A DNA stretch of 64,000 bases from Polyangiales bacterium. Lineage in GTDB: Bacteria > Myxococcota_A > Polyangia > Polyangiales > Polyangiaceae. Position 1 is the first letter of the stretch, and each line of letters starts with the position of its first letter. Below are positions 1-64,000 of this stretch, piece by piece. A model generated the notes under the pieces. The model did not search any database and was not told the DNA's origin. It saw only the letters and a list, made by a program, of their open reading frames with translations. The translations under genes were made by a program, and so were the position numbers. Location: contig JBBRLQ010000005.1 of NCBI GenBank assembly GCA_038231275.1, forward strand, positions 1 through 64,000, in the 5' to 3' direction.

Positions 1-36
1 GCGAATCACTTCATCTCGGACCAAGGAGACTTTCCC

Positions 37-987
37 ATGATCGGCAAGACCCGCATCTCTCGCTCCGCCGCGCTCGCCGGCCTCTTCATTCCGATGGCGA
101 TCCTCACCGCGTGCGGTGGCAAGGGCGTCACCATCGGCTCGAACAGCGGCGAGCTCCGCACCGTCGATCCGGCGAGCGTCACCGGGAGCGTCCCCGCGTG
201 CCAGCCGCAGCAGGCGCACCCGAACGTGTGCTGCAAGGGCGGGCCGAACGAGGCCTCTGACTGCGTCACGTACGTGAACAGCCCCTTCCACAAGTGCGAC
301 GACGGCTGGACTCTCTATCCCGATCCCGGCACGTGCTGCGATCTCAACGATCCGAAGACGTGCGTAGTGCCGCCTCCTGGCCCGCCCCCTCCGACGGGCT
401 GCGGCTATGCGTGCGCGCCGGGCTGGTGGCCGGTCGTCAACAACCCCGGCGAGTGCTGCCACATTCTCCCCGGCGGAAACTCTCTCGAGTGCTCGCAGGT
501 CGCGTGGGGCTACGGAGAGGCCGAGCCTGCGATCGCTTGCGGCGGCGGCGGCGGCGGTACGGTCGACGCCGGTCCTCCGGTGATCATCGATGGCGGTCCG
601 GCACCCGACGCGGCGCCGCCGCCCCTGGACGGAGGCGCTCCGGATGCGACGCCGGTTCCGAACCCGCCGCCCCCGGGCCCGGGCCCGGTTCCCCCGCCGA
701 TCGAGTGCGATGGCGGCGCGCCCCCGCCGGTTCCCCCGCCGCCCCCGTGGCCGGGCCCGGTCTGCAACTCGCCCTGCCCGAACGGCTTCCACCCGCTCCC
801 GGCGGATCCGTCGATCTGCTGCGCTCCTGAGCCCAACGGCGGCGAGATCTGCTTCTCGCAAGCGGTCGGTCCGGCGGGCGGCACCGGCGGCGTGAGCTTC
901 GGCGGCAGCGGCGGCGGCAGCACGCCTCCGAGTGGCGGCACCGGCGGCAGCGCTGGCGGCGGCGGCAACCCGAGCGGCGGGAAGTAA
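37..987 (+). CDS. Cys/Pro-rich lipoprotein of unknown function
   Basis: RBS AAGGAG upstream; lipobox LTAC; repeated C-x2-G-[WF]...P-x2-CC modules; Pro and DAG/DGG linkers. Confidence 0.8.
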   Translation: MIGKTRISRSAALAGLFIPMAILTACGGKGVTIGSNSGELRTVDPASVTGSVPACQPQQAHPNVCCKGGPNEASDCVTYVNSPFHKCDDGWTLYPDPGTCCDLNDPKTCVVPPPGPPPPTGCGYACAPGWWPVVNNPGECCHILPGGNSLECSQVAWGYGEAEPAIACGGGGGGTVDAGPPVIIDGGPAPDAAPPPLDGGAPDATPVPNPPPPGPGPVPPPIECDGGAPPPVPPPPPWPGPVCNSPCPNGFHPLPADPSICCAPEPNGGEICFSQAVGPAGGTGGVSFGGSGGGSTPPSGGTGGSAGGGGNPSGGK

Positions 988-1028
988 CCGGCAAAGGCGC
1001 GCGCCGCTCGCGAAGAGCGACGCACTTT

Positions 1029-1069
1029 CGAGGACACGAGCTCTCCCGCTCGTGTCCTCGTCTTTTTTT
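1029..1069 (+). terminator. Rho-independent terminator
   Basis: 13-bp stem CGAGGACACGAGC / GCTCGTGTCCTCG with a 6-nt loop, followed by TCTTTTTTT. Confidence 0.85.
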
Positions 1070-1106
1070 GTCGCCGCGCGAGAAGCTTCTGGTTAGTCGC
1101 GAACGG

Positions 1107-1871
1107 TCAGCGCGTCGCGGACGCGCGTGACTTGCTCCGGAGCCAGGCGATGCCGTGGGCCATGAAGGTCCAATCGACCATGTGACCCGCGGCGCGCTCT
1201 TCGACCTTGTAGGGCCAGCCCATCGCCGCGAGCGTGCCGGCGAAGCCGCGCGAGTCGGGCGCGGTCGCTTTATCCGCACCTGAAACGCCGACGAAGATCG
1301 GCGCGCGTTTGCCCGGCGTCTGCTTCGGCCCCCACGACGCCGCGCCCGCGAGGACCATGTACCCGTCGACGTCGAGCGCGCTCCTCAGCGCGAGTGAGCT
1401 CGCGTAGTACGCGCCGCTCGAGAAGCCGATCACGAAGACCTCGTCGAACGCATGCCCGAGCTTCGCCTCGAGCTTCGCGCGCGACGCGGCGAAGCCGGCG
1501 ACGACCGCGGGCTCTTGCTCCTTCTGCGCGGCCACCGACGTCGGCCACAAATAGCCGCCGGGCGTTCTAGGCGACGTTGGCAGGAGGACGGTGAACGAAT
1601 GCTTCTTCGCGTGCATCGCCAGTGCGCGCTGCTGGAGGTATTGGAACCCCGGCGTCGTCGCGAGCATCCCGTGGAGGTAGATGACGAGCGTCCGCCGACC
1701 ATCCTCCGGCGCGCCGCCGTCGAAGTAGCACACGTGATCGGAGAGCTCGCTCACTTCGGGCGCGCACCACGGTGAGGCCGCTGTCGGCGCGGCGGCGGCG
1801 GCGGGGGCTACCGCAGGCGGCGCTACGAGCGCGATGGCGACCAGCGGAAAGGCGAGGTGTCGCGGTAACAT
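1107..1871 (-). CDS. Secreted alpha/beta-hydrolase (esterase-like)
   Basis: Signal peptide MLPRHLAFPLVAIALV; YLHG oxyanion motif; GFSSG nucleophile elbow; C-terminal Asp and His (AGHM). Confidence 0.75.
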   Translation of the reverse strand: MLPRHLAFPLVAIALVAPPAVAPAAAAAPTAASPWCAPEVSELSDHVCYFDGGAPEDGRRTLVIYLHGMLATTPGFQYLQQRALAMHAKKHSFTVLLPTSPRTPGGYLWPTSVAAQKEQEPAVVAGFAASRAKLEAKLGHAFDEVFVIGFSSGAYYASSLALRSALDVDGYMVLAGAASWGPKQTPGKRAPIFVGVSGADKATAPDSRGFAGTLAAMGWPYKVEERAAGHMVDWTFMAHGIAWLRSKSRASATR

Positions 1872-1965
1872 CGGCAGCGGCGTAGCACATGGCGCGCCCT
1901 CGCGCGATTCGCGCGACTTGTCATCGGTCGCGCGTGTTGAACGGCTATCTGCCCCCGCCGTCCCT

Positions 1966-2505
1966 TCAGGTCCGCGGCGGGAAGGTGCCAAGCTGCTTCA
2001 TCATGTCGAGGTGGTCCATGGTCATCCACGTCTCGACGATCTTTCCGTCCTTGAAACGGTAAGTGAAGATCTGCTCGATGCTCACGTGCTTGCCCGTCGC
2101 CGGCACTGGCTTCTTGAAATCGAGCGCGCCGGTCTGAGTTCCGTCGAGGATCGTTCGGAGGACGACGCGGTCGCCCTCTGCGGTGACGTCCACGACCTTC
2201 ATCGACAGATCGGGAAACGCCGCGAAGAGCTTCTTGCCGATCGTGCGCATTCCTTCCGCGCCCTGCGCCTCGGGGATCGCGGCGTGGTTCACCAGGTCGG
2301 TCGCGTACACGCCGCCGACGGCCGAGTCGGGGTTCTTCTTCTCCCAGAAGTCTTGCACCATCTTGAGGACGGCTGCTTTGTTCGCTTCGGCCTCCGTCTT
2401 CGGCTTGCCGCACACGTCCGCGCTCGTCGGCTGAACGCGCGCTTCCGTCGCGCAGCCGCCGATCAATATCGAGGACGCGAGCACCACGATGACCGCCGCC
2501 CTCAC
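1966..2505 (-). CDS. SnoaL-like ester cyclase (NTF2 fold), lipoprotein
   Basis: GTG start overlapping the upstream stop (GTGA); lipobox IGGC; AFPDL..AEGDRV..GT.TG..PATGK..FKDGKIVE.W. Confidence 0.8.
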   Translation of the reverse strand: MRAAVIVVLASSILIGGCATEARVQPTSADVCGKPKTEAEANKAAVLKMVQDFWEKKNPDSAVGGVYATDLVNHAAIPEAQGAEGMRTIGKKLFAAFPDLSMKVVDVTAEGDRVVLRTILDGTQTGALDFKKPVPATGKHVSIEQIFTYRFKDGKIVETWMTMDHLDMMKQLGTFPPRT

Positions 2506-2933
2506 GACCGCACCTCCGGCAGCACGCCGAGCTGGCGCAGCATGGCGAGATCGTCTCGCTCCGCCCAGTGCTCGGCGATCTTTCCGCTCTCGACCCGGTA
2601 CACGTGGATGTGGGTCGCACGGAACGACTTGCCGGTCGGCGGCAGCGGGAATTTCACGAACTCCAGCGGGCCCTCGTGCGTGCCGGTCACCGTCACGCGG
2701 CAGACGACCTTGCTCCCCTCGGCGATGACGTCCTCGAGGACCATCTTCATGTCCGGGAACGCGCGGCGGAGCTTGGTCGCGATCGCGCGCGCACCGCTTC
2801 GCCCTTGCGACTGCGGAACGGCGGCGTGGTTCACGGCGTCCTCGGCCATCACGTTCGCGAAGCCGTCGATGTCGCCGGCGTTGAACGCCTCGAATTGCTG
2901 GACCACCAGTGCCTTGTTCGTCTCGATGCTCAT
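2502..2933 (-). CDS. SnoaL-like ester cyclase (NTF2 fold), cytoplasmic
   Basis: RBS AAGGAGG; MSIETNKALV..AFPD..AEGSKV..GTHEG..PPTGK..GKIAEHW. Confidence 0.88.
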   Translation of the reverse strand: MSIETNKALVVQQFEAFNAGDIDGFANVMAEDAVNHAAVPQSQGRSGARAIATKLRRAFPDMKMVLEDVIAEGSKVVCRVTVTGTHEGPLEFVKFPLPPTGKSFRATHIHVYRVESGKIAEHWAERDDLAMLRQLGVLPEVRS

Positions 2934-3016
2934 GGGAACGTCCCTCCTTACGAGGAGGAGGCGTTCCATTCGATGGAACGTCGTTCAAAAGGCCGGAAAT
3001 TCGACAAATTCGTCGT

Positions 3017-6000
3017 TTACCGCCCCTTGTCCGACCAGGCTGGAGTGAACGAGCAGAAGGAACCCGTGCGTACGGAGGCGTCCAGGTAGCGGCCGATGGC
3101 GGGGCTCTGCGCGCGGACGCGATCGAGGGCGTCACGGAGGCGCCGCTGGACGTTGACACGCATGCGCTCCACGTCGGAGGCCGCTTTGCGGTCGCGACCG
3201 CCGAGGCCGACGGCGCGCGCGAGCTCTTCGCCGAGGAGATCGAGCTCGGCGCGCGCCTTCTCCGCGCGACCGACGTCGCCGTGGGTCGTGGCCTCGTCGA
3301 GCGCGGCGCGGAGATCGGTCGCGCGGAGTCGGTAGCTCGCCTTCGCGGCCTCGTCGAGGCTGGGACCGGCATCGCCAGTCGCTTGCTCGGGCGCGCCTAC
3401 GAGCTGCGCGACGTGGACCTCCTGGCCCGGGTGCGCGAGCAGCGTCGCGAGATATGCAAAGCCCTTGGACGGCTTGAGGTGCCAAGACTCTGCGCCGGCG
3501 CGTAACGTCCACATCTCGCCGTCCTGGTCGAGTGAGAGGGCTGGAGGGGACGCGGGCGCGGCAGACGATTCTGCGCTCGCAGGCGGCGAGACGGGTCGCA
3601 CGCCGAGCGCGTCGCGTCGCGCGCGCGCGCGGCCGGCGTAGAGGGACGCGCCGATCGCGTCGGCGAACACGATCGAGCGCTCGTAGTGCGCCGCGGCTTC
3701 GTCTCGGCGATCGAGGATCGCCGCCATTTCGCCCAAGAGGAGCGACGTCGGGCCGAGCGAGCCCGCGCAGCCCGCGAGGACGATGAGCGCGCCTCCCCTT
3801 CGAGCGCTCTCTCCGACCGGGTCGTAGAGCGTCGCGACGAGCTCACGATCTTCGACGAGCACCGCGCTCCACGCCGCCGGGCCGACCGCCGGGAGCACGC
3901 TGACCTGCACGAACCCCAGGATCTCGCGAAGCGTTGCGCCCACGCGTGCCCGCGCGCTCTCCATGTCGCAAGCGCCGCACGACGCGCGGAGGGCGAGGAG
4001 GAGAGAGGAGAATGCGCGTCCCGGCGTCGCCATGCCCTCGAACACGCGCTCGATGCCCTCCCGCGCGGCCTCGAGCTGCGCCCTGTCCCTGCGCGCGAAA
4101 TGACGCCCGAGCAGGCCGAACGCCTGCAAAAAGCCGGTGAGCGGAGTCTCACTGCTCGCGAGGAGCGTCGCGACCTCGGAGAAGGCGAGGTCCGCGTCCT
4201 CCCACGCGCCGGCCAGAGAGGCGCGCATCGCGCGGGCGAGCGGCAGGCGTACGCGATAGTGAGACAGGCGCATGCGCTCGACGACACCCGCGAGCTCTGC
4301 GAAGTGGCGCTCGCACCCCACGAGGTCGGCGTGCTCGAGATCGCACGCGATCGCCCAGGGGAGGCTCTGCGCCGCGATCGCCGGTCGATCGAGCGCCAGG
4401 GCGAGCGCGACGGTCTCGTGCACCAGCGCACGCCGCTCGGCCGCGTCGGCGCGAAAGCCGATTCCCGCCGAGGCGAACTGCAACGTATGGAGCAGCGAGA
4501 GGCGATCGCCTGCGCGGCGTGCCATCGCGAGCGCCTCCCGCGCCAGCGATTCGGGCTCCAAGTCGTGGACCGGCAGCGGGATGAGCGCGGAGGCGAGGCG
4601 CGCCATGACGTGCGCGCGCACCGGTGAGTCCTCGGCACCAAGCGCCTCCATGGCGTCGCGCAGCAGCGCGATCATGCGCTCGTCGCGCCGCCCGGTTGTG
4701 ATCTCGGTCCCATAGATCAGGGCCGCGCGCACTACGAGCGGCGCATCGCGGAGCCCCTTCGCGAGCCCCGCGGCGCGCGCGCACACGTCGCGTCCGCGCG
4801 GGCCCAGGCCCGACAAGAACAGCGCCTCACCCAGCTCGATGAGGAGGGCGGCGCCTTCGGCCGTCTCGATCGGCCCACGCGACTCGAGGAGCAGGACCGC
4901 GGCGTCGAGCACCTCGGCGGCCTGCTCGTACGCGACGCGCTCCAGCGCGTGCGCGGCGGCTCGCCGGGCCCGTTCGACAGCGCGCGCGATCTCTCCCCCG
5001 GCCCGCGCGGCCAAGAGATCGTGGTGTGCCGCGCGCGCGAGCGAGTCGTGGTCCCCCAGCTCGGCCCGTCGCGCGAGCAGGTCGGCGACGCGCGCATGGA
5101 GCACGGCGCGCCGAGGCGCGTCCAGCGACGCGTAGAGCGCGTCGCGGAGCAGGATATGACGAAAGGCGTAGCGCTCCTCGCCGCGGGGCTCGATCACGCC
5201 CAGCTTCGCCGCCGCCGCGAGCGCGCCGTCCACGTCCATCCCCGCGTCCGTGAGCTTCGTCAGCTCGGCGCGCGACGCCTCGCGCCCCACGACCGCCGCG
5301 ACCTCGAGGACCCCGCGCGCGCCGTCCGTCAGCCGCGCCAGGTGCTCGGAGATCGCGATGCGGACCGCGTCGGACGACGCGAGATCCCAGCCCCCGTCGC
5401 CCGACATCGCCAGGAGCTCCTCCACGAACAGTGGATTGCCCTCCGTCGCGCGGTGCACGCGCGCGGCGCCGCTCTCGGGGCGCCCGACGCCCCTCAGCCA
5501 CTCTGCGACGTCGCTCGCGTCGAGTCGGCGCAGGGCGACCGTCTCGCCGTCGCGCGCGATCCTGGCGAGCAGGGCACCGACCTCGGGGTGGAGGCGCGCT
5601 TCGATCTCACGGTGCGTGAGCACGATGAGCAGCTTCGACGGGCGCAGACCGTTCGCCACGAATCGCAGGAGCATGAGAGACGGGACGTCCGCGGCGTGCG
5701 CGTCGTCCACGACGACGACTAGCGGGGCTGTCGCGCTCTCGCGCGCGAGGGTCCTCGCGACCGCGTCGAAAACGCGAAATCGCGCCTCCTCTGCCTCCGC
5801 TGCGGAGGATGCCGCCGCGACCGCGGTCGGCGCGCCGTCGAGCTCGGCGGGCGAGTCGCCGACGCCGAGAGCGCGCGTGATCTGCGTCCACGGCCAGAAC
5901 GCCGGCGCGCCCCCCGCCTCCCAGCAGCGCCCCCACACGACGCGCGCGCCCGCGCCGGTCGCGATCTCGGCGAGCTCGTCGGCCAGGCGCGTCTTGCCGA

Positions 6001-6130
6001 TGCCCGGCTCGCCGACGATCCGAACGAGGCGCCCCACACCCGCGCGCGCCCCCTCGAAGGCCGCAGCGAGCCGCCGAAGCTCGGTCTCACGGCCGACGAG
6101 CGGATTGGTGCCCCCCACGTCGGGAAGCAT
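3017..6130 (-). CDS. STAND/AAA_16 ATPase with TPR-like region and putative C-terminal DNA-binding domain (transcriptional regulator)
   Basis: LVGRETEL; Walker A GEPGIGKT; Walker B VVVVDDAH; TEGNPLF; FRHIL; C-terminal KGFAYL..L..PG.E.H...RTG.FC.F. Confidence 0.8.
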   Translation of the reverse strand: MLPDVGGTNPLVGRETELRRLAAAFEGARAGVGRLVRIVGEPGIGKTRLADELAEIATGAGARVVWGRCWEAGGAPAFWPWTQITRALGVGDSPAELDGAPTAVAAASSAAEAEEARFRVFDAVARTLARESATAPLVVVVDDAHAADVPSLMLLRFVANGLRPSKLLIVLTHREIEARLHPEVGALLARIARDGETVALRRLDASDVAEWLRGVGRPESGAARVHRATEGNPLFVEELLAMSGDGGWDLASSDAVRIAISEHLARLTDGARGVLEVAAVVGREASRAELTKLTDAGMDVDGALAAAAKLGVIEPRGEERYAFRHILLRDALYASLDAPRRAVLHARVADLLARRAELGDHDSLARAAHHDLLAARAGGEIARAVERARRAAAHALERVAYEQAAEVLDAAVLLLESRGPIETAEGAALLIELGEALFLSGLGPRGRDVCARAAGLAKGLRDAPLVVRAALIYGTEITTGRRDERMIALLRDAMEALGAEDSPVRAHVMARLASALIPLPVHDLEPESLAREALAMARRAGDRLSLLHTLQFASAGIGFRADAAERRALVHETVALALALDRPAIAAQSLPWAIACDLEHADLVGCERHFAELAGVVERMRLSHYRVRLPLARAMRASLAGAWEDADLAFSEVATLLASSETPLTGFLQAFGLLGRHFARRDRAQLEAAREGIERVFEGMATPGRAFSSLLLALRASCGACDMESARARVGATLREILGFVQVSVLPAVGPAAWSAVLVEDRELVATLYDPVGESARRGGALIVLAGCAGSLGPTSLLLGEMAAILDRRDEAAAHYERSIVFADAIGASLYAGRARARRDALGVRPVSPPASAESSAAPASPPALSLDQDGEMWTLRAGAESWHLKPSKGFAYLATLLAHPGQEVHVAQLVGAPEQATGDAGPSLDEAAKASYRLRATDLRAALDEATTHGDVGRAEKARAELDLLGEELARAVGLGGRDRKAASDVERMRVNVQRRLRDALDRVRAQSPAIGRYLDASVRTGSFCSFTPAWSDKGR

Positions 6131-6237
6131 AAAGCGGAAGTCGTCCGACCGTTGCTGGCAAACGTCGGGAGCGAGCCGCTGCGGGACGCGCTCCAGGTCC
6201 TTCCGTCCCTCGAGGTCGCGGCGACCGCGGGCGGCGA

Positions 6238-6648
6238 TTACAAGAGGACGACGAGGCCCTTCTCGGCCATCTCGCAGAGCGCGCGGAAGGCGTCGATCAT
6301 GAGGAGCCCGCTCGCGTCGAGGATCTCCTCGACCGTTCGATGGCCGTCGATCACGGCGAGGAGGGTCAGCTCGTCGGCGCCCAGGACCACGCCGTCCATT
6401 TCGCGCGAGCTCACCGTCAGCACCGGCACGGCTCCCTCGTCGAGGAGTTTGCCGGCGACCGCGAGCGCGCCGCGGTAGTCGCCGAACTCGAAGCGCGCCA
6501 GGATCTCCTGGATGGGCAGGAGCCGCGCGGTCTTGCGTGCAGTCTCTTTGAACCGCAACCCGGACTCCAGCGCTGCGGGGCGCAGCGTGGGGCTCTGATC
6601 GGAAGGCGGCGAAAGCTCCTCGGCGCGGTCAGTTCGATCGATGGTCAT
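6238..6648 (-). CDS. Hypothetical protein with C-terminal winged-helix-like segment
   Basis: LLAVIDGHRTVEEILDASGL...L.EKGLV, a pattern common in myxobacterial small proteins. Confidence 0.6.
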   Translation of the reverse strand: MTIDRTDRAEELSPPSDQSPTLRPAALESGLRFKETARKTARLLPIQEILARFEFGDYRGALAVAGKLLDEGAVPVLTVSSREMDGVVLGADELTLLAVIDGHRTVEEILDASGLLMIDAFRALCEMAEKGLVVLL

Positions 6649-6709
6649 GGGTTCTGCCCCCTGACACCCCCGTCTCATCGCCGTCGCAACAAAATCGCCT
6701 CGGTCCGCC

Positions 6710-7906
6710 TTATTTCGCCGGCTCCACGATGCGCGACCACATTTGCATGAGGTTTCGAACGACTGCGCCGTCCGGCGCCTTCGCGACCGGCGGGATCTCG
6801 ATCTGGATTCCGTACTGCGCGAGGCGGGTGAACGGGTTCTGCGCGTCGGCCGTCTTCACCGGCACGGACGGATCGCCCGGCCGGAACCCGAAGCCGAGCG
6901 CGCGCTCCTGGATCTCGCGGGTCCGCAAATGGGCGAGCCACACGCGCGCCGCCTTCTTCTGCGCCGGCGTCACCCACTCGGCCTGGAGGATCGCCGCGGG
7001 GTGATCGCTCCACAGAGTGGTTCCGGGATAGTAGACGCGGAGATTTCCCCAACGCCCCTGCGCGTGCTCGATCTCGCTGACCGCGAGGTTCTCGTAGACG
7101 ACGGCGAGGTCGTACTTGGATGGCCCGAAGCGGACCATCTCAGTCATGAACGTGCCGGTCGACGACTCGAACTTGGAGACGCCCTTCTCGACCTCTTTGA
7201 CGAACGTCTGGTAGTCGGGCTTGAGCAGGTCGCCCACGTCGATCGACGTCTTGCCGTAGTACTCGACCGTCATCAGGTAGAGCGCTTGCAAACCCGAATT
7301 CGACTGCGTCGGATCGGTGTGCCCGAGCTTGACGAAGCCCCACGCCGATTTTCCGCCGACCGCCGGCCAGCCTTGGTTCGACATGACCGCCTTGTGGATC
7401 GACTTCCACGTGATGGCGCCCTTGGAGGACTTGAGCAGCGCCTCCGCGCGATCCTCCCAGATCACGAAGACCAGCGGCGTGATGACGAGCGACTGCGGCG
7501 CGTCGTCTCCGCTCGCGGCCACGAGGTCGCCCTTGGCCTTCGTCTTCCAGTCGCTGACGGCCAGGTTCAGGACGAGCGTGTCGGCCGGCGACCAGATCGT
7601 CGGCTTGTCCTTCTCGTTCACGACGCCGTCGGCCGCGGCGAGCGAGCCCTTGCCGACGAGGTTCAACTTGATCTCCGGGTGCTCCTTGCGGAAGGGGACG
7701 GCGGCGGCCTCGATCCAGTCCTTCTTCTCCGTCGAGTAGAGCATCGTGATCTCGACCGAGTCGCCGCCGCCCTCGGGCTTCGCGGCGCCGCCCTCCGCGG
7801 CTGCGGAGGGATCGCTGCCGGCCTTGTCTTTGCCGCCCATGGTGATGGCGAGGATGACGACGACGGCGAGCACGAACGCTCCGACGATGATGAGCTTGGC
7901 CTTCAT
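6710..7906 (-). CDS. Membrane-anchored extracellular solute-binding protein (SBP_bac_11-like)
   Basis: N-terminal TM; YSTEKKDW, GS, WSPA, HTDPTQSNSG, VYENL, SDHP, GFRP; paralog of the SBP domain in 8732-10438. Confidence 0.8.
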   Translation of the reverse strand: MKAKLIIVGAFVLAVVVILAITMGGKDKAGSDPSAAAEGGAAKPEGGGDSVEITMLYSTEKKDWIEAAAVPFRKEHPEIKLNLVGKGSLAAADGVVNEKDKPTIWSPADTLVLNLAVSDWKTKAKGDLVAASGDDAPQSLVITPLVFVIWEDRAEALLKSSKGAITWKSIHKAVMSNQGWPAVGGKSAWGFVKLGHTDPTQSNSGLQALYLMTVEYYGKTSIDVGDLLKPDYQTFVKEVEKGVSKFESSTGTFMTEMVRFGPSKYDLAVVYENLAVSEIEHAQGRWGNLRVYYPGTTLWSDHPAAILQAEWVTPAQKKAARVWLAHLRTREIQERALGFGFRPGDPSVPVKTADAQNPFTRLAQYGIQIEIPPVAKAPDGAVVRNLMQMWSRIVEPAK

Positions 7907-8697
7907 ACCCGCACCTCGGCGACCGTTTTGAGGGTGTCTTCGAACTCTCGAATCTCCGTGTTCATGCGATCGAGCTCCTCTTTGACGTCGCCGGACATCT
8001 GATCGGTGGCCTGCGCGTCGAGCGTCCGCATTCGGACGATCTTCGCCGGCAGCGCCTCGAGCGTCGACGCGATGCTGAGCAGCGTCGCGCTCACGCGCTC
8101 TTTGGTTTTGTAGAGATCCTTGAGCACCTCGAGGTGCTCGCGCCGCGCGACGTGCGCGCTCTCGTACTGGGTCTTCGCCTCGGGATCGGTCGCCTGGGCC
8201 ACGCGCGTGGCGAGGGCGTCCACGTCGGCCTTCACCACGCGCATGTCCGTCGTGCGGAGGTACTTGCCGACGTCGTCCCCGCGCACCGCCAGGTGGGCCG
8301 CGCGCTCTTCGAGCTCGGTCACCGACGCGAGCGCCATGACGAGCTGCGCCTGCACCTCCTCGGAGGTCGTGGCGAGGACGCGCTCGATCTCGAGCTTGGC
8401 GGCGAGGATCGCGCGCACGGCGGCTTGAATTTGCGCGTCCTCGTACTGCGTGGGCTCCGACAAGGTCGCGTCACGGGCGGCCGGCGCGGTCGCCTTGCCG
8501 CTGCCCTTCGATTTTCCGGTGACGAGATCCCACGCGACGAGCGCAGCGTACGTGGCCCCGCCGACCGCGAGGATCGGCCACGATTGAAGCGCCGCCGCGC
8601 CGACCGCCGCCGCGCCGACCACCACGAGGTTCGTGATGCCGGTCGTCGCGCCGACCGCGCGCTTCAGCACGCTCTTTCCGCTCGGATCGTCTGCCAC
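7903..8697 (-). CDS. Membrane protein with long coiled coil (possibly XpaC-like)
   Basis: GTG start after AAGGA; two N-terminal hydrophobic helices then heptad-rich helical region; stop overlaps the next start. Confidence 0.6.
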   Translation of the reverse strand: MADDPSGKSVLKRAVGATTGITNLVVVGAAAVGAAALQSWPILAVGGATYAALVAWDLVTGKSKGSGKATAPAARDATLSEPTQYEDAQIQAAVRAILAAKLEIERVLATTSEEVQAQLVMALASVTELEERAAHLAVRGDDVGKYLRTTDMRVVKADVDALATRVAQATDPEAKTQYESAHVARREHLEVLKDLYKTKERVSATLLSIASTLEALPAKIVRMRTLDAQATDQMSGDVKEELDRMNTEIREFEDTLKTVAEVRV

Positions 8698-8731
8698 GCC
8701 GCTGCTTTCGTTCCTTCGTCCCGTCGCCCCG

Positions 8732-10438
8732 TCAGAAAAACGAGGCCATCTCAAGATACACGTCCCGGATCGAGTCGACGCTGCCCTTCGCCGACGACCC
8801 CTTGGCCGCCTCTGCGATCTGCTCGAGGACCCTGCTCTCCGCGCCGTCGCCATACGCGATCGTGAAGACGCGCACCGGCGTCTCTTCGGTGGGGAAGCGC
8901 GCCTTGAGATCGGCGAGCGGGAGCTTGCTCCCCTCGTCGTTGCCGTCCGTCATCACGACGACGGCGTGCATGCGCTGCGGCTGCTCGACGGCCCTCTTCT
9001 GCGCCATCGCGTACGCGGCGGCGATCGCGTCGTAGAGCGACGTGCCGCCTTCGGCCATCACGCCGTCGAGCCGCTTGTCGAGCTCGGCGCGCCCGGTCGC
9101 GAGGCGCAGCGGCCCCACCGGCGGATAGACGACCCCGTCGAAGAACTCGAGCGTCACTTCGTCGCGATCGCCGAGGCTCGCGATGAAGCTCTGCGCGCCT
9201 TTCTTCGCCTCTTCGAGCGGCCGTCCGCGCATGCTCCCCGATTTGTCGAACGCGAGGATGACGTCGGCCCCCTTCTTCGTCGTGCGCCATACTTCGAGGA
9301 GCTTCTTCAGCGTCGCGCCTTCTGGAACGGGCAAGACGGTCTGCGGCTGCTTCGAATCGGCTCCGTGCGCAGCGTCGATCGGCGCGTCGATCGCGATGCT
9401 CGCGTCGGCGGGGCGGAAGCCGAGGGCGAGCGCTGCCTTTTGCGCGTCTTTCGATTTCAAGAACGCCAAGAGCGCTTCCGCGGCCTGACGTTCGTCCGCG
9501 CCGACCCAGTCCGCGTCGAGGATCGTGTACGGGTGATCGGACCAGAAGGTGCCCTCGACGGGGTAAATCGCGACGAGCGGCGGGCTCGGCGGCGGACTCT
9601 TGCTGTTCGCTTCGATCACGAGGTTCTCGTAGAGCACCGCCGCCGAGAGGTACGACGGGCCGCGCGAGACCATCTTGTCGGCGAAAAATCCGGTCGATTT
9701 ACCGTAGTGGACGATCGTCTCTTCGACCGAGGTGAGAAGCTGTTGCGTCGCCTTGTGGTCGAGATCAGAGGCCGTGAGATCGCGCGTCTTCTTGGCGCCG
9801 GCGTACGCCTCGGCGAGGACCGCGAGGTACCCGGAGTTCGAGAACTCGGGGTGGCAGTGGCCGAATTTGAATTTGCCCCACTCGGGGAAGCCGAGAGCGC
9901 CCCAGCCCTTCGGGTTCTGGCTCACCTTCAAGAGGTCCTGCCACGAGAGCTGCTTCTTCGGCCAGCCGAGCGCTTCGGCCATCGGCTTCCACATCGCGAT
10001 GACGACCGGCGAGAGGACGACCGGATCGCCGCCCTTCGCGATCGCCTTGGCGTGCCCGGGTTGGGCCATCCACGCGTCGTTGAGGAGCGTCACGTAGAGC
10101 GCCGATGCTGGGCTGAAGACGTGCGCCTTGAACGAGCCGCCGGTGATCGCGGTGAGCGCCTCGCCGGAGCCCATCGCGCGGGCGTCCACTTTGATGGGCC
10201 GGCCCGACGCGGTCTTGCCGCCGGAGGCCTGAAACGCCTTGATTTGCGCCTCGAGCCAGGTCTTCTTCTCGCTGCCGTACGCGATCGAAAGCGTGACGGG
10301 CGGCTTTGCGGTGGCCGCGGCGGCGGGCGACGACGCGTCGGGCTTCGGATCGGCAGTCACCGTACCTTTTTTGTCGTCGCACGCGATCGCGAGCGCGAGG
10401 AGCGCGAGCGTCCAGATCCAGAGTCGGTTCACAGGCAT
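8732..10438 (-). CDS. Lipoprotein with SBP domain and C-terminal vWA domain
   Basis: Lipobox AIAC; SBP motifs; MIDAS DKSGS..GGT..TDG; RBS GAGGAGG (start could be GTG at 10432). Confidence 0.88.
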   Translation of the reverse strand: MPVNRLWIWTLALLALAIACDDKKGTVTADPKPDASSPAAAATAKPPVTLSIAYGSEKKTWLEAQIKAFQASGGKTASGRPIKVDARAMGSGEALTAITGGSFKAHVFSPASALYVTLLNDAWMAQPGHAKAIAKGGDPVVLSPVVIAMWKPMAEALGWPKKQLSWQDLLKVSQNPKGWGALGFPEWGKFKFGHCHPEFSNSGYLAVLAEAYAGAKKTRDLTASDLDHKATQQLLTSVEETIVHYGKSTGFFADKMVSRGPSYLSAAVLYENLVIEANSKSPPPSPPLVAIYPVEGTFWSDHPYTILDADWVGADERQAAEALLAFLKSKDAQKAALALGFRPADASIAIDAPIDAAHGADSKQPQTVLPVPEGATLKKLLEVWRTTKKGADVILAFDKSGSMRGRPLEEAKKGAQSFIASLGDRDEVTLEFFDGVVYPPVGPLRLATGRAELDKRLDGVMAEGGTSLYDAIAAAYAMAQKRAVEQPQRMHAVVVMTDGNDEGSKLPLADLKARFPTEETPVRVFTIAYGDGAESRVLEQIAEAAKGSSAKGSVDSIRDVYLEMASFF

Positions 10439-10609
10439 TCCTCCTCGCGGCGCGCCACCCTGACGCGTCGCGGGGGCATTGTGCCAGAGGTGCCGCGGGA
10501 ACGGGGAAAGGGCTTTTCGCGCCTTCGACACACCTCCGCCTCCAAGCGCCCACGAAAGTTGGCCGGCGCGCGGCGCGACGGTCGCTCGGGCCCTATTCTT
10601 TACGAGCCG

Positions 10610-11023
10610 ATGCCCGCGAGCCACACACGCGTCCGTCCTGGAAGAGTCCTCCTCGTCGACGACGAGCCCATGTTCCTGCGGATGCTCCACGACACGCTCG
10701 CGAGCGATCACTACGTGCAGGCGTGCGGGCGCGCCGCCGACGCCCTCGTCGCGCTCGAGCGGACGACGTTCGACGTCGTACTCTGCGACGTCAACATGCC
10801 GGAGATGGACGGCCCGACGTTCTTGGCGCGCGTGCAGGCGCGGTCGAGCGAGGACGCGCGGCGCATCGTCTTCATGACCGGAGATCGCACGCACCCCCTG
10901 ACCGCCGCGTTCGTCGACTCGATCTCCAACCTGTGCCTCGACAAGCCCTTCGATCTGGACGACGTGCGCGCGCTCATCGCGCGTCGCGTGCGCGGACCGG
11001 CGAGGATCGCGCGCGAGGTCTGA
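10610..11023 (+). CDS. Single-domain response regulator (CheY-like)
   Basis: VLLVDDE, DVVLCDVNMPEMDG, FMTG, KPF. Confidence 0.9.
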   Translation: MPASHTRVRPGRVLLVDDEPMFLRMLHDTLASDHYVQACGRAADALVALERTTFDVVLCDVNMPEMDGPTFLARVQARSSEDARRIVFMTGDRTHPLTAAFVDSISNLCLDKPFDLDDVRALIARRVRGPARIAREV

Positions 11024-11096
11024 GGCTGCGGCGAAAATCAGCGGCCCGCGTGATGGCGGAGGCGGAGGTCACGGCGCGAGGGTAGAGTTCGCCGCC

Positions 11097-12104
11097 ATGA
11101 AGAACCACGTCGGCGCCCTCGGTGCATTCGCCGTCCTCTTGATCGTCGCGTGCGGCAGCTCCAGCAGCTCCAACGGCGGGACGGCCAACGACGCGGGCGC
11201 TACTCCCGACACCGGCGCGCAGGCGGACGGCGGCGGCGACGCGGGCGGAGGCGGTGGCGGTGGCGATGGCTCTTCAGGGTCGGACGGCGCGGCCGCGGGC
11301 GACGGCGCGATCGGCGGCAATCGTCCTGTCCCGGTGCACGTCCCCCCGAGTTACGTGCAAGGTACACCGATGCCGCTGGTCGTCATGCTCCACGGCTACA
11401 GCGTGACCGCGAACACCGAGGAGTTCTACCTGAAGCTCACCCCGCTCGCCGACGCGCGCGGCTTCCTCTACGCGACCCCGCAGGGCCTCATCGACACCCA
11501 GGGCAACCCGTACTGGAACGCCACCGACGCGTGCTGCGATATCGGAGGCACCGGCGTCGACGACTCGACGTACCTTAGCACGGTCATCACGCAGATCTCG
11601 GCGAAATACACGGTCGATCCGAAGCGCGTCTTCTTCGTCGGCCACTCCAATGGCGCGTTCATGTCCTACCGCATGGCGTGCGATCACTCCGATCAGGTCG
11701 CCGCCATCGCCAGCCTCGCGGGTGCCATGGTCGCCGACGTCTCCAAGTGCGCGCCGAAGGGACCCGTCAGCATCCTGGAGATCCACGGCAACGCCGACGC
11801 GACGATCAGTTACAACGGCGGCAGCCAGATCCCCGGCCACCCGTACCCGAGCGCCGCGACGACGGTGGGCGATTGGGTGACTCTCGACGGCTGCGACGCG
11901 ACCGCCGACACTTCCTCGCCGCCGCTCGACCTCGACACGACGCTCGCAGGCGCCGAGACGACGGTCACGAAATACGCCGCGGGCTGCAAGCCCGGCGGGC
12001 ACGCGGAGCTGTGGACGATCCAAGGCGGAGGCCACATCCCCAACTTCGGCGGCGCCTTCGCGCCCGCGATGATCGATTTCCTGCTCGCACACCCGAAACC
12101 CTGA
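11097..12104 (+). CDS. PHB-depolymerase/LpqC-like esterase lipoprotein
   Basis: Lipobox IVAC; PLVVMLHG; WNA; GHSNG; HGNAD; GGGH. Confidence 0.85.
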   Translation: MKNHVGALGAFAVLLIVACGSSSSSNGGTANDAGATPDTGAQADGGGDAGGGGGGGDGSSGSDGAAAGDGAIGGNRPVPVHVPPSYVQGTPMPLVVMLHGYSVTANTEEFYLKLTPLADARGFLYATPQGLIDTQGNPYWNATDACCDIGGTGVDDSTYLSTVITQISAKYTVDPKRVFFVGHSNGAFMSYRMACDHSDQVAAIASLAGAMVADVSKCAPKGPVSILEIHGNADATISYNGGSQIPGHPYPSAATTVGDWVTLDGCDATADTSSPPLDLDTTLAGAETTVTKYAAGCKPGGHAELWTIQGGGHIPNFGGAFAPAMIDFLLAHPKP

Positions 12105-12115
12105 GCACGCGTCTT

Positions 12116-13168
12116 TTACCTGCAAACGAGCTCGAGCAGCGTGTCGGGCGGCGGCGCCATCGCCGGCGAGCGCGTCCCGCGTGCCTTGCGCACCTGGCTC
12201 AAGAAATTCCCGAAGTGCGCCTTCGGCTGCGTCGGCTCGTCGGCGTAGACCGGATCGCCGAGCGCCTCGTCGAGCGACACCCAGCGCGCGCCGTTCTTCT
12301 CGTAGGTCGACAGGAGCGCGTCCATCATCTCGGCGTCGAACGCGCCCACGTGGAGCAGCAAGATCTGCTTCACCGGACGCCCGAAGAGCTCGCGGGACGC
12401 CGCGTCGGCCCACCGAAGCTCGAACGCGGCGTGATCGAGGTAATCCTCTTTGAGCGCGTCGATCGCCTTGGAATCCCCCTTCGCAAGGCACCGCGCGTAC
12501 GGGGGGTTGTACGCCCAATCGAAGAAATCGATCGTGACCTGCGCGATGCGGTAGTGCCGTTGCAAGAGTCCGTCGCGGATCGCTCTGCGCGTCTCGAGGT
12601 CGCGGCCTTCTCGCAGGTAGGGATACCGGAACACCTTCCACGCGCGCTCGGCGGCTGGCGCCGGCTCGGCCTTCGAGAGCGCACGCAGGGTCGCCTCGTT
12701 CGCGTCCACGTCGGCGAGGTAGTCGGCCACGCTCATCCCGCCGCCGAGGTCAGGGTGCGTGTACGTGTGGTTTCCCAGCGGGTGGCCGGCTCGAACCCAC
12801 GCGGCGAGGGCCGCGCGATCCTCGGCGTGCTCTTCGAGCTTCTTCGCGTTGATGAAGCCATAGACCGGCGGCGTCTTGTGCGCGGCGAAGACCGCCAGCA
12901 TCTTCTCGTGGATGGCGAGGCGCGTCACGCCCGGCACGTCGGGGCCGTGGCGCGGGAGATCGTCCACCGTGATGGCGACGTCGATCGGATCCTTGGGCGT
13001 CGCGATCGCCGCGCCTTTCGTCACGGCGGGGGCGACGCCGGGTGACGGCGGAGACGGCGGAGACGGCGGAGACGGCGCATGCCCAGGCGCCGCCGCGCAC
13101 GCCGCGACGAAGAGGCAGAACGCCGCGGCGAACAGGAGACCTCGCGGTCCTTGGCGGAGGCACGGCAC
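12116..13168 (-). CDS. Polysaccharide deacetylase (CE4/NodB) lipoprotein
   Basis: Lipobox VAAC; TVDD, GNHTYTH, FRYPY, DW, LLLH; start uncertain. Confidence 0.85.
   Translation of the reverse strand: MPCLRQGPRGLLFAAAFCLFVAACAAAPGHAPSPPSPPSPPSPGVAPAVTKGAAIATPKDPIDVAITVDDLPRHGPDVPGVTRLAIHEKMLAVFAAHKTPPVYGFINAKKLEEHAEDRAALAAWVRAGHPLGNHTYTHPDLGGGMSVADYLADVDANEATLRALSKAEPAPAAERAWKVFRYPYLREGRDLETRRAIRDGLLQRHYRIAQVTIDFFDWAYNPPYARCLAKGDSKAIDALKEDYLDHAAFELRWADAASRELFGRPVKQILLLHVGAFDAEMMDALLSTYEKNGARWVSLDEALGDPVYADEPTQPKAHFGNFLSQVRKARGTRSPAMAPPPDTLLELVCR
13044..13077. repeat. 9-bp tandem repeat (GACGGCGGA) x3.8 encoding a PSP linker
   Basis: Read directly from the sequence; in-frame in the deacetylase N-terminal linker. 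Confidence 0.85.
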
Positions 13169-13267
13169 GTCGACGCGCCTAGCACCGTCAGGAAGGCGAG
13201 CCAATCCCACCTTCCCCAAATTGCGTCGATTTCTCGCGCCTCTTATTGCACTCTGGGGCCCCCCAAC

Positions 13268-15903
<2,636 letters not shown>

Positions 15904-15907
<4 letters not shown>

Positions 15908-16695
15908 CCGACGAGGCGTTCCCGATCAAGACCGAGCAGCGCGGCACCGTCGCCGTGTGGACGATCGATCGCGAGGCGCGGATGAACGCGCTCTCACGCG
16001 CGACACTGCTGGCGTTCGGCAAGCTCGCGCGTGAAGCGGCGACGAACGGGTCGATCCGCGCGATCGTGATCACCGGCGCCGGCGACAAGGCGTTCTGCGC
16101 GGGCGCCGATCTCAAAGAGAGGCAAGGCATGACCGAGAACGACGTGCGCGTGCAGGTCGAGCTCTATCGCTCCGAGCTCGGGCCGCTCGATCGGTCGCCG
16201 AAGCCGGTCGTCGCGGCGATCAACGGCGCAGCGTTCGGCGGCGGTCTCGAGCTCGCGCTCCTCTGCGATCTGCGCGTTGCGGCCAAGCACGCGATGGTCG
16301 GTCTGCCCGAGACGACGCTCGGGATCATCCCGGGCGCAGGCGGCACGCAGCGCTTGCCGCGCGTCGTCGGGGAGGCGCGCGCAAAAGAAATGATCCTCCT
16401 CGGGCGAAGGCTCACCGCGGACGAGGCGCTCGCGTGGGGCCTCGTTAATCGCGTGACCCCGGCGGGGACGAGCGTGGTCGACGACGCCGTCGCCTTCATC
16501 GCCCCGATCGCGGCAGGCGCCCCCATCGCGCAGGCTGCCGCGCTCGAGGCGATCGACCGTGCGTTCGGGTCGACGCTCGAGGTCGGCCTCGAGCTCGAAA
16601 AGGTGAGTTATGACAAGACGCTGGTGAGCGAGGACCGCCGTGAGGCCCTCGCCGCGTTTGCGGAAAAGCGCCCCCCCGCGTTCCGGGGTCGGTAG
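15904..16695 (+). CDS. Enoyl-CoA hydratase, probably methylglutaconyl-CoA hydratase (LiuC-like)
   Basis: AFCAGADLKER, GGGLE, PETTLGIIPGAGGTQRLPR; ATGA overlap with pepN. Confidence 0.85.
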
Positions 16696-16759
16696 GCCCA
16701 TCCGCCCGGCGCATCATCCTACAATTACCTACGGTGTCCCACCGTTGAAAAGACCCGGA

Positions 16760-16788
16760 TTGACCCCGGCCCCAAGCCCTCGTTTAGT
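16760..16788 (+). promoter_or_regulatory. Possible sigma70-type promoter
   Basis: TTGACC-N17-TTTAGT in an AT-richer gap, 20 nt upstream of the ATG at 16809. Confidence 0.35.
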
Positions 16789-16808
16789 AAGAGTAGGGCA
16801 CAGAAAGC

Positions 16809-18269
16809 ATGAACCGACTCGGCATCTTCGGCGCGGCGGCCTCGCTGCTCGCTGCGGGCGCGCTCGCGCTTGCGTGCGCCAGCGTGCTGGGCGTCGATGA
16901 TGCGATCCTCGATCCGCCCGTGGCGGATGGGGGCGGGCTCGATGCACCTCAGGATGTCGCGCCTCCGTTGGACAGCGGGGGAGGCGGGCCGGACGTCGTC
17001 GTCCTCGTCGACGCGGGCGTCGACTGCGTGAACGAGCAAGCCGACGACGCGCACGGCATCTTCGTGTCTCTCGGCGGCGTCACCACGACGAACTGCGGCT
17101 CGAAGGTGCAGCCTTGCGCGACGCTCGCGCTCGGTATGACGCGCGCGAAGGCTGTGCCGGGCATCACCACCGTCTTCGTCGACAGCGGGAAATATGCGGA
17201 GACGCTGGCGCTCGCCGGCGTCGGCGGTCTTCTCGTTCAAGGCGGATGGGACGACGTTGGCGGCGTGTGGCGGCGTCAGTGCACGACCACGCGCGCGCAG
17301 AGCGTGAAGATCGTCGGGCAAGGCGGGATCGGCGTCATGGCTACGGGCATGACCGGCCTCGCGACGCTCGACACATTGTCGATCGAGGTCGGGCTCGCCG
17401 GCGCGGGCGGCAGCCAGTCGCTCTATGGCGTCTTCGTCAGCGGCGCGACGTCATGGGTGAAGCTCGTCGACGTCGGCATCGCCGTCGGAAACGCGGGCGC
17501 GGGCGGCGGCGGCGGTCCGGGCGGCGCGGGCGCGGACGGCGCGAACTGCGCGGGCACCGGCGGCGCGGCCGGCGGCAATGGAAGCGCGGCGGGTCCTGCG
17601 GGCGGCGGCGTGTTCACGTCGGGCGGGTACACGGCGTCCGGCGGCGGCTCCGGAAACGGAGGCGGCAATGGCAACGGCACCGCCGGCGGCAACGGCAAGA
17701 CCGTGGCCTGCGTGAACGCGTGCAGCGTGAACGTCGATGGCGGCGTCTGCGATCCGCCGGCGACGACGAACGTGAAGGGCGACAACGGCACCGGCGGCTG
17801 CGGCGGCGGCGCCGGAAACGAAGGCGCGGGCGGCGGGCCAGGCGGAAGCTCGGTCGCTGTTTATGTTTGGGATGGCCAAGCGAACCTCGTCCGCGGTGCG
17901 GCCGGCGCAGGCAACGGCGGCGCGGGCGGCGCGGGCGGCGGAGGCGGCGCCGGAGGCGGGGGCGTCGCAGGAGCGAAGGGTGCGGACAAAGCTCCGTGCG
18001 CGACGACGTGCGCATACGACGCGGTCGGCCCGACATGCACGCCCGCGACCAACGTCACGCCGACAGGCGGAGCGGCCGGCGCCGTGGGCGGCAAGGGCGG
18101 CAACGGCGGCAGCGGCGGTGGCGCATCCGGCGGCTACTCGTACGCAGTCTTCTCCAACTCCAACGCGATCGTCACGGTCGACACGACCGCGCTCCTCCAC
18201 GGGACCCCGGGCGCCGGCGGCGGTGGTGCCCCTGCCGGTCAGGCGGGCGACACGGGGACCGTGCAGTGA
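16809..18269 (+). CDS. Gly-rich (PE-PGRS-like) lipoprotein with a DUF1565/beta-helix-like N-domain
   Basis: Lipobox ALAC; IFVS..G....CGS..QPCATL..G; V.SGKYAE; long GGxGG repeats. Confidence 0.7.
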   Translation: MNRLGIFGAAASLLAAGALALACASVLGVDDAILDPPVADGGGLDAPQDVAPPLDSGGGGPDVVVLVDAGVDCVNEQADDAHGIFVSLGGVTTTNCGSKVQPCATLALGMTRAKAVPGITTVFVDSGKYAETLALAGVGGLLVQGGWDDVGGVWRRQCTTTRAQSVKIVGQGGIGVMATGMTGLATLDTLSIEVGLAGAGGSQSLYGVFVSGATSWVKLVDVGIAVGNAGAGGGGGPGGAGADGANCAGTGGAAGGNGSAAGPAGGGVFTSGGYTASGGGSGNGGGNGNGTAGGNGKTVACVNACSVNVDGGVCDPPATTNVKGDNGTGGCGGGAGNEGAGGGPGGSSVAVYVWDGQANLVRGAAGAGNGGAGGAGGGGGAGGGGVAGAKGADKAPCATTCAYDAVGPTCTPATNVTPTGGAAGAVGGKGGNGGSGGGASGGYSYAVFSNSNAIVTVDTTALLHGTPGAGGGGAPAGQAGDTGTVQ

Positions 18270-19906
18270 GCAGCACGAAGCCCCCCAAGGGCCCAAGCGG
18301 CCCGCCGCCGTGGAACTTCGACGACGAGATGTCCGGCTCGGAGGACGTCTCCTTCGAGGACTGGCCCGCCGAGGCCGGCGTCGCGCCGCCCGCGCCCGGC
18401 GAGAAGCGTCCGAGCTATCGCCCCACGCGTCGATCGATCCCGCCCGAGGTGCCCGGCTGGCCGCCCGCAGAGGGCACCGTTCTGCTCGGCAAATACCGCA
18501 TCGAGCGCGTCCTCGGAAAAGGTGGGATGGGCGTCGTCGTCGTCGCGCGCCACTTGCAGCTCGAGCAACAGGTCGCGATCAAATTCCTCCACCCCGCCGC
18601 GATGGAGGATCCGGACGTCGTCGTCCGCTTCGCGCGCGAGGCGCGGGTGCTCGCGCAGATCCAGAGCGAGCACGTCGTCCGCATCCTCGACGTCGGTCAC
18701 CTCGCCAAGGGCGAGCCGTACATGGTCATGGAGTACCTCGAGGGGACGGATCTCTCGCGCGCCGTGAAGGTGCGCGGGCCGCTGCCGCTCGACGAGGCCG
18801 TCGACTACCTGATCCAGGCGTGTGAGCCGCTCGCCGAGGCGCACGTCCTCGACATCATCCACCGCGATCTGAAGCCCTCGAACCTGTACCTGTCGCGCCG
18901 CGCGGACGGGACGTACACGATCAAGGTCATCGACTTCGGCATCTCCAAGGTCAAGGCGAGCGAGACCGAGCTGTCGATGACCAAGACGTCGGTCATCCTC
19001 GGCTCGCCGCTCTACATCTCGCCCGAGCAGCTGCGCAGCGCGAAGGACGTCGACGCGCGGAGCGACATCTGGGCGCTCGGCGTCATCCTCTACAAGCTCC
19101 TCACCGGGCATCCGCCGTTCATGGCCGACACGATCGCGCAGCTGTGCGCGATGATCCTCCTGAACCCGCCGCCGCGCATCACCGAGGCGAGGCCCGACCT
19201 GCCTCCGGCGTTCGAGGCGGTGCTCACGCGGTGCATCCACAAAGACCCCGATCGACGCTTTCAGAACGTCGGGCAGCTCGCCGACGCGCTCGCGCCCTTC
19301 CTTGCGGCCGACGCGGAGGCGCACGACTCGGTGCTCCGGATTCGACGCATCATGCGCGCGTCGCCGAAGGACGCGCACACCGGGTCACTGTCGGACCTCG
19401 GCTCGGGTGCGCTGCCGTCGGGGCCTGTCTCCGAGCAGACGTCGAGCCCGGGCCTTCCGCGCGCGAACACCGACGGCGGCGCGTCGCTCACGCTCGGAGG
19501 CTCCGCGGCGGAGCTCGCGATGGTGCACCGCCAGCAGCGGAAGCGAAGGGTCATCGCGACCGCAGCGGGGGCAGCGCTGGCCTGCGTCGCGGCGGCGGCC
19601 GGCGTCGTCGCGATGGTGAAGCTGCGTCAGCCGCGCGGCGAGCCCACGCATCAGATCGAGCTGGGCTCACCCCCGATCCAGCCGCTGCAGCCGCTCCCAC
19701 CGCCGCCTCCGCCAGTGATGACGACGGAGCCTCAGTCTCCGTTGTCGCCGCCGCCCGTCGCGTCCACGCCCGATCCGATCCCTCCGCCGCCGATCGCCGC
19801 GACGACCACGAGCGCGTCGTCCGCGAAGCGAGTGCCCGTCGCGCCGCCCCCCATCCGTCGCCCTCCCAAACCGGTCGAAAACACCGAGTTCGGCGACCGA
19901 AAATAG
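18266..19906 (+). CDS. Membrane Ser/Thr protein kinase (Hanks type)
   Basis: LGKGGMGVV, VAIK, HRDLKPSN, DFG, SPE, DIWALG; TM helix and Pro-rich C-terminus; GTGA overlap. Confidence 0.93.
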   Translation: MSSTKPPKGPSGPPPWNFDDEMSGSEDVSFEDWPAEAGVAPPAPGEKRPSYRPTRRSIPPEVPGWPPAEGTVLLGKYRIERVLGKGGMGVVVVARHLQLEQQVAIKFLHPAAMEDPDVVVRFAREARVLAQIQSEHVVRILDVGHLAKGEPYMVMEYLEGTDLSRAVKVRGPLPLDEAVDYLIQACEPLAEAHVLDIIHRDLKPSNLYLSRRADGTYTIKVIDFGISKVKASETELSMTKTSVILGSPLYISPEQLRSAKDVDARSDIWALGVILYKLLTGHPPFMADTIAQLCAMILLNPPPRITEARPDLPPAFEAVLTRCIHKDPDRRFQNVGQLADALAPFLAADAEAHDSVLRIRRIMRASPKDAHTGSLSDLGSGALPSGPVSEQTSSPGLPRANTDGGASLTLGGSAAELAMVHRQQRKRRVIATAAGAALACVAAAAGVVAMVKLRQPRGEPTHQIELGSPPIQPLQPLPPPPPPVMTTEPQSPLSPPPVASTPDPIPPPPIAATTTSASSAKRVPVAPPPIRRPPKPVENTEFGDRK

Positions 19907-20895
19907 TGCCCGTGCTCTCGCGCAAGGTCCTTGGAGTCTCCGTCGTTCTCGCCGCGTGCATCGTCACACCCGGCGCCGCGTCGGCGCAGAGTGCGCAGGA
20001 CAAAGCGGCCGCCGACGTTCTCTTCCAGCAGGGCAAGAAGCTCATGCAGGAGAACAAGCTCGCCGACGCGTGCCCCAAGTTCGCGGAGAGCCTGCGCCTC
20101 GACACCGGCACCGGCACGATGCTCTGGCTCGCCGACTGCTACGAGCGCTCGGGGAAGACGGCGAGCGCGTGGGGGCAGTTCCTCGAGGCGGCCGAGACCG
20201 CGGTGAAGACCAAGGACGCCCGCGAGAAGATCGCGCGTGAGAGGTCCAAGCAGCTCGAGCCGCGCCTCGTGAAGCTCCAGATCGTCGTTCCCGACGCGGT
20301 CGCCGCGCAGGGGATCGAGATCAAGCGCGACGGCTCGGTGCTGGGGAAGCCACTTTGGGGGACCGCGGTCCCCGTCGATCCCGGCGGGCACGCGATCGTC
20401 GCGCATGCGCCGGGCTTCAAGACCTGGGAAGGGAGCATCGAGACGAGCGTAGAAGGCAAGACGGTGACGGTGACGGTGCCGAAGCTCGTGGCCGACGCCG
20501 CGCCGGTCGATCCCGTCGTCGCGAAGCCCGAGCCCAAGCCCGGCGATCGCGGCGGCACGCAGCGCACGCTCGCGTTCGTGGCTGGCGGCGTCGGCGTCGT
20601 CGGCGTCGGCCTGGGCGTCGTCTTCGGCCTGAGCGCGAAGTCGAATCTCGACGACTCGAACGCCAACGGCCACTGCGTGAACAACCACTGCGACGCGATC
20701 GGCTTCCAATCGCGGAGCGACTCGAAGGACGCGGCGACGCTCTCGACGGTCGCGTTCGTCGTCGGCGTCGTTGCGCTCGGCGCAGGGGCCGCCCTCTACT
20801 TCACGGCGCCCAAGGGGCCGCAAAAGGCGGGCCTCCAGATCGCTCCGCAGGTCGGCAAGGGCACCGGCGGCGTGGAGATCCTCGGGCGTTTCTGA
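19906..20895 (+). CDS. TPR + PEGA-like protein with C-terminal Gly-rich TM hairpin
   Basis: Signal peptide; ACPKFAES, LADCYE; VDPGGH; Cys pair between hydrophobic helices; ends GRF. Confidence 0.75.
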   Translation: MPVLSRKVLGVSVVLAACIVTPGAASAQSAQDKAAADVLFQQGKKLMQENKLADACPKFAESLRLDTGTGTMLWLADCYERSGKTASAWGQFLEAAETAVKTKDAREKIARERSKQLEPRLVKLQIVVPDAVAAQGIEIKRDGSVLGKPLWGTAVPVDPGGHAIVAHAPGFKTWEGSIETSVEGKTVTVTVPKLVADAAPVDPVVAKPEPKPGDRGGTQRTLAFVAGGVGVVGVGLGVVFGLSAKSNLDDSNANGHCVNNHCDAIGFQSRSDSKDAATLSTVAFVVGVVALGAGAALYFTAPKGPQKAGLQIAPQVGKGTGGVEILGRF

Positions 20896-20920
20896 GGCTT
20901 CGGGGTATGCTGCCCGCCCC

Positions 20921-22453
20921 ATGTCGCTCGAGAAGAAGCTCACGGAGACGCTCGCCCGCATCGAAAAGGGCGGCGCGTCCAAGTACCACCAGAAGAACGC
21001 CGAGCAGAAGAAGCTCTTCGCGCGCGACCGGATCGCGCTCCTCGTAGACGCGGGCTCGTTCGTAGAAGACGCGGCGCTCGCCAACGTGCAGGACCCCGAG
21101 CTCCCGGCGGATGGCGTCGTCACCGGCACCGCCGCGATCGACGGCCGGCCGGTCGCGATCATGGCGAACGACTCGACGATCAAGGCCGGATCGTGGGGCC
21201 GGCGCACGGTCGAGAAGATCCTCCGCATCCAGGAGACTGCGCGCGATCTCCGCGTGCCGATGCTCTACCTCGTCGACTCCGCGGGCGCGCGCATCACCGA
21301 TCAGATCGAGATGTTCCCCGGTCGCCGCGGCGCCGGCCGCATCTTCTACAACCAAGTCGGCATGAGCGGGATGGTCCCGCAGGTGTGCCTGCTCTTCGGA
21401 CCGAGCGCGGCCGGCGGCGCGTACATCCCCGCGTTCTGCGACGTGGTCGTGATGGTCGAGGGCAACGCCAGCATGTACCTCGGCAGCCCGCGCATGGCCG
21501 AGATGGTCATCGGCGAGAAGGTGACGCTCGAGGAGATGGGCGGCGCCAAGATGCACTGCTCGGTCAGCGGCTGCGGCGACGTCCTCTGCAAGACCGAGGA
21601 AGAAGCAATTGCATTCTGCAAGCGATATTTGGGCTATTTGCCCAAGAATTGCGACGCCGCGCCCCCCACCGCCGCGGCGCGCGCGCCCAAGCCCGGCGGC
21701 AAGCGCATCGAGGAGATCGTCCCCGCCGACGAGAACAAGTTCTTCGACATGATGGCGGTCATCCACGAGCTCATCGACGAGGGCTCGTGGTGCGAGATCA
21801 AGCAGCTCTTCGCGCGCGAGATCCTGACCGGCTTCGCGCGCGTCGACGGGCGCGTCGTGGGCGTCGTTGCCAACCAGCCGAAGTGGCTCGGCGGCGTCCT
21901 CTTCGTCGACTCGGCGGACAAGGCGGCGCGCTTCATCTGGCTCTGCGACGCGTTCAACGTGCCGCTCCTCTACCTGGCCGACGTGCCCGGCTTCATGATC
22001 GGCACGAAGGTCGAGCGCCAGGGCATCATCCGCGCCGGCGCGAAGATGATCGCGGCGGTGAGCGAGGCGACCGTCCCGAAGGTGAGCGTCGTGATCCGCA
22101 AGGCGTACGGCGCCGGCCTCTACGCGATGTGCGGACCGGCGTTCGAGCCCGACGCGTGCATCGCGCTCCCGAGCGCGTCGATCGCCGTCATGGGGCCGCA
22201 AGCGGCCGTCAACGCCGTCTACTACAACAAAATCCAGGAGGTCCCGGCGGGTCCCGAGCGCGACGCGTTCGTCGCGAAGCTGCGCGACGAGTACCGCGCC
22301 GACATCGATCTCATGAAGCTCGCCGGTGAGCTCGTCGTCGACGCCGTCGTCCCCGGCGATCGGCTCCGCGCCGAGATCAGCGCACGTTTCGCCCGATACG
22401 CGGACAAGGCGGAGACGCGCCCCCGCAAGAAACACTTGGTGCCGCCGGTCTGA
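20921..22453 (+). CDS. Acyl-CoA carboxylase beta subunit (methylcrotonyl-CoA carboxylase LiuB-like)
   Basis: DGVVTG, DSAGARI, AAGGAY, GGAKMH, DVPGFMIG, AYGAG. Confidence 0.9.
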   Translation: MSLEKKLTETLARIEKGGASKYHQKNAEQKKLFARDRIALLVDAGSFVEDAALANVQDPELPADGVVTGTAAIDGRPVAIMANDSTIKAGSWGRRTVEKILRIQETARDLRVPMLYLVDSAGARITDQIEMFPGRRGAGRIFYNQVGMSGMVPQVCLLFGPSAAGGAYIPAFCDVVVMVEGNASMYLGSPRMAEMVIGEKVTLEEMGGAKMHCSVSGCGDVLCKTEEEAIAFCKRYLGYLPKNCDAAPPTAAARAPKPGGKRIEEIVPADENKFFDMMAVIHELIDEGSWCEIKQLFAREILTGFARVDGRVVGVVANQPKWLGGVLFVDSADKAARFIWLCDAFNVPLLYLADVPGFMIGTKVERQGIIRAGAKMIAAVSEATVPKVSVVIRKAYGAGLYAMCGPAFEPDACIALPSASIAVMGPQAAVNAVYYNKIQEVPAGPERDAFVAKLRDEYRADIDLMKLAGELVVDAVVPGDRLRAEISARFARYADKAETRPRKKHLVPPV

Positions 22454-22490
22454 AGCCGCTCGTCGAAAAGCGATGGTGGTACTATCGAAG

Positions 22491-23426
22491 ATGGTGACGG
22501 TCCTTCGATCAACGAGGTGGCGCAAGGCGTGCGGCGTTCTCGCGCTGGCATCGGCGGGTTGCGCCACCTTCCTCGGCGGCAACGAGGGCATACTGGACGA
22601 GCTCGACGCAGGGGCCGATGGTGGCATCGACGCTGCTGTCGCGCCGGACGCGAGCACAGGGGCCGACGTGAGCGAGCAAGACGCGCCGTCTCCGCCGCTC
22701 GATGCGGGACCCGACGCTCGGGATGCGGCGAGCGACGCGCCGCCGCCGTGCTCCGGTGACGCGGGACCGCAGGGCGTGCGGGTTGGCGACTTCTGCGTCG
22801 ACAGCACCGAGGTGACGAACGCGGACTATCAAGCGTTCCTCGCGGCCAAAGGCAGCGACGCCGGCGGCCAACCCGCGACGTGCCAGTGGAACACGACCTA
22901 CACCCCGACGACCTGGCCGCCGCCCGCCGCGTCGGGGAGCGTGCCCGTCGCCTTCGTCGACTGGTGCGACGCGTTCGCCTTCTGCGCGTGGGCCAACAAG
23001 CGTCTCTGCGGGGCGCCCGATGGCGGCTCCGTCGGCTTCTCGGATTTCGCGAACGCCTCGGCGAGCCAGTGGTTCGCGGCGTGCTCCCATGCGGCGGACG
23101 GCCAGCACGCCTACCCGTACGGGAACGCGTACGCGCCCGCAGCATGCAACGCGGCCGACTCGAACGACGCAGGCACGCTGGTCGACGCCGCGTCGTTTCC
23201 CGGCTGCGTGGGCGGGTATCCCGGGGTGTTCGATATGAGCGGCAACGCGGCAGAGTGGGAGGACTCGTGCCTCCCGGGCGACGGCGCCGCGCCGCAATCC
23301 GATCCGTGTCGCACACGGGGTGGCGCCGTGGACGACGACGCCGGTGGCCTTGCCTGCGCGAGCGCGGGCAACCGAGGCCGCGCAACCGCGACGGCCAGGA
23401 CGGGGTTCCGATGCTGCACACGGTGA
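22491..23426 (+). CDS. FGE-sulfatase (SUMF1-like) domain lipoprotein
   Basis: Lipobox SAGC; DSTEVTNADY, VDWCDAFAFC.W..KRLC, YPYG, DMSGNAAEW, RGG, GFRCC. Confidence 0.85.
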   Translation: MVTVLRSTRWRKACGVLALASAGCATFLGGNEGILDELDAGADGGIDAAVAPDASTGADVSEQDAPSPPLDAGPDARDAASDAPPPCSGDAGPQGVRVGDFCVDSTEVTNADYQAFLAAKGSDAGGQPATCQWNTTYTPTTWPPPAASGSVPVAFVDWCDAFAFCAWANKRLCGAPDGGSVGFSDFANASASQWFAACSHAADGQHAYPYGNAYAPAACNAADSNDAGTLVDAASFPGCVGGYPGVFDMSGNAAEWEDSCLPGDGAAPQSDPCRTRGGAVDDDAGGLACASAGNRGRATATARTGFRCCTR

Positions 23427-24412
23427 TGCGCCGCGTGGGCCCGCTCGTCACGCTGGCCGCGCTGGCGTCGGTACCGTCGTCGGCGCACGCGGAGGACACC
23501 TCTGCGGCGGGTCTCCTCGCGAGCGGCAAGCGCTTGATGGCGGCGGGGCAGGTAGCGGAGGCCTGTCCGAAGCTCGCCGAGAGCCAGCGCCTCGCCCCGG
23601 AGGTCGGGACCGAGTTGCTCTTCGCCGATTGCGTCCTCTCGCTGGGAAGGACGGCAACCGCGTGGCGCCATTACCGGGCCGCCGCCGAAGTACTGGCCCG
23701 CGCAAAAGATCCACGCGAGGCAGCGACGCGAAAAAAGATCGAAGCGCTCACGCCGCGGGTCGGCCGCATCGTGATCATTCCGCCGGTCGGGGCAAAGCCG
23801 TCGTTGGGCCTCGATTGCGACGGCGTCTCCATTCGCCCCAGCGAGTGGCGCGCGGAGCTGCCGATGGACCCCGGTACGCATCGCGTCACCGCGACCACGC
23901 TCGTCGGCTCGACGTGGTCGATTCGCGTCACCGTGCCTCCGGAGGGAGGCGTTCAGACCGTCACCATTCCCGACGAGGTGATCGGGCAAACGACCCTTGA
24001 GCATCTGGCGCGCCCGTCCGGCTCCGCGCGCGAGGAGGACGCGGCCGTCTCCGAGGAGGAGCCTGTCGCAGGAGATCCCGGAAAATTCCAGCGGGTCCTC
24101 GGACTCGTGGTCGGTGGCGTCGGGGTGGTCGGCATCGGGGTCGGCACGTTCTTCGGCATCCGCGCGAAGTCGAAGCTCGATGATTCGAACAACGGACACT
24201 GTCGGGTGGGCGACCGCTGCGACGCGGCCGGGGTGGTGCTGCGCGACGATTACTTGAGCGCCGCACGGATCTCCACGGTGTCGTTCCTCGTGGGCGGTGT
24301 GCTGGTCGCGGGAGGCGCCGTCCTTTACCTGACGGCGCCGTCGACGCCGGTGGCGGTGGCCGTGACCGGTGGCCCCGGCGGTCCGCACATGGTGCTCCGC
24401 GGCACGTTCTGA
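23426..24412 (+). CDS. TPR + PEGA-like protein, paralog of 19906-20895
   Basis: ACPKLAES, FADC, MDPGTH, KSKLDDSNNGHC..C; ends GTF; TGATG overlap. Confidence 0.75.
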   Translation: MRRVGPLVTLAALASVPSSAHAEDTSAAGLLASGKRLMAAGQVAEACPKLAESQRLAPEVGTELLFADCVLSLGRTATAWRHYRAAAEVLARAKDPREAATRKKIEALTPRVGRIVIIPPVGAKPSLGLDCDGVSIRPSEWRAELPMDPGTHRVTATTLVGSTWSIRVTVPPEGGVQTVTIPDEVIGQTTLEHLARPSGSAREEDAAVSEEEPVAGDPGKFQRVLGLVVGGVGVVGIGVGTFFGIRAKSKLDDSNNGHCRVGDRCDAAGVVLRDDYLSAARISTVSFLVGGVLVAGGAVLYLTAPSTPVAVAVTGGPGGPHMVLRGTF

Positions 24413-24481
24413 CGAGCTCTGCGTCCGCCGACGGGCGTACCGTCCTCGCACGCGCGGCTCGGAATGGTAGGCTCATCACCA

Positions 24482-26947
24482 ATGTCCTCGCGGGCCGTCG
24501 CGCTCTTCGTATCGGGCTCTTTGTTGTCGCTGCTGCCCTGCAGCGATGCGTTGGCCGGCGGACCGCCTCATGCGGCGAGCGTCGTGCGCGTGCTCGGACC
24601 GAGCGCCGAGCGGATCTTCGCGCCGGTGAGCGGCCAGCTCGGCGCGCTCGTCGCCCTCCCGGCTGGGCAGCGCGCCGAAGATCTCGGCCTCACCCCGGTC
24701 GTGCCGGGGATCGCGCGCCTGCGCGGCTCTCGCCAGGACCTCCTCTCCTTTTCGGACGCGCACCCCGGAGTGCATGTCGAGATCGCGCCGCCGCTTCACC
24801 CGCTCCTCGACAACGCGGGAAAGTGGGTCCAGGCCGACATCGGGCGCTTCCTCAAGAACGTCAATGGGACCGGCGTCCTCGTGGGCGTCGCCGACACCGG
24901 GCTCGACATCACCCACCCCGACTTCATCGACGAGACCGGCCACACGCGCGTTGCGTGGATGCTCGATCTCTCGCTCGCTCCGCGCGGAAATCACCCCGAG
25001 CTCGAACAGAAATTCGGCATCACGCAGAACGGCGCGCTCGTCGCAGGCGCGGTCCTCGCGTCGGGCGAGATCGACAACGTCCTCTTCAACAACATCAACG
25101 GCCCGACCGACACCATCGGCCACGGAACGCACGTCACGTCCATCGCGACTGGCAACGGCGGCCTGAAGACGCACTCTCCCTACGTGGGCATGGCGCCGGG
25201 CGCGAAGATCATCTTCGTCCGCGTCACCCGCGACGCGAGCGAATCCATCGAGAACGACGATCTCATTCGCGCTGTCCAGTTCATCTACGACCGCGCCGAC
25301 TTCGAGAAGAAGCCGGTGAGCTTGAACCTCTCGCTGGGCAGCGATTTCGGACCACACGACGGGACGTTTCTCTGGGAGAACGTGCTGGCGAGCTACGTTG
25401 GTCCCGACAAGCCCGGTCACGCGCTCGTCGTCGCGGCGGGAAACAGCGGCTCGATCGCCGAGACGCCGATCCACCAGAGCGTGCACGTCGCGCGCAGCTC
25501 GACGCTCCGCGTTCCCATTGCGACGCGCGGCGCCGCCAACGGATCGATCCAGGTCTGGATCACGATGCGCCAAGGGGCCTCGCTCAGCGTCGGCCTCGAC
25601 GGACCCGACGGCAGCTGGATCAGCCCGGTCGGCGACGGTGGTCAGGGTGGTAAGAACAGCAGCGGCTACAACGCAGGTGTCGTCAACGGCAGCACGGCGC
25701 AAGGCGGCACCGGCCCGGTGCCGAAGGGATCGCACGGCGCGGTCGTCCTATGGCAAGGCGCGTGGCCGGCCGGGCAGTACGAGATCGTCCTCGAGGGCGA
25801 GGGGACCGCAGACCTCTACTTGCAAGCCGGCGGCGACGCGGCGCCGGGCGGACCGAGCCCCGCGTCGTTCGCGGCGGGCGTGCGCGAAGGCACGATCAAT
25901 CTGCCGGCGACGCACCCGTCGATCATCGCCGTGGGGTGCACCGTCAACCGGATCAACTGGACGAGCATAGACAAGGCGGAGGTGGCGCTGCACGTCCCGG
26001 TGCTCGACGCGAGGGGCGGCCTGCCGCTCAACACGCCGTCGCGGAACCTGGTCGACGGCGAAATGTGCTGGTTCTCGAGCGCGGGCCCCACCGTGACGGG
26101 CCAACCGAAGCCGGAGATCAGCTCGCCCGGCGGCCTCGTGATCGCGGCGATGAGCGCGCAGGCGCTACCCGGGACGCCGGGGAGCGTCTTCACCAACCCG
26201 AGCTGCCCGCCCCTCAAGAAGGGGGGCACGCCCGATCCCAAGTGCCTCCAAATCGACGCGAACCACGGCGTCGCGGTAGGCACCAGCATGTCGGCGCCGC
26301 TCGTCGCCGGCGCCGTCGCGCTCCTCTTCCAGATGGACCCGACGCTCACGCAGGACAAGATCGTCGCGCTGCTTCAAGCCGGCGCGCACCCGTTTCGTGG
26401 CGACGCGCCGTTTCAGGATCAGGGCGGACCGGGAGAGCTCGACGTCCTCGGCTCCCTCGATGCGCTCGAGCGCATGCACGATCCGAAGACGTTCCTGCCG
26501 AGCGCCGACAAGAGCTGGCTCACCGTCAGCGCCGACTACGTCGCGGCGGACGGCTCCACGCCGGTCACGGCGATCGTGGAGCTTCGCACCGCCGACGGTC
26601 AGCACCGCGCCGATCTGCTCGGCGACCGGCTCCAAGCGGTGGTGAAGCTCGACGGAGTCCCGACGATCCCGCCGGCGATCCTGCGGCGCGGTCCTGGCGT
26701 CTACACGTTCGTCGTGCAGCCGCCGCCCGGGCTCGGCGGAAGGTCCCTCACGTTCGGCGCGACGTTCGACGGCGTCGACGTGGTCACCCCAAAGACGCTC
26801 CCGATCTCTGCCGACATCTGGGCGAGCCAATACCCCAGCTCCACGAAGGGCGGCTGCAACGTCGCGCCGCCTCCGCGCGAGAGGTCCGGTCTCGCGTGGC
26901 TTGCGGTGGGCCTCGCCGCGTCGCTCGTCCGCCGTCGTCGTCGCTGA
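24482..26947 (+). CDS. S8 subtilisin-like serine protease with MYXO-CTERM
   Basis: DTG, HGTHV, AAGNSG, GTSMSAP; C-terminal GGC..hydrophobic..RRRRR. Confidence 0.9.
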   Translation: MSSRAVALFVSGSLLSLLPCSDALAGGPPHAASVVRVLGPSAERIFAPVSGQLGALVALPAGQRAEDLGLTPVVPGIARLRGSRQDLLSFSDAHPGVHVEIAPPLHPLLDNAGKWVQADIGRFLKNVNGTGVLVGVADTGLDITHPDFIDETGHTRVAWMLDLSLAPRGNHPELEQKFGITQNGALVAGAVLASGEIDNVLFNNINGPTDTIGHGTHVTSIATGNGGLKTHSPYVGMAPGAKIIFVRVTRDASESIENDDLIRAVQFIYDRADFEKKPVSLNLSLGSDFGPHDGTFLWENVLASYVGPDKPGHALVVAAGNSGSIAETPIHQSVHVARSSTLRVPIATRGAANGSIQVWITMRQGASLSVGLDGPDGSWISPVGDGGQGGKNSSGYNAGVVNGSTAQGGTGPVPKGSHGAVVLWQGAWPAGQYEIVLEGEGTADLYLQAGGDAAPGGPSPASFAAGVREGTINLPATHPSIIAVGCTVNRINWTSIDKAEVALHVPVLDARGGLPLNTPSRNLVDGEMCWFSSAGPTVTGQPKPEISSPGGLVIAAMSAQALPGTPGSVFTNPSCPPLKKGGTPDPKCLQIDANHGVAVGTSMSAPLVAGAVALLFQMDPTLTQDKIVALLQAGAHPFRGDAPFQDQGGPGELDVLGSLDALERMHDPKTFLPSADKSWLTVSADYVAADGSTPVTAIVELRTADGQHRADLLGDRLQAVVKLDGVPTIPPAILRRGPGVYTFVVQPPPGLGGRSLTFGATFDGVDVVTPKTLPISADIWASQYPSSTKGGCNVAPPPRERSGLAWLAVGLAASLVRRRRR

Positions 26948-27184
26948 GAGGTTGTCCGCAAATCGACGCTGGCGACGCGCCACGGGGCGGCGGGAGAGCC
27001 GTGGCAACGGGACGAAACCGGCGAGCCCGGCGCCCTTTTCGATGCTCGCGGAAGCGTCGCATGTCGTGGCGTCGCTCGCGTTTCGTCGGCGAACATGGCG
27101 GCGGTCTCGCCGCTTTCGTTCCGCTGCCGCTGCGTGACCGTCAGGTCGTGCCAAGACCTTCGAAGTCGATTTCCCGACACACCT
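26948..27184. mobile_element. Putative MITE (non-autonomous, IS5/IS1031-like ends)
   Basis: 20-bp imperfect TIRs GAGGTTGTCCGCAAATCGAC / GTCGATTTCCCGACACACCT (inner 15 nt match 13/15), flanked on both sides by TGA. Confidence 0.55.
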
Positions 27185-27193
27185 TGAGACGCG

Positions 27194-28516
27194 CTACTCG
27201 CTCGCGACGGTGAGGAGCCAGCCGTGGGGCTCCCAGATCGCGTCGTCGGGATCGAAGGAGTACGACGCGTCGCCGCAGTTGGTGCCGACGACGAGGATCG
27301 TCGTCACCGGATCGAGATCGACGAGGCTGATCTGGGTCGCAGTGGCCTTGTCGGTCGTCGGGATGGGCAGGTGACCAAGCTCGTGTCCGGCCGCGTCGAG
27401 CTTGACGACCGCCCATCGCATCTTCGCGTGGGTCTCCCACTCAAGCTCTATTCGTAGCCGCGCGCCGGGCGTCGCTCCTGCGCGGTGGACGGCGACGATG
27501 GATGTGCCGGTCGGCGCGACGCCGCTGGCGGGAGACGACAAGCGTCGCGGCTTGGTAGGCCAGTCGATCGTCCAGTCGACCTTCGTGTCTCCACGGCGCG
27601 CGCGCATGATCGCGATCTCGCGGAGCAGATCGTCGATCGTCGAACCGGTGGACACGGCCTCTTTGAAGCTCGCGCGGAGGACCTCGAACGTGTCGGGCTC
27701 GTTCTTCCACCGAAACGCGCCGGGGGGCGTGATGCTCGGCGAGAGCGCCCACAGCGCGCGAATGACGCCGCCGGGCTCCGAAGCGAACGTCGCGTCGAGC
27801 CACGCGTACGCCACTCCCGCGCCGTCACCGAAGCGCGCGCCGACCTCGGGGGATGCCTCCGGCCAGGTATCGACGAGGGCGCGTTCGGGGTGCGACTGGA
27901 AGAGCGACGCGTCGATCCCCGCGCACGGCGCGACGAGCTCCGCCATCGCCGACGTCTGCGCGCGCGCGGCTCCTTCATCCATCGCCGGCGACACGCGCAC
28001 GAGCACGGCGCGGAGGAGCTCGCGCGCGATCGCCCGATCGCGGGAACACCCGCCCAAGCGCGCGTCGACGACCGTGAACGCGCTGCCCCTATCTATGGTG
28101 CCGCGCACGTCGCGCTCCGAGAGCACGGTGCGCGCGGCGAGCGCGGGGCGGTGCACGAGGTAGATGTCGTACGCGCCGGTGCCGGGATCGGCGTCGGGCG
28201 GCGGCAGATCGAGCGCGCCGGTCACGGTCTCCCACGCGCGCTCCGCGGACGTCAGCGCGGAGAGCACATCGTTCGTGGGCACGCCCGGCGCGGCGCGCAC
28301 GCACAGCGGACGCGTGAAGGAGCATGCGCGCGTCGGCGTCGAAGCGGCGTCGGGTCGCCGCAGATCCGCGCGCAGGAGTGGTCCTGGGGAAGCGCTGTCG
28401 ATCGCCGTCGTGGCGCTCGCGTCCGCGTCGAGGTTGTCGTCGCCCACGCCCGCGGCGGCATGCGCCGCATGACAGAGGAGCGCGATTCCGACGAAGAGGT
28501 GCGCAACGCGCGGCAT
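27194..28516 (-). CDS. Secreted hypothetical protein resembling zincin-like myxobacterial proteins but lacking HExxH
   Basis: Signal peptide; PPPDADPGTGAYDIYL; ARELLRA at the expected metal-binding position. Confidence 0.55.
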   Translation of the reverse strand: MPRVAHLFVGIALLCHAAHAAAGVGDDNLDADASATTAIDSASPGPLLRADLRRPDAASTPTRACSFTRPLCVRAAPGVPTNDVLSALTSAERAWETVTGALDLPPPDADPGTGAYDIYLVHRPALAARTVLSERDVRGTIDRGSAFTVVDARLGGCSRDRAIARELLRAVLVRVSPAMDEGAARAQTSAMAELVAPCAGIDASLFQSHPERALVDTWPEASPEVGARFGDGAGVAYAWLDATFASEPGGVIRALWALSPSITPPGAFRWKNEPDTFEVLRASFKEAVSTGSTIDDLLREIAIMRARRGDTKVDWTIDWPTKPRRLSSPASGVAPTGTSIVAVHRAGATPGARLRIELEWETHAKMRWAVVKLDAAGHELGHLPIPTTDKATATQISLVDLDPVTTILVVGTNCGDASYSFDPDDAIWEPHGWLLTVASE

Positions 28517-28573
28517 CTCCTCACCTTTAGCCCATTTGACACCGGGTTTTTCAGGCTCGTATAAACTTCGACG

Positions 28574-29131
28574 ATGGCGCAGGGCGCGTTCGATCCTGAA
28601 GGCTCGCTCGAGTTCGATCTTCCGCGGGGGATCGTGCGCGGCGCGGGCGATCGGCTGATGGTCGTGCCGGCGTCCCTCGTCGAAGAGATCTCGGCGACCG
28701 CCGGCGCTGCGGCTGCCGTCAGCGTCGCGCGCGCCATCGGGACCTCGTGCGGTCAGCGCGCGGCGCTTCGCCTTGGGGGCCTCGAGGCCACCCGTGACGC
28801 GTCGATCGAGACGGTCCTCTCGCACCTCGCGGGGGAGCTCGCGCTCTCTGGCGTCGGCGTCGCCCACCTCGAGCGATGGGGGCGCGCGCTCGTGATCGTG
28901 CTCGCGAGCTCGCCCATCCGAGACGACGACGCGGTGGCTGCGCTCGTCGAGGGGGCGATGGCCTCGCTCGTCGAGCGCCCGATCGCGACGCTTTTTCTGG
29001 CGCGCGACGCCGCCGGCGCGCGAGTCCTCGTCACGAGCGCGACCGCGGTCCTTCGCGCGAAGGGGCTCCTCGACGCAGGGGTCTCCTGGGGCGAGGCGTT
29101 GACGAGGCTTCAGGCGCGAGGCGACGCATGA
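28574..29131 (+). CDS. V4R-like small-molecule-binding protein
   Basis: G.V....RLMVVP..L...; GELALSG.G...ERWGRAL. Confidence 0.55.
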   Translation: MAQGAFDPEGSLEFDLPRGIVRGAGDRLMVVPASLVEEISATAGAAAAVSVARAIGTSCGQRAALRLGGLEATRDASIETVLSHLAGELALSGVGVAHLERWGRALVIVLASSPIRDDDAVAALVEGAMASLVERPIATLFLARDAAGARVLVTSATAVLRAKGLLDAGVSWGEALTRLQARGDA

Positions 29132-29940
29132 GCGACGAAGAGCGCATTGCGAAGCTCCAGAAGCTGCTCGATCGCGTGCTGACGCGCAGCGAGCCGGAGG
29201 AGGAGCCGGAGTCGTCGGGCGCGCTCCATGGCGAGCACACGCAGATCTCGGAGGGACCCCCGGCCGACGCGCTGCCCGCCGACGCGCAGGAGGAGCCGGC
29301 GCTCGAACGCACCGTCGATCCTTCGGTCCACAAAGAGCCAGAGCCGAAAGAAGCGGAGCTGCAGGCGCCTGCTGCGCTGGAGAGCCGCTCGCGCCTCGTC
29401 TCCGCGAGCACCGAGGCGGAGGAGCTGAACGAGGACGATCTGGTCCCCGCCTCCGAGTCGACCGATCAGCTCGAGGCCGCCGTCCCGCTCGTGCGCCGCT
29501 CGAAGCGCGCCGCCGCCGAGACGCCGAAGGAGGACGCCGAGCCGCTCAGTGACGGCCGCTTTCCCGTGGGAACCGGCGAAATTCAGCTCGTGAGCGAAGA
29601 GGAGCAGTCGCTGGCAGAGGAGATCGCATCCGAGGAGATCCACTCGAGCGAGATCGAAGAGGACGCGCCGATCTCGTCGCGTCGCCCGATCGACAGCGAG
29701 TCGGCGACGCGCGTGGTCGACGAGTCGCCGCCGGAGTCGGGCAAGCAGATCACCGCCGCGCCCTACGAGAGCCCGCCGTCCGGGCGAAAGTCCACGTCGC
29801 CGCCGTCGGCGAGCCGCGACCACGACGTGATCCGCGCGGAGTTGCCGCCCTCCGGCAAGGTCGCGTCGATCACGCCGCCGCTCCATCCGCGTCCTGTAAC
29901 GTTCGGCGCGCTCGTGGATCTGACGCTCGATCTCGTGTGA
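29128..29940 (+). CDS. Acidic low-complexity hypothetical protein
   Basis: ATGA overlap; E/S/P-rich core between short helical termini (LQKLLDRV; TFGALVDLTLDL). Confidence 0.6.
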   Translation: MSDEERIAKLQKLLDRVLTRSEPEEEPESSGALHGEHTQISEGPPADALPADAQEEPALERTVDPSVHKEPEPKEAELQAPAALESRSRLVSASTEAEELNEDDLVPASESTDQLEAAVPLVRRSKRAAAETPKEDAEPLSDGRFPVGTGEIQLVSEEEQSLAEEIASEEIHSSEIEEDAPISSRRPIDSESATRVVDESPPESGKQITAAPYESPPSGRKSTSPPSASRDHDVIRAELPPSGKVASITPPLHPRPVTFGALVDLTLDLV

Positions 29941-29959
29941 ACGCAGAATCGACGCTTGC

Positions 29960-30865
29960 TCAGAGCCAGGTCACCCGCTCGCGACCGAGCCACGTGCGCT
30001 GTCGTCGTGCGAAGACGCGTGTAGAGCGCACGATCGTCGCGGCGAGCTCGGCTTCCGCGAGTCTTCCCTCCAGCGCGGCACGCACCTCGCGGTAGCCGAC
30101 CGCCGCCATCGCGCGGGCGTCGCCATACCCTTTCGTGAGGAGGCGCCGCACTTCGTCGCGCCAACCGGCTGCGAGCATTCCGGCGACGCGCCGCTCGATC
30201 CTCGGGGTCAGCTCGTCGGGCGTCATTCGAATCGCGACGAGCGACGCATCGTAGCGCGCGTCCTTGAACGCATGCGCGCGCTGCCAGGTGCTGAGCGGCG
30301 TCCCGGTGAGCTCCTGCACCTCGAGCGCGCGGCTGACGCGCACCACGTCGTTCGGGTGCAGGCGTGTCGCACTCTCGGGATCGACCAGCGCGAGCGCGCG
30401 GTGCAGCGCCGGTCGTCCCTCCGCCTCCGCGATCGCGTGGTGCCTCGCGCGAATTTCTGCGTTTGCGGCCGGCGCCTCTGCAAGGCCGTACAAGAGCGCC
30501 TTCGCCCACAAGAACGAGCCGCCGCACACGACCACGCGGCGGCCTCGCGCCTGGATGTCGGCGATGGCGGCGTTGGCGAGGGCCGCAAAGCGCGCCGCGT
30601 CGATCGCGTCGAGCGGATCCACGACGCCCACGAGGTGGTGCGGGGCGCGCGCGAGCTCGCCTTCGGAGGGCTTGCCCGCGCCGATGTCGAACCCACGGTA
30701 AATCTGCACGCTGTCGACGCTGACGATCTCGGCCCCGAGGCGCTCGGCGAGGCCGACCGCGAGCGCCGTCTTGCCGCTCGCGGTCGGACCGACGACGGCG
30801 ACGATCCGCGTCGGGCTCTCGCCGGCGAGGGCGAGCGCGCGCTCCAGTCGCTCAGCTTCGCCCAA
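29960..30865 (-). CDS. miaA: tRNA dimethylallyltransferase
   Basis: GPTASGKT, DSVQIYRGFDIG.GKP, HHL, GYRE, ARRQRTW; downstream of mutL. Confidence 0.95.
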   Translation of the reverse strand: MGEAERLERALALAGESPTRIVAVVGPTASGKTALAVGLAERLGAEIVSVDSVQIYRGFDIGAGKPSEGELARAPHHLVGVVDPLDAIDAARFAALANAAIADIQARGRRVVVCGGSFLWAKALLYGLAEAPAANAEIRARHHAIAEAEGRPALHRALALVDPESATRLHPNDVVRVSRALEVQELTGTPLSTWQRAHAFKDARYDASLVAIRMTPDELTPRIERRVAGMLAAGWRDEVRRLLTKGYGDARAMAAVGYREVRAALEGRLAEAELAATIVRSTRVFARRQRTWLGRERVTWL

Positions 30866-32627
30866 CCCGTTGCTCCAGCTCGCCGAACGAGAGCCGCGTC
30901 ACGACGGGCCGCCCGTGCGGGCAGTGCCCCGAGAAATCCACGTCGTCGAGCGCCGCGAGGAGGGCCCGCGCCTCGTCGGGCGAGACCGCGTCACCGGCGC
31001 GGACCGAGCCGTGGCATGCCATCGTCGCGAGCACGAGATCCATCGCGCCACCGAACGGCCGACCGGCGGCGCGGGTGACCTCGGCGACGACGTCGCGCAG
31101 CAGGCGCGCAGGACTGGCGCGATGGAGCAGCTGCGGCACGCCGTGCACGGCGACGCTCGACGGCCCGGCAGCGCGCGCTTCGATGCCGAGCGCTGCGAGC
31201 TCCTCGGGCGCGCCCTCGACCGCCGCGATCTCCGCCGGCGACAGCTCCACGAGCTCCGGCACGAGCAATCTCTGCATGGCGACGCCGCGCGACGCGAAGG
31301 CCCGTCGCAACCGCTCGAACGTCACGCGCTCGGCGGCCGCGTGTTGATCGAGGATGTAAATGCCGTCGTCGCCTTCGCAGACGAGGAACGTCCCGCGCGA
31401 CTGGGCGAGGAAGGTGAGGCGGCGGTAGAATCCGACGCCGTCGAAGAGGGTCGACGGGAGGGAAGATGAGGACGCGTAGGGCGAGTCGGTCGAAGTCGAA
31501 GTCGAAGTCGAAGTCGAGGTCGCGTTCCAGGTTTCGGTCGAGGTCGCGTTCGAGGTCGCGTTCGAGTAGCCATCGGCGCCGCGCGGGGAGGAGAGCGCTT
31601 GCTGGCGGTCCCACGGGCGCGAGGGCGGACCGAACGCCGGGAGGGCAAACGCCTTGGAGAGCGCGGTGTAGAGCTCGCGCGTCACGGCGTCGTGAACCGC
31701 GCGCGCGTCCTGGAAGCGGACCTCGGATTTTTGCGGATGGACGTTCACGTCCACTTCCTGCGATGGGAGCTCGAGGTAAACCGCGCCGACCGGGTAGCGA
31801 CCCGGCTCGAGCACCGAGCCGTAGGCCTGCGCGACGGCGCGCGCGAGCTGTCGGTTCTCGACCGGTCTGCCGTTCACGAAGACGTGAAGCGCTACGGCGC
31901 CAGCGCGCGCGCGCTCGGGAGCCGAGAGAAAGGCCTCGATTCGCATCGGCCCGCGCTCGCCGCGGCACGCTTGAAGCGCCTCGCCCGGGAAGATCTGACG
32001 CACCCGCTCATCGCGCGTCGCGACACGAAGATGCTCGCGCGACACCTTGCCGTCGCGCGCCAGTGTGAACGTCACGTCGGGGCGCCCGAGCGCGGCGAGC
32101 ATGACGACCTCCCCGACGTGCGCGCTCTCGGTCGCCGTCGACTTGAGGAATTTCTTGCGCGCGGGGACGTTGAAGAAGAGATCCTTCACCTCCACGATCG
32201 TGCCCTCCGCGCAGCCCGCGGGCCGGACGTTCGGCGCGCCGCCGCCGTCGAGTGACACCTCGATCCCTTCGCTCGTGCCGCGCGCGCGCGTCGTCAGCGT
32301 GAGGCGCGACACCGACGCGATGCTTGGCAGCGCCTCGCCGCGGAAGCCGAAGGTCGCGAGCCGCATCAGGTCATCGACCTCGCGGATTTTGCTCGTCGCG
32401 TGGCGCTCCACCGCGAGGCGCGCGTCGTCCTCGGCCATGCCCTCGCCGTCGTCCGCGACTCGGACGAGCGCGACGCCGCCGAGCTCCACGTCGACCCGGA
32501 CGCGCGTGGCGGCGGCGTCGAGGGCGTTCTCGAGCAGCTCCTTCACCACGCTCGCCGGTCGCTCCACGACCTCGCCCGCGGCGATCTGGTTGGCGAGATC
32601 GTCGGACAGGCGCCAAATTTTGCCCAT
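30852..32627 (-). CDS. mutL: DNA mismatch repair endonuclease MutL
   Basis: NQIAAGEVVERPASVVKELLENALDA, GFRGEAL, DVNVHP.K.EVRF, DQHAAAER, ACH, CPHGRP. Confidence 0.97.
   Translation of the reverse strand: MGKIWRLSDDLANQIAAGEVVERPASVVKELLENALDAAATRVRVDVELGGVALVRVADDGEGMAEDDARLAVERHATSKIREVDDLMRLATFGFRGEALPSIASVSRLTLTTRARGTSEGIEVSLDGGGAPNVRPAGCAEGTIVEVKDLFFNVPARKKFLKSTATESAHVGEVVMLAALGRPDVTFTLARDGKVSREHLRVATRDERVRQIFPGEALQACRGERGPMRIEAFLSAPERARAGAVALHVFVNGRPVENRQLARAVAQAYGSVLEPGRYPVGAVYLELPSQEVDVNVHPQKSEVRFQDARAVHDAVTRELYTALSKAFALPAFGPPSRPWDRQQALSSPRGADGYSNATSNATSTETWNATSTSTSTSTSTDSPYASSSSLPSTLFDGVGFYRRLTFLAQSRGTFLVCEGDDGIYILDQHAAAERVTFERLRRAFASRGVAMQRLLVPELVELSPAEIAAVEGAPEELAALGIEARAAGPSSVAVHGVPQLLHRASPARLLRDVVAEVTRAAGRPFGGAMDLVLATMACHGSVRAGDAVSPDEARALLAALDDVDFSGHCPHGRPVVTRLSFGELEQRVGRS
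31489..31563. repeat. (GTCGAA)x4 hexamer run plus three GAGGTCGCGTTC 12-mers in the MutL linker
   Basis: Read directly; encodes SNATSNATSTETWNATSTSTSTST. Confidence 0.85.
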
Positions 32628-33274
32628 TACGTCTCCGTGCGGGTCGCGCTCGCGGCCTCGAAGAACTCGCGCGTTCGGCGGCGCGTGAGCGCGAGCAGCA
32701 CGAGCCCGTAGCCGGCGAGCTGCAGCGCCATGAACGCGGTCGGCACCGCCCACAGGTGCCCGCGCACCCACTTCTGCGCATCGCGCTCCGCCGAGGTCCG
32801 TGGCTCGGGCACGAGCCCAAGGAGCCCCACGCGCGCCTCCACCGTCGCCGCGCGCACGTCGGGCGTGATCGCGTACGCGAGCACCACCACGAGCGCGTGG
32901 ACCGCCATCACCTGTAGCAGCGCCGAGCGCGCGCCGTTTCGTCCGGCCATCGCGCCCGCCGCGAGCCCCCACATCACGCTCCCGAGGAGGAGCGACGCGA
33001 TCGCGAGCGGGAACATGCGCGTCTTGGCCGCCTCGAGCACCGACACGTACTGCTGCGTGATCTTCTCGACCGCCTCGCGATCGGTCTGCTTCGCTTGCTC
33101 GAGCGCGAGGTCCGACGGATCGCTCTTGTAGAGGTTCACCGTCGCGCAGCCCTCGCTCGCCGCGCTCGCGCCGAAGACCCACGCGCAGATGAGCGCCAGG
33201 ATCAAATACCACGGCCGCGTCCGCTCGAAAGGCGGGGCGTTCGAGCTCCGTCGCGGCTCGGGGGGCACGGACAT
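32627..33274 (-). CDS. Hypothetical membrane protein (about 4 TM)
   Basis: Four hydrophobic segments; TAATG coupling to mutL. Confidence 0.7.
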   Translation of the reverse strand: MSVPPEPRRSSNAPPFERTRPWYLILALICAWVFGASAASEGCATVNLYKSDPSDLALEQAKQTDREAVEKITQQYVSVLEAAKTRMFPLAIASLLLGSVMWGLAAGAMAGRNGARSALLQVMAVHALVVVLAYAITPDVRAATVEARVGLLGLVPEPRTSAERDAQKWVRGHLWAVPTAFMALQLAGYGLVLLALTRRRTREFFEAASATRTET

Positions 33275-33396
33275 CGCCAAGCGACTTAGCACGAGGGGGA
33301 CGTCGACGCCCTCGGATTTGCGGTCCAATCGTGGTACTCCCGCCGGTGGCCGTGTCCGTCCGGGTAGCGATGGAGGGCGCGGGCGGGAGGACTCGA

Positions 33397-34272
33397 ATGC
33401 GTCGGATCAGCGTCGTTTTTGCATGGGCGATGGGGATCGCGTTGGGGCTCGCGGCCGCACATGCGGGTGCGCAGGCGTCGCAGGGCGCTGCCGAGGTGAA
33501 GCCGAAGCCGAAGGCGGCCGCGCTCCCGACCGGGGGCACGTTCACGGTGACCCCCGCCCTCCTCCAGAAGCTCAAGTCGTCCGACGAAGCGCAGATCCGC
33601 GCGGCGCTCGACGATCTGCGTCTCGCCGGCAAGTCGGCGCAAGCGGCCGCCCCGGCGATCGGCGATCTCCTCGAGCGCGGCACGACGACGGCGCTCGCCG
33701 AGGCTGCGCTCGACACGCTCGGCGACATGGAGGCCGAGGTCGCGAGCGAGCGCATGGCGGTGTACGTGCACCACCGGGACGTCGCGCTAAGGCGCGCCGC
33801 TGTGAAGGCGCTCATCAGGACGAAGGGCCCCGCGGCGGCCAAAGCGCTCCGTCGCGCCCTGGGCGACGCGGATCCAATGGTGCGCGGCGTCGCGGCGACG
33901 GGCCTCGGCACGCTGAAGGTCAAGGACGCCGTGCCCGAGCTCTTCATGGCGCTCGAGAACAAGATCGCCGAAGCCGCCGCCGCGATCGGCCAGCTCTGCA
34001 CGGGGACCGACTGCGATCAGCTCGCCGCGAAGCTCGGTCGCCTGCCGTTCGACGTCGTCACCGGCGGCCTCGATCAGATTCTGTTCCGACCGACCGCCGA
34101 GGTGAGCGACGACGAGAAGGTCAAGGTCATCGGCAAGCTCCGCGAGCTCGGCACGCAGGAGTCGAACAAATTCCTGAAGGACGTGCAGACGCGCTGGCCA
34201 AAGGGCGGCTCGGCCCGCGTGCGGCAGTCGATCGACCAAGCGGTGCTCGCGACGGCGGGAGGTGCGCAGTGA
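33397..34272 (+). CDS. Secreted HEAT-repeat protein
   Basis: Signal peptide ending AGA; repeats such as D.DPMVRGVAATGLG and LRRAAVKAL. Confidence 0.75.
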   Translation: MRRISVVFAWAMGIALGLAAAHAGAQASQGAAEVKPKPKAAALPTGGTFTVTPALLQKLKSSDEAQIRAALDDLRLAGKSAQAAAPAIGDLLERGTTTALAEAALDTLGDMEAEVASERMAVYVHHRDVALRRAAVKALIRTKGPAAAKALRRALGDADPMVRGVAATGLGTLKVKDAVPELFMALENKIAEAAAAIGQLCTGTDCDQLAAKLGRLPFDVVTGGLDQILFRPTAEVSDDEKVKVIGKLRELGTQESNKFLKDVQTRWPKGGSARVRQSIDQAVLATAGGAQ

Positions 34273-36134
34273 GCCGCCCGTTTGCCGCCGCCTCGTTCGT
34301 CTCGCTCGTCTCGCTGGCATCGCTGGCGCTCTTCGCCGCGAGCTGCGGCGGAGGGACCACCAGCATCCATGTATTTTCCACGGATTGGTCCGACGATCGC
34401 GGCGTTTCCATGGAAAACGTGCGGACTCGTCTCGGCGGGGCCAAGCCGACGCCCGGCGCCGACGTCGTCGTGGGCGTCGCCGGCAACGCCGACAAGCTCG
34501 TCGGTCTCCCGCTCACCGGCGGCAACAAGTGGACGTTCGCGCACCCGCTCGACTCGCGTCCACTCGTCGCGGGGGCGGTGGTCGTCGGGTCCGGCGGCGG
34601 AGAGCTCTTCGCCCTCGATGCGCTCCACGGAACCAAGCTCTGGGCGCGCCCGACGGGTGGCCTCGCGGTGCACGGTGCAGGCGACGACGGCGGCGTGACC
34701 GTCATCACGTTGTCCGGCGCGGGCGGCCACGGCTCGGTGCTCCTCGCGATCACGCACGACGGCGCGGTGGTGCGGCAGATCGAGACCGACAAATTGCTGG
34801 GCGCCCCCGCCGTCGTCTCGCGCATCGCGTTCGTGCCGTGGGCGAACCAGTACGTCTCCGCGCTCGATCTGTCGAACGGCGACGAGGCCGGCCGCGTCGT
34901 CCTCCGCGAGAAGACCAGCCGCGCGTGGACCGAAGGGAACTCCCTCTATTTCGGCGAGGTCGGCATCTTCCGTTTCGACGCGCACATCAAGGACGCGTCG
35001 CGAAACCTTGCCACGCACGTCGCGCTCCCCGTGCGCGAGCTCCCCGGCGCGCCGGTCCTCATGCAGGCAGGCGGCGAGCGCCTCGCTCCCGTCGCCGGCG
35101 CCACCGATCGCATCCGCCTTTACGCGCGCCCCTCGTCCGGCGATCCGCTCGGCATCGAGGACGATCGCTTCTTCGCCACGTATTTTCGCATCGTCATGGG
35201 CTTCGAGGCCAAGAAGGGCAACCTCGCGTGGGTGCACCTGCACGACAACGACGTCGTCGGCGGCGACGCGGCGAAGGGGGCGCTCGTCCTGTGCGACGAG
35301 CTGGGGAAGGTCACGGTCCTCGACGCGGCGTCCGGCGGCGTGAGCGCCACGCTCGATCTCGGCGAGCCGATCAAAGCGTGCATGGTGCAAGCAGAGGCGT
35401 TCGCGCCCACGTCGGGGCCGCGCACAGGCTCGCTCGCCGCGCAGATCGCCAAGAGCCTCGAGAGCAACGAGGCGCAGCTGGCGACCGGCAACCAGTTCCT
35501 CTTGCGAGAGCTCGCGACGCTGGACGACGAGGCGGCGACCAAGACGCTCGTGGATCTCGCCGAGAGCCCGCGCGCGGCTCCTCCGCTGGTCGCCGCCGCG
35601 CGCGACACCCTCGCGAGCCGCCGCAACGGCGCGCGTTTCATGGTCGAGTCGCTCCAAAAGCATTACGACTTCCTGCACGGCCAGCTTCGGACGCCGCCGG
35701 TCGGGCCGATGGCGCAGGCGCTGGCGGCGATGAACGAGAAGACCGCGGCGCCCGCGCTCGCCGATCACCTGATCGATCCCGCCGACAGCGAAGAGGACGT
35801 GAAGCAAGCCGCCGCGGCGCTCGTCGTGCTCGGCGGGCCGGGGCAGGTGCCACAGGCCAAGAGCTTCTTCGCGATGTACCGCGCCAGCGCCGACGGAGAC
35901 GACATGACCGCCGCACTGGTGAGCGCCGGTCAGGTCCTCCTCAAGTATGGGAGCAAGGACGGACGTGCGATCGTCGACGCCGCCCTCGGCGATCCGTTGA
36001 CGGTGGCCGCGGCGAAGGAGCGCCTCGAGGTGACGCTCCAGCAGGTCGAGCTCGAGCAGGGCGGCGCCGCGAAGCCGGAGCCCAAGGGCGACACCAAGCC
36101 CGCGCCCAAGCCCAAGCCCGAGCCCAAGAAGTGA
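34269..36134 (+). CDS. PQQ-like beta-propeller lipoprotein with C-terminal helical/HEAT domain
   Basis: GTGA overlap; lipobox AASC; ALD..G...W propeller blades. Confidence 0.7.
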   Translation: MSRPFAAASFVSLVSLASLALFAASCGGGTTSIHVFSTDWSDDRGVSMENVRTRLGGAKPTPGADVVVGVAGNADKLVGLPLTGGNKWTFAHPLDSRPLVAGAVVVGSGGGELFALDALHGTKLWARPTGGLAVHGAGDDGGVTVITLSGAGGHGSVLLAITHDGAVVRQIETDKLLGAPAVVSRIAFVPWANQYVSALDLSNGDEAGRVVLREKTSRAWTEGNSLYFGEVGIFRFDAHIKDASRNLATHVALPVRELPGAPVLMQAGGERLAPVAGATDRIRLYARPSSGDPLGIEDDRFFATYFRIVMGFEAKKGNLAWVHLHDNDVVGGDAAKGALVLCDELGKVTVLDAASGGVSATLDLGEPIKACMVQAEAFAPTSGPRTGSLAAQIAKSLESNEAQLATGNQFLLRELATLDDEAATKTLVDLAESPRAAPPLVAAARDTLASRRNGARFMVESLQKHYDFLHGQLRTPPVGPMAQALAAMNEKTAAPALADHLIDPADSEEDVKQAAAALVVLGGPGQVPQAKSFFAMYRASADGDDMTAALVSAGQVLLKYGSKDGRAIVDAALGDPLTVAAAKERLEVTLQQVELEQGGAAKPEPKGDTKPAPKPKPEPKK

Positions 36135-36159
36135 CGGCGAGCTCGCGGCGGTTCGTCGC

Positions 36160-36807
36160 CTAGAGACCGTCGTCCTTTGCGCCGTCGGTGATCCCGAGCT
36201 CGTCCTCGCGCGAGAAGAGGCAACACTCGCTCGCAGGCGGAAAATCGCGGCACGCGCCGGGGCGGTCCGCGTAAATCCCGCAGGTGTTGTCGCGGTGGAG
36301 GTGGTGGCAGCGCTTGTTCGCGCGCAGGGTGAGCACGACGCGGCCGTCCTTGCGACGCGACCACGGCGCGTGGAGGAGCTTCGCGAGCCCGGCGCGGCGG
36401 AAGCGCGCCACGTCCTTTTCGAGCAGGACGACCTCGTTGTCCTTGCAGCACGCGCCGCACGCGAGGCAATCGAGCGCGAGGGTCCGCGTCGCACCGGGAA
36501 AGATCGAGTCGCGCTCGGCGCGGCGGCGCACGATGTCGGTCGAGTCGTCGGGGATCCGCAAAAACGCGAGACCTCGGAGGGCGCCCTTTTGCGCGACGCC
36601 CCAGCGCTGCTTGCCGAGATCGAGCACCGACCAGAGGCCGAGATCGTTCACGTCTCCCCTCTTCGGCCGAGAAAAGACGAGCGTGGCTCGCTCGTGCGCG
36701 TCGAGGATTACGGCGTGCCCGCCGGCGCGGACGTGACGCGCGGCGTTCTCGGCGAAGCGCTCGGCGAACGCGCGGACGATGGGACGAACGAAGGTCGTGG
36801 CGGACAT
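36160..36807 (-). CDS. YkgJ-family Cys-cluster (Zn/Fe-binding) protein
   Basis: CLACGACC; C..L....CGIY..RP.ACR.FP. Confidence 0.85.
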   Translation of the reverse strand: MSATTFVRPIVRAFAERFAENAARHVRAGGHAVILDAHERATLVFSRPKRGDVNDLGLWSVLDLGKQRWGVAQKGALRGLAFLRIPDDSTDIVRRRAERDSIFPGATRTLALDCLACGACCKDNEVVLLEKDVARFRRAGLAKLLHAPWSRRKDGRVVLTLRANKRCHHLHRDNTCGIYADRPGACRDFPPASECCLFSREDELGITDGAKDDGL

Positions 36808-36839
36808 CGGTGCCGGACTCTAGTGGTACCCTCGCGCGT

Positions 36840-37826
36840 ATGAAAGCGATCGTCATCGCCGCGGCCGGAGGCCCCGAGCAGCTCGTCCTTCGCGAGGTTC
36901 CGACGCCTACGCCGAGCAGGGGCGAGGTGCGCGTGCGCGTCCACGCGAGCGCGATCAATCGCGCCGATCTCCTCCAGCGCATGGGCGTCTACCCCGCGCC
37001 GCCCGACGCGCCGCAGGACATCCCGGGCCTCGAGCTCGCGGGCGTCGTCGACGCGCTCGGCGACGGTGTCACGCGCCTCCGCGTGGGCGATCGCGTCTTC
37101 GGTCTCGTCGGCGGCGGCGCGTACGCCGAGCACGTGACGGCCCACGAGCGGACGCTCGCGAAGATTCCGGACGGCCTCTCCTTCACCGACGCCGCCGCGA
37201 TCCCCGAGGCGTTCATCACCGCATACGACGCGATGGTCACGCAGGCGCGCCTGGCCGCCGGAGAGACGGTCCTCGTGACCGCGGTGGGCAGCGGCGTGGG
37301 GACCGCCGCGGTGCAAATCGCGCGCGCGATCGGCGCGACCGCGATCGGCACCTCGCGCACCGCCGACAAGCTCGCCCTCGCCACGCCGCTCGGAATGCGC
37401 CACGGCGTCACCGTCGGCAAGGACGGAAAATTCGCCGACGCCGTACGAAAGCTCACCGGCGACACTGGCGTGGACGTCGTCCTCGAGCTCGTCGGCGGCG
37501 CCTACGTGGAAGAGGACATCGCCTGCCTCGCGCCCCGCGGCCGCCTCGTCCTCGTCGGCCTCCTCGCGGGCGTTCGCGCCGACGTCGACCTCGGCACCGT
37601 CCTCCGCCGTCGCCTCGAAGTGCACGGCACCGTCCTCCGCGCGCGCCCCCTCGAAGAAAAAATCCTCGCCGCGCGGACCTTCGAGCGAAACGTCGTCCCG
37701 CTCATCGCGTCCGGCGCGATGAAGGCGATCGTCGGCAAGACATTCCCCCTCTCCGAAGCCGCCGCCGCCCACGCCTACGTCGCCGGCAACGACGGGTTCG
37801 GCAAGGTCGTGTTGCGAGTTCCGTAG
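36840..37826 (+). CDS. NAD(P)H-quinone oxidoreductase (PIG3/MDR family)
   Basis: INRADLLQRMG.YP.P, PGLE, GGAYAE, PEAFITA, GSGVGTAA, GKVVL. Confidence 0.92.
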   Translation: MKAIVIAAAGGPEQLVLREVPTPTPSRGEVRVRVHASAINRADLLQRMGVYPAPPDAPQDIPGLELAGVVDALGDGVTRLRVGDRVFGLVGGGAYAEHVTAHERTLAKIPDGLSFTDAAAIPEAFITAYDAMVTQARLAAGETVLVTAVGSGVGTAAVQIARAIGATAIGTSRTADKLALATPLGMRHGVTVGKDGKFADAVRKLTGDTGVDVVLELVGGAYVEEDIACLAPRGRLVLVGLLAGVRADVDLGTVLRRRLEVHGTVLRARPLEEKILAARTFERNVVPLIASGAMKAIVGKTFPLSEAAAAHAYVAGNDGFGKVVLRVP

Positions 37827-37938
37827 GGTCGCTCCGGATCCTCCGTCGTGCCTCGCACGACGTCGCGAAGCGGACCGGGGGAGGACTCCGCGCGAAGCGT
37901 GGAGGGGACCGGAGGTCCCAACAAGACTCGTAAACGAC

Positions 37939-37967
37939 GGAGCCCGTCCCTTTCGGGGACGGGCTCC
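37939..37967. terminator. Hairpin terminator between convergent genes
   Basis: Perfect 12-bp stem GGAGCCCGTCCC / GGGACGGGCTCC with TTTCG loop. Confidence 0.7.
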
Positions 37968-38758
37968 TAGTGGTTGCGGGCGTGCTCGAGGCACAAGTTC
38001 CGGAACGGCTTGCACTTGTCGCAGGTGCACTTGCGGATGTCGGCGCCGTCCTCTTCGAGCTGGCCGCATACGGCGCAAGTGCGGCCGCCGGTCGGCTTCG
38101 TCTCGACCTCCGCCATCGCGCCGCGGCGCGCAGCCTGGCGGACCTGGAGGTTTCGCCCTTTGACCATGCCCGCGAGGGTCCCGCCGAAGAAGAGGAAATA
38201 GTTGGCGAGCGCCGCCGTGATCGCCGCGCGATCGAACCAATCGCCGAGCACCGCCGTGTACACGACGTAGAGGCCCGCCAGGATCCCCAGCCACTTCACG
38301 CGAATGCTGAAGGGCACGAAGATGATCGGATTGAAGGGAAAATCCGGGTACAGCGTCGCGAACGCGAGGAGGCACGACATGTTCAGCCACGAGTTGCCGA
38401 CGGCGTGTCCGGTGATCCACGCGGCGATCGTCGTGCCGACCATCCCGAGAAAATAGAAGAGGTTGAACTTGAGCGGCCCCCACTCGCTCTCGAGGCTCGT
38501 CCCGATCGTCCACGCCCACGAGAGGGAGAAGATGATGAAGAGCAGGCTGTCGGTGCGCGGCAAGAACGCGTAGGTGACGAGGCGCCAGACCTGACCGCGC
38601 GCGACCTCGTGGAGATCGAGCGCGAGCAGCGACGCGTACTCGTGGTTCAATCGCGAGAGCACGAACACGATCGCCATCCCGCCGACGATGAACTGCGTCA
38701 GGTGCTCGATCGCGAATTTTCCGTAGCTGCGCTCGAGCTTCGCGAGGAACCGTTCCAC
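37967..38758 (-). CDS. Rhomboid-superfamily membrane protein without catalytic dyad, with C-terminal Cys/His Zn finger
   Basis: GQVWRLVTY, G..LE..WG...F; no GxSG; tail CAVC..CTCDKC..CLEH. Confidence 0.65.
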   Translation of the reverse strand: MERFLAKLERSYGKFAIEHLTQFIVGGMAIVFVLSRLNHEYASLLALDLHEVARGQVWRLVTYAFLPRTDSLLFIIFSLSWAWTIGTSLESEWGPLKFNLFYFLGMVGTTIAAWITGHAVGNSWLNMSCLLAFATLYPDFPFNPIIFVPFSIRVKWLGILAGLYVVYTAVLGDWFDRAAITAALANYFLFFGGTLAGMVKGRNLQVRQAARRGAMAEVETKPTGGRTCAVCGQLEEDGADIRKCTCDKCKPFRNLCLEHARNH

Positions 38759-38823
38759 TCCCCGGGTTCTACCGCGACCGCCACGACCGCGCTGTGATTT
38801 CGGACGCGCGCCTCAAGCGCCGC

Positions 38824-39399
38824 TCAAGGAGGTGAGCCGCACGTGAGCCAGAGCTTGATCTTCGCGAGATCGGCGGCCGAGACGTCGGGCGTCGGCGCGA
38901 GGGGCATGTGGTTGCCGCACGCGCCTGCCGCGCCCGTCGCGAGCAGGTTGCACGTGATCGCGCTTTGCGTCGGATCGCACGAGGTCGTGAGGTACGGCTT
39001 GCCGTTGATCTTGTAGGCCTTGAGCGCGGCCAACGTCGCCGTCGCATCGGTGAGGCCCGCCGGGCTGTTGCCGCCGGTCGCGTGACAGGCCGTGCCGTTC
39101 GCGCATTTGTACGTGCCGGCCGTGGCCATCAGCGCGGCATAGATGTCCGTCGCAAAGCTCGGGCATCCGGCGGCGTCCGGCGTGCATCCCGACGACGCGC
39201 CGCCGTCACCGCTCGTCCCGCTGCTTCCGCCCGAGTCCGGCGTCGGCGGGGCTTGATCGTCGGGACTGCGACCGGCGAGGCCCCCCGCGGGACCGAAGTG
39301 AGTGGGATCGTCGTTGCAGCCGCCGAACAGCGCGATGCCTGACAGGACGAGCGGCACGAGGACGAGCGCCACCGACTTCCGCTCCAGTCGCGAGGTCAT
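38824..39399 (-). CDS. Putative monoheme c-type cytochrome lipoprotein (planctomycete-cytochrome-like)
   Basis: Lipobox FGGC; CANGTACH (CX5CH); distal HMP and I..W...G C-terminal motif. Confidence 0.6.
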   Translation of the reverse strand: MTSRLERKSVALVLVPLVLSGIALFGGCNDDPTHFGPAGGLAGRSPDDQAPPTPDSGGSSGTSGDGGASSGCTPDAAGCPSFATDIYAALMATAGTYKCANGTACHATGGNSPAGLTDATATLAALKAYKINGKPYLTTSCDPTQSAITCNLLATGAAGACGNHMPLAPTPDVSAADLAKIKLWLTCGSPP

Positions 39400-39616
39400 G
39401 GTCCTATTGTGAAAGGCCGACCCCCGATCGCGCAACGACCTTTGCTGCGAATGCGCCTGCACGACGACGGCGTGGTCCAGGTGGTTCGTCGAAGATCCAC
39501 CGGATGGCTCCATCGCGGAGGCTCGTGTATCCTCAAGCCTCGGCAACATCGCGCCGTCGCACCGCCACGATCGTGGGTGCGTTTGATGCATCGACCGCCT
39601 CCGGGAGAACACCGCC

Positions 39617-39829
39617 ATGCTGGGACGCCTGCTCCTCCTCCTCGCCGTCGCATCCACCCTCGCCACCACCGCGTGCGTGAAGGTCGCCCCCTACGAGCGC
39701 GGCATGCTCGCGCATCCGACGATGACCACCGACGACGTCACCACGGGGCTCGACGAGCACGTTCGCGGCGTCTCCGAAGGGGCCGCGGGCGGCCTCGGTG
39801 GCGGCGGCGGGGGTTGTGGCTGCAACTGA
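39617..39829 (+). CDS. DUF4266-family small lipoprotein
   Basis: Lipobox TTAC; V.PYERG.LA.P.M; H...E; GGGGGCGCN C-terminus. Confidence 0.88.
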   Translation: MLGRLLLLLAVASTLATTACVKVAPYERGMLAHPTMTTDDVTTGLDEHVRGVSEGAAGGLGGGGGGCGCN

Positions 39830-39868
39830 TCGGGCTCACCCGCTGGCAAAGTTCTGTATCGTAACCGC

Positions 39869-42118
39869 GTGGGTTACGTGGAAAGGGTCACGAGCCGTTT
39901 GCCGTCGACGCTCCGTGCCGTTCTAGCGCTGCTCATGGGCCTCGCCTTCGTCGTCGCGTCTCCCCGCGCGTGGGCGGCGGCCGAGGACGCGCGCCTGCTC
40001 GACTCCATCAACCAGGCGATGGCGGACGACTACCCGGGCAACCTCGGCGAGGCCAAGCGCAAGGTCAACGAGGCGCTCGAGAAATGCAAAGGAGGCCGCT
40101 GCGGCAACTCGGCGAAGGCGCAGGGGTTCGTCGCGCTCGGCATGATCACCTCGCAGCTGGGCGACGAGGCGGCCGCGAAGGCCGCGTTCGCCGACGCGCT
40201 CCGCTCCGACCCGCGCGTGAAGCTCCCGTCGAGCGGCACCACGCCGAACATCAAGAACCAGTGGGCCGAGGCCGTCTCACAGGCCGCGCCTCCTCCTGCT
40301 GCCCCTGCGCCCGCCGACGAACCGCCCGCCCCCGTCCCCGAGCCTCCGGCCGCGCCCGCCGCGCCCGCCGCGGGCAGCACGCTTCCGCCCGGGTGGAAGA
40401 GCCGCGAGGCCTTCGATCTCGCGACCGCCGCCGTGAAGGCGCTCGGCGCCGGGCAGTTCGAGGAGTGCGTCGAGAAGAACCGCGGCTCGCTCGAGCGCGA
40501 AGATCGCCCACGCACGCGCCTCGTCATCTCGCGCTGCGAAGAGAAGGTCGGCAGGTACCTCGACGCGCTCAAGGACGCGCAGAAGGCCCTCGAGCTCGGC
40601 ATCAAGACGCGCGACGCCGAGCTCATTCGCTTCGCGCGCCCGCGCGTCGAGGACCTCATCAAGAAGATGCCGCACGTGACCTTCGCCGTCCCCGCGAACG
40701 TCACGATCGCCGAGGTGAAGTTCGACGATCGCAACGTGCCCCTCGACGCGCTCACCAAGAAGTTCTCGATCGATCCGGGCAAGCACCACGTCGCGTCCAA
40801 CGGCCTCGCCGCCGGCGTTCCCGGCGCGATGCAGGACGACTACGACGTGAAGGAGGGCGAGCTCCTCACCGTCCGCCTCGGCCTCCAGCCGCAGCCGGGC
40901 GCGATCACGAAGGGCCAGCTCGACTGCCTCCTCAAGGCGAAGAACGACGAAGAGATCAAGAAGTGCGTCGAGAAGAGCGGCAAGAGCGTCGTGGTGAAGG
41001 CGGCGATCGAGACGAGCGCCTACGCCGACACGAACCACGTCTACGTCTTCTCGCCCGAGCTCATCGCGTCGGTCGTCTCGCCGACCGCCGGCTGGAACAT
41101 CGGCGCCAGCTACCTGCTCGACGTGATCACCGCCGCATCGCCCGACATCGTCTCGGAGGCCTCGCATCGCTTCAAAGAGAAGCGCAACGCGGCGACGCTC
41201 GGCGGCGGGTACAAACCCGGCCAGTTCGGCGTCACCGTCGGCGGGGACATCTCGATCGAGCCCGACTACGTGTCGCGCGGCGTGAGCGCGGCGGTCACCG
41301 GCGATTTCCGCGAGAAGCTCATCACCCCGCGACTCGGCGTGCACTACGCGCACGACACCATCGGCCGCGGCGGCGGCGCGACGACGCCCGGCGCGCCCAC
41401 GCCGTTCGACCATTACTCGAAGACGCTCGACAACACGCAGTTCGACGCCGGCGTCACCTGGGTCTTGTCTCCGACGGCGGTGCTCGTCACGAGCTCGTCG
41501 TTGACGCTCGAGCGCGGTGATCAGAGCAAGCCCTACCGCTATGTGCCGATGTTCGATCCGGTCACCGCCGGCAGGGTGAGGAGTGGGGAAACGGTCGATC
41601 TCGTCAACCGCTTCCGCCTTCCGATTCGCCCGCTCGAGCAGCTCCCGACGGAGCGCAACCGCTACGCCCTCGGCGTGCGCGTCGTAAAGCGCTTAGGCAA
41701 CGCAACCCTACGCATAGAAGAGCGGCTCTACACCGACAGCTGGGCGACCAAGGCCAGCACGACCGACGCGCGGTACATGATGGACCTTTCGCGCCACTTC
41801 CGCGTCTGGCCGCACCTTCGCCTGCACGCGCAGACCGGGACCGATTTCTACAACCGCGCGTACACCGCGATCGTCGATCCTGGCACGCTCGCGATCACGC
41901 TGCCCACGTACCGCACCGGCGACCGTGAGCTCGCGGCGCTCATCACCGCGACCGTGGGCGGAGGCACGCGAATCGCGCTAACCTCTCCAGAGGCGGCCGT
42001 GCAGCTCGCGGTCCTGGTGTCGGGTGACTTCATGTACTCGCGGTTCCTCAACTCGCTCTTCGTGACGACCCGCTCTGCGGTGTACGGTACGGTCGGCTTC
42101 GAAGCGGAGTTCGAGTGA
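39869..42118 (+). CDS. DUF3570-family outer-membrane beta-barrel with N-terminal TPR/PEGA-like domains
   Basis: Y.DT..V.V..P; DVITAASPDIVSEAS; E.DY.S; PYR; E.LP..R.R; R.Y.DSW; GDREL; terminal EAEFE. Confidence 0.8.
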   Translation: MGYVERVTSRLPSTLRAVLALLMGLAFVVASPRAWAAAEDARLLDSINQAMADDYPGNLGEAKRKVNEALEKCKGGRCGNSAKAQGFVALGMITSQLGDEAAAKAAFADALRSDPRVKLPSSGTTPNIKNQWAEAVSQAAPPPAAPAPADEPPAPVPEPPAAPAAPAAGSTLPPGWKSREAFDLATAAVKALGAGQFEECVEKNRGSLEREDRPRTRLVISRCEEKVGRYLDALKDAQKALELGIKTRDAELIRFARPRVEDLIKKMPHVTFAVPANVTIAEVKFDDRNVPLDALTKKFSIDPGKHHVASNGLAAGVPGAMQDDYDVKEGELLTVRLGLQPQPGAITKGQLDCLLKAKNDEEIKKCVEKSGKSVVVKAAIETSAYADTNHVYVFSPELIASVVSPTAGWNIGASYLLDVITAASPDIVSEASHRFKEKRNAATLGGGYKPGQFGVTVGGDISIEPDYVSRGVSAAVTGDFREKLITPRLGVHYAHDTIGRGGGATTPGAPTPFDHYSKTLDNTQFDAGVTWVLSPTAVLVTSSSLTLERGDQSKPYRYVPMFDPVTAGRVRSGETVDLVNRFRLPIRPLEQLPTERNRYALGVRVVKRLGNATLRIEERLYTDSWATKASTTDARYMMDLSRHFRVWPHLRLHAQTGTDFYNRAYTAIVDPGTLAITLPTYRTGDRELAALITATVGGGTRIALTSPEAAVQLAVLVSGDFMYSRFLNSLFVTTRSAVYGTVGFEAEFE

Positions 42119-42687
42119 TGGCACGCACCATCCTCTGGGTCCCCACGAGCGCGTACGCGATCGCGTTCGCCGTGGCGATCGGATCGTGCGCCGATCCCGT
42201 TCATGATCTCCAAGTGAAGGCGCTTGGCGGCGAGGCGCCGAACATCCCCACCGGCGAGTACCACCGCGCCGGCCAGCCCTGCACGACGTGCCACAGCCAG
42301 TACGGGCCCGCGACCTCGCAGTTCGCGATCGGCGGCACCATCTTCCACGGCCCCGACAAGGCCATCGGCGAAGAGGGCGTGCGCGTCGAGATGGTCGACG
42401 CGACAGGCTCGCAGCGCAACGCGACCACCAACTGCGTCGGCAACTTCTTCATCCCGACGTCGGACTGGGATCCGGCGTTCCCGGTGCTCGTCATGATCCG
42501 AAAAGGTCAGCAGACACGGTCGATGAACAGCCACATCGGGCGCGAGGCGTCGTGCAACCAGTGCCACAAGGACCCGCCGAGCTTCGATTCGCCGGGCCAC
42601 ATGTCGCTCGTCGCGGTCGAGGACAACGCGCCGCCGCCGCAGGATTGCCCTGTGAGCCCCGTCGCGACCCTCCCGGGGTCCAGATGA
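42118..42687 (+). CDS. Diheme c-type cytochrome lipoprotein
   Basis: Lipobox IGSC; H.AGQPCTTCH and CNQCH; start overlaps the DUF3570 stop. Confidence 0.75.
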   Translation: MARTILWVPTSAYAIAFAVAIGSCADPVHDLQVKALGGEAPNIPTGEYHRAGQPCTTCHSQYGPATSQFAIGGTIFHGPDKAIGEEGVRVEMVDATGSQRNATTNCVGNFFIPTSDWDPAFPVLVMIRKGQQTRSMNSHIGREASCNQCHKDPPSFDSPGHMSLVAVEDNAPPPQDCPVSPVATLPGSR

Positions 42688-43265
42688 AGATCCTCGCGCA
42701 GAGACCGGTGGACAAGGGCCGCGTCGCCGCCGCCGCGATCGTGGTGGGCATCTTCGCCGCGGCCGCGTGCGTGTCGGTCCCGGACACCGAGCGCATGACG
42801 TACGTGGGGCCGCTCCCCAATGGGCAGACCGTGGCGCCGGACTTCGCCTCGTACAAGACCGGCGTGGACCCGTACCTCGGCAAGCGCTGCTCGACGCTCG
42901 ACTGCCACGGGCAGCTCGGTCGCGGCCTTCGCCTCTTCAGCCAGCAGGGCCTCCGCGCGTTCGACGCGTCGGGCAACGGATCCTTTCCGCTCACGAGCGG
43001 CAAGGACGCGATCACCGACGACGAGGTGCGGCAGAACTTCCTCGCCGTCGTCGGCCTCGAGCCAGAGGTCATGACGCAGGTGATGGCGGGCGGCGGCGCC
43101 GATCCGTTGAAGCTCCTCCTCCTCAAGAAGCCGCTCCTCTACGAGGGCCACAAGGGCGGACAGGTGATGATCGACACCTCCGACCCCGGCTACAAGTGCA
43201 TCGCGAGCTGGCTGGCGGGCTCGCTCGACACCAACGCGTGCACCAAGTCGCTCGAAGTGCGCTGA
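42684..43265 (+). CDS. Putative monoheme cytochrome lipoprotein (CX4CH)
   Basis: Lipobox AAAC; CSTLDCH; LL.KP...HKGG distal His; W near C-terminus; ATGA overlap. Confidence 0.6.
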   Translation: MKILAQRPVDKGRVAAAAIVVGIFAAAACVSVPDTERMTYVGPLPNGQTVAPDFASYKTGVDPYLGKRCSTLDCHGQLGRGLRLFSQQGLRAFDASGNGSFPLTSGKDAITDDEVRQNFLAVVGLEPEVMTQVMAGGGADPLKLLLLKKPLLYEGHKGGQVMIDTSDPGYKCIASWLAGSLDTNACTKSLEVR

Positions 43266-43280
43266 CGCAAAGCGTACGAC

Positions 43281-43321
43281 AAAAGAGAAACGCCCCGGGC
43301 GAGCTCGTCGCGCCGGGGCGT
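43281..43321 (-). terminator. Rho-independent terminator for the minus-strand operon
   Basis: ACGCCCCGG...CCGGGGCGT stem followed on the minus strand by TTCTCTTTT. Confidence 0.65.
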
Positions 43322-43341
43322 CGCTTCGTCTGCGTGCCGCC

Positions 43342-44736
43342 TCAGGTCACGACCGCGTTGACGAGGCCGGGGAACGCGGGACCGCGGTAGAAGTCCTGCA
43401 CGCGGCGGAGATCGCCCTTCGCGACGGCGAACGCGGCAGCGGCGGCGGCCGTGGGGCCCATCGACGCGGTCGTGATGGTGTTGCCGTTGGTCGCGACGTT
43501 GTTGCCGGTCTGCGGGTCGAACGTGTTGACGCTGTTGTTCGCGCCGTACGATCCGAACCACCCCGTCTTGAGGTAGCCGGCGCCGTAGACGTAGAGCCAG
43601 TTGGCGTTGCCGTTCGTGTTGTCGGGCCAGCCGCTGCGCTCGAGCGGATCCTTCGGGAGATCTCCGCCGATCGTCATGACGAGGTTGTCGGCCAGGCTCT
43701 TCGAAGAGCAGCCCGGGTCCGGCGTCGCGAGCGCCATGGTCATGAACGCGTCGAAGTGCTTGCCGAGCGCCATGGCCATGTCCGCCGGCATCTGATCGCC
43801 GCCGCCGAACGCGCCGTGCGGATCGTCCAAAAATGGGCTCATGTTGACCATCGACGTCAACCCGAGCTTGAACGCCTTCAGCGCCGTGATGAGCGTGTGC
43901 GCATGGTCCTTCAGCGCCGTCGAGGTGCCGGCGTTGACGCCGAATGCTGCGTCGTCCGCCGCCGTGGGGGCGAGCTGCGCCGCGAGGTTCTTGCCGAGGA
44001 GGTTCGCGGCGATTTTGCCGGTCTCGTAGCCCTTCGCGACCGACGGGCGGCCGGCGGCGGCGTTGAGGCCGAGGAACGCCTTGTAATACGCCTCGTGCAG
44101 CGCCGCGTTGCTCGGCGTGCTCAGGAGCGTCTTGCTCGCGACGCTGTCGAACAGGCCGACGAGGCCCGCCGCGCTGCCGACGCTGGCCATCGACGGAGCG
44201 CCGGGCGCGGTGCCGTAGATGGTCGGGTTGATGGCGATGACGGGGAGGAGCGTCGGCGTCGCCTGCTGAATCGCGGCGAGCGCGGCGAGGAGGCCCACGC
44301 CGGTCGCGATCTCGTGCTTGGGCGTGTTGGTGTGGCCGCCGTTGTTGCCGCCCATGAGGCCGGTCATCTGTCGGTTGCCGGGGAGCGTCGCGAACGGCGA
44401 GTAGGTGCCGCGCACCCACGGGCGATCGGTGCCCGTGACCGCCTTGCCCTTGCCGATCTCGTAAAACGCGTAGTTCGCTTGCGTCCCGGTGGCCTGCTCT
44501 ACGTGCGGGAAGAGCAGCGTGTACCAGGAGAGCGCGCCGTTGCCGGCGTTGATGTGGATCGAGCGGTTCGTGAGGGTGCACGCCGCTTGATCGGCGAGCG
44601 CGCTGCCTCCGATGCCCGAGAGCGCGTCGATGAAGCGCACGCGCTCGAGGCCGAGCCCGACCGCCGCCGCCGCGCTCCACCGGATGAAGTCTCGTCGGCC
44701 CGAGCCGCGCAGATCTTTGAGTCGCTGGTCCGCCAT
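43342..44736 (-). CDS. Tat-exported protein, DUF1501-like
   Basis: Twin-arginine GRRDFI; GGH; DDPHG; GDLPKDP; WPD; operon with DUF1549/1585-like cytochrome. Confidence 0.6.
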   Translation of the reverse strand: MADQRLKDLRGSGRRDFIRWSAAAAVGLGLERVRFIDALSGIGGSALADQAACTLTNRSIHINAGNGALSWYTLLFPHVEQATGTQANYAFYEIGKGKAVTGTDRPWVRGTYSPFATLPGNRQMTGLMGGNNGGHTNTPKHEIATGVGLLAALAAIQQATPTLLPVIAINPTIYGTAPGAPSMASVGSAAGLVGLFDSVASKTLLSTPSNAALHEAYYKAFLGLNAAAGRPSVAKGYETGKIAANLLGKNLAAQLAPTAADDAAFGVNAGTSTALKDHAHTLITALKAFKLGLTSMVNMSPFLDDPHGAFGGGDQMPADMAMALGKHFDAFMTMALATPDPGCSSKSLADNLVMTIGGDLPKDPLERSGWPDNTNGNANWLYVYGAGYLKTGWFGSYGANNSVNTFDPQTGNNVATNGNTITTASMGPTAAAAAAFAVAKGDLRRVQDFYRGPAFPGLVNAVVT

Positions 44737-44747
44737 GACGATTCTCC

Positions 44748-45440
44748 TTACTCGCAGGTGTGAGCGGCTTCGAGGAGCGCCGCGATGGCAAGTTGAACGC
44801 CCTGGGCCTGGGTCGCCCCGCCCGTGACGGCGTCGACGACGGCCTGGTTCGCGACGGTGACGTGGTCGTCGGTCGCCAGCGTCCCCGTGAGGCACGAAAT
44901 CCCGTCCTTCGTGAACTTCCCGCTCGCGTCGGCGACGATCACGCCCTGGCAGCCCGTGGACGTCGCCGCGTTGGCGAAGACCTCGGGCGCCGCCGCCACG
45001 AAGATGTCGAACTGCTTCGCGAGCGCGCTCGTCGACGCGAGGAGCGCCTCGGGCGCGCGGCCCGAGTAGTTCGCGACGCCGAGCGACGAGCCGCTCGACT
45101 TGTAGATCGTGAGCGCGTTCGTGTTGCCGGTGAGCTTCGCGCCGCGCGTGTTCAGGATGGACCCGAGCGACGCGTACGTGATCTTCGTGCAGCCGTGGTA
45201 CCGCGCCGCCGTTACGCCGCCGGTGGGATCCGACGCCTTCGGTCGGCCGCCCGGATCGGCGTGCTCGTACTCGCCGACTTGGTTCGGCGGGTCGAAATCG
45301 TGGTGGTACATCGGCGACGAGCCCTGCGTGTCGGCCTCGGTCGCGCTGCCGATCTTGTCGTTGGGTCCGCTGCCGGCGGCCGAGCACCCGCTGGCGGCGA
45401 GGCCGGCGGTGGCGATGAGGGTCAGAAGAATGCGTTTCAT
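44748..45440 (-). CDS. Hypothetical lipoprotein with several His/Cys
   Basis: RBS GGAG; lipobox ASGC; YHHD, YHGC, AHTCE. Confidence 0.7.
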   Translation of the reverse strand: MKRILLTLIATAGLAASGCSAAGSGPNDKIGSATEADTQGSSPMYHHDFDPPNQVGEYEHADPGGRPKASDPTGGVTAARYHGCTKITYASLGSILNTRGAKLTGNTNALTIYKSSGSSLGVANYSGRAPEALLASTSALAKQFDIFVAAAPEVFANAATSTGCQGVIVADASGKFTKDGISCLTGTLATDDHVTVANQAVVDAVTGGATQAQGVQLAIAALLEAAHTCE

Positions 45441-45459
45441 TGGAGTCTCCTTTTCCCTC

Positions 45460-46713
45460 TCAGAATTTCGTGAAGTCTTCGGACGTGAACACGTTACGGA
45501 TGACGCGCTTCAGCTTCATCCCGTTGCCCGTGAAGTCTTTCACGAGAGGATCGGTGACGGCAGGCGGAATCGACGCGAGGTCGTTCACGATGTCGCCGCG
45601 CGAGAGCGCCCAGTTCCAGACGCGGTCGACGGCGCAGTGGGCCACGGCGGGGTCGGCGGCGATCGCCGCGCCGAGCGACGGAATGTCGGTCACCGCGACG
45701 CCGTTGCGCCACGCGAACGTCTGCTTGCCGGCGGGGAGCCAGTCGCCGAGGACCGAGGTGGGGTTGCCGGTCGACGGCGTCTTCACCTGGATGGCGGTCT
45801 GGTACGCGCCGTTCGCGTCGAAGAACGCGAACATCGGCGCCATGTGGTTGATCGTCGTGTGGCAGTTGGCGCAGATGATCGAGCTCGTGTCCTGGAAGTC
45901 GATTTTCGCGTTCGGCGTGTTCGTCTTTCCGGTGACGGTCTGGAAATCCCAGGGGCTCGTGTAGAGGCCGGCGCCCATCGGCGTCGACGCGCCGAGCTCG
46001 GCGGGGAACTTCGTGCAGGCGAAGGTCTCCTGGATGAAGCGGACGCGGCGGAAGGCCATGTTCGCGTAGAACTGCGACATGAGGCCGGGGTCGGTGAGGA
46101 CGCCGGCGGTGGGCGCCGTGCCCGGACAGCTCGCGGGGGTGAAGGTGCCGCCCGCGTACGTCGGGCAGGTGTTCGTCGCCGTCGTGAAGAGGTCGGTGTA
46201 CGGCTGGTCGTTGATGACGACCATCGCCGCGAACGTCGCCGCGGTGTCGTAGCTCGGCGCGCCTTGCCTCGCGTTGCCGCCCATCGGGCCGGTGCGGAAC
46301 GTGTCGCGGAACCACTGGATCATGCGCGTCGCGAAGCGCGGGTCGCTCGTGAGGATCTTGTCGATGTACGCCTCGTAGGTGACCTTCTGGTCGGCCTGCG
46401 CCTTGCCGTCGAGCGTCTTCACGTCCGCGAGCGTCGGGAGCTCGCCCGTGAGCTTGAGGCTCGCGCTGCGCATCGCCGCGCCGTAGTCGAACACGCGGGT
46501 GTCGACGTACGCGGGGGGCTGCTCGACGGGCCCGCCAGAAGCGCCGCCACCGCCGCCGCCGCCGCCTGCGCCACCACTGGAGCCCGGGTCACCGGAGGTG
46601 CCGCCGTTGCCGAGCGCGTTCGGGTCGTCGGACCCCGAGCCGCACGCCATCAGCGATGCCGCGATGCCGAGCGCGGCGAGCTTCGCGCTGAGTCGCAGAA
46701 TGCTTCGTCGCAT
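45460..46713 (-). CDS. Monoheme lipoprotein, DUF1549/DUF1588/DUF1585-like
   Basis: Lipobox LMAC; R.ASLKLTGELPT; AGVLT; FRRV; CANCH..I; C....W.WALSR; LK.VI.....S..F. Confidence 0.65.
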   Translation of the reverse strand: MRRSILRLSAKLAALGIAASLMACGSGSDDPNALGNGGTSGDPGSSGGAGGGGGGGGASGGPVEQPPAYVDTRVFDYGAAMRSASLKLTGELPTLADVKTLDGKAQADQKVTYEAYIDKILTSDPRFATRMIQWFRDTFRTGPMGGNARQGAPSYDTAATFAAMVVINDQPYTDLFTTATNTCPTYAGGTFTPASCPGTAPTAGVLTDPGLMSQFYANMAFRRVRFIQETFACTKFPAELGASTPMGAGLYTSPWDFQTVTGKTNTPNAKIDFQDTSSIICANCHTTINHMAPMFAFFDANGAYQTAIQVKTPSTGNPTSVLGDWLPAGKQTFAWRNGVAVTDIPSLGAAIAADPAVAHCAVDRVWNWALSRGDIVNDLASIPPAVTDPLVKDFTGNGMKLKRVIRNVFTSEDFTKF

Positions 46714-46763
46714 CGTGTGCCTGCCTTTCTGTTCCGCGTGCCGTTCCATGGCCATTGTCTCTT

Positions 46764-48029
46764 TCATTCGCCGGCGAGCCAGCTGTTGATCTGCGCGGTG
46801 TAGCCACCCACGTCGCTGACGGTGCCGCCGCCGTGGTTTCCGCTCTGCCCCGTCGGGTGCAGGATGATGGCGCTCTTGGTCTTGTCGGTAAGGTTCACCT
46901 TCGTAAGCGCCTGGGCGCACGCCGAGGCGTAGTTGGGGGAGCCCCCCACGAGATCGTTCAAGTCGAGCGCGCCGTCGCCGCCGCCGCCGGCCTTGTGGCA
47001 GCCGGCCGTGCAGTTCGGCGTGAGCGCGTTGCCGTTCACCTGGCCGCCGCGGAACACGTCGGCGATCGCCTGGAAGCCCGACACGTTCTTGCAGCCGCCG
47101 CCGCCCGCGCCCGCGTCGCCGCCCGCGACGGTGCCCGCGCCGATCTTGGCGAACTCGATCTGGAGCTTGTCGGTCGCCTGCCAGTTGAAGCCGGTGAGGA
47201 TGAACGTGCCGGGGCCGACGGCGATCGACTTGCCTGCGCCAGCGGTGTCGTCGACGTTCGAGCCGTTGTCGGCCGGATCCTCGACCGCCTTCGCCGTGGC
47301 GTCGGCGGGGACCTGCACGAAGATCGGGTGCGTGATGTGGATGCCGCCCGCCGCGGGCCCGACCAGCTTCACCGAGCTGAGCGCGAGGATCTTGCCGGAG
47401 ATGGTCGCGTTGAACGTGATCTGCGCGCCGGGAATGCCGCCGGAGACCGTGCTCAGATCGATCGCGTTGGCTGCGCCGCCGACGATCGCGATCGGCGCCG
47501 TCGCCGGGAGCTTCGCGCCCTTCAGCGCGGCCGCTTCGACGTCGAGCCACTTCTTGACCTTGTCGCCGAGGTTGCCGGTGCCGTCGGGAGTGACGAGCGC
47601 CGCGCCCGTGTGCTGGCCCTTCGTGAAGAGGCGGCTCTGGAGCGTGTCCTGAACGATGATCTTCTTGTCGCCGACCTGTGACGTGTCGTACGTCTTGATC
47701 GAGAGGTACGTGTCCGGCCCCTTGAGCCAGAGCGGCGCCGAGGTGCTGCCCTCGTGGCAGTTGGACCCGCCGCACGACGTCTTGAGGTCCGGCTCGAGCT
47801 CGCGGTACAGCTTCTCGGCGAGCTTGAGCGCCGTCGCATTGCCGCCGTCGGGATCGAGGAGGCTGCCGTCGCCGGGATCGACCGTTCCACTGTCGACCGC
47901 GCCGCTCGACCCGCCGCCGCCGTTGCCGCCGAGGAGGCTGTCGGCCGCTCCGTCTCCGCACGCGACCGCCGTGACTGCCGCGAGAGCGATCGCGCCGGTG
48001 AGAAGGGCGAACGCACGCGACGCGAGCAT
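46764..48029 (-). CDS. Putative diheme cytochrome lipoprotein with non-canonical motifs
   Basis: Lipobox AVAC; CGGSNCH with distal GQHTG; CTAGCH with distal GNHGGG; each domain ends W-L. Confidence 0.6.
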   Translation of the reverse strand: MLASRAFALLTGAIALAAVTAVACGDGAADSLLGGNGGGGSSGAVDSGTVDPGDGSLLDPDGGNATALKLAEKLYRELEPDLKTSCGGSNCHEGSTSAPLWLKGPDTYLSIKTYDTSQVGDKKIIVQDTLQSRLFTKGQHTGAALVTPDGTGNLGDKVKKWLDVEAAALKGAKLPATAPIAIVGGAANAIDLSTVSGGIPGAQITFNATISGKILALSSVKLVGPAAGGIHITHPIFVQVPADATAKAVEDPADNGSNVDDTAGAGKSIAVGPGTFILTGFNWQATDKLQIEFAKIGAGTVAGGDAGAGGGGCKNVSGFQAIADVFRGGQVNGNALTPNCTAGCHKAGGGGDGALDLNDLVGGSPNYASACAQALTKVNLTDKTKSAIILHPTGQSGNHGGGTVSDVGGYTAQINSWLAGE

Positions 48030-48390
48030 CCCCTTTCCAGTACGGCTGCGATCCAGTTTCACGGTCATTTTCAGCGGTCCGTGCACGATGAATGCACAGG
48101 TGAGACCAACCCGATCACACTGAAAATTCCGGACGTATTTGATGAGCCTACATCGTAGCTATCGACGTCGCTGGATCATCGTCGACCGCCCAGATGGCCC
48201 ATGCAACGGCAGCTTTCGAGCATGGACGGAGCCCGATCCACGTCGCCATCCGGCGCGCGGCGAGCGTCCTCCAACCCGTCATGTCCACCCGTCACTGCTA
48301 TGGTGTGAGGAGGTGCTGCGGCGGTTGCAGCGAAGTGCCGTGACCTCGCCGCGGACGTGAAGGAAACCCGAGGACGCGGCCATTCTTCGG

Positions 48391-49383
48391 GTGGGGGTTG
48401 AAGCAAGCGTCGTGGACCAGCCGGAGCCTCCCAAGATCGTGCTCGAGCAGCCGGCGCCGTGCCTGGACGGACGCGCCGCGCAGGAGGTGCTCGTCCGCAC
48501 GCTCGCGCCGAGTCAGGCGCCGGGCGCGGCATGGACGGTGAGCGCGCGCGTGAGGAGAGATCGCACCGCGCTCGTCGCCGAAGGTGAGATCACCGACAGC
48601 GTCGGCGCGGCGGTCGCCCATCGCTCCATTCGCAAAGACACGACCGAGTGCAGCGGCGTCGTGCGCGCGCTCGGCGTGTGGGCGTCGCTGGTGCTCGACG
48701 AGGAAGTGCGTCGCGCCGCTGCGCCTCCGCCTCCTCCTCCTCCCGAGCCCGAGACGAGAGCGCCGTGGCCGTCGCCCGAGCCGCCCGCGGCGGCGGCGCC
48801 CGAGCAAGCGCTCTTCCTCAAGAACCCGAAAGACAGGCGCTCGTTCGAGATCGGGATGGGGACCAGCTACCAGTATGGCCTGCTCGGCGACGGCGGCGCC
48901 GCCATCGGCGGCGGTCACGTGTTCACGGTCTTCGAGATCGACGGCGGGTGGTTCCTTCGTCCGACGATCGCGGCTGGGCGATCGCTGCGCGACGTTGCGG
49001 CGTCGTCCGATCTGAGCGCGACATGGGGCGCGGCGCGCTTCGACGCGTGCCGGCGGATGCCTGGAAACTACACGGAACGTCGCGGCATCCAGATGGACGT
49101 GTGCGGCGGCATCGAGAGCGGCCTTCTCGCGTTCGACTCCGGCGGCAACGGCCGGAGCCCGACGGCGGGTCAGGTGCAAAAGGACGTGACGCCGCTGCTC
49201 GCTCCTGGCGCGTCGCTGGGCCTTCGCGGCGAGCTTGCGAGCGATCTCTCCGCCGAGGTGCGTGGCCTCGTCGGCGTCAATCTTCTGCGCGATACGTTTT
49301 ACGAGAGCCCCGACGGCGTGAAGCTCCAGACCTTGCTCGTGTACGCGCGCCTCGAGCTCGCAGTTTCGTGGAGGGTGCGGTGA
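48391..49383 (+). CDS. Hypothetical protein with C-terminal beta-barrel-like domain (ECF cassette)
   Basis: Cys pair N-domain, Pro linker, alternating beta strands ending SWRVR; start uncertain. Confidence 0.55.
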   Translation: MGVEASVVDQPEPPKIVLEQPAPCLDGRAAQEVLVRTLAPSQAPGAAWTVSARVRRDRTALVAEGEITDSVGAAVAHRSIRKDTTECSGVVRALGVWASLVLDEEVRRAAAPPPPPPPEPETRAPWPSPEPPAAAAPEQALFLKNPKDRRSFEIGMGTSYQYGLLGDGGAAIGGGHVFTVFEIDGGWFLRPTIAAGRSLRDVAASSDLSATWGAARFDACRRMPGNYTERRGIQMDVCGGIESGLLAFDSGGNGRSPTAGQVQKDVTPLLAPGASLGLRGELASDLSAEVRGLVGVNLLRDTFYESPDGVKLQTLLVYARLELAVSWRVR

Positions 49384-49970
49384 TCGAAGATACCGGCGCT
49401 GTCGAGCGCACGTCGATTACGTCGGTTCCCGCCGTGGCGCCGAACGCCGCGTCGCGCGAGTCGATCTTCCGCTCGATGTACGAGGCCCACGTCGACTTCG
49501 TGTGGCGAAATTTGCGGCGCCTCGGCGTCGAGCTCGGCGACGTCGACGACAAGACACAAGAGGTCTTCGTCATCGCGCACCGCCGGTTCGTCGAGTTCGA
49601 GGATCGCGGCCACGGTCCGCGCGCGTGGCTCTTCCAGATCGTCATCCGCGTCGCGTCCGACGCGCGCCGCCACAAGCGCCGCCACCCTGAGGATCCCGAC
49701 AGCGGCAAGCTCCTCGAGCGCGAGTCGATCGAGCCGCCGCAAACGCAGGCCCTCGCGCGCCGCGAAGCGCTCGAGCGCCTGGACCGCGCGCTCGGCACCC
49801 TCGAGGTCGGCCGCCGCGCCGTCCTGGTCCTCCACGAGATCGAAGAAATGACCGCACCGGAAATCGCGCAGAGCCTCGGAATTCCCCTCAACACCGTTTA
49901 CTCGCGCCTCCGCGTGGCGCGCGCCGAGCTCGAAGCGGCGCTGTCCCGCCAGGAAGGAGCCTCACGATGA
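49380..49970 (+). CDS. ECF RNA polymerase sigma factor
   Basis: FVWRNLRRLG, D.TQEVF, AWL..I, EIA..LGIP.NTVYSRL..AR. Confidence 0.93.
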   Translation: MIEDTGAVERTSITSVPAVAPNAASRESIFRSMYEAHVDFVWRNLRRLGVELGDVDDKTQEVFVIAHRRFVEFEDRGHGPRAWLFQIVIRVASDARRHKRRHPEDPDSGKLLERESIEPPQTQALARREALERLDRALGTLEVGRRAVLVLHEIEEMTAPEIAQSLGIPLNTVYSRLRVARAELEAALSRQEGASR

Positions 49971-50740
49971 GCGATCTCTCGACGAGCACCCGCGCCCTTT
50001 TGGACGCCGCGAAAGCGGACGGACCGTCCAAGCTGGCGAAGGCGAAAATCTGGGGAGGCGTGGCGGCGACGACGGCGGCGGCGGCCGGGGGCGGAGCCGC
50101 GGCAGGGAGCGTGGCGGCGTTCGGCTCGGGCAAGCTGCTGATGTTCGGCGCGCTGTTCGGGAGCGCGGTGACGGTCGGTCTCGCGATGGCGCTGATGCAC
50201 GTGGGTCCGATGTCGCCGGAGATCACCGAGCCGCGCGCGGACATGCAGCTCGCGACGCCGCGGCCGGTGCGGGATCCGGCGGCGCCGGCGCAGCCGATTC
50301 GTGCGGGTGGGCCGCAGGACGATCTCACCGTGGAGCAAGACGACGCGCCCGTGGCGACGCCGGTGGGGAACGCCAACGCAGGCGCAAACGCAGCGCCGAA
50401 GGCGGCGCCGGCGGTGGTCGTGAATCCGGCGCAGGGTGCGGCGGCGTCGAAGGCAAAGGCCGCGACCGCGAAGGCGGCGAGGACCGCGGCGGAGAAGGAC
50501 GATCTGCTCGAGCGCGAGTCGCTCCTCGTGTCCGAAGCGCGCGGGGCGCTGGTTCGTGGAGATGCGCGCGCGGCGTTGTCAGCGGTCCACGCGGCGCAGG
50601 CGCTCGACAGCCACGCGCTCGACCCGGAAGAGCTGTCGCTCGAAGCGCGCGCGCTGCGTGCGATGGGAAGCACGGACGCGGCGGACGCGGTCGAATCGCG
50701 CTTGCGGACGCGTTACCCCGATCACGCGCTCGCGCGCTGA
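49967..50740 (+). CDS. Putative anti-sigma factor (TM plus C-terminal TPR-like)
   Basis: ATGA overlap with the sigma gene; TM; Pro/Ala linker; LERE...AR.AL..GD...RYP. Confidence 0.65.
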   Translation: MSDLSTSTRALLDAAKADGPSKLAKAKIWGGVAATTAAAAGGGAAAGSVAAFGSGKLLMFGALFGSAVTVGLAMALMHVGPMSPEITEPRADMQLATPRPVRDPAAPAQPIRAGGPQDDLTVEQDDAPVATPVGNANAGANAAPKAAPAVVVNPAQGAAASKAKAATAKAARTAAEKDDLLERESLLVSEARGALVRGDARAALSAVHAAQALDSHALDPEELSLEARALRAMGSTDAADAVESRLRTRYPDHALAR

Positions 50741-51053
50741 GGGCTTCTCGCGAGGCCGACTCGGCGACCGTGAGGATCGAGGCGCGAGGGCACCCGCTTG
50801 ACTCGTTGCGCGGTCGCGATGGGATCCGCCACCGCCGGCGGCGTCATTCGAGCGTCGCGTCGCGTCGGGGAAAAACCGCGCCGCGATCTCCGCCCCGTAA
50901 ATCCTCGCCGCTCCCCTCGCCTCTCGATCTCGCGGGGAAGCTGCGGGATCGCGCGCGCGCTCCGACGCTTCGGCGAGGCGGCGCACGGCGACGATGAGCC
51001 CCGTCAGGGATGGCCGTGGAGGTGCAGGCGTCGGAGAAGGTCGTCTCTTTCGC

Positions 51054-52295
51054 CTACTGCCCGCCGTCGATCTTCCCCCGCAAAATCCTCGCGGCCTCCC
51101 GGTACGCCGGCCGATCCGGAAACAGCAGCGCCAGCTGGTCGTACGCCAGCGCCGCGCGCTCGTATTGCCCATTCGCGACGAAGTCGACCGCTTGCCGCTC
51201 CAGCGTGCGCTGCGTCCCGTTCGTCGTCGTCGGAAGCGCCGTGACCGACGCGGGCGGCAGAGGAACGCTCGGCAGCGACGAAAGGCTGATCGTCGGAGGC
51301 ACAGTCGCCGATGGGACCGCGCTCGCGGCGTCGTTCATCGTCATCGCGCTCGGCACAGCCGCGCCCCCATCGACGATCGCGACGGGTGTAGCCACGGGCA
51401 CCTCCTCGTCGTCCGCGATGAAGAGGAAGTAAAGCGACACGAGCAACGCCGGCAGCAGCGCGACGAGGATCTTCTTCGGCCCCGTCAGCTCGTCCCACTT
51501 TTGCTTGATCAGCTCGAGCTGCGGGTTTTGTATGCGGTTCGTCTGCACCGTCGGCGCTTGCGTCGAGCGCACCGGCGAGGCTCCCGGCAACGGACCGGAC
51601 GGCGGTGCGCGTCGCGTTCCGAACGGCGTCGGGACCACGAGGCCCGGCTGGCGCGTCGTCTCGCCGAGCTCCGGCGGCAAGGGAACGGGCGCGCCCTTCG
51701 CCATGCGCTGCGTTTGATCGAACGGTGGCCTTAGCAAATGCGCGGGCGTGGGGATTTCCTCCAACGGCGGACCCGGCGGCGGGGGAGGGGGCAGCGGAGG
51801 AAGCGGAAGATTTCCCCCCCGTGCGCTCATCGGCGACGGCGCGTCGAGCGGCTGCACGCGCGTCGACTCGCTCTCGGGCCGCCGCGCGAACGCGCCGGGC
51901 TTGAACGGCCGCGCGATCTGCGGCGCCGGACGATCCACGACCGCGGTCGCCTGATCGTCCAGATCCGGCTCTTCGGTGTACGTCGCTCGAAAATGAAGCC
52001 GCGCCGAGCCCATCTCGATTTTGCAGGGCGGCGACACGCTCGTCCACGTGCGCCCGATCGGCTGCCCGTGCGCGATCACAGGACTCCGTTCATCCACGCT
52101 CTGGAGAAAGAACCGCTTACCGTCGAAATACACGTAGCCGTGCACGTCGAGGATGCCGCTGCCCTCGATGCGCCACATGCCGCGCTTGCCGACGCTCATC
52201 GGTGAGAGCACCTGGCCGCGTGGTATCGCGATGAACGGCGGATCGGCGATGCCGATCTCCACCTCCACCACGAGCTCCTCCGACGGATCAGCCAT
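51054..52295 (-). CDS. FHA-like domain membrane protein with Pro-rich linker and C-terminal TPR
   Basis: SVG....W.I.G.G....H (degenerate FHA); TM; A...Y.QL. Confidence 0.6.
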   Translation of the reverse strand: MADPSEELVVEVEIGIADPPFIAIPRGQVLSPMSVGKRGMWRIEGSGILDVHGYVYFDGKRFFLQSVDERSPVIAHGQPIGRTWTSVSPPCKIEMGSARLHFRATYTEEPDLDDQATAVVDRPAPQIARPFKPGAFARRPESESTRVQPLDAPSPMSARGGNLPLPPLPPPPPPGPPLEEIPTPAHLLRPPFDQTQRMAKGAPVPLPPELGETTRQPGLVVPTPFGTRRAPPSGPLPGASPVRSTQAPTVQTNRIQNPQLELIKQKWDELTGPKKILVALLPALLVSLYFLFIADDEEVPVATPVAIVDGGAAVPSAMTMNDAASAVPSATVPPTISLSSLPSVPLPPASVTALPTTTNGTQRTLERQAVDFVANGQYERAALAYDQLALLFPDRPAYREAARILRGKIDGGQ

Positions 52296-53415
52296 ATTCG
52301 TGCTCGCGCCGCTTCGCTGCATCGTAGACCGCGGCCGGCATGTCGACCCCGTGCTCGTGCAGTTGCGGAAGCGCGCGAGGCAGTATCCCCGTAGGCAAGA
52401 AATCGCTCAAGACCTCACCGCGTTCGCCGAAGCCATGGTACTCGCGGTGGAAAATATCCTGAATCTGGTAGCTCTGCGTGGCGACGTCGAAGCCGAGCAC
52501 CTCGGAGATGTGTGTGATCTTTCGCGACCCGTCTTGGAGGCGCGAGACCTGCACGATCAAGTTCACGGCGCTCGCGAGCTGGACGCGCATCGCGGCGAGC
52601 GGCATGTCGACGTCGCTCATCATCGCCATCGTCTCGAGGCGCGTGAGCGTGTCGCGCGGATAGGTCGCGTGCAGGGTGGACAAGCAGCCGCCGTGACCGC
52701 TGGTCATCGCCTGGATGAGGTCCAGCGCTTCGCCGGACCGGATTTCTCCGACGACGATGCGATCGGGGCGCAGGCGCAACGTCGCGCGGAAGAGATCGCG
52801 AATCGTGACCTCTCCCTTGCCCTTCGGATCCGCGGGCCGCGCCTCGAGCATGACGACGTGCTGGCGCTGGAGCTGGAGCTCGCGCGAGTCTTCGATGACG
52901 ACGACGCGCTCGCCTTCGGGGATGTACGACGAGAGCGCGTTCAGCATCGACGTCTTGCCGCTGCCAGTGCCGCCGGCGACGAGGATGTTCATCTTGGCCG
53001 CGACGAGCGCGTGCAGCGCCATTGCGCTCTCTTCGGTCATCGCGCCGAAGCCGATGAGGCGCTCGACTGTGAGCGTCTCCTTGAAAAAGCGGCGAATGGA
53101 CACGCACGGCCCGTCCGGCGCGGCGGGCGGTAGGATGGCCTCGATGCGCGATCCGTCGGGGAGGCGGCCTTCCAAGATCGGCCGATTTTCGTCGATGTGC
53201 TTGCCGACGAACTGCGCCGCGTTGCGCAGCGCCGCGATGAGCGCCTCGCGCGTCTCGAAGCGCGCGTTCGTGAGCTCGAGCTTTCCTCTTCGCTCCACGA
53301 AGATCTGATCGGGGCCGTTGATCATGATGTCGGCGACGATCGGATCTTCGAGAAAGGGCCGGATCGGGGCGAAAAATTGGAGAAGCGTCTCGGCGAAGAC
53401 CTCGCGGGGGATCAT
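52288..53415 (-). CDS. cpaF: Tad pilus ATPase CpaF/TadA (short copy)
   Basis: GGTGSGKTS, IEDSREL, LRLRPDRIVVGEIR, GH.G..STLHA. Confidence 0.9.
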   Translation of the reverse strand: MIPREVFAETLLQFFAPIRPFLEDPIVADIMINGPDQIFVERRGKLELTNARFETREALIAALRNAAQFVGKHIDENRPILEGRLPDGSRIEAILPPAAPDGPCVSIRRFFKETLTVERLIGFGAMTEESAMALHALVAAKMNILVAGGTGSGKTSMLNALSSYIPEGERVVVIEDSRELQLQRQHVVMLEARPADPKGKGEVTIRDLFRATLRLRPDRIVVGEIRSGEALDLIQAMTSGHGGCLSTLHATYPRDTLTRLETMAMMSDVDMPLAAMRVQLASAVNLIVQVSRLQDGSRKITHISEVLGFDVATQSYQIQDIFHREYHGFGERGEVLSDFLPTGILPRALPQLHEHGVDMPAAVYDAAKRREHEYG

Positions 53416-54029
53416 GGCGAAGCCTCGGTATTCTCGGGGGAGGGGGGGCCAGCTGGAACGGTTTGCATGAGCGACGCGCGGGCTTCCTCCGCATGCGCGC
53501 CCTGCGGCGCGAGGCGAAGGTACTCCCGAAAATGGACATCGGCGCCGGCGCGATCGCCTTGATCGCGGACCACCATCGCGAGCGCAAAGTGGGCCTGGGC
53601 TTCGGTCGGGCGCGCGACGAGCACCCTCTCGAGCTCGGCGCGGGCGCCCGGCGCGTCGCCGACCGCGGCGTACAGCGTCCCGAGGACGAAGCGCGCGCTC
53701 ACGTCGGAGGGGTGCCGTCGCAAGTGATTCTCAGCGTAATTGATGGCGACGCGGTAGCGGCCGTCTTGCACGCACACGGCCAGGAGCAGCGGGATGATCT
53801 TGGCTTCGTCGCCCCCCGTCTCGATCGCCGCCGCGAAATATTCCTCGGCGCGCGTGAGATCACCGACGTTCCAGAACGCGCGCGCCTGCGCGACCATCTT
53901 CTCGGGCTTCTGCTCGCTGCGGAACGTCTTCACGTTCTGCTGCACGCGCTCGCCGGGCGAGGCCGCGCAGCCGACGGTCAGCGCCGCGGAGGCGAGGAGC
54001 GGGAGGAGGCGCGAGAGGAGGCGAGGCAT
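53412..54029 (-). CDS. TPR lipoprotein (TadD/pilotin-like)
   Basis: Lipobox TVGC; tandem TPR helices; location in the Tad locus. Confidence 0.65.
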   Translation of the reverse strand: MPRLLSRLLPLLASAALTVGCAASPGERVQQNVKTFRSEQKPEKMVAQARAFWNVGDLTRAEEYFAAAIETGGDEAKIIPLLLAVCVQDGRYRVAINYAENHLRRHPSDVSARFVLGTLYAAVGDAPGARAELERVLVARPTEAQAHFALAMVVRDQGDRAGADVHFREYLRLAPQGAHAEEARASLMQTVPAGPPSPENTEASP

Positions 54030-54031
54030 GC

Positions 54032-54916
54032 TCACGACTTCGGCGGCCCTCCGCTGCCGAGCTTCACTTTGAGACGCCGATCCCAGTTCGAGAGCCACGT
54101 TACGTAGTCGCCCGGCTTCCCTTCGGTGAACGCGAGCAGGATCTTGACTTGCCGCTGCGCGCTCTTGCCGTCGTTCACCGAGAGGGCGTGCTCGAGGCGG
54201 ACGCGCTGCGTGCGGTAGTCGTCGGTGAGCTCTTTGCGCAGCGCGTTCGCCGAGGCGTACGCCTGGTTGCTGGATTCGACGTCGCCTCCGCTTCGAAAAC
54301 AGACCGCCGCCAGCTCGTAGAGAGGCACCGCTGCGACGCCGTCCTGCACGTGGAACGGCCGCCGTTCGCGCTTCGCGTCGGCGACCTGCCGCTTCTCACG
54401 CGCGAGCGCCAACGCCTGATCCGCGCTCGGCTGCGGGCACGAGGTGATCGGCGCGCTCCACAAATCCGGCTCTTTCGGCGGCTTGGTGACCACCGTGTCG
54501 GTTGGCTGGTCGAAGAAGAAGAGGTAGCCGGCCGCGGGGATCATCATCAATACGGCGATCACCGTCATCGGGCTCGTGCCGGCTTTCTTCTGCTGCGTCT
54601 GGATGCCGCCGCCGGCGATGTCCGCCGCTTGCGCGTAAATCTGCACCTGCCCCACGCCGAGCAGCGTCTCGGCCGGGAGCGGCGCTTGTGTGAACGGGAT
54701 GCCGTTCATCGTCGGCGGTGGCTCGAAGCTCAGCGCGCGCGCGAAGACGTTGCCGTTGGCGCCGACCTCGATGAGCACGTGCTCCACCGCCGCTTGATCG
54801 AGCGGGAGGCGAATGTCGCAGTGCGCGCCGCTGCCGATGAGCGCGCGCTCGTGCTCGATGTTGATCTGCTCCTGTTGCCCGGTGGGGTACTGGATCTGGA
54901 AGCGGAGGATCCTCAC
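54032..54916 (-). CDS. FHA-domain membrane protein
   Basis: LIGSGAHCDIRL...EH...NG; one TM; helical C-terminus. Confidence 0.7.
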   Translation of the reverse strand: MRILRFQIQYPTGQQEQINIEHERALIGSGAHCDIRLPLDQAAVEHVLIEVGANGNVFARALSFEPPPTMNGIPFTQAPLPAETLLGVGQVQIYAQAADIAGGGIQTQQKKAGTSPMTVIAVLMMIPAAGYLFFFDQPTDTVVTKPPKEPDLWSAPITSCPQPSADQALALAREKRQVADAKRERRPFHVQDGVAAVPLYELAAVCFRSGGDVESSNQAYASANALRKELTDDYRTQRVRLEHALSVNDGKSAQRQVKILLAFTEGKPGDYVTWLSNWDRRLKVKLGSGGPPKS

Positions 54917-54920
54917 GGCG

Positions 54921-55832
54921 TCACAGGCCTCCCGTGATCGTCATGAGCGCAGGCCCGAGGAGGAGCAGCATGATCGAGAAGAAGACGAGCATGAGCGGAC
55001 CGACCATCTGCACGCCCGCCTTCGCTGCCGCCTCTTCCGCGCGCACCGAGCGACGCGTGCGCGACACGTTGGCCTGGATGGTGAGCACTTCGGCGACGGG
55101 ATTGCCGCGCTCTTCGGCCTGGATGAGCGCGTTGACGAACTCGGTGACGGAGTCGACCGGCGCGCGCTTCGCGAGCTCGAGGAGCGCTTGCTTGCGCGTC
55201 TGCCCGAGGTTCAAGGTCTGGAGCACCAGCGTGAACTCTTCGACGATCGGATCGTCGGGGTTGCTGCTCTTCTCGACGACCTGACGCACGGCACCCGGGA
55301 AATCGAGCCCCGCGCCCATTCCCAGCGCCATGAGATCGATCACGTAGGGCAGCCCGCGGCTGATCGATTTCAATCGCTCGGTGCCTGCGCCGCTGATTTG
55401 CAGGTACGGCAGCGCGGCGCCGAGGGCGGTCAGCGCGATCGACATGAGCGGCCCGAGATCGGTCACGTACGCGGCGACGACGCCCGCGCCCGCGCCGGCG
55501 ATCGCGCTCAAGATCGACAGCGCGAGGAACTCGTCGGCGGTGAGCCCCATGTAGTCGCCGGCGAGGCCGACCAGGCGATCGATGCTCGATCGCTGCTCGT
55601 CGGTCGGAATGCCGCTGAGGCGCACGCCCATCCATCGCACGAGCGGCTCGAGCCCCGCCCACACCTCGTTCTTCGCGAGCACGCGCTGTCGCTTGAGGCC
55701 GCGGAGACCGAGCCGGCTCGCCACCCGCGTCGGCGCGCTCGCCAGCGTGTACACCGTCATGACGAGCGCGAGCCCGCCGGTGAAGAGCACCGCCATCCGG
55801 AGGACCAACGTCTGGATGCTCAGCTCGCTCAT
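54921..55832 (-). CDS. tadC: Tad inner-membrane platform protein TadC
   Basis: LPYVIDLMAL.M.AGL; G.TR.QAL; AEE.AAK..V.M..PL. Confidence 0.88.
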   Translation of the reverse strand: MSELSIQTLVLRMAVLFTGGLALVMTVYTLASAPTRVASRLGLRGLKRQRVLAKNEVWAGLEPLVRWMGVRLSGIPTDEQRSSIDRLVGLAGDYMGLTADEFLALSILSAIAGAGAGVVAAYVTDLGPLMSIALTALGAALPYLQISGAGTERLKSISRGLPYVIDLMALGMGAGLDFPGAVRQVVEKSSNPDDPIVEEFTLVLQTLNLGQTRKQALLELAKRAPVDSVTEFVNALIQAEERGNPVAEVLTIQANVSRTRRSVRAEEAAAKAGVQMVGPLMLVFFSIMLLLLGPALMTITGGL

Positions 55833-56700
55833 AGGTCCACCGAGAGCACCTTGCGGGCGAGCACGATCGCCGTCACCCACAGCGTCGAGGCGACGCCGAT
55901 GAGGATGTAGCCGATCATGTTGCCCTCGAGCGGCTTGAAATAGCCCGGCCAGAGCGCGTTCAACATGAAGACGAGCACGAACGGCAGGACGCCGATCGCC
56001 CACAGCTGGAAGCGCCCCTCGGCGGTCTTCGTGCGCACGACGCCCTCGAGGCGCTGCATCTCGCGCATCGTCGAGCTCGTCGTCTCGAGCACCTTCGGGA
56101 GATTTCCGCCGACCTGACGTCCGATCAAGATCGAGCTCAGCGCCGAGTCGAGCTGACGGCTGCCGGCGCGCGACGCCATGTGCAGGAGCGCCTGATCGAG
56201 CGAGCTGCCGACCTTCATCTCCTTCAGCGCCAGATCCACCTCTTGCCGCATCGGCGGCTGGATGACGCCCGACACCGACGCGAGCGCCGCGCCGATGCTC
56301 GGCGTGGATTTGAGCGCGTTGGCGAGCGCGAGGAGGAACCCGTCGAGCTGCGACTCGATCTCCTCGACGCGCTTCTTGCGGAGCTGCTCGATGTACACGC
56401 CGGGCACGACCGCGATGACGACGACGCCGAGGTACCAGTACGGAATGTCGATGAGGATGTGCGCGACGAGGAACACGAACACGAGGACGAGCTGCGCGAG
56501 CGCGATGCGTCGACCGGGCAGGAAGATGAACATCGGGCGGAGCTTTCGCTCCATCGACGACGTGTAACGGTTCCAGTACCGGTAGCCGAAGCTCGCCGGA
56601 TCACGCGCCGCCGAGAACGTCGCGATGAAGAGCGCGAGGAAGACGGCGGCGAGGCTGCCCCACTTCGTCATCTCCGTCAGCGGCGCGACGTCGCGAAAAT

Positions 56701-56704
<4 letters not shown>
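55829..56704 (-). CDS. tadB: Tad inner-membrane platform protein TadB
   Basis: QL..FL..LANALK; G.SL.QAL; GGNL..VLE; TAEGR. Confidence 0.88.
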
Positions 56705-58458
<1,754 letters not shown>

Positions 58459-58491
58459 GACAGGGTTTCTGGATCTGCCTGGTTTTTGAAG

Positions 58492-59817
58492 CTACTTCGC
58501 CGAAGGCGGGGTCTTGTTGAACGTGTTGACCTGGTCGATTTCCCCGCTGTAATCGCCGAACGTCGCGAGTGCGTTCTTGATGATCTCGACCGACGACTTG
58601 GGGACGGTCTCGACGACGCTCGGGATGATGAAGACCGCGCCCTCGACGTCGGTGAGATCGTCGCGGTTGCTGGAGAAGAGGACGCCGAGCACAGGGATCT
58701 GGCTGAGGCCGGGGACGCCCACGATGTCGTGGCGCTGGTTCTGCGTGCGGATGCCGGAGAGGACGAGCGCTTGACCGAGCTTCAGCGTGACGAGCGTGCT
58801 GAGCTTACTGGTGCTTCGGCCCGGCAGCGTGCTCGACGCGGCCGGTGGCGTGAGATCGGAGACGTCGGCGGACAGCTTCACCTCGACGTCCTTGCTCGTC
58901 TGCTCGAAGCGCGGGAGCACGGTGACGTTGGTGCCGAACTGCACCTTGACGAGGCTGGACGTGAGGCCGGTGGCCGCGATGAAGTTCTGCTCGCCGCCCG
59001 AGTCGAACGTGGCCTCGGCGCCGTTGGAGGTGAGCACGGTCGATTGCTTGAGCACCTTCGCCCAGCCGTGGCGCGCGGCGATGTCGAGGCGCGGCAGCGG
59101 CTGATTGACGATCGAGGCCTGCGCAGCCGTCGGCGTCTTCGCGATGAAGTCGTACGAGAACGAGCTCTGCGTGATCTGCGCGCCGCCCGCCGGGTTCGTG
59201 AAGCTGCCCGCCGCCGCGTCGCCGCCGATCGATCCCGGCCACGCGAGGCCCACCGCGTAGCTCGCGCTCCGCTCGTATTGCACGAAGAAAAAATCGAGCC
59301 GGATGAGGATCTTCCCGTCGGCGGGGCCTCGTCCGACGCTCACGAGCGCCTCGACCTGCCCCTCGTAGAGCCCTGCGATCTGCTGGATTCGCCGGTATTC
59401 CACGTCGGTCGTGACCGCGCCCTCGATGAAGACGCGCGTACCGATGGGGCGCGTGCTCACGCCGGGCATCTTGTCGAGCAGCTGCTGGAGCTCTCTCTGC
59501 ACGGCTTCGACCGGCCGCTTCGCGACGCTCACCTGGAACGTCTGCTGCGAGCCGTCCTGCTTGAGCATCAGGAACGTCGTGTTGCCGGGCTTCTTGGCGG
59601 TGATGACGATCTTGTCGCCCTGTGTCGTGAGCGTCGACTCGATGATCGACTTGTCGCCCTCGCCGAAGTTCGACACGCCGCGCGCCGAGAGCGTCTTGGT
59701 CTCGCCGACGGCGAGGTTGATCTCGCTGTCCTTGTGGCCCTGCGCGGCTGCGATGGCCGCGCTCGTCATGACCGCGACGCTCACAAGGCCGGCGGCGGCC
59801 GCGGCCGAAAATCTCAC
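58492..59817 (-). CDS. cpaC: Tad secretin CpaC/RcpA
   Basis: Signal peptide; L.VGE pil_N domain; A.F.SGGE; G..L.LSG; PGLSQIPVLG.LF. Confidence 0.88.
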   Translation of the reverse strand: MRFSAAAAAGLVSVAVMTSAAIAAAQGHKDSEINLAVGETKTLSARGVSNFGEGDKSIIESTLTTQGDKIVITAKKPGNTTFLMLKQDGSQQTFQVSVAKRPVEAVQRELQQLLDKMPGVSTRPIGTRVFIEGAVTTDVEYRRIQQIAGLYEGQVEALVSVGRGPADGKILIRLDFFFVQYERSASYAVGLAWPGSIGGDAAAGSFTNPAGGAQITQSSFSYDFIAKTPTAAQASIVNQPLPRLDIAARHGWAKVLKQSTVLTSNGAEATFDSGGEQNFIAATGLTSSLVKVQFGTNVTVLPRFEQTSKDVEVKLSADVSDLTPPAASSTLPGRSTSKLSTLVTLKLGQALVLSGIRTQNQRHDIVGVPGLSQIPVLGVLFSSNRDDLTDVEGAVFIIPSVVETVPKSSVEIIKNALATFGDYSGEIDQVNTFNKTPPSAK

Positions 59818-60611
59818 TGCCCCTCCGGCAAGCGCGTCGCGCGCTGCGGGGTGTAGTTGCGGCTCCCCACCGGATCGCGCCCGTCGCGGTTGAAGAGGAG
59901 CTGCGTATTGTAGTCGGGGATGCGATCGATCGTGCGCTGATCCTCCGCGTTTCGCAGCGCGACGGTGATCCGGCCTTTTTCCTGGGCCGCGGCGAGGAGC
60001 TGCGCCTCGGGCAAGGTGAGGCTCAACGTGAGGAGGTTGTCGCGATCGCTGACGACGCCGTTCTTCTCGGCGGGGCTCGTGTCGCTCGACGTGTCGAGAC
60101 CGGTCGCGAGCACGAGCACGCGCTGAAGGAGCACCGCGGCCGCGCGCGTCTCGCTCTGCTGGCTCTGGCTCATGACGGCGATGACGTCGACGTAGTTGCC
60201 CGGCCGAATGAGCGCGACGCTCGAGTCCTCGCGCGACGTCTTGATCGTGACGGCGCGGTTGCCGGGCTGCACGATGTCCGACAAATCGCGGCGATCCTCG
60301 CTCGCGGTGATGAGGTCGGTCCACATCAAGGTCTGGTTGGCCTGCACGGTGTTGCCCACGCGCAGGCCCAGGATCTTCGCCTTCTCCACCTCTTTGATGG
60401 CGCGATCCTCGACGTACGCCTGCGGCACCTCGCGCGTTGCGACGAGCTCATCGGTGATGACCTTGCCGCGCTCGATGGGCTTAACGGCCATCAGCAGCTT
60501 GATTTTGGCGCCGCCCGACGCGTCGACTTCGAACCTGCGTTGGTACAAAACCAGCAGGAAGACGCCGAGCATGCCGACGATCAGCGCAAGGACGAGCGCA
60601 CGACGGTTCAT
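59814..60611 (-). CDS. cpaB: Flp pilus assembly protein CpaB/RcpC (SAF domain)
   Basis: N-terminal TM; G.RAVTI; IRPG..VDV; LQ.V.VLA; LRN..D. Confidence 0.9.
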   Translation of the reverse strand: MNRRALVLALIVGMLGVFLLVLYQRRFEVDASGGAKIKLLMAVKPIERGKVITDELVATREVPQAYVEDRAIKEVEKAKILGLRVGNTVQANQTLMWTDLITASEDRRDLSDIVQPGNRAVTIKTSREDSSVALIRPGNYVDVIAVMSQSQQSETRAAAVLLQRVLVLATGLDTSSDTSPAEKNGVVSDRDNLLTLSLTLPEAQLLAAAQEKGRITVALRNAEDQRTIDRIPDYNTQLLFNRDGRDPVGSRNYTPQRATRLPEGQ

Positions 60612-60664
60612 AGGTGCTCTGTAAGCGTACCCCTATTTGCCGAAACCTGGAAGGCCCAGGAATT

Positions 60665-61645
60665 TCAGGGGGTTGGGGTCCGCGGACGCGCGGCGAGCTC
60701 GCCGATCGAACAGATCGTGCTCCCCGAGTCGTCCTTGCCGACGGCGACGAGGAACTGCGCGCCGTCCTTCATGTACGCGTGCCCGCGGCCCGTCTGCGGC
60801 GCGCCGTACGCTTTGTCGGGATCGATGATCGCCCAGCCCTTGGCGTCCATCTCGGCGTCGTAGTAGGCGACGAGCTGCGCGGGCTCCTCTTTCGAGCGGT
60901 AGACGAACGTGCCGAACGGCGTGCCGGCGATGTCGATGCTCATGAGGCGCTTCGACTCGGGCGGGCGCGTGATGCCTTCCGGATCTTTGCCGGGCGCCTC
61001 GCCCTCGGCGGGGAACATCGCGCCGAGGTTGAAGCGATCTTCGGTCCACACGGTGAGCACCAACGTGTTGCCCTGCGGCGTCGTCTGCGCGTACGCGTAG
61101 CGTAGCTTGCCGAGGACGCCGAGATCGTGCGTCCGCGTGAACTCGTGCGCCGCTTCTTTCAGCGTCGAGCGCGTCTCGGTGCCCTTCACGAGGCAGAGGA
61201 CGACGCCCTCCTTGCCGTTGTCGTGACGGACGGTGCCGGCCGTCGCGAAGGCGCTCGCGCGCGCATCGGTCTTCGCGTCGAGAGACTTGCCCTCCTTGGA
61301 CAGGCCCTTCCACGCGTCGCCGAGCGCGCCGGGGCTCGCGGCGCAGTGCGCGTCGAAGCGATCGAGGACGGCGGCGAGCGGCTCCTTCGTGACGGCGCTC
61401 GCCACGAAGACGGGCTGATCGTTCAGGCGGATCTGCGTCGTCTCCTCGAGGAGATCGGCGACCTCCGCGAGATCGCGCCCGACCTGCATCGACGACTTGC
61501 CGATGTCGGCCTTCGCCGAGCGGTACGAGTACGCGAAGAGCCCGACGCTGACGACGGTGCCGTACGCCAACACACGCAGCGTGCCCTTCACGCGCTGCGA
61601 TCCCAGCTTCCTTTTTGCGGCGATGAGGAGGGCGAGTCCGATCAT
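60665..61645 (-). CDS. Hypothetical single-TM protein in the Tad locus
   Basis: RBS GAGG; N-terminal TM; no family recognised. Confidence 0.65.
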   Translation of the reverse strand: MIGLALLIAAKRKLGSQRVKGTLRVLAYGTVVSVGLFAYSYRSAKADIGKSSMQVGRDLAEVADLLEETTQIRLNDQPVFVASAVTKEPLAAVLDRFDAHCAASPGALGDAWKGLSKEGKSLDAKTDARASAFATAGTVRHDNGKEGVVLCLVKGTETRSTLKEAAHEFTRTHDLGVLGKLRYAYAQTTPQGNTLVLTVWTEDRFNLGAMFPAEGEAPGKDPEGITRPPESKRLMSIDIAGTPFGTFVYRSKEEPAQLVAYYDAEMDAKGWAIIDPDKAYGAPQTGRGHAYMKDGAQFLVAVGKDDSGSTICSIGELAARPRTPTP

Positions 61646-61657
61646 GGGGCTGACCTC

Positions 61658-62155
61658 CTAGAGGACTCCGGTGCGGAAGAAGCCGAAGCTCCACTTCATG
61701 ACGCCGATCGGATCGCCGTTCTCGGGGCGCTCGTTACAGTACGCCTGCGACGACCCCTTCACGGTGCGCGAGCGTCCGCCGCCGCTGGCGGTCGCTTGCA
61801 TGCTCGACTGCGCCATGTTGAACGAGCGATCGGTGGACCCTTTCATCGCGTCGGCGCCGGGCGGCCCCTTGTCGATCGCGCCCTGGTACGAGGTGTTCCC
61901 GTTCGTGTCGAGCGTGTAGCCGGCGGGGCCGTAGCCTCCCAGCCCGCCGAGGCCGCCGCTGTTGCCGCGGCAGCCGTGCGACGCGAAGTAGAGCGAGTTC
62001 TCGCGCGAGGTCTGCTGGACCGCGATCTTCTGTTTGTACGAGTTGTACTCGTACATGATGAGCCCGAGAAAAATCGCGAGCACCGGGAGGACCACGGCCG
62101 CCTCGACGAGCGCAGCGCCGCGCTGACGGCTCCTCTTCTTGAAGCGATTGCTCAT
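61658..62155 (-). CDS. tadE: TadE-like minor pilin
   Basis: Prepilin cleavage motif RG/AALVEAAVVLP; Cys pair. Confidence 0.8.
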   Translation of the reverse strand: MSNRFKKRSRQRGAALVEAAVVLPVLAIFLGLIMYEYNSYKQKIAVQQTSRENSLYFASHGCRGNSGGLGGLGGYGPAGYTLDTNGNTSYQGAIDKGPPGADAMKGSTDRSFNMAQSSMQATASGGGRSRTVKGSSQAYCNERPENGDPIGVMKWSFGFFRTGVL

Positions 62156-63705
62156 CAGTGCACCATCCCTGTAGCGGGAGGGTTGGTGATCCCGGGGATG
62201 AGCCCCTTCAGGTAGCCGAGCCCGACGTCGGCGATTCCGCCTCCGTTGCCGGTGGCGATGATGTTGCCGTCTGGCGAGACGTTGTTGGCCAGATCTCCGA
62301 AGAGCTTCTTGGCGATCACGCTGCCGACCTTTCCGCCGAATTTGGTCGCGAGGTCCTTCGTGATCTGACCGATCTTTTGGTACCAGCCGGAGGTGGCGAT
62401 CTTGCCCTTGAGGGGGCCGAGCACGTTGGCGCTCGTGAGCATGCCGCCGAGCCACTGCATGAACATGCCGCTGAGGCTCGGGTAGTGGACGCGTCGCAGG
62501 CGCGCCATCCAGCGCATGCTGTACATCGCGCGCGGGATCGTGGTCATCCCCCAGCTGCCGTTGCAGCCGTCGTCGGTCCACTTCGCGTCGCAGTCGTAAT
62601 AGAACTCGGCCTGGCCGATGTAGAAGCTGCCGTCCGGATCGATCGGCGGCATCGTCATGCCCATCTTGGGGCCGACCGACATCGCGATCTTGCTCTGCGA
62701 CACGTCCTTGTACGTGCCGGGGAAGACCACACCGAAGACCTGGTGCCAGTCGCTGCCGTTGCCGTAGTACGGGCGCTTCGGTCCGTCGCGGCCCCAGAAC
62801 GAGTCGAGGTACTCGTTGCAGGAGCCCATCGTGACGGCGCCTGCGAGGATGCTGTTGATCGTGGTGCTGACGCCGGGCAAATCGAAGACGCCACCGATGA
62901 TCGGGATCTTCTTCAGCCAGCTCTCGACCCAGCTCGCGGCGAAATCGACCGAGTACATGCAGAGCTTGTTCATCGTCTCGTTGGTGACGGGGAGGCCGAT
63001 GCGCGCGTCGATGCCATTGAGCTTGAAGCTGCCGCCGCCGGCGTTCGCGGGGGGCGTGGGGCTGATGCTGCCGAAGCCGTAGCTGCCGTTGGTGAGGCCG
63101 CCGGTGAGCGCGAACGACGGGATCATCGACATACTGAGCGAGATGCCGGACTCGCCGTAGTCGCTCGCCACCATCGCGCCGGCGGCGAGACCGCCGTAGG
63201 GCGCCGCCATGGCGTCGAGTGTTTGTGTCCAGCTGAGACCGATGAGGACCGGCTCCATCCCGTCCTTGTAGGCGGTGTCCCACTCGTGCCACGTCGCGTA
63301 CATGTCGCCCGAGGCGGTCGCGATGGGGCACGCGATGATCGCGAGCGGATCGAGCAGCAGGCCGCTGGCGCAGACTGCGTCGGAGGCGAGGTTGATCGCG
63401 AGGAGCGCCTTGTCGATGAGATCGATGACGACCCAGATCGCCGCGATGGCGAGCATGACGAGGTTCAGCGCCGCCATGAAATTCATGCCGCGCGCGTGCA
63501 CGGTCGCCGACGAGAACGCCGTGTGATCGGCGGCCTCTTGCACCTTGTCGCGGTAGACGAGCGCGTCGCCGAGCCCGACGACCGACCAAAGCGCGCCGAT
63601 GAGGAAGCACGCCATGAAGATGCCGATCAGCATCACCGCGCCGCGCTGGTCGTCCTTCATCCTCGGCGTCTCGTTCGGACGCGGTGCAGGGGTGAACCAG
63701 CTCAT
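62155..63705 (-). CDS. tadG: TadG-like large minor pilin
   Basis: DQRG/AVML...; Q.AAD..A.S.A Tad N-domain; Cys-containing C-domain. Confidence 0.75.
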   Translation of the reverse strand: MSWFTPAPRPNETPRMKDDQRGAVMLIGIFMACFLIGALWSVVGLGDALVYRDKVQEAADHTAFSSATVHARGMNFMAALNLVMLAIAAIWVVIDLIDKALLAINLASDAVCASGLLLDPLAIIACPIATASGDMYATWHEWDTAYKDGMEPVLIGLSWTQTLDAMAAPYGGLAAGAMVASDYGESGISLSMSMIPSFALTGGLTNGSYGFGSISPTPPANAGGGSFKLNGIDARIGLPVTNETMNKLCMYSVDFAASWVESWLKKIPIIGGVFDLPGVSTTINSILAGAVTMGSCNEYLDSFWGRDGPKRPYYGNGSDWHQVFGVVFPGTYKDVSQSKIAMSVGPKMGMTMPPIDPDGSFYIGQAEFYYDCDAKWTDDGCNGSWGMTTIPRAMYSMRWMARLRRVHYPSLSGMFMQWLGGMLTSANVLGPLKGKIATSGWYQKIGQITKDLATKFGGKVGSVIAKKLFGDLANNVSPDGNIIATGNGGGIADVGLGYLKGLIPGITNPPATGMVH

Positions 63706-64000
63706 GGCAGGTACCTCGCGCCCTGGTTGGGCAGGCTCATTCGCTCGGAGACGACCTTCACCGGCCCGCCGCAGACCCACCACTTGCCCATCGGCACGTT
63801 GCAGATGTACGTCGCGGTCACGGTGCACGTGACGAGGCCGTAGGGGTCGTCGTTCGACGCTTGCGACGTGCACTGCGTGTCGGGCGCGACGAGCTTGCCG
63901 TCGATCAGGTACGTGCCCATCGCCATGCCGGCGGCGATCTTCACGTCGTCCATCGTGCCGTTGTCGCCGGGGTTCGGCGGCATGACGACGATCGCGGCGC
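63702..64000 (-). CDS. TadE-like pilin, 5'-truncated by the window edge
   Basis: Frame open to the edge; AAIVV.P...VT..V...Y.C.VP...; ATGA overlap with tadG. Confidence 0.6.
   Translation of the reverse strand, partial: AAIVVMPPNPGDNGTMDDVKIAAGMAMGTYLIDGKLVAPDTQCTSQASNDDPYGLVTCTVTATYICNVPMGKWWVCGGPVKVVSERMSLPNQGARYLP

Follow-up and report, generated by a model that had tools for sequence, protein, structure and literature searches.

Porin-cytochrome complexes (MtrAB/MtrCAB, PCC) of metal-reducing bacteria serve the passage of electrons across the outer membrane, and a conduit of the MtrAB type requires a multihaem wire. Another envelope system is built around DUF3570, which is flavinylated by ApbE at two [S/T]GA[S/T] motifs and whose usual gene neighbours are ApbE, a thioredoxin-like protein, DUF4266 with its CXC motif and often DsbD (Meheust et al. 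2021, PMC8238504). The same source remarks on the substitution of flavins and cytochromes for each other across such systems. In planctomycetes and Verrucomicrobia, PSCyt-PSD proteins are found with DUF1501 or DUF1552 proteins; there, the PSCyt genes have been tied to sulfatases and carbohydrate-binding modules and a role with polymers has been suggested, their function being stated as unknown (He et al. 2017, PMC5615132).

Investigating a DNA stretch of 64,000 nucleotides (the window) from a soil myxobacterium of the class Polyangia, we observed a region (38824-48029) in which nine contiguous genes, A to I (Table 1), all encode products predicted to be exported. Genes were called by GC3 frame plot and translation of the open reading frames, and export signals were read off the translations: A, B, D, E, G, H and I carry lipobox-type signal peptides, C a cleavable signal peptide and F a twin-arginine signal (SGRRDFIRW). 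The genes form three transcription units, A running leftward, B-C-D-E rightward and I-H-G-F leftward. An earlier sequence-only reading had described nine contiguous exported genes in three transcription units, with seven lipoproteins and one Tat substrate, and in this it is upheld by frame plot and translations; the Tat protein sits mid-region and not at the 48029 end, closing the leftward operon. Its description of the whole as an undescribed system was too strong, because DUF3570 is already a proven substrate of ApbE flavinylation (PMC8238504). The explanation we prefer, and whose chances we put at about even, is that the region holds two separately conserved exported modules with an optional link, module 1 (A; B-C-D-E) being a redox variant and module 2 (I-H-G-F) a PSCyt-Tat form; each would be a variant, so far unstudied, of an envelope system that is known but poorly understood.

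Table 1. Genes and upstream elements of the region (positions in the window)
Feature	Coordinates	Strand	Description
A	38824..39399	-	191-aa lipoprotein, one C-x5-CH, divergent from B
GATCCAC word	39494..39500	+	between A and B; weak hint of a regulatory site in common
B	39617..39829	+	70-aa DUF4266 lipoprotein, C-terminal end GGGGGGCGCN (Cys-x-Cys)
C	39869..42118	+	749-aa signal-peptide protein with DUF3570 domain
D	42118..42687	+	189-aa lipoprotein, two CXXCH
E	42684..43265	+	193-aa lipoprotein, CX4CH
F	43342..44736	-	464-aa Tat-signal protein, last gene of the I-H-G-F operon
G	44748..45440	-	230-aa lipoprotein without haem motif
H	45460..46713	-	417-aa lipoprotein of PSCyt2 + PSCyt3 + PSD2 type, one CXXCH
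I	46764..48029	-	421-aa lipoprotein, CX4CH and CXXCH domains
Sigma-54-type -24/-12 element	48093..48108	-	TGGTCTCACCTGTGCA, upstream of I, unique in the window
Palindrome	48148..48158	-	CTACGATGTAG, upstream of the -24/-12 element of I

Common to both modules are motifs of the form C-x(2-5)-CH, of which the nine proteins contain seven in 2,924 residues (two each in D and I, one each in A, E and H), just as the sequence-only reading had counted, against none in the remaining 48 proteins called in the window (16,512 residues). Shuffled sequences had a mean of 0.086 such motifs, and 0 of 2,000 shuffles reached seven. All seven are conserved in relatives, and CX4CH is ranked among the haem-binding motifs (PMC10734462). 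For A, the motif stands as counted and is conserved in 12/12 relatives, its spacing being corrected to C-x5-CH in the window; most relatives have C-x4-CH. A, D, E, H and I are predicted to be c-type haem lipoproteins.

By its sequence, module 1 belongs to the DUF4266/DUF3570 extracytosolic redox systems, as a variant equipped with cytochromes. B matches DUF4266 (Pfam PF14086, 57.5 bits, cut-off 27), and its C-terminal GCGCN, identical in 15/15 sequences, holds the CXC motif described for this family in PMC8238504. C, for which 39869, 39878 or 39935 are candidate start codons, is built of an N-terminal TPR region (profile matches to solved TPR proteins, E 4e-17), a Pro/Ala linker, a Cys-rich middle and a DUF3570 domain (about residues 372-749; Pfam PF12094 at residues 432-697, 87.2 bits, cut-off 25). 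Amphipathic beta segments and the C-terminal ...EFE are consistent with this domain being a candidate beta-barrel. It carries the tandem motif DVITAAS-P-DIVSEAS; a Gly-less tandem of this kind is present in 118/120 homologues of C and the canonical D..[ST]GA[ST] in 0/120, while Asp, Ala and the acceptor Ser do not vary within the subfamily. In a model protein, a Gly-to-Ala change left about 50% of the flavinylation (review PMC12052999), and the Gly-less sites D-x-x-T-A-A-S and D-x-x-S-x-A-S may still carry FMN, given an ApbE encoded elsewhere. That DUF3570 and DUF4266 usually sit with a thioredoxin and ApbE, and that neither is present here, had been stated in the sequence-only reading; the first point is documented in PMC8238504, and a scan of the 46 other window proteins (E<=1e-5) found no ApbE or thioredoxin-like domain. 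A DsbD gene is likewise missing from the 64 kb.

The translational coupling of the DUF3570 gene to two haem lipoproteins, also proposed earlier, is borne out by the junctions, the start ATG of D overlapping the stop TGA of C by one base and D and E overlapping by ATGA. In D, each CXXCH is preceded by a conserved His-x-x-x-x-(P/S)-C; the motifs are kept in 19/19 locus and window sequences, and 120/120 database homologues have at least two CXXCH. The homologues of D fall into at least 1,349 clusters, all without a Pfam domain and one bearing the source name 'mono/diheme cytochrome c family protein', a family size similar to that of the DUF3570 domain (at least 1,176 clusters). E has an invariant RRCxTLDCHG, whose CX4CH motif is conserved in 21/21 sequences, and an invariant HKGG. 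The family HMM of A finds matches in 11 loci (E 2e-50 to 6e-68), and in 11 aligned sequences the Cys and His of its motif (Cys99 to His106) and a Met-Pro are invariant. No Pfam family was matched by any of the 20 members of the E family or the 11 of the A family. The N-terminal haem domain of I is a homologue of A (hhalign probability 96.1%, E 3e-9); the similarity of E to I is weak (probability 47%), and none was found between E and A. C, D and E always co-occur where the contig permits. We suggest that electron input on the periplasmic side is provided by the c-type haems of D, E and A in place of the DsbD/thioredoxin route, and that the electrons would then pass to the outer-membrane DUF3570/DUF4266 pair. 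That module 1 serves the handling of iron at the outer membrane (reduction or uptake) and not general electron export appears very unlikely to us: genes for iron transporters, TonB-dependent receptors or siderophores are lacking both beside B-C-D-E in the window and among the recurrent neighbour families scanned.

Judged by its predicted domains, module 2 is the planctomycete-type pairing of a PSCyt with a Tat-exported protein in a compact, myxobacterial version. I-H-G-F keep the same strand and order in 80/80 related loci; F and G are present in all 80, H in 77 (the three misses being contig ends) and I in 69 (9 of the 11 misses being contig ends). With an essentially single or low copy number, the operon was found here in records of Polyangia and Kofleriaceae only. 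In the window protein, H scores 31.3 bits for PSCyt2 (cut-off 29.8), 22.8 for PSCyt3 and 17.9 for PSD2 (Pfam), and in its family PSCyt2 and PSCyt3 are each matched in 26/26 members and PSD2 in 21/26. The expected partner, a cytochrome of the DUF1549/1553 type, is thereby identified as a member of the PSCyt/PSD (DUF1549/DUF1588/DUF1585) group. Its CANCH (Cys281, Cys284, His285) is kept in 75/75 sequences. I combines an N-terminal CX4CH domain with a conserved His140 and a C-terminal CXXCH domain with a conserved His399; Cys86, Cys91 and His92 are present in 67/67 sequences, Cys340 in 90% and Cys344 and His345 in 99%, and its family matches Cytochrome_CBB3 in 19/23 members (best E 4e-7) and Cytochrom_C in 10/23. 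G has a conserved R-x-H-x-C-x-K and four conserved Cys residues, but matches no Pfam family, no PDB relative and no named Atlas cluster, and its similarity to H or I is limited to the signal peptide.

The protein F had been called DUF1501-like. Its homologues contain the Pfam TAT_signal in 31/32 cases and an RR within the first 30 residues in 120/120, but neither DUF1501 nor DUF1552 is matched by any of 32 family members, and a solved relative was not found by sequence. What speaks for the claim is a homologue with 52% identity (P0090), whose stored Atlas model aligns over 399 residues with a DUF1501 cluster (TM 0.67/0.68) and also with a DUF1552 cluster (TM 0.54), so that F may be termed DUF1501-like in its predicted fold but not in its sequence. 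DUF1501 is itself part of the alkaline-phosphatase-like superfamily. Redox proteins that carry cofactors are the typical, though not the only, substrates of Tat export. It is conceivable, even if unlikely, that module 2 is not concerned with electron transfer, F being a hydrolase or transferase of this superfamily, which acts with a PSCyt-type binding or sensing partner on an envelope or prey-derived polymer. Such a role would agree with the predicted fold, with the conserved polar residues of F (His61, Asn132, His135, Thr136, Asp304-Asp305-Pro306-His307, Asp359, Lys362 and Asp372), which seem to resemble a metal site more than a redox-cofactor site, and with the link of PSCyt genes to sulfatases and carbohydrate-binding modules in PMC5615132. 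On the other hand, the three haem motifs of I and H in the same operon are conserved, export by the Tat route would suit a redox protein, and no glycoside hydrolase, sulfatase or carbohydrate-binding gene adjoins the operon in any clade. In the PSCyt-Tat reading that we prefer, catalysis would fall to F, whose fold would be DUF1501-like (alkaline-phosphatase-superfamily-like); H would be its haem-binding partner, I would carry its electrons and G would be an accessory lipoprotein rich in disulfides, with all four tethered to a membrane and facing the periplasm.

The sequence-only reading had taken all nine genes as one system, which the related loci contradict: of the 80 with I-H-G-F, only 20 have B-C-D-E beside it (within 10 kb of fetched flank). 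Module 1 is absent within this distance from 35 loci whose downstream flank extends over at least 9 kb and from 12 further loci where it covers 3-9 kb. Since B-C-D-E is near in only 20/80 loci and absent in 35, co-conservation of the two operons is in part refuted. The modules could then be functionally independent, lying side by side through a gene order kept in one Polyangia lineage, a possibility we take seriously while giving it clearly less than an even chance. Besides the loci without module 1, several observations favour it. The operons converge, making a shared transcript impossible. Of the 21 adjacent cases, 20 belong to one 29-row clade of the F tree, and in the tail-to-tail arrangement (20/80 loci and the window) the gap is below 1 kb in 12 loci and filled by 2.2-9.4 kb of unrelated genes in eight. 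Rhomboid, zinc-type dehydrogenase, CxxCxxCC and Tad pilus genes are conserved in the same loci, so that the adjacency is for the most part accounted for by inherited gene order.

Two other arrangements speak against independence. In L031, from another F clade, A-B-C-D-E are co-directional; in L080, genes for DUF4266, an E homologue (hhalign probability 93.6%) and a diverged DUF3570 with an added N-terminal CXXCH domain lie divergent from I, the E homologue between the other two. The modules thus adjoin in three different arrangements, which together with the haem domain common to A and I makes a functional link plausible, though not proven. Upstream sequences of B and I also have elements in common. 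A -24/-12 pattern is found at similar distance upstream of I in 47/66 loci and upstream of B in 5/14, compared with 11/280 control upstream regions, and the 200 nt upstream of B contain GATCCA[CG] in 10/14 loci, those upstream of I in 45/66. As a sign of a link this word is weakened by its presence in 51/280 control regions (18%) and by its only mild over-representation in the whole window (29 found, 18.3 expected). I may start at 48068 instead of 48029 (434 instead of 421 aa), which would fit the position of its promoter element; the palindrome further upstream is a possible activator or bending site, and the 7-mers ATGTAGG and CCTACAT both rank with the commonest words upstream of I (11/66 loci each). 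In this lineage, the modules probably work together via the related haem domains of A and I, in an optional and not obligate manner.

A tighter union had been proposed, namely a porin-cytochrome-like conduit; it would comprise all nine products, with cytochromes passing through the DUF3570 barrel or docking onto it and wiring the Tat enzyme to the cell surface. The coupling of D and E to DUF3570, the CXXCH domain fused to DUF3570 in L080, the predicted export of all nine products and the recurring juxtaposition of the modules would agree with it. With one or two haem motifs per protein (two in D, one in E) the multihaem wire is missing, the DUF3570 domain has only about 378 residues and most loci do not co-conserve the modules; we regard such a conduit as quite improbable.

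The likeness of module 1 to porin-cytochrome complexes, that is, a gene for an outer-membrane-type beta-rich protein beside genes for periplasmic c-type cytochrome lipoproteins, should be understood as resemblance only: a multihaem cytochrome (8-10 haems) is lacking, and beyond weak haem-motif matches the module proteins have no sequence relation to MtrA or MtrB. Closer is the DUF3570-DUF4266 flavinylation system (PMC8238504), in which an exported DUF4266 protein with a C-terminal CXC likewise adjoins an exported DUF3570 protein and the motifs take the same place in the DUF3570 domain. Module 1 keeps their Asp, Ala and acceptor Ser, but the Gly of both [S/T]GA[S/T] is replaced (T-A-A-S and S-E-A-S), no gene for ApbE, a thioredoxin-like protein or DsbD accompanies it in the 64 kb, C has an N-terminal extension of 370 residues (TPR and Cys-rich), and two coupled haem-motif lipoproteins are added, with a third alongside. 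With the planctomycete and verrucomicrobial PSCyt-PSD/DUF1501 or DUF1552 pairs described in PMC5615132, module 2 shares PSCyt2, PSCyt3, PSD2 and the CXXCH of H, as well as a Tat-signal protein (about 460 residues) in the operon of H, whose predicted fold is alike (TM 0.67 for DUF1501, 0.54 for DUF1552). It differs in that F is matched by neither Pfam model (0/32), in that H is a short lipoprotein with PSCyt2 and PSCyt3 in 417 residues, in its low copy number, its restriction to Polyangia and Kofleriaceae records and its sigma-54-type element, and it adds two conserved genes, those for the dihaem protein I and the Cys-rich G.

Nine contiguous genes, all of them encoding proteins with export signals, make up the region under study and fall into two modules: A together with B-C-D-E (module 1), and I-H-G-F (module 2). 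The G+C content of the window is about 70%, and the genes were therefore called by third-position G+C. The translations revealed lipoprotein-type signal peptides in A, B, D, E, G, H and I, a cleavable signal peptide in C and a twin-arginine signal in F. The translational coupling of the DUF3570 gene to two haem lipoproteins, proposed in an earlier sequence-only reading, is borne out by overlaps of 1 base between C and D and 4 bases between D and E, and in its gene calls, signals and seven haem motifs that description of the nine genes was correct in all essentials. For the Tat protein, the signal was confirmed, but not the position: F stands at the end of the leftward operon, in the middle of the region.

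Genes, neighbouring features and the upstream element of the nine-gene region
Feature	Position	Strand	Description
FGE-sulfatase	22776-23426	+	formylglycine-generating-enzyme-like domain protein
CxxCxxCC gene	36160-36807		CxxCxxCC-domain protein
dehydrogenase	36840-37826		zinc-type dehydrogenase
rhomboid	37967-38758		rhomboid-domain membrane protein, Cys-rich C-terminal tail
A	38824-39399	-	191 aa, haem-motif lipoprotein
B	39617-39829	+	70 aa, DUF4266 lipoprotein
C	39869-42118	+	749 aa, TPR extension and DUF3570
D	42118-42687	+	189 aa, dihaem-motif lipoprotein
E	42684-43265	+	193 aa, CX4CH lipoprotein
F	43342-44736	-	464 aa, Tat-signal protein
G	44748-45440	-	230 aa, Cys-rich lipoprotein
H	45460-46713	-	417 aa, PSCyt/PSD lipoprotein
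I	46764-48029	-	421 aa, two-domain cytochrome c lipoprotein (434 aa if the start is at 48068)
sigma-54-type -24/-12 element (predicted)	48093-48108	-	TGGTCTCACCTGTGCA, upstream of I, GG-N10-GC spacing
flanking gene	48412-49383	+	unknown gene
ECF sigma factor	49434-49970	+	Pfam Sigma70_r2/r4
flanking gene	50111-50740	+	unknown gene
pilus cluster	52288-63660	-	Tad/Flp type

Seven C-x(2-5)-CH motifs occur in the 2,924 residues of the nine proteins and none in the 16,512 residues of the 48 other called window proteins; shuffling the nine proteins gave a mean of 0.086 motifs, and seven were never reached in 2,000 trials. The motifs are strongly conserved among homologues. Both CXXCH motifs of D are kept in 19/19 and in 120/120 sequences, RRCxTLDCHG of E in 21/21 (CX4CH is counted as a haem-binding motif in current surveys, according to PMC10734462), CANCH of H in 75/75, and I retains both haem motifs as well as two invariant distal His among 67 sequences. 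In A, the Cys, the Cys-His and a Met-Pro are kept in all 12 sequences, the protein of the window having the unusual spacing C-x5-CH. A, D, E, H and I are predicted c-type cytochromes, since all five are exported and keep a CXXCH or CX3-4CH motif. None of the nine proteins contains more than two haem motifs, which speaks against a multihaem porin-cytochrome complex of the MtrAB type; a porin-cytochrome-like conduit was one of two possibilities named in the sequence-only reading. No cytochrome c maturation genes were found on scanning the nine and the other window proteins, and Rfam gave no match in the window.

A Pfam check of the nine proteins upheld DUF4266 in B (57.5 bits, cut-off 27) and DUF3570 (PF12094) in the C-terminal half of C (87.2 bits, cut-off 25, profile positions 112-374 of 427), and placed PSCyt2 in H. 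The C-terminal end of B reads GCGCN in 15/15 sequences, i.e. it carries the C-terminal CXC of its family, and the N-terminal part of C is TPR-like, with profile matches to solved TPR proteins (E 4e-17). The H protein of the window scores above the cut-off of 29.8 for PSCyt2 (31.3 bits) and under the respective cut-offs for PSCyt3 (22.8 bits) and PSD2 (17.9 bits); across its family, at E<=0.1, PSCyt2 and PSCyt3 are each matched by 26/26 and PSD2 by 21/26 members, so that H is assigned, from its profile matches, as a PSCyt/PSD (DUF1549/DUF1588/DUF1585) protein. Cytochrome_CBB3 is matched by 19/23 members of the I family, in which matches to Cytochrom_C occur as well. For A, D and E no Pfam cytochrome model scores above its cut-off, and A, E and G belong to no Pfam or NCBIfam family. 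A classification of A, E and I as PSCyt1 domains was dropped, as it lacks Pfam support and the I family has the matches just mentioned. The hhalign comparisons show homology between A and the haem domain at the N-terminus of I (probability 96%, E 3e-9), a domain to which E has weak similarity (probability 47%); E against A gave nothing significant (probability 1%), the match of D to I runs mainly across signal peptide and haem motif, and G has no significant similarity to H or I past the signal peptide. A G homologue searched against the Atlas, a store of predicted models and clusters, matched unnamed Myxococcota clusters only. TPR repeats excepted, no solved relative was found by sequence for any of the nine proteins, and in PDB profile searches F, G, H, D, I and the DUF3570 domain had no significant match.

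The F family comprises at least 734 clusters, all annotated as "hypothetical", with the Tat signal as the sole Pfam domain; in F of the window, too, Pfam recognises TAT_signal only. The sequence-only reading had called this protein DUF1501-like. Its Tat signal stands, but no Pfam model supports the name, since 0/32 family members match DUF1501 (PF07394) or DUF1552 at E<=1. What keeps the name as a lead is the stored Atlas model of P0090, a database homologue 52% identical to F on which the whole fold comparison is based: it aligns to a DUF1501 cluster with a TM of 0.67/0.68 across 399 residues and to a DUF1552 cluster with a TM of 0.54. About 20 kb from F, the window encodes an FGE-sulfatase domain protein, of possible interest if F should be an enzyme of the alkaline phosphatase superfamily.

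DUF3570 proteins have been shown to undergo flavinylation by the flavin transferase ApbE at two [S/T]GA[S/T] motifs, and their gene clusters usually contain ApbE, a thioredoxin-like protein and DUF4266 with a CXC, and often DsbD (Meheust et al. 2021, PMC8238504); for the Chlorobium DUF3570, that study used UV-fluorescent bands. In keeping with the sequence-only reading, which had noted the lack of ApbE and TlpA, neither ApbE nor a thioredoxin-like protein nor DsbD was detected at E<=1e-5 among the nine proteins and 46 others of the 64-kb window. C itself does not have the two [S/T]GA[S/T] motifs; at the corresponding place it reads DVITAAS-P-DIVSEAS, and across 25 aligned sequences its Asp, Ala and Ser positions vary little or not at all. 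Among the 120 close DUF3570 homologues, 118 have this Gly-less tandem and none has D..[ST]GA[ST]. The correspondence of the Gly-less motif to the flavinylation motif is fixed by a distant representative, P0320, which reads DVISGAS and then DVVSAAS and is the only one with SGAS at the first site among the 82 longer representatives listed. In the search for a canonical flavinylated DUF3570 for comparison, tblastn gave no match in plasmids and a word-indexed search only the near subfamily; the exhaustive search of representatives yielded 995 clusters with the DUF3570 domain at E<=0.001. A Gly-to-Ala exchange in the motif is cited as having left about 50% flavinylation in the fumarate reductase of Klebsiella (review PMC12052999), and by this analogy the Gly-less sites of C may still be modified, given an ApbE elsewhere in the genome. 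Alternatively, the sites may be relics, haem having taken over.

Gene order was followed in 80 loci, retrieved from species-representative genomes via an alignment of 32 F homologues; all are from Myxococcota, mostly Polyangiaceae, Labilithrix and Kofleriaceae records. Gene presence was scored with family HMMs against six-frame ORFs (for L008, L019, L023, L026, L027 and L035 from tblastn and HMM matches), and start codons were picked by similarity. F and G are present in 80/80 loci, H in 77/80 (the three misses being contig ends) and I in 69/80, with nine misses at contig ends and two sister loci with full upstream flank, L026 and L046, where H-G-F truly stand without I. Strand and order (I, H, G, F) are the same in 80/80 loci, and this constancy identifies module 2 as a tight four-gene operon. 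In the Minicystis rosea record (L044, 6531-7724), the I homologue spans two adjacent ORFs (E 2e-100 and 3e-45); the gene may be split or frameshifted there, or the sequence may contain an error. Two locus pairs (L023/L027 and L025/L028) each come from one assembly, hence some Polyangium genomes have two I-H-G-F copies.

The association with module 1 is looser. In 20 loci the fetched flank contains B-C-D-E; the distance to F is under 1 kb in 12 of them, and 2.2-9.4 kb of unrelated genes intervene in the other eight. Of the loci without B-C-D-E, 35 have a downstream flank of at least 9 kb and 12 a flank of 3-9 kb, and a further 12 of the 80 loci were too short to score. Wherever C is present, D and E come after it, and B lies ahead of C in every locus whose contig extends that far. 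The 39 genes that separate the modules in 10 loci are a mixed set, almost all of them from singleton families. Co-conservation of the two operons, which the sequence-only reading required, is seen in the 20 loci with B-C-D-E in the flank but not in the 35 with ample flank. A single integrated conduit of all nine genes appears unlikely. In a quick maximum-likelihood tree of F, rooted at the midpoint only, 20 of the 21 adjacent cases (window counted) fall into a single clade of 29 rows, and there the neighbouring genes for the rhomboid, the dehydrogenase and the Tad pilus are kept as well; most of the adjacency is therefore inherited gene order. Full independence of modules 1 and 2, under which their proximity would carry no functional meaning, is a reading to be taken seriously, if one we rather doubt. 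The locus L031 belongs to a different F clade, with sister loci lacking module 1, and has A-B-C-D-E co-directional two genes past F. In another locus, L080, a DUF4266 gene, a homologue of E carrying CX4CH (hhalign probability 93.6%) and a DUF3570 gene stand in a row divergent from I, and the DUF3570 protein (615 residues) has an N-terminal CXXCH domain, a fusion which argues that haem proteins may act directly with the DUF3570 family. Its first motif, DIWTGAS, is canonical (TGAS) and its second, DVRTAAT, Gly-less (TAAT); the CXXCH domain gave a probability of 2.7% against D (hhalign). The protein (4150-5997, minus strand) also has an internal hydrophobic stretch ahead of the DUF3570 domain; the last two ORFs beside it were discarded as Arg/Ala-rich shadow frames. 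Together with the domain homology of A and I, the L080 fusion makes cooperation of the two modules plausible as far as sequences can tell, and the reading with two modules and an optional link is, in our judgement, evenly poised between right and wrong.

Several neighbours accompany the modules. The ECF sigma factor gene and its two flanking genes are divergent from I; this trio, or parts of it, keeps its place beside I in L002, L014, L015, L042, L050 and L055, and in L052 the sigma factor stands there alone. In L014 and L015, the downstream flank of 6-8 kb contains no module 1. The pilus cluster comprises two T2SSE ATPases (one with FHA), two T2SSF proteins, a secretin, RcpC/CpaB and a TPR protein, and about 15 related loci have parts of it beyond I, on that side of the operon, showing that large-scale gene order is conserved in the lineage. 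Beside A, the rhomboid, zinc-type dehydrogenase and CxxCxxCC genes are co-conserved with module 1 in 5-14 loci.

Upstream of I, the GG/GC spacing and the kept position point to a putative sigma-54-type promoter. The -24/-12 pattern is present at a like distance in 47/66 I, 5/14 B and 11/280 control upstream regions. GATCCA[CG] occurs within 200 nt upstream of I in 45/66, of B in 10/14 and of controls in 51/280 regions; as it is barely enriched across the whole window, we treat it as a weak lead for a possible regulatory site. For both patterns the fractions overstate the evidence, the loci being related and hence not independent. Because an ECF sigma gene lies next to I, an ECF-type promoter (GGAA[CT]-N15-19-GTC) was tried and rejected (2/66 I, 0/14 B and 1/12 A upstream regions), and a scan for sigma-70 promoters and terminators remained at chance level. 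In a Labilithrix-like clade (L042, L050, L052, L055 and also L051), a conserved GCTATACT, in L051 in the form TATAAT, lies upstream of B and the -24/-12 element is missing, which suggests that the promoter type of module 1 differs there.

Beyond the exported modules with their haem motifs, family memberships, absent ApbE/thioredoxin partners and promoter element, a mechanism can be proposed for each module. In module 1, the periplasmic c-type haems of D, E and perhaps A would hand electrons on to DUF3570/DUF4266 at the outer membrane, in the role that DsbD and thioredoxin have in the published system. In module 2, F would be the Tat-exported catalytic subunit partnering the PSCyt protein H, as in planctomycete gene pairs, with I as electron carrier and G as accessory lipoprotein. 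More speculatively, the nine genes could form one envelope electron path with an optional add-on, a hybrid flavin-haem-thiol conduit of the myxobacterial outer membrane, which we consider improbable: a sigma-54-controlled periplasmic complex of the Tat enzyme F with H, G and the dihaem protein I would exchange electrons via monohaem A and D/E with a DUF3570 that has haem partners and FMN on its Gly-less sites, the path ending at the Cys-x-Cys of DUF4266. If true, the hybrid conduit would provide a first function for the DUF3570 and the PSCyt/DUF1501-like families.

Both modules belong to large families without known function. The Polyangia versions are compact, low-copy and clearly delimited (module 2 has four genes, a fixed order and a recognisable promoter type), which makes them a handy start for genetic and biochemical work. 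Should the Gly-less sites still carry FMN, ApbE would have a wider range of known substrates; should they not, nature would here have exchanged flavin for haem within a single system. Neither variant was found described in the literature searched, the supplementary cluster tables of PMC8238504 lying outside that search. Both vary systems of a known but uncharacterised kind: module 1 is new in combining DUF3570/DUF4266 with cytochromes and Gly-less motifs, module 2 in extending a pair of PSCyt and Tat proteins by two genes, with a Tat partner outside Pfam models. Compared with the DUF3570/DUF4266 system as described in PMC8238504, module 1 shares the adjacent DUF4266 with its C-terminal CXC but has cytochromes in place of the ApbE/thioredoxin partners and motifs without Gly. 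PSCyt-domain genes are reported at high frequency in some Verrucomicrobia genomes, and the function of the planctomycete-type PSCyt gene pairs is there called wholly unknown (He et al. 2017, PMC5615132); to such pairs, as that source presents them, module 2 adds I and G, and it brings a Tat partner of its own without a Pfam model.
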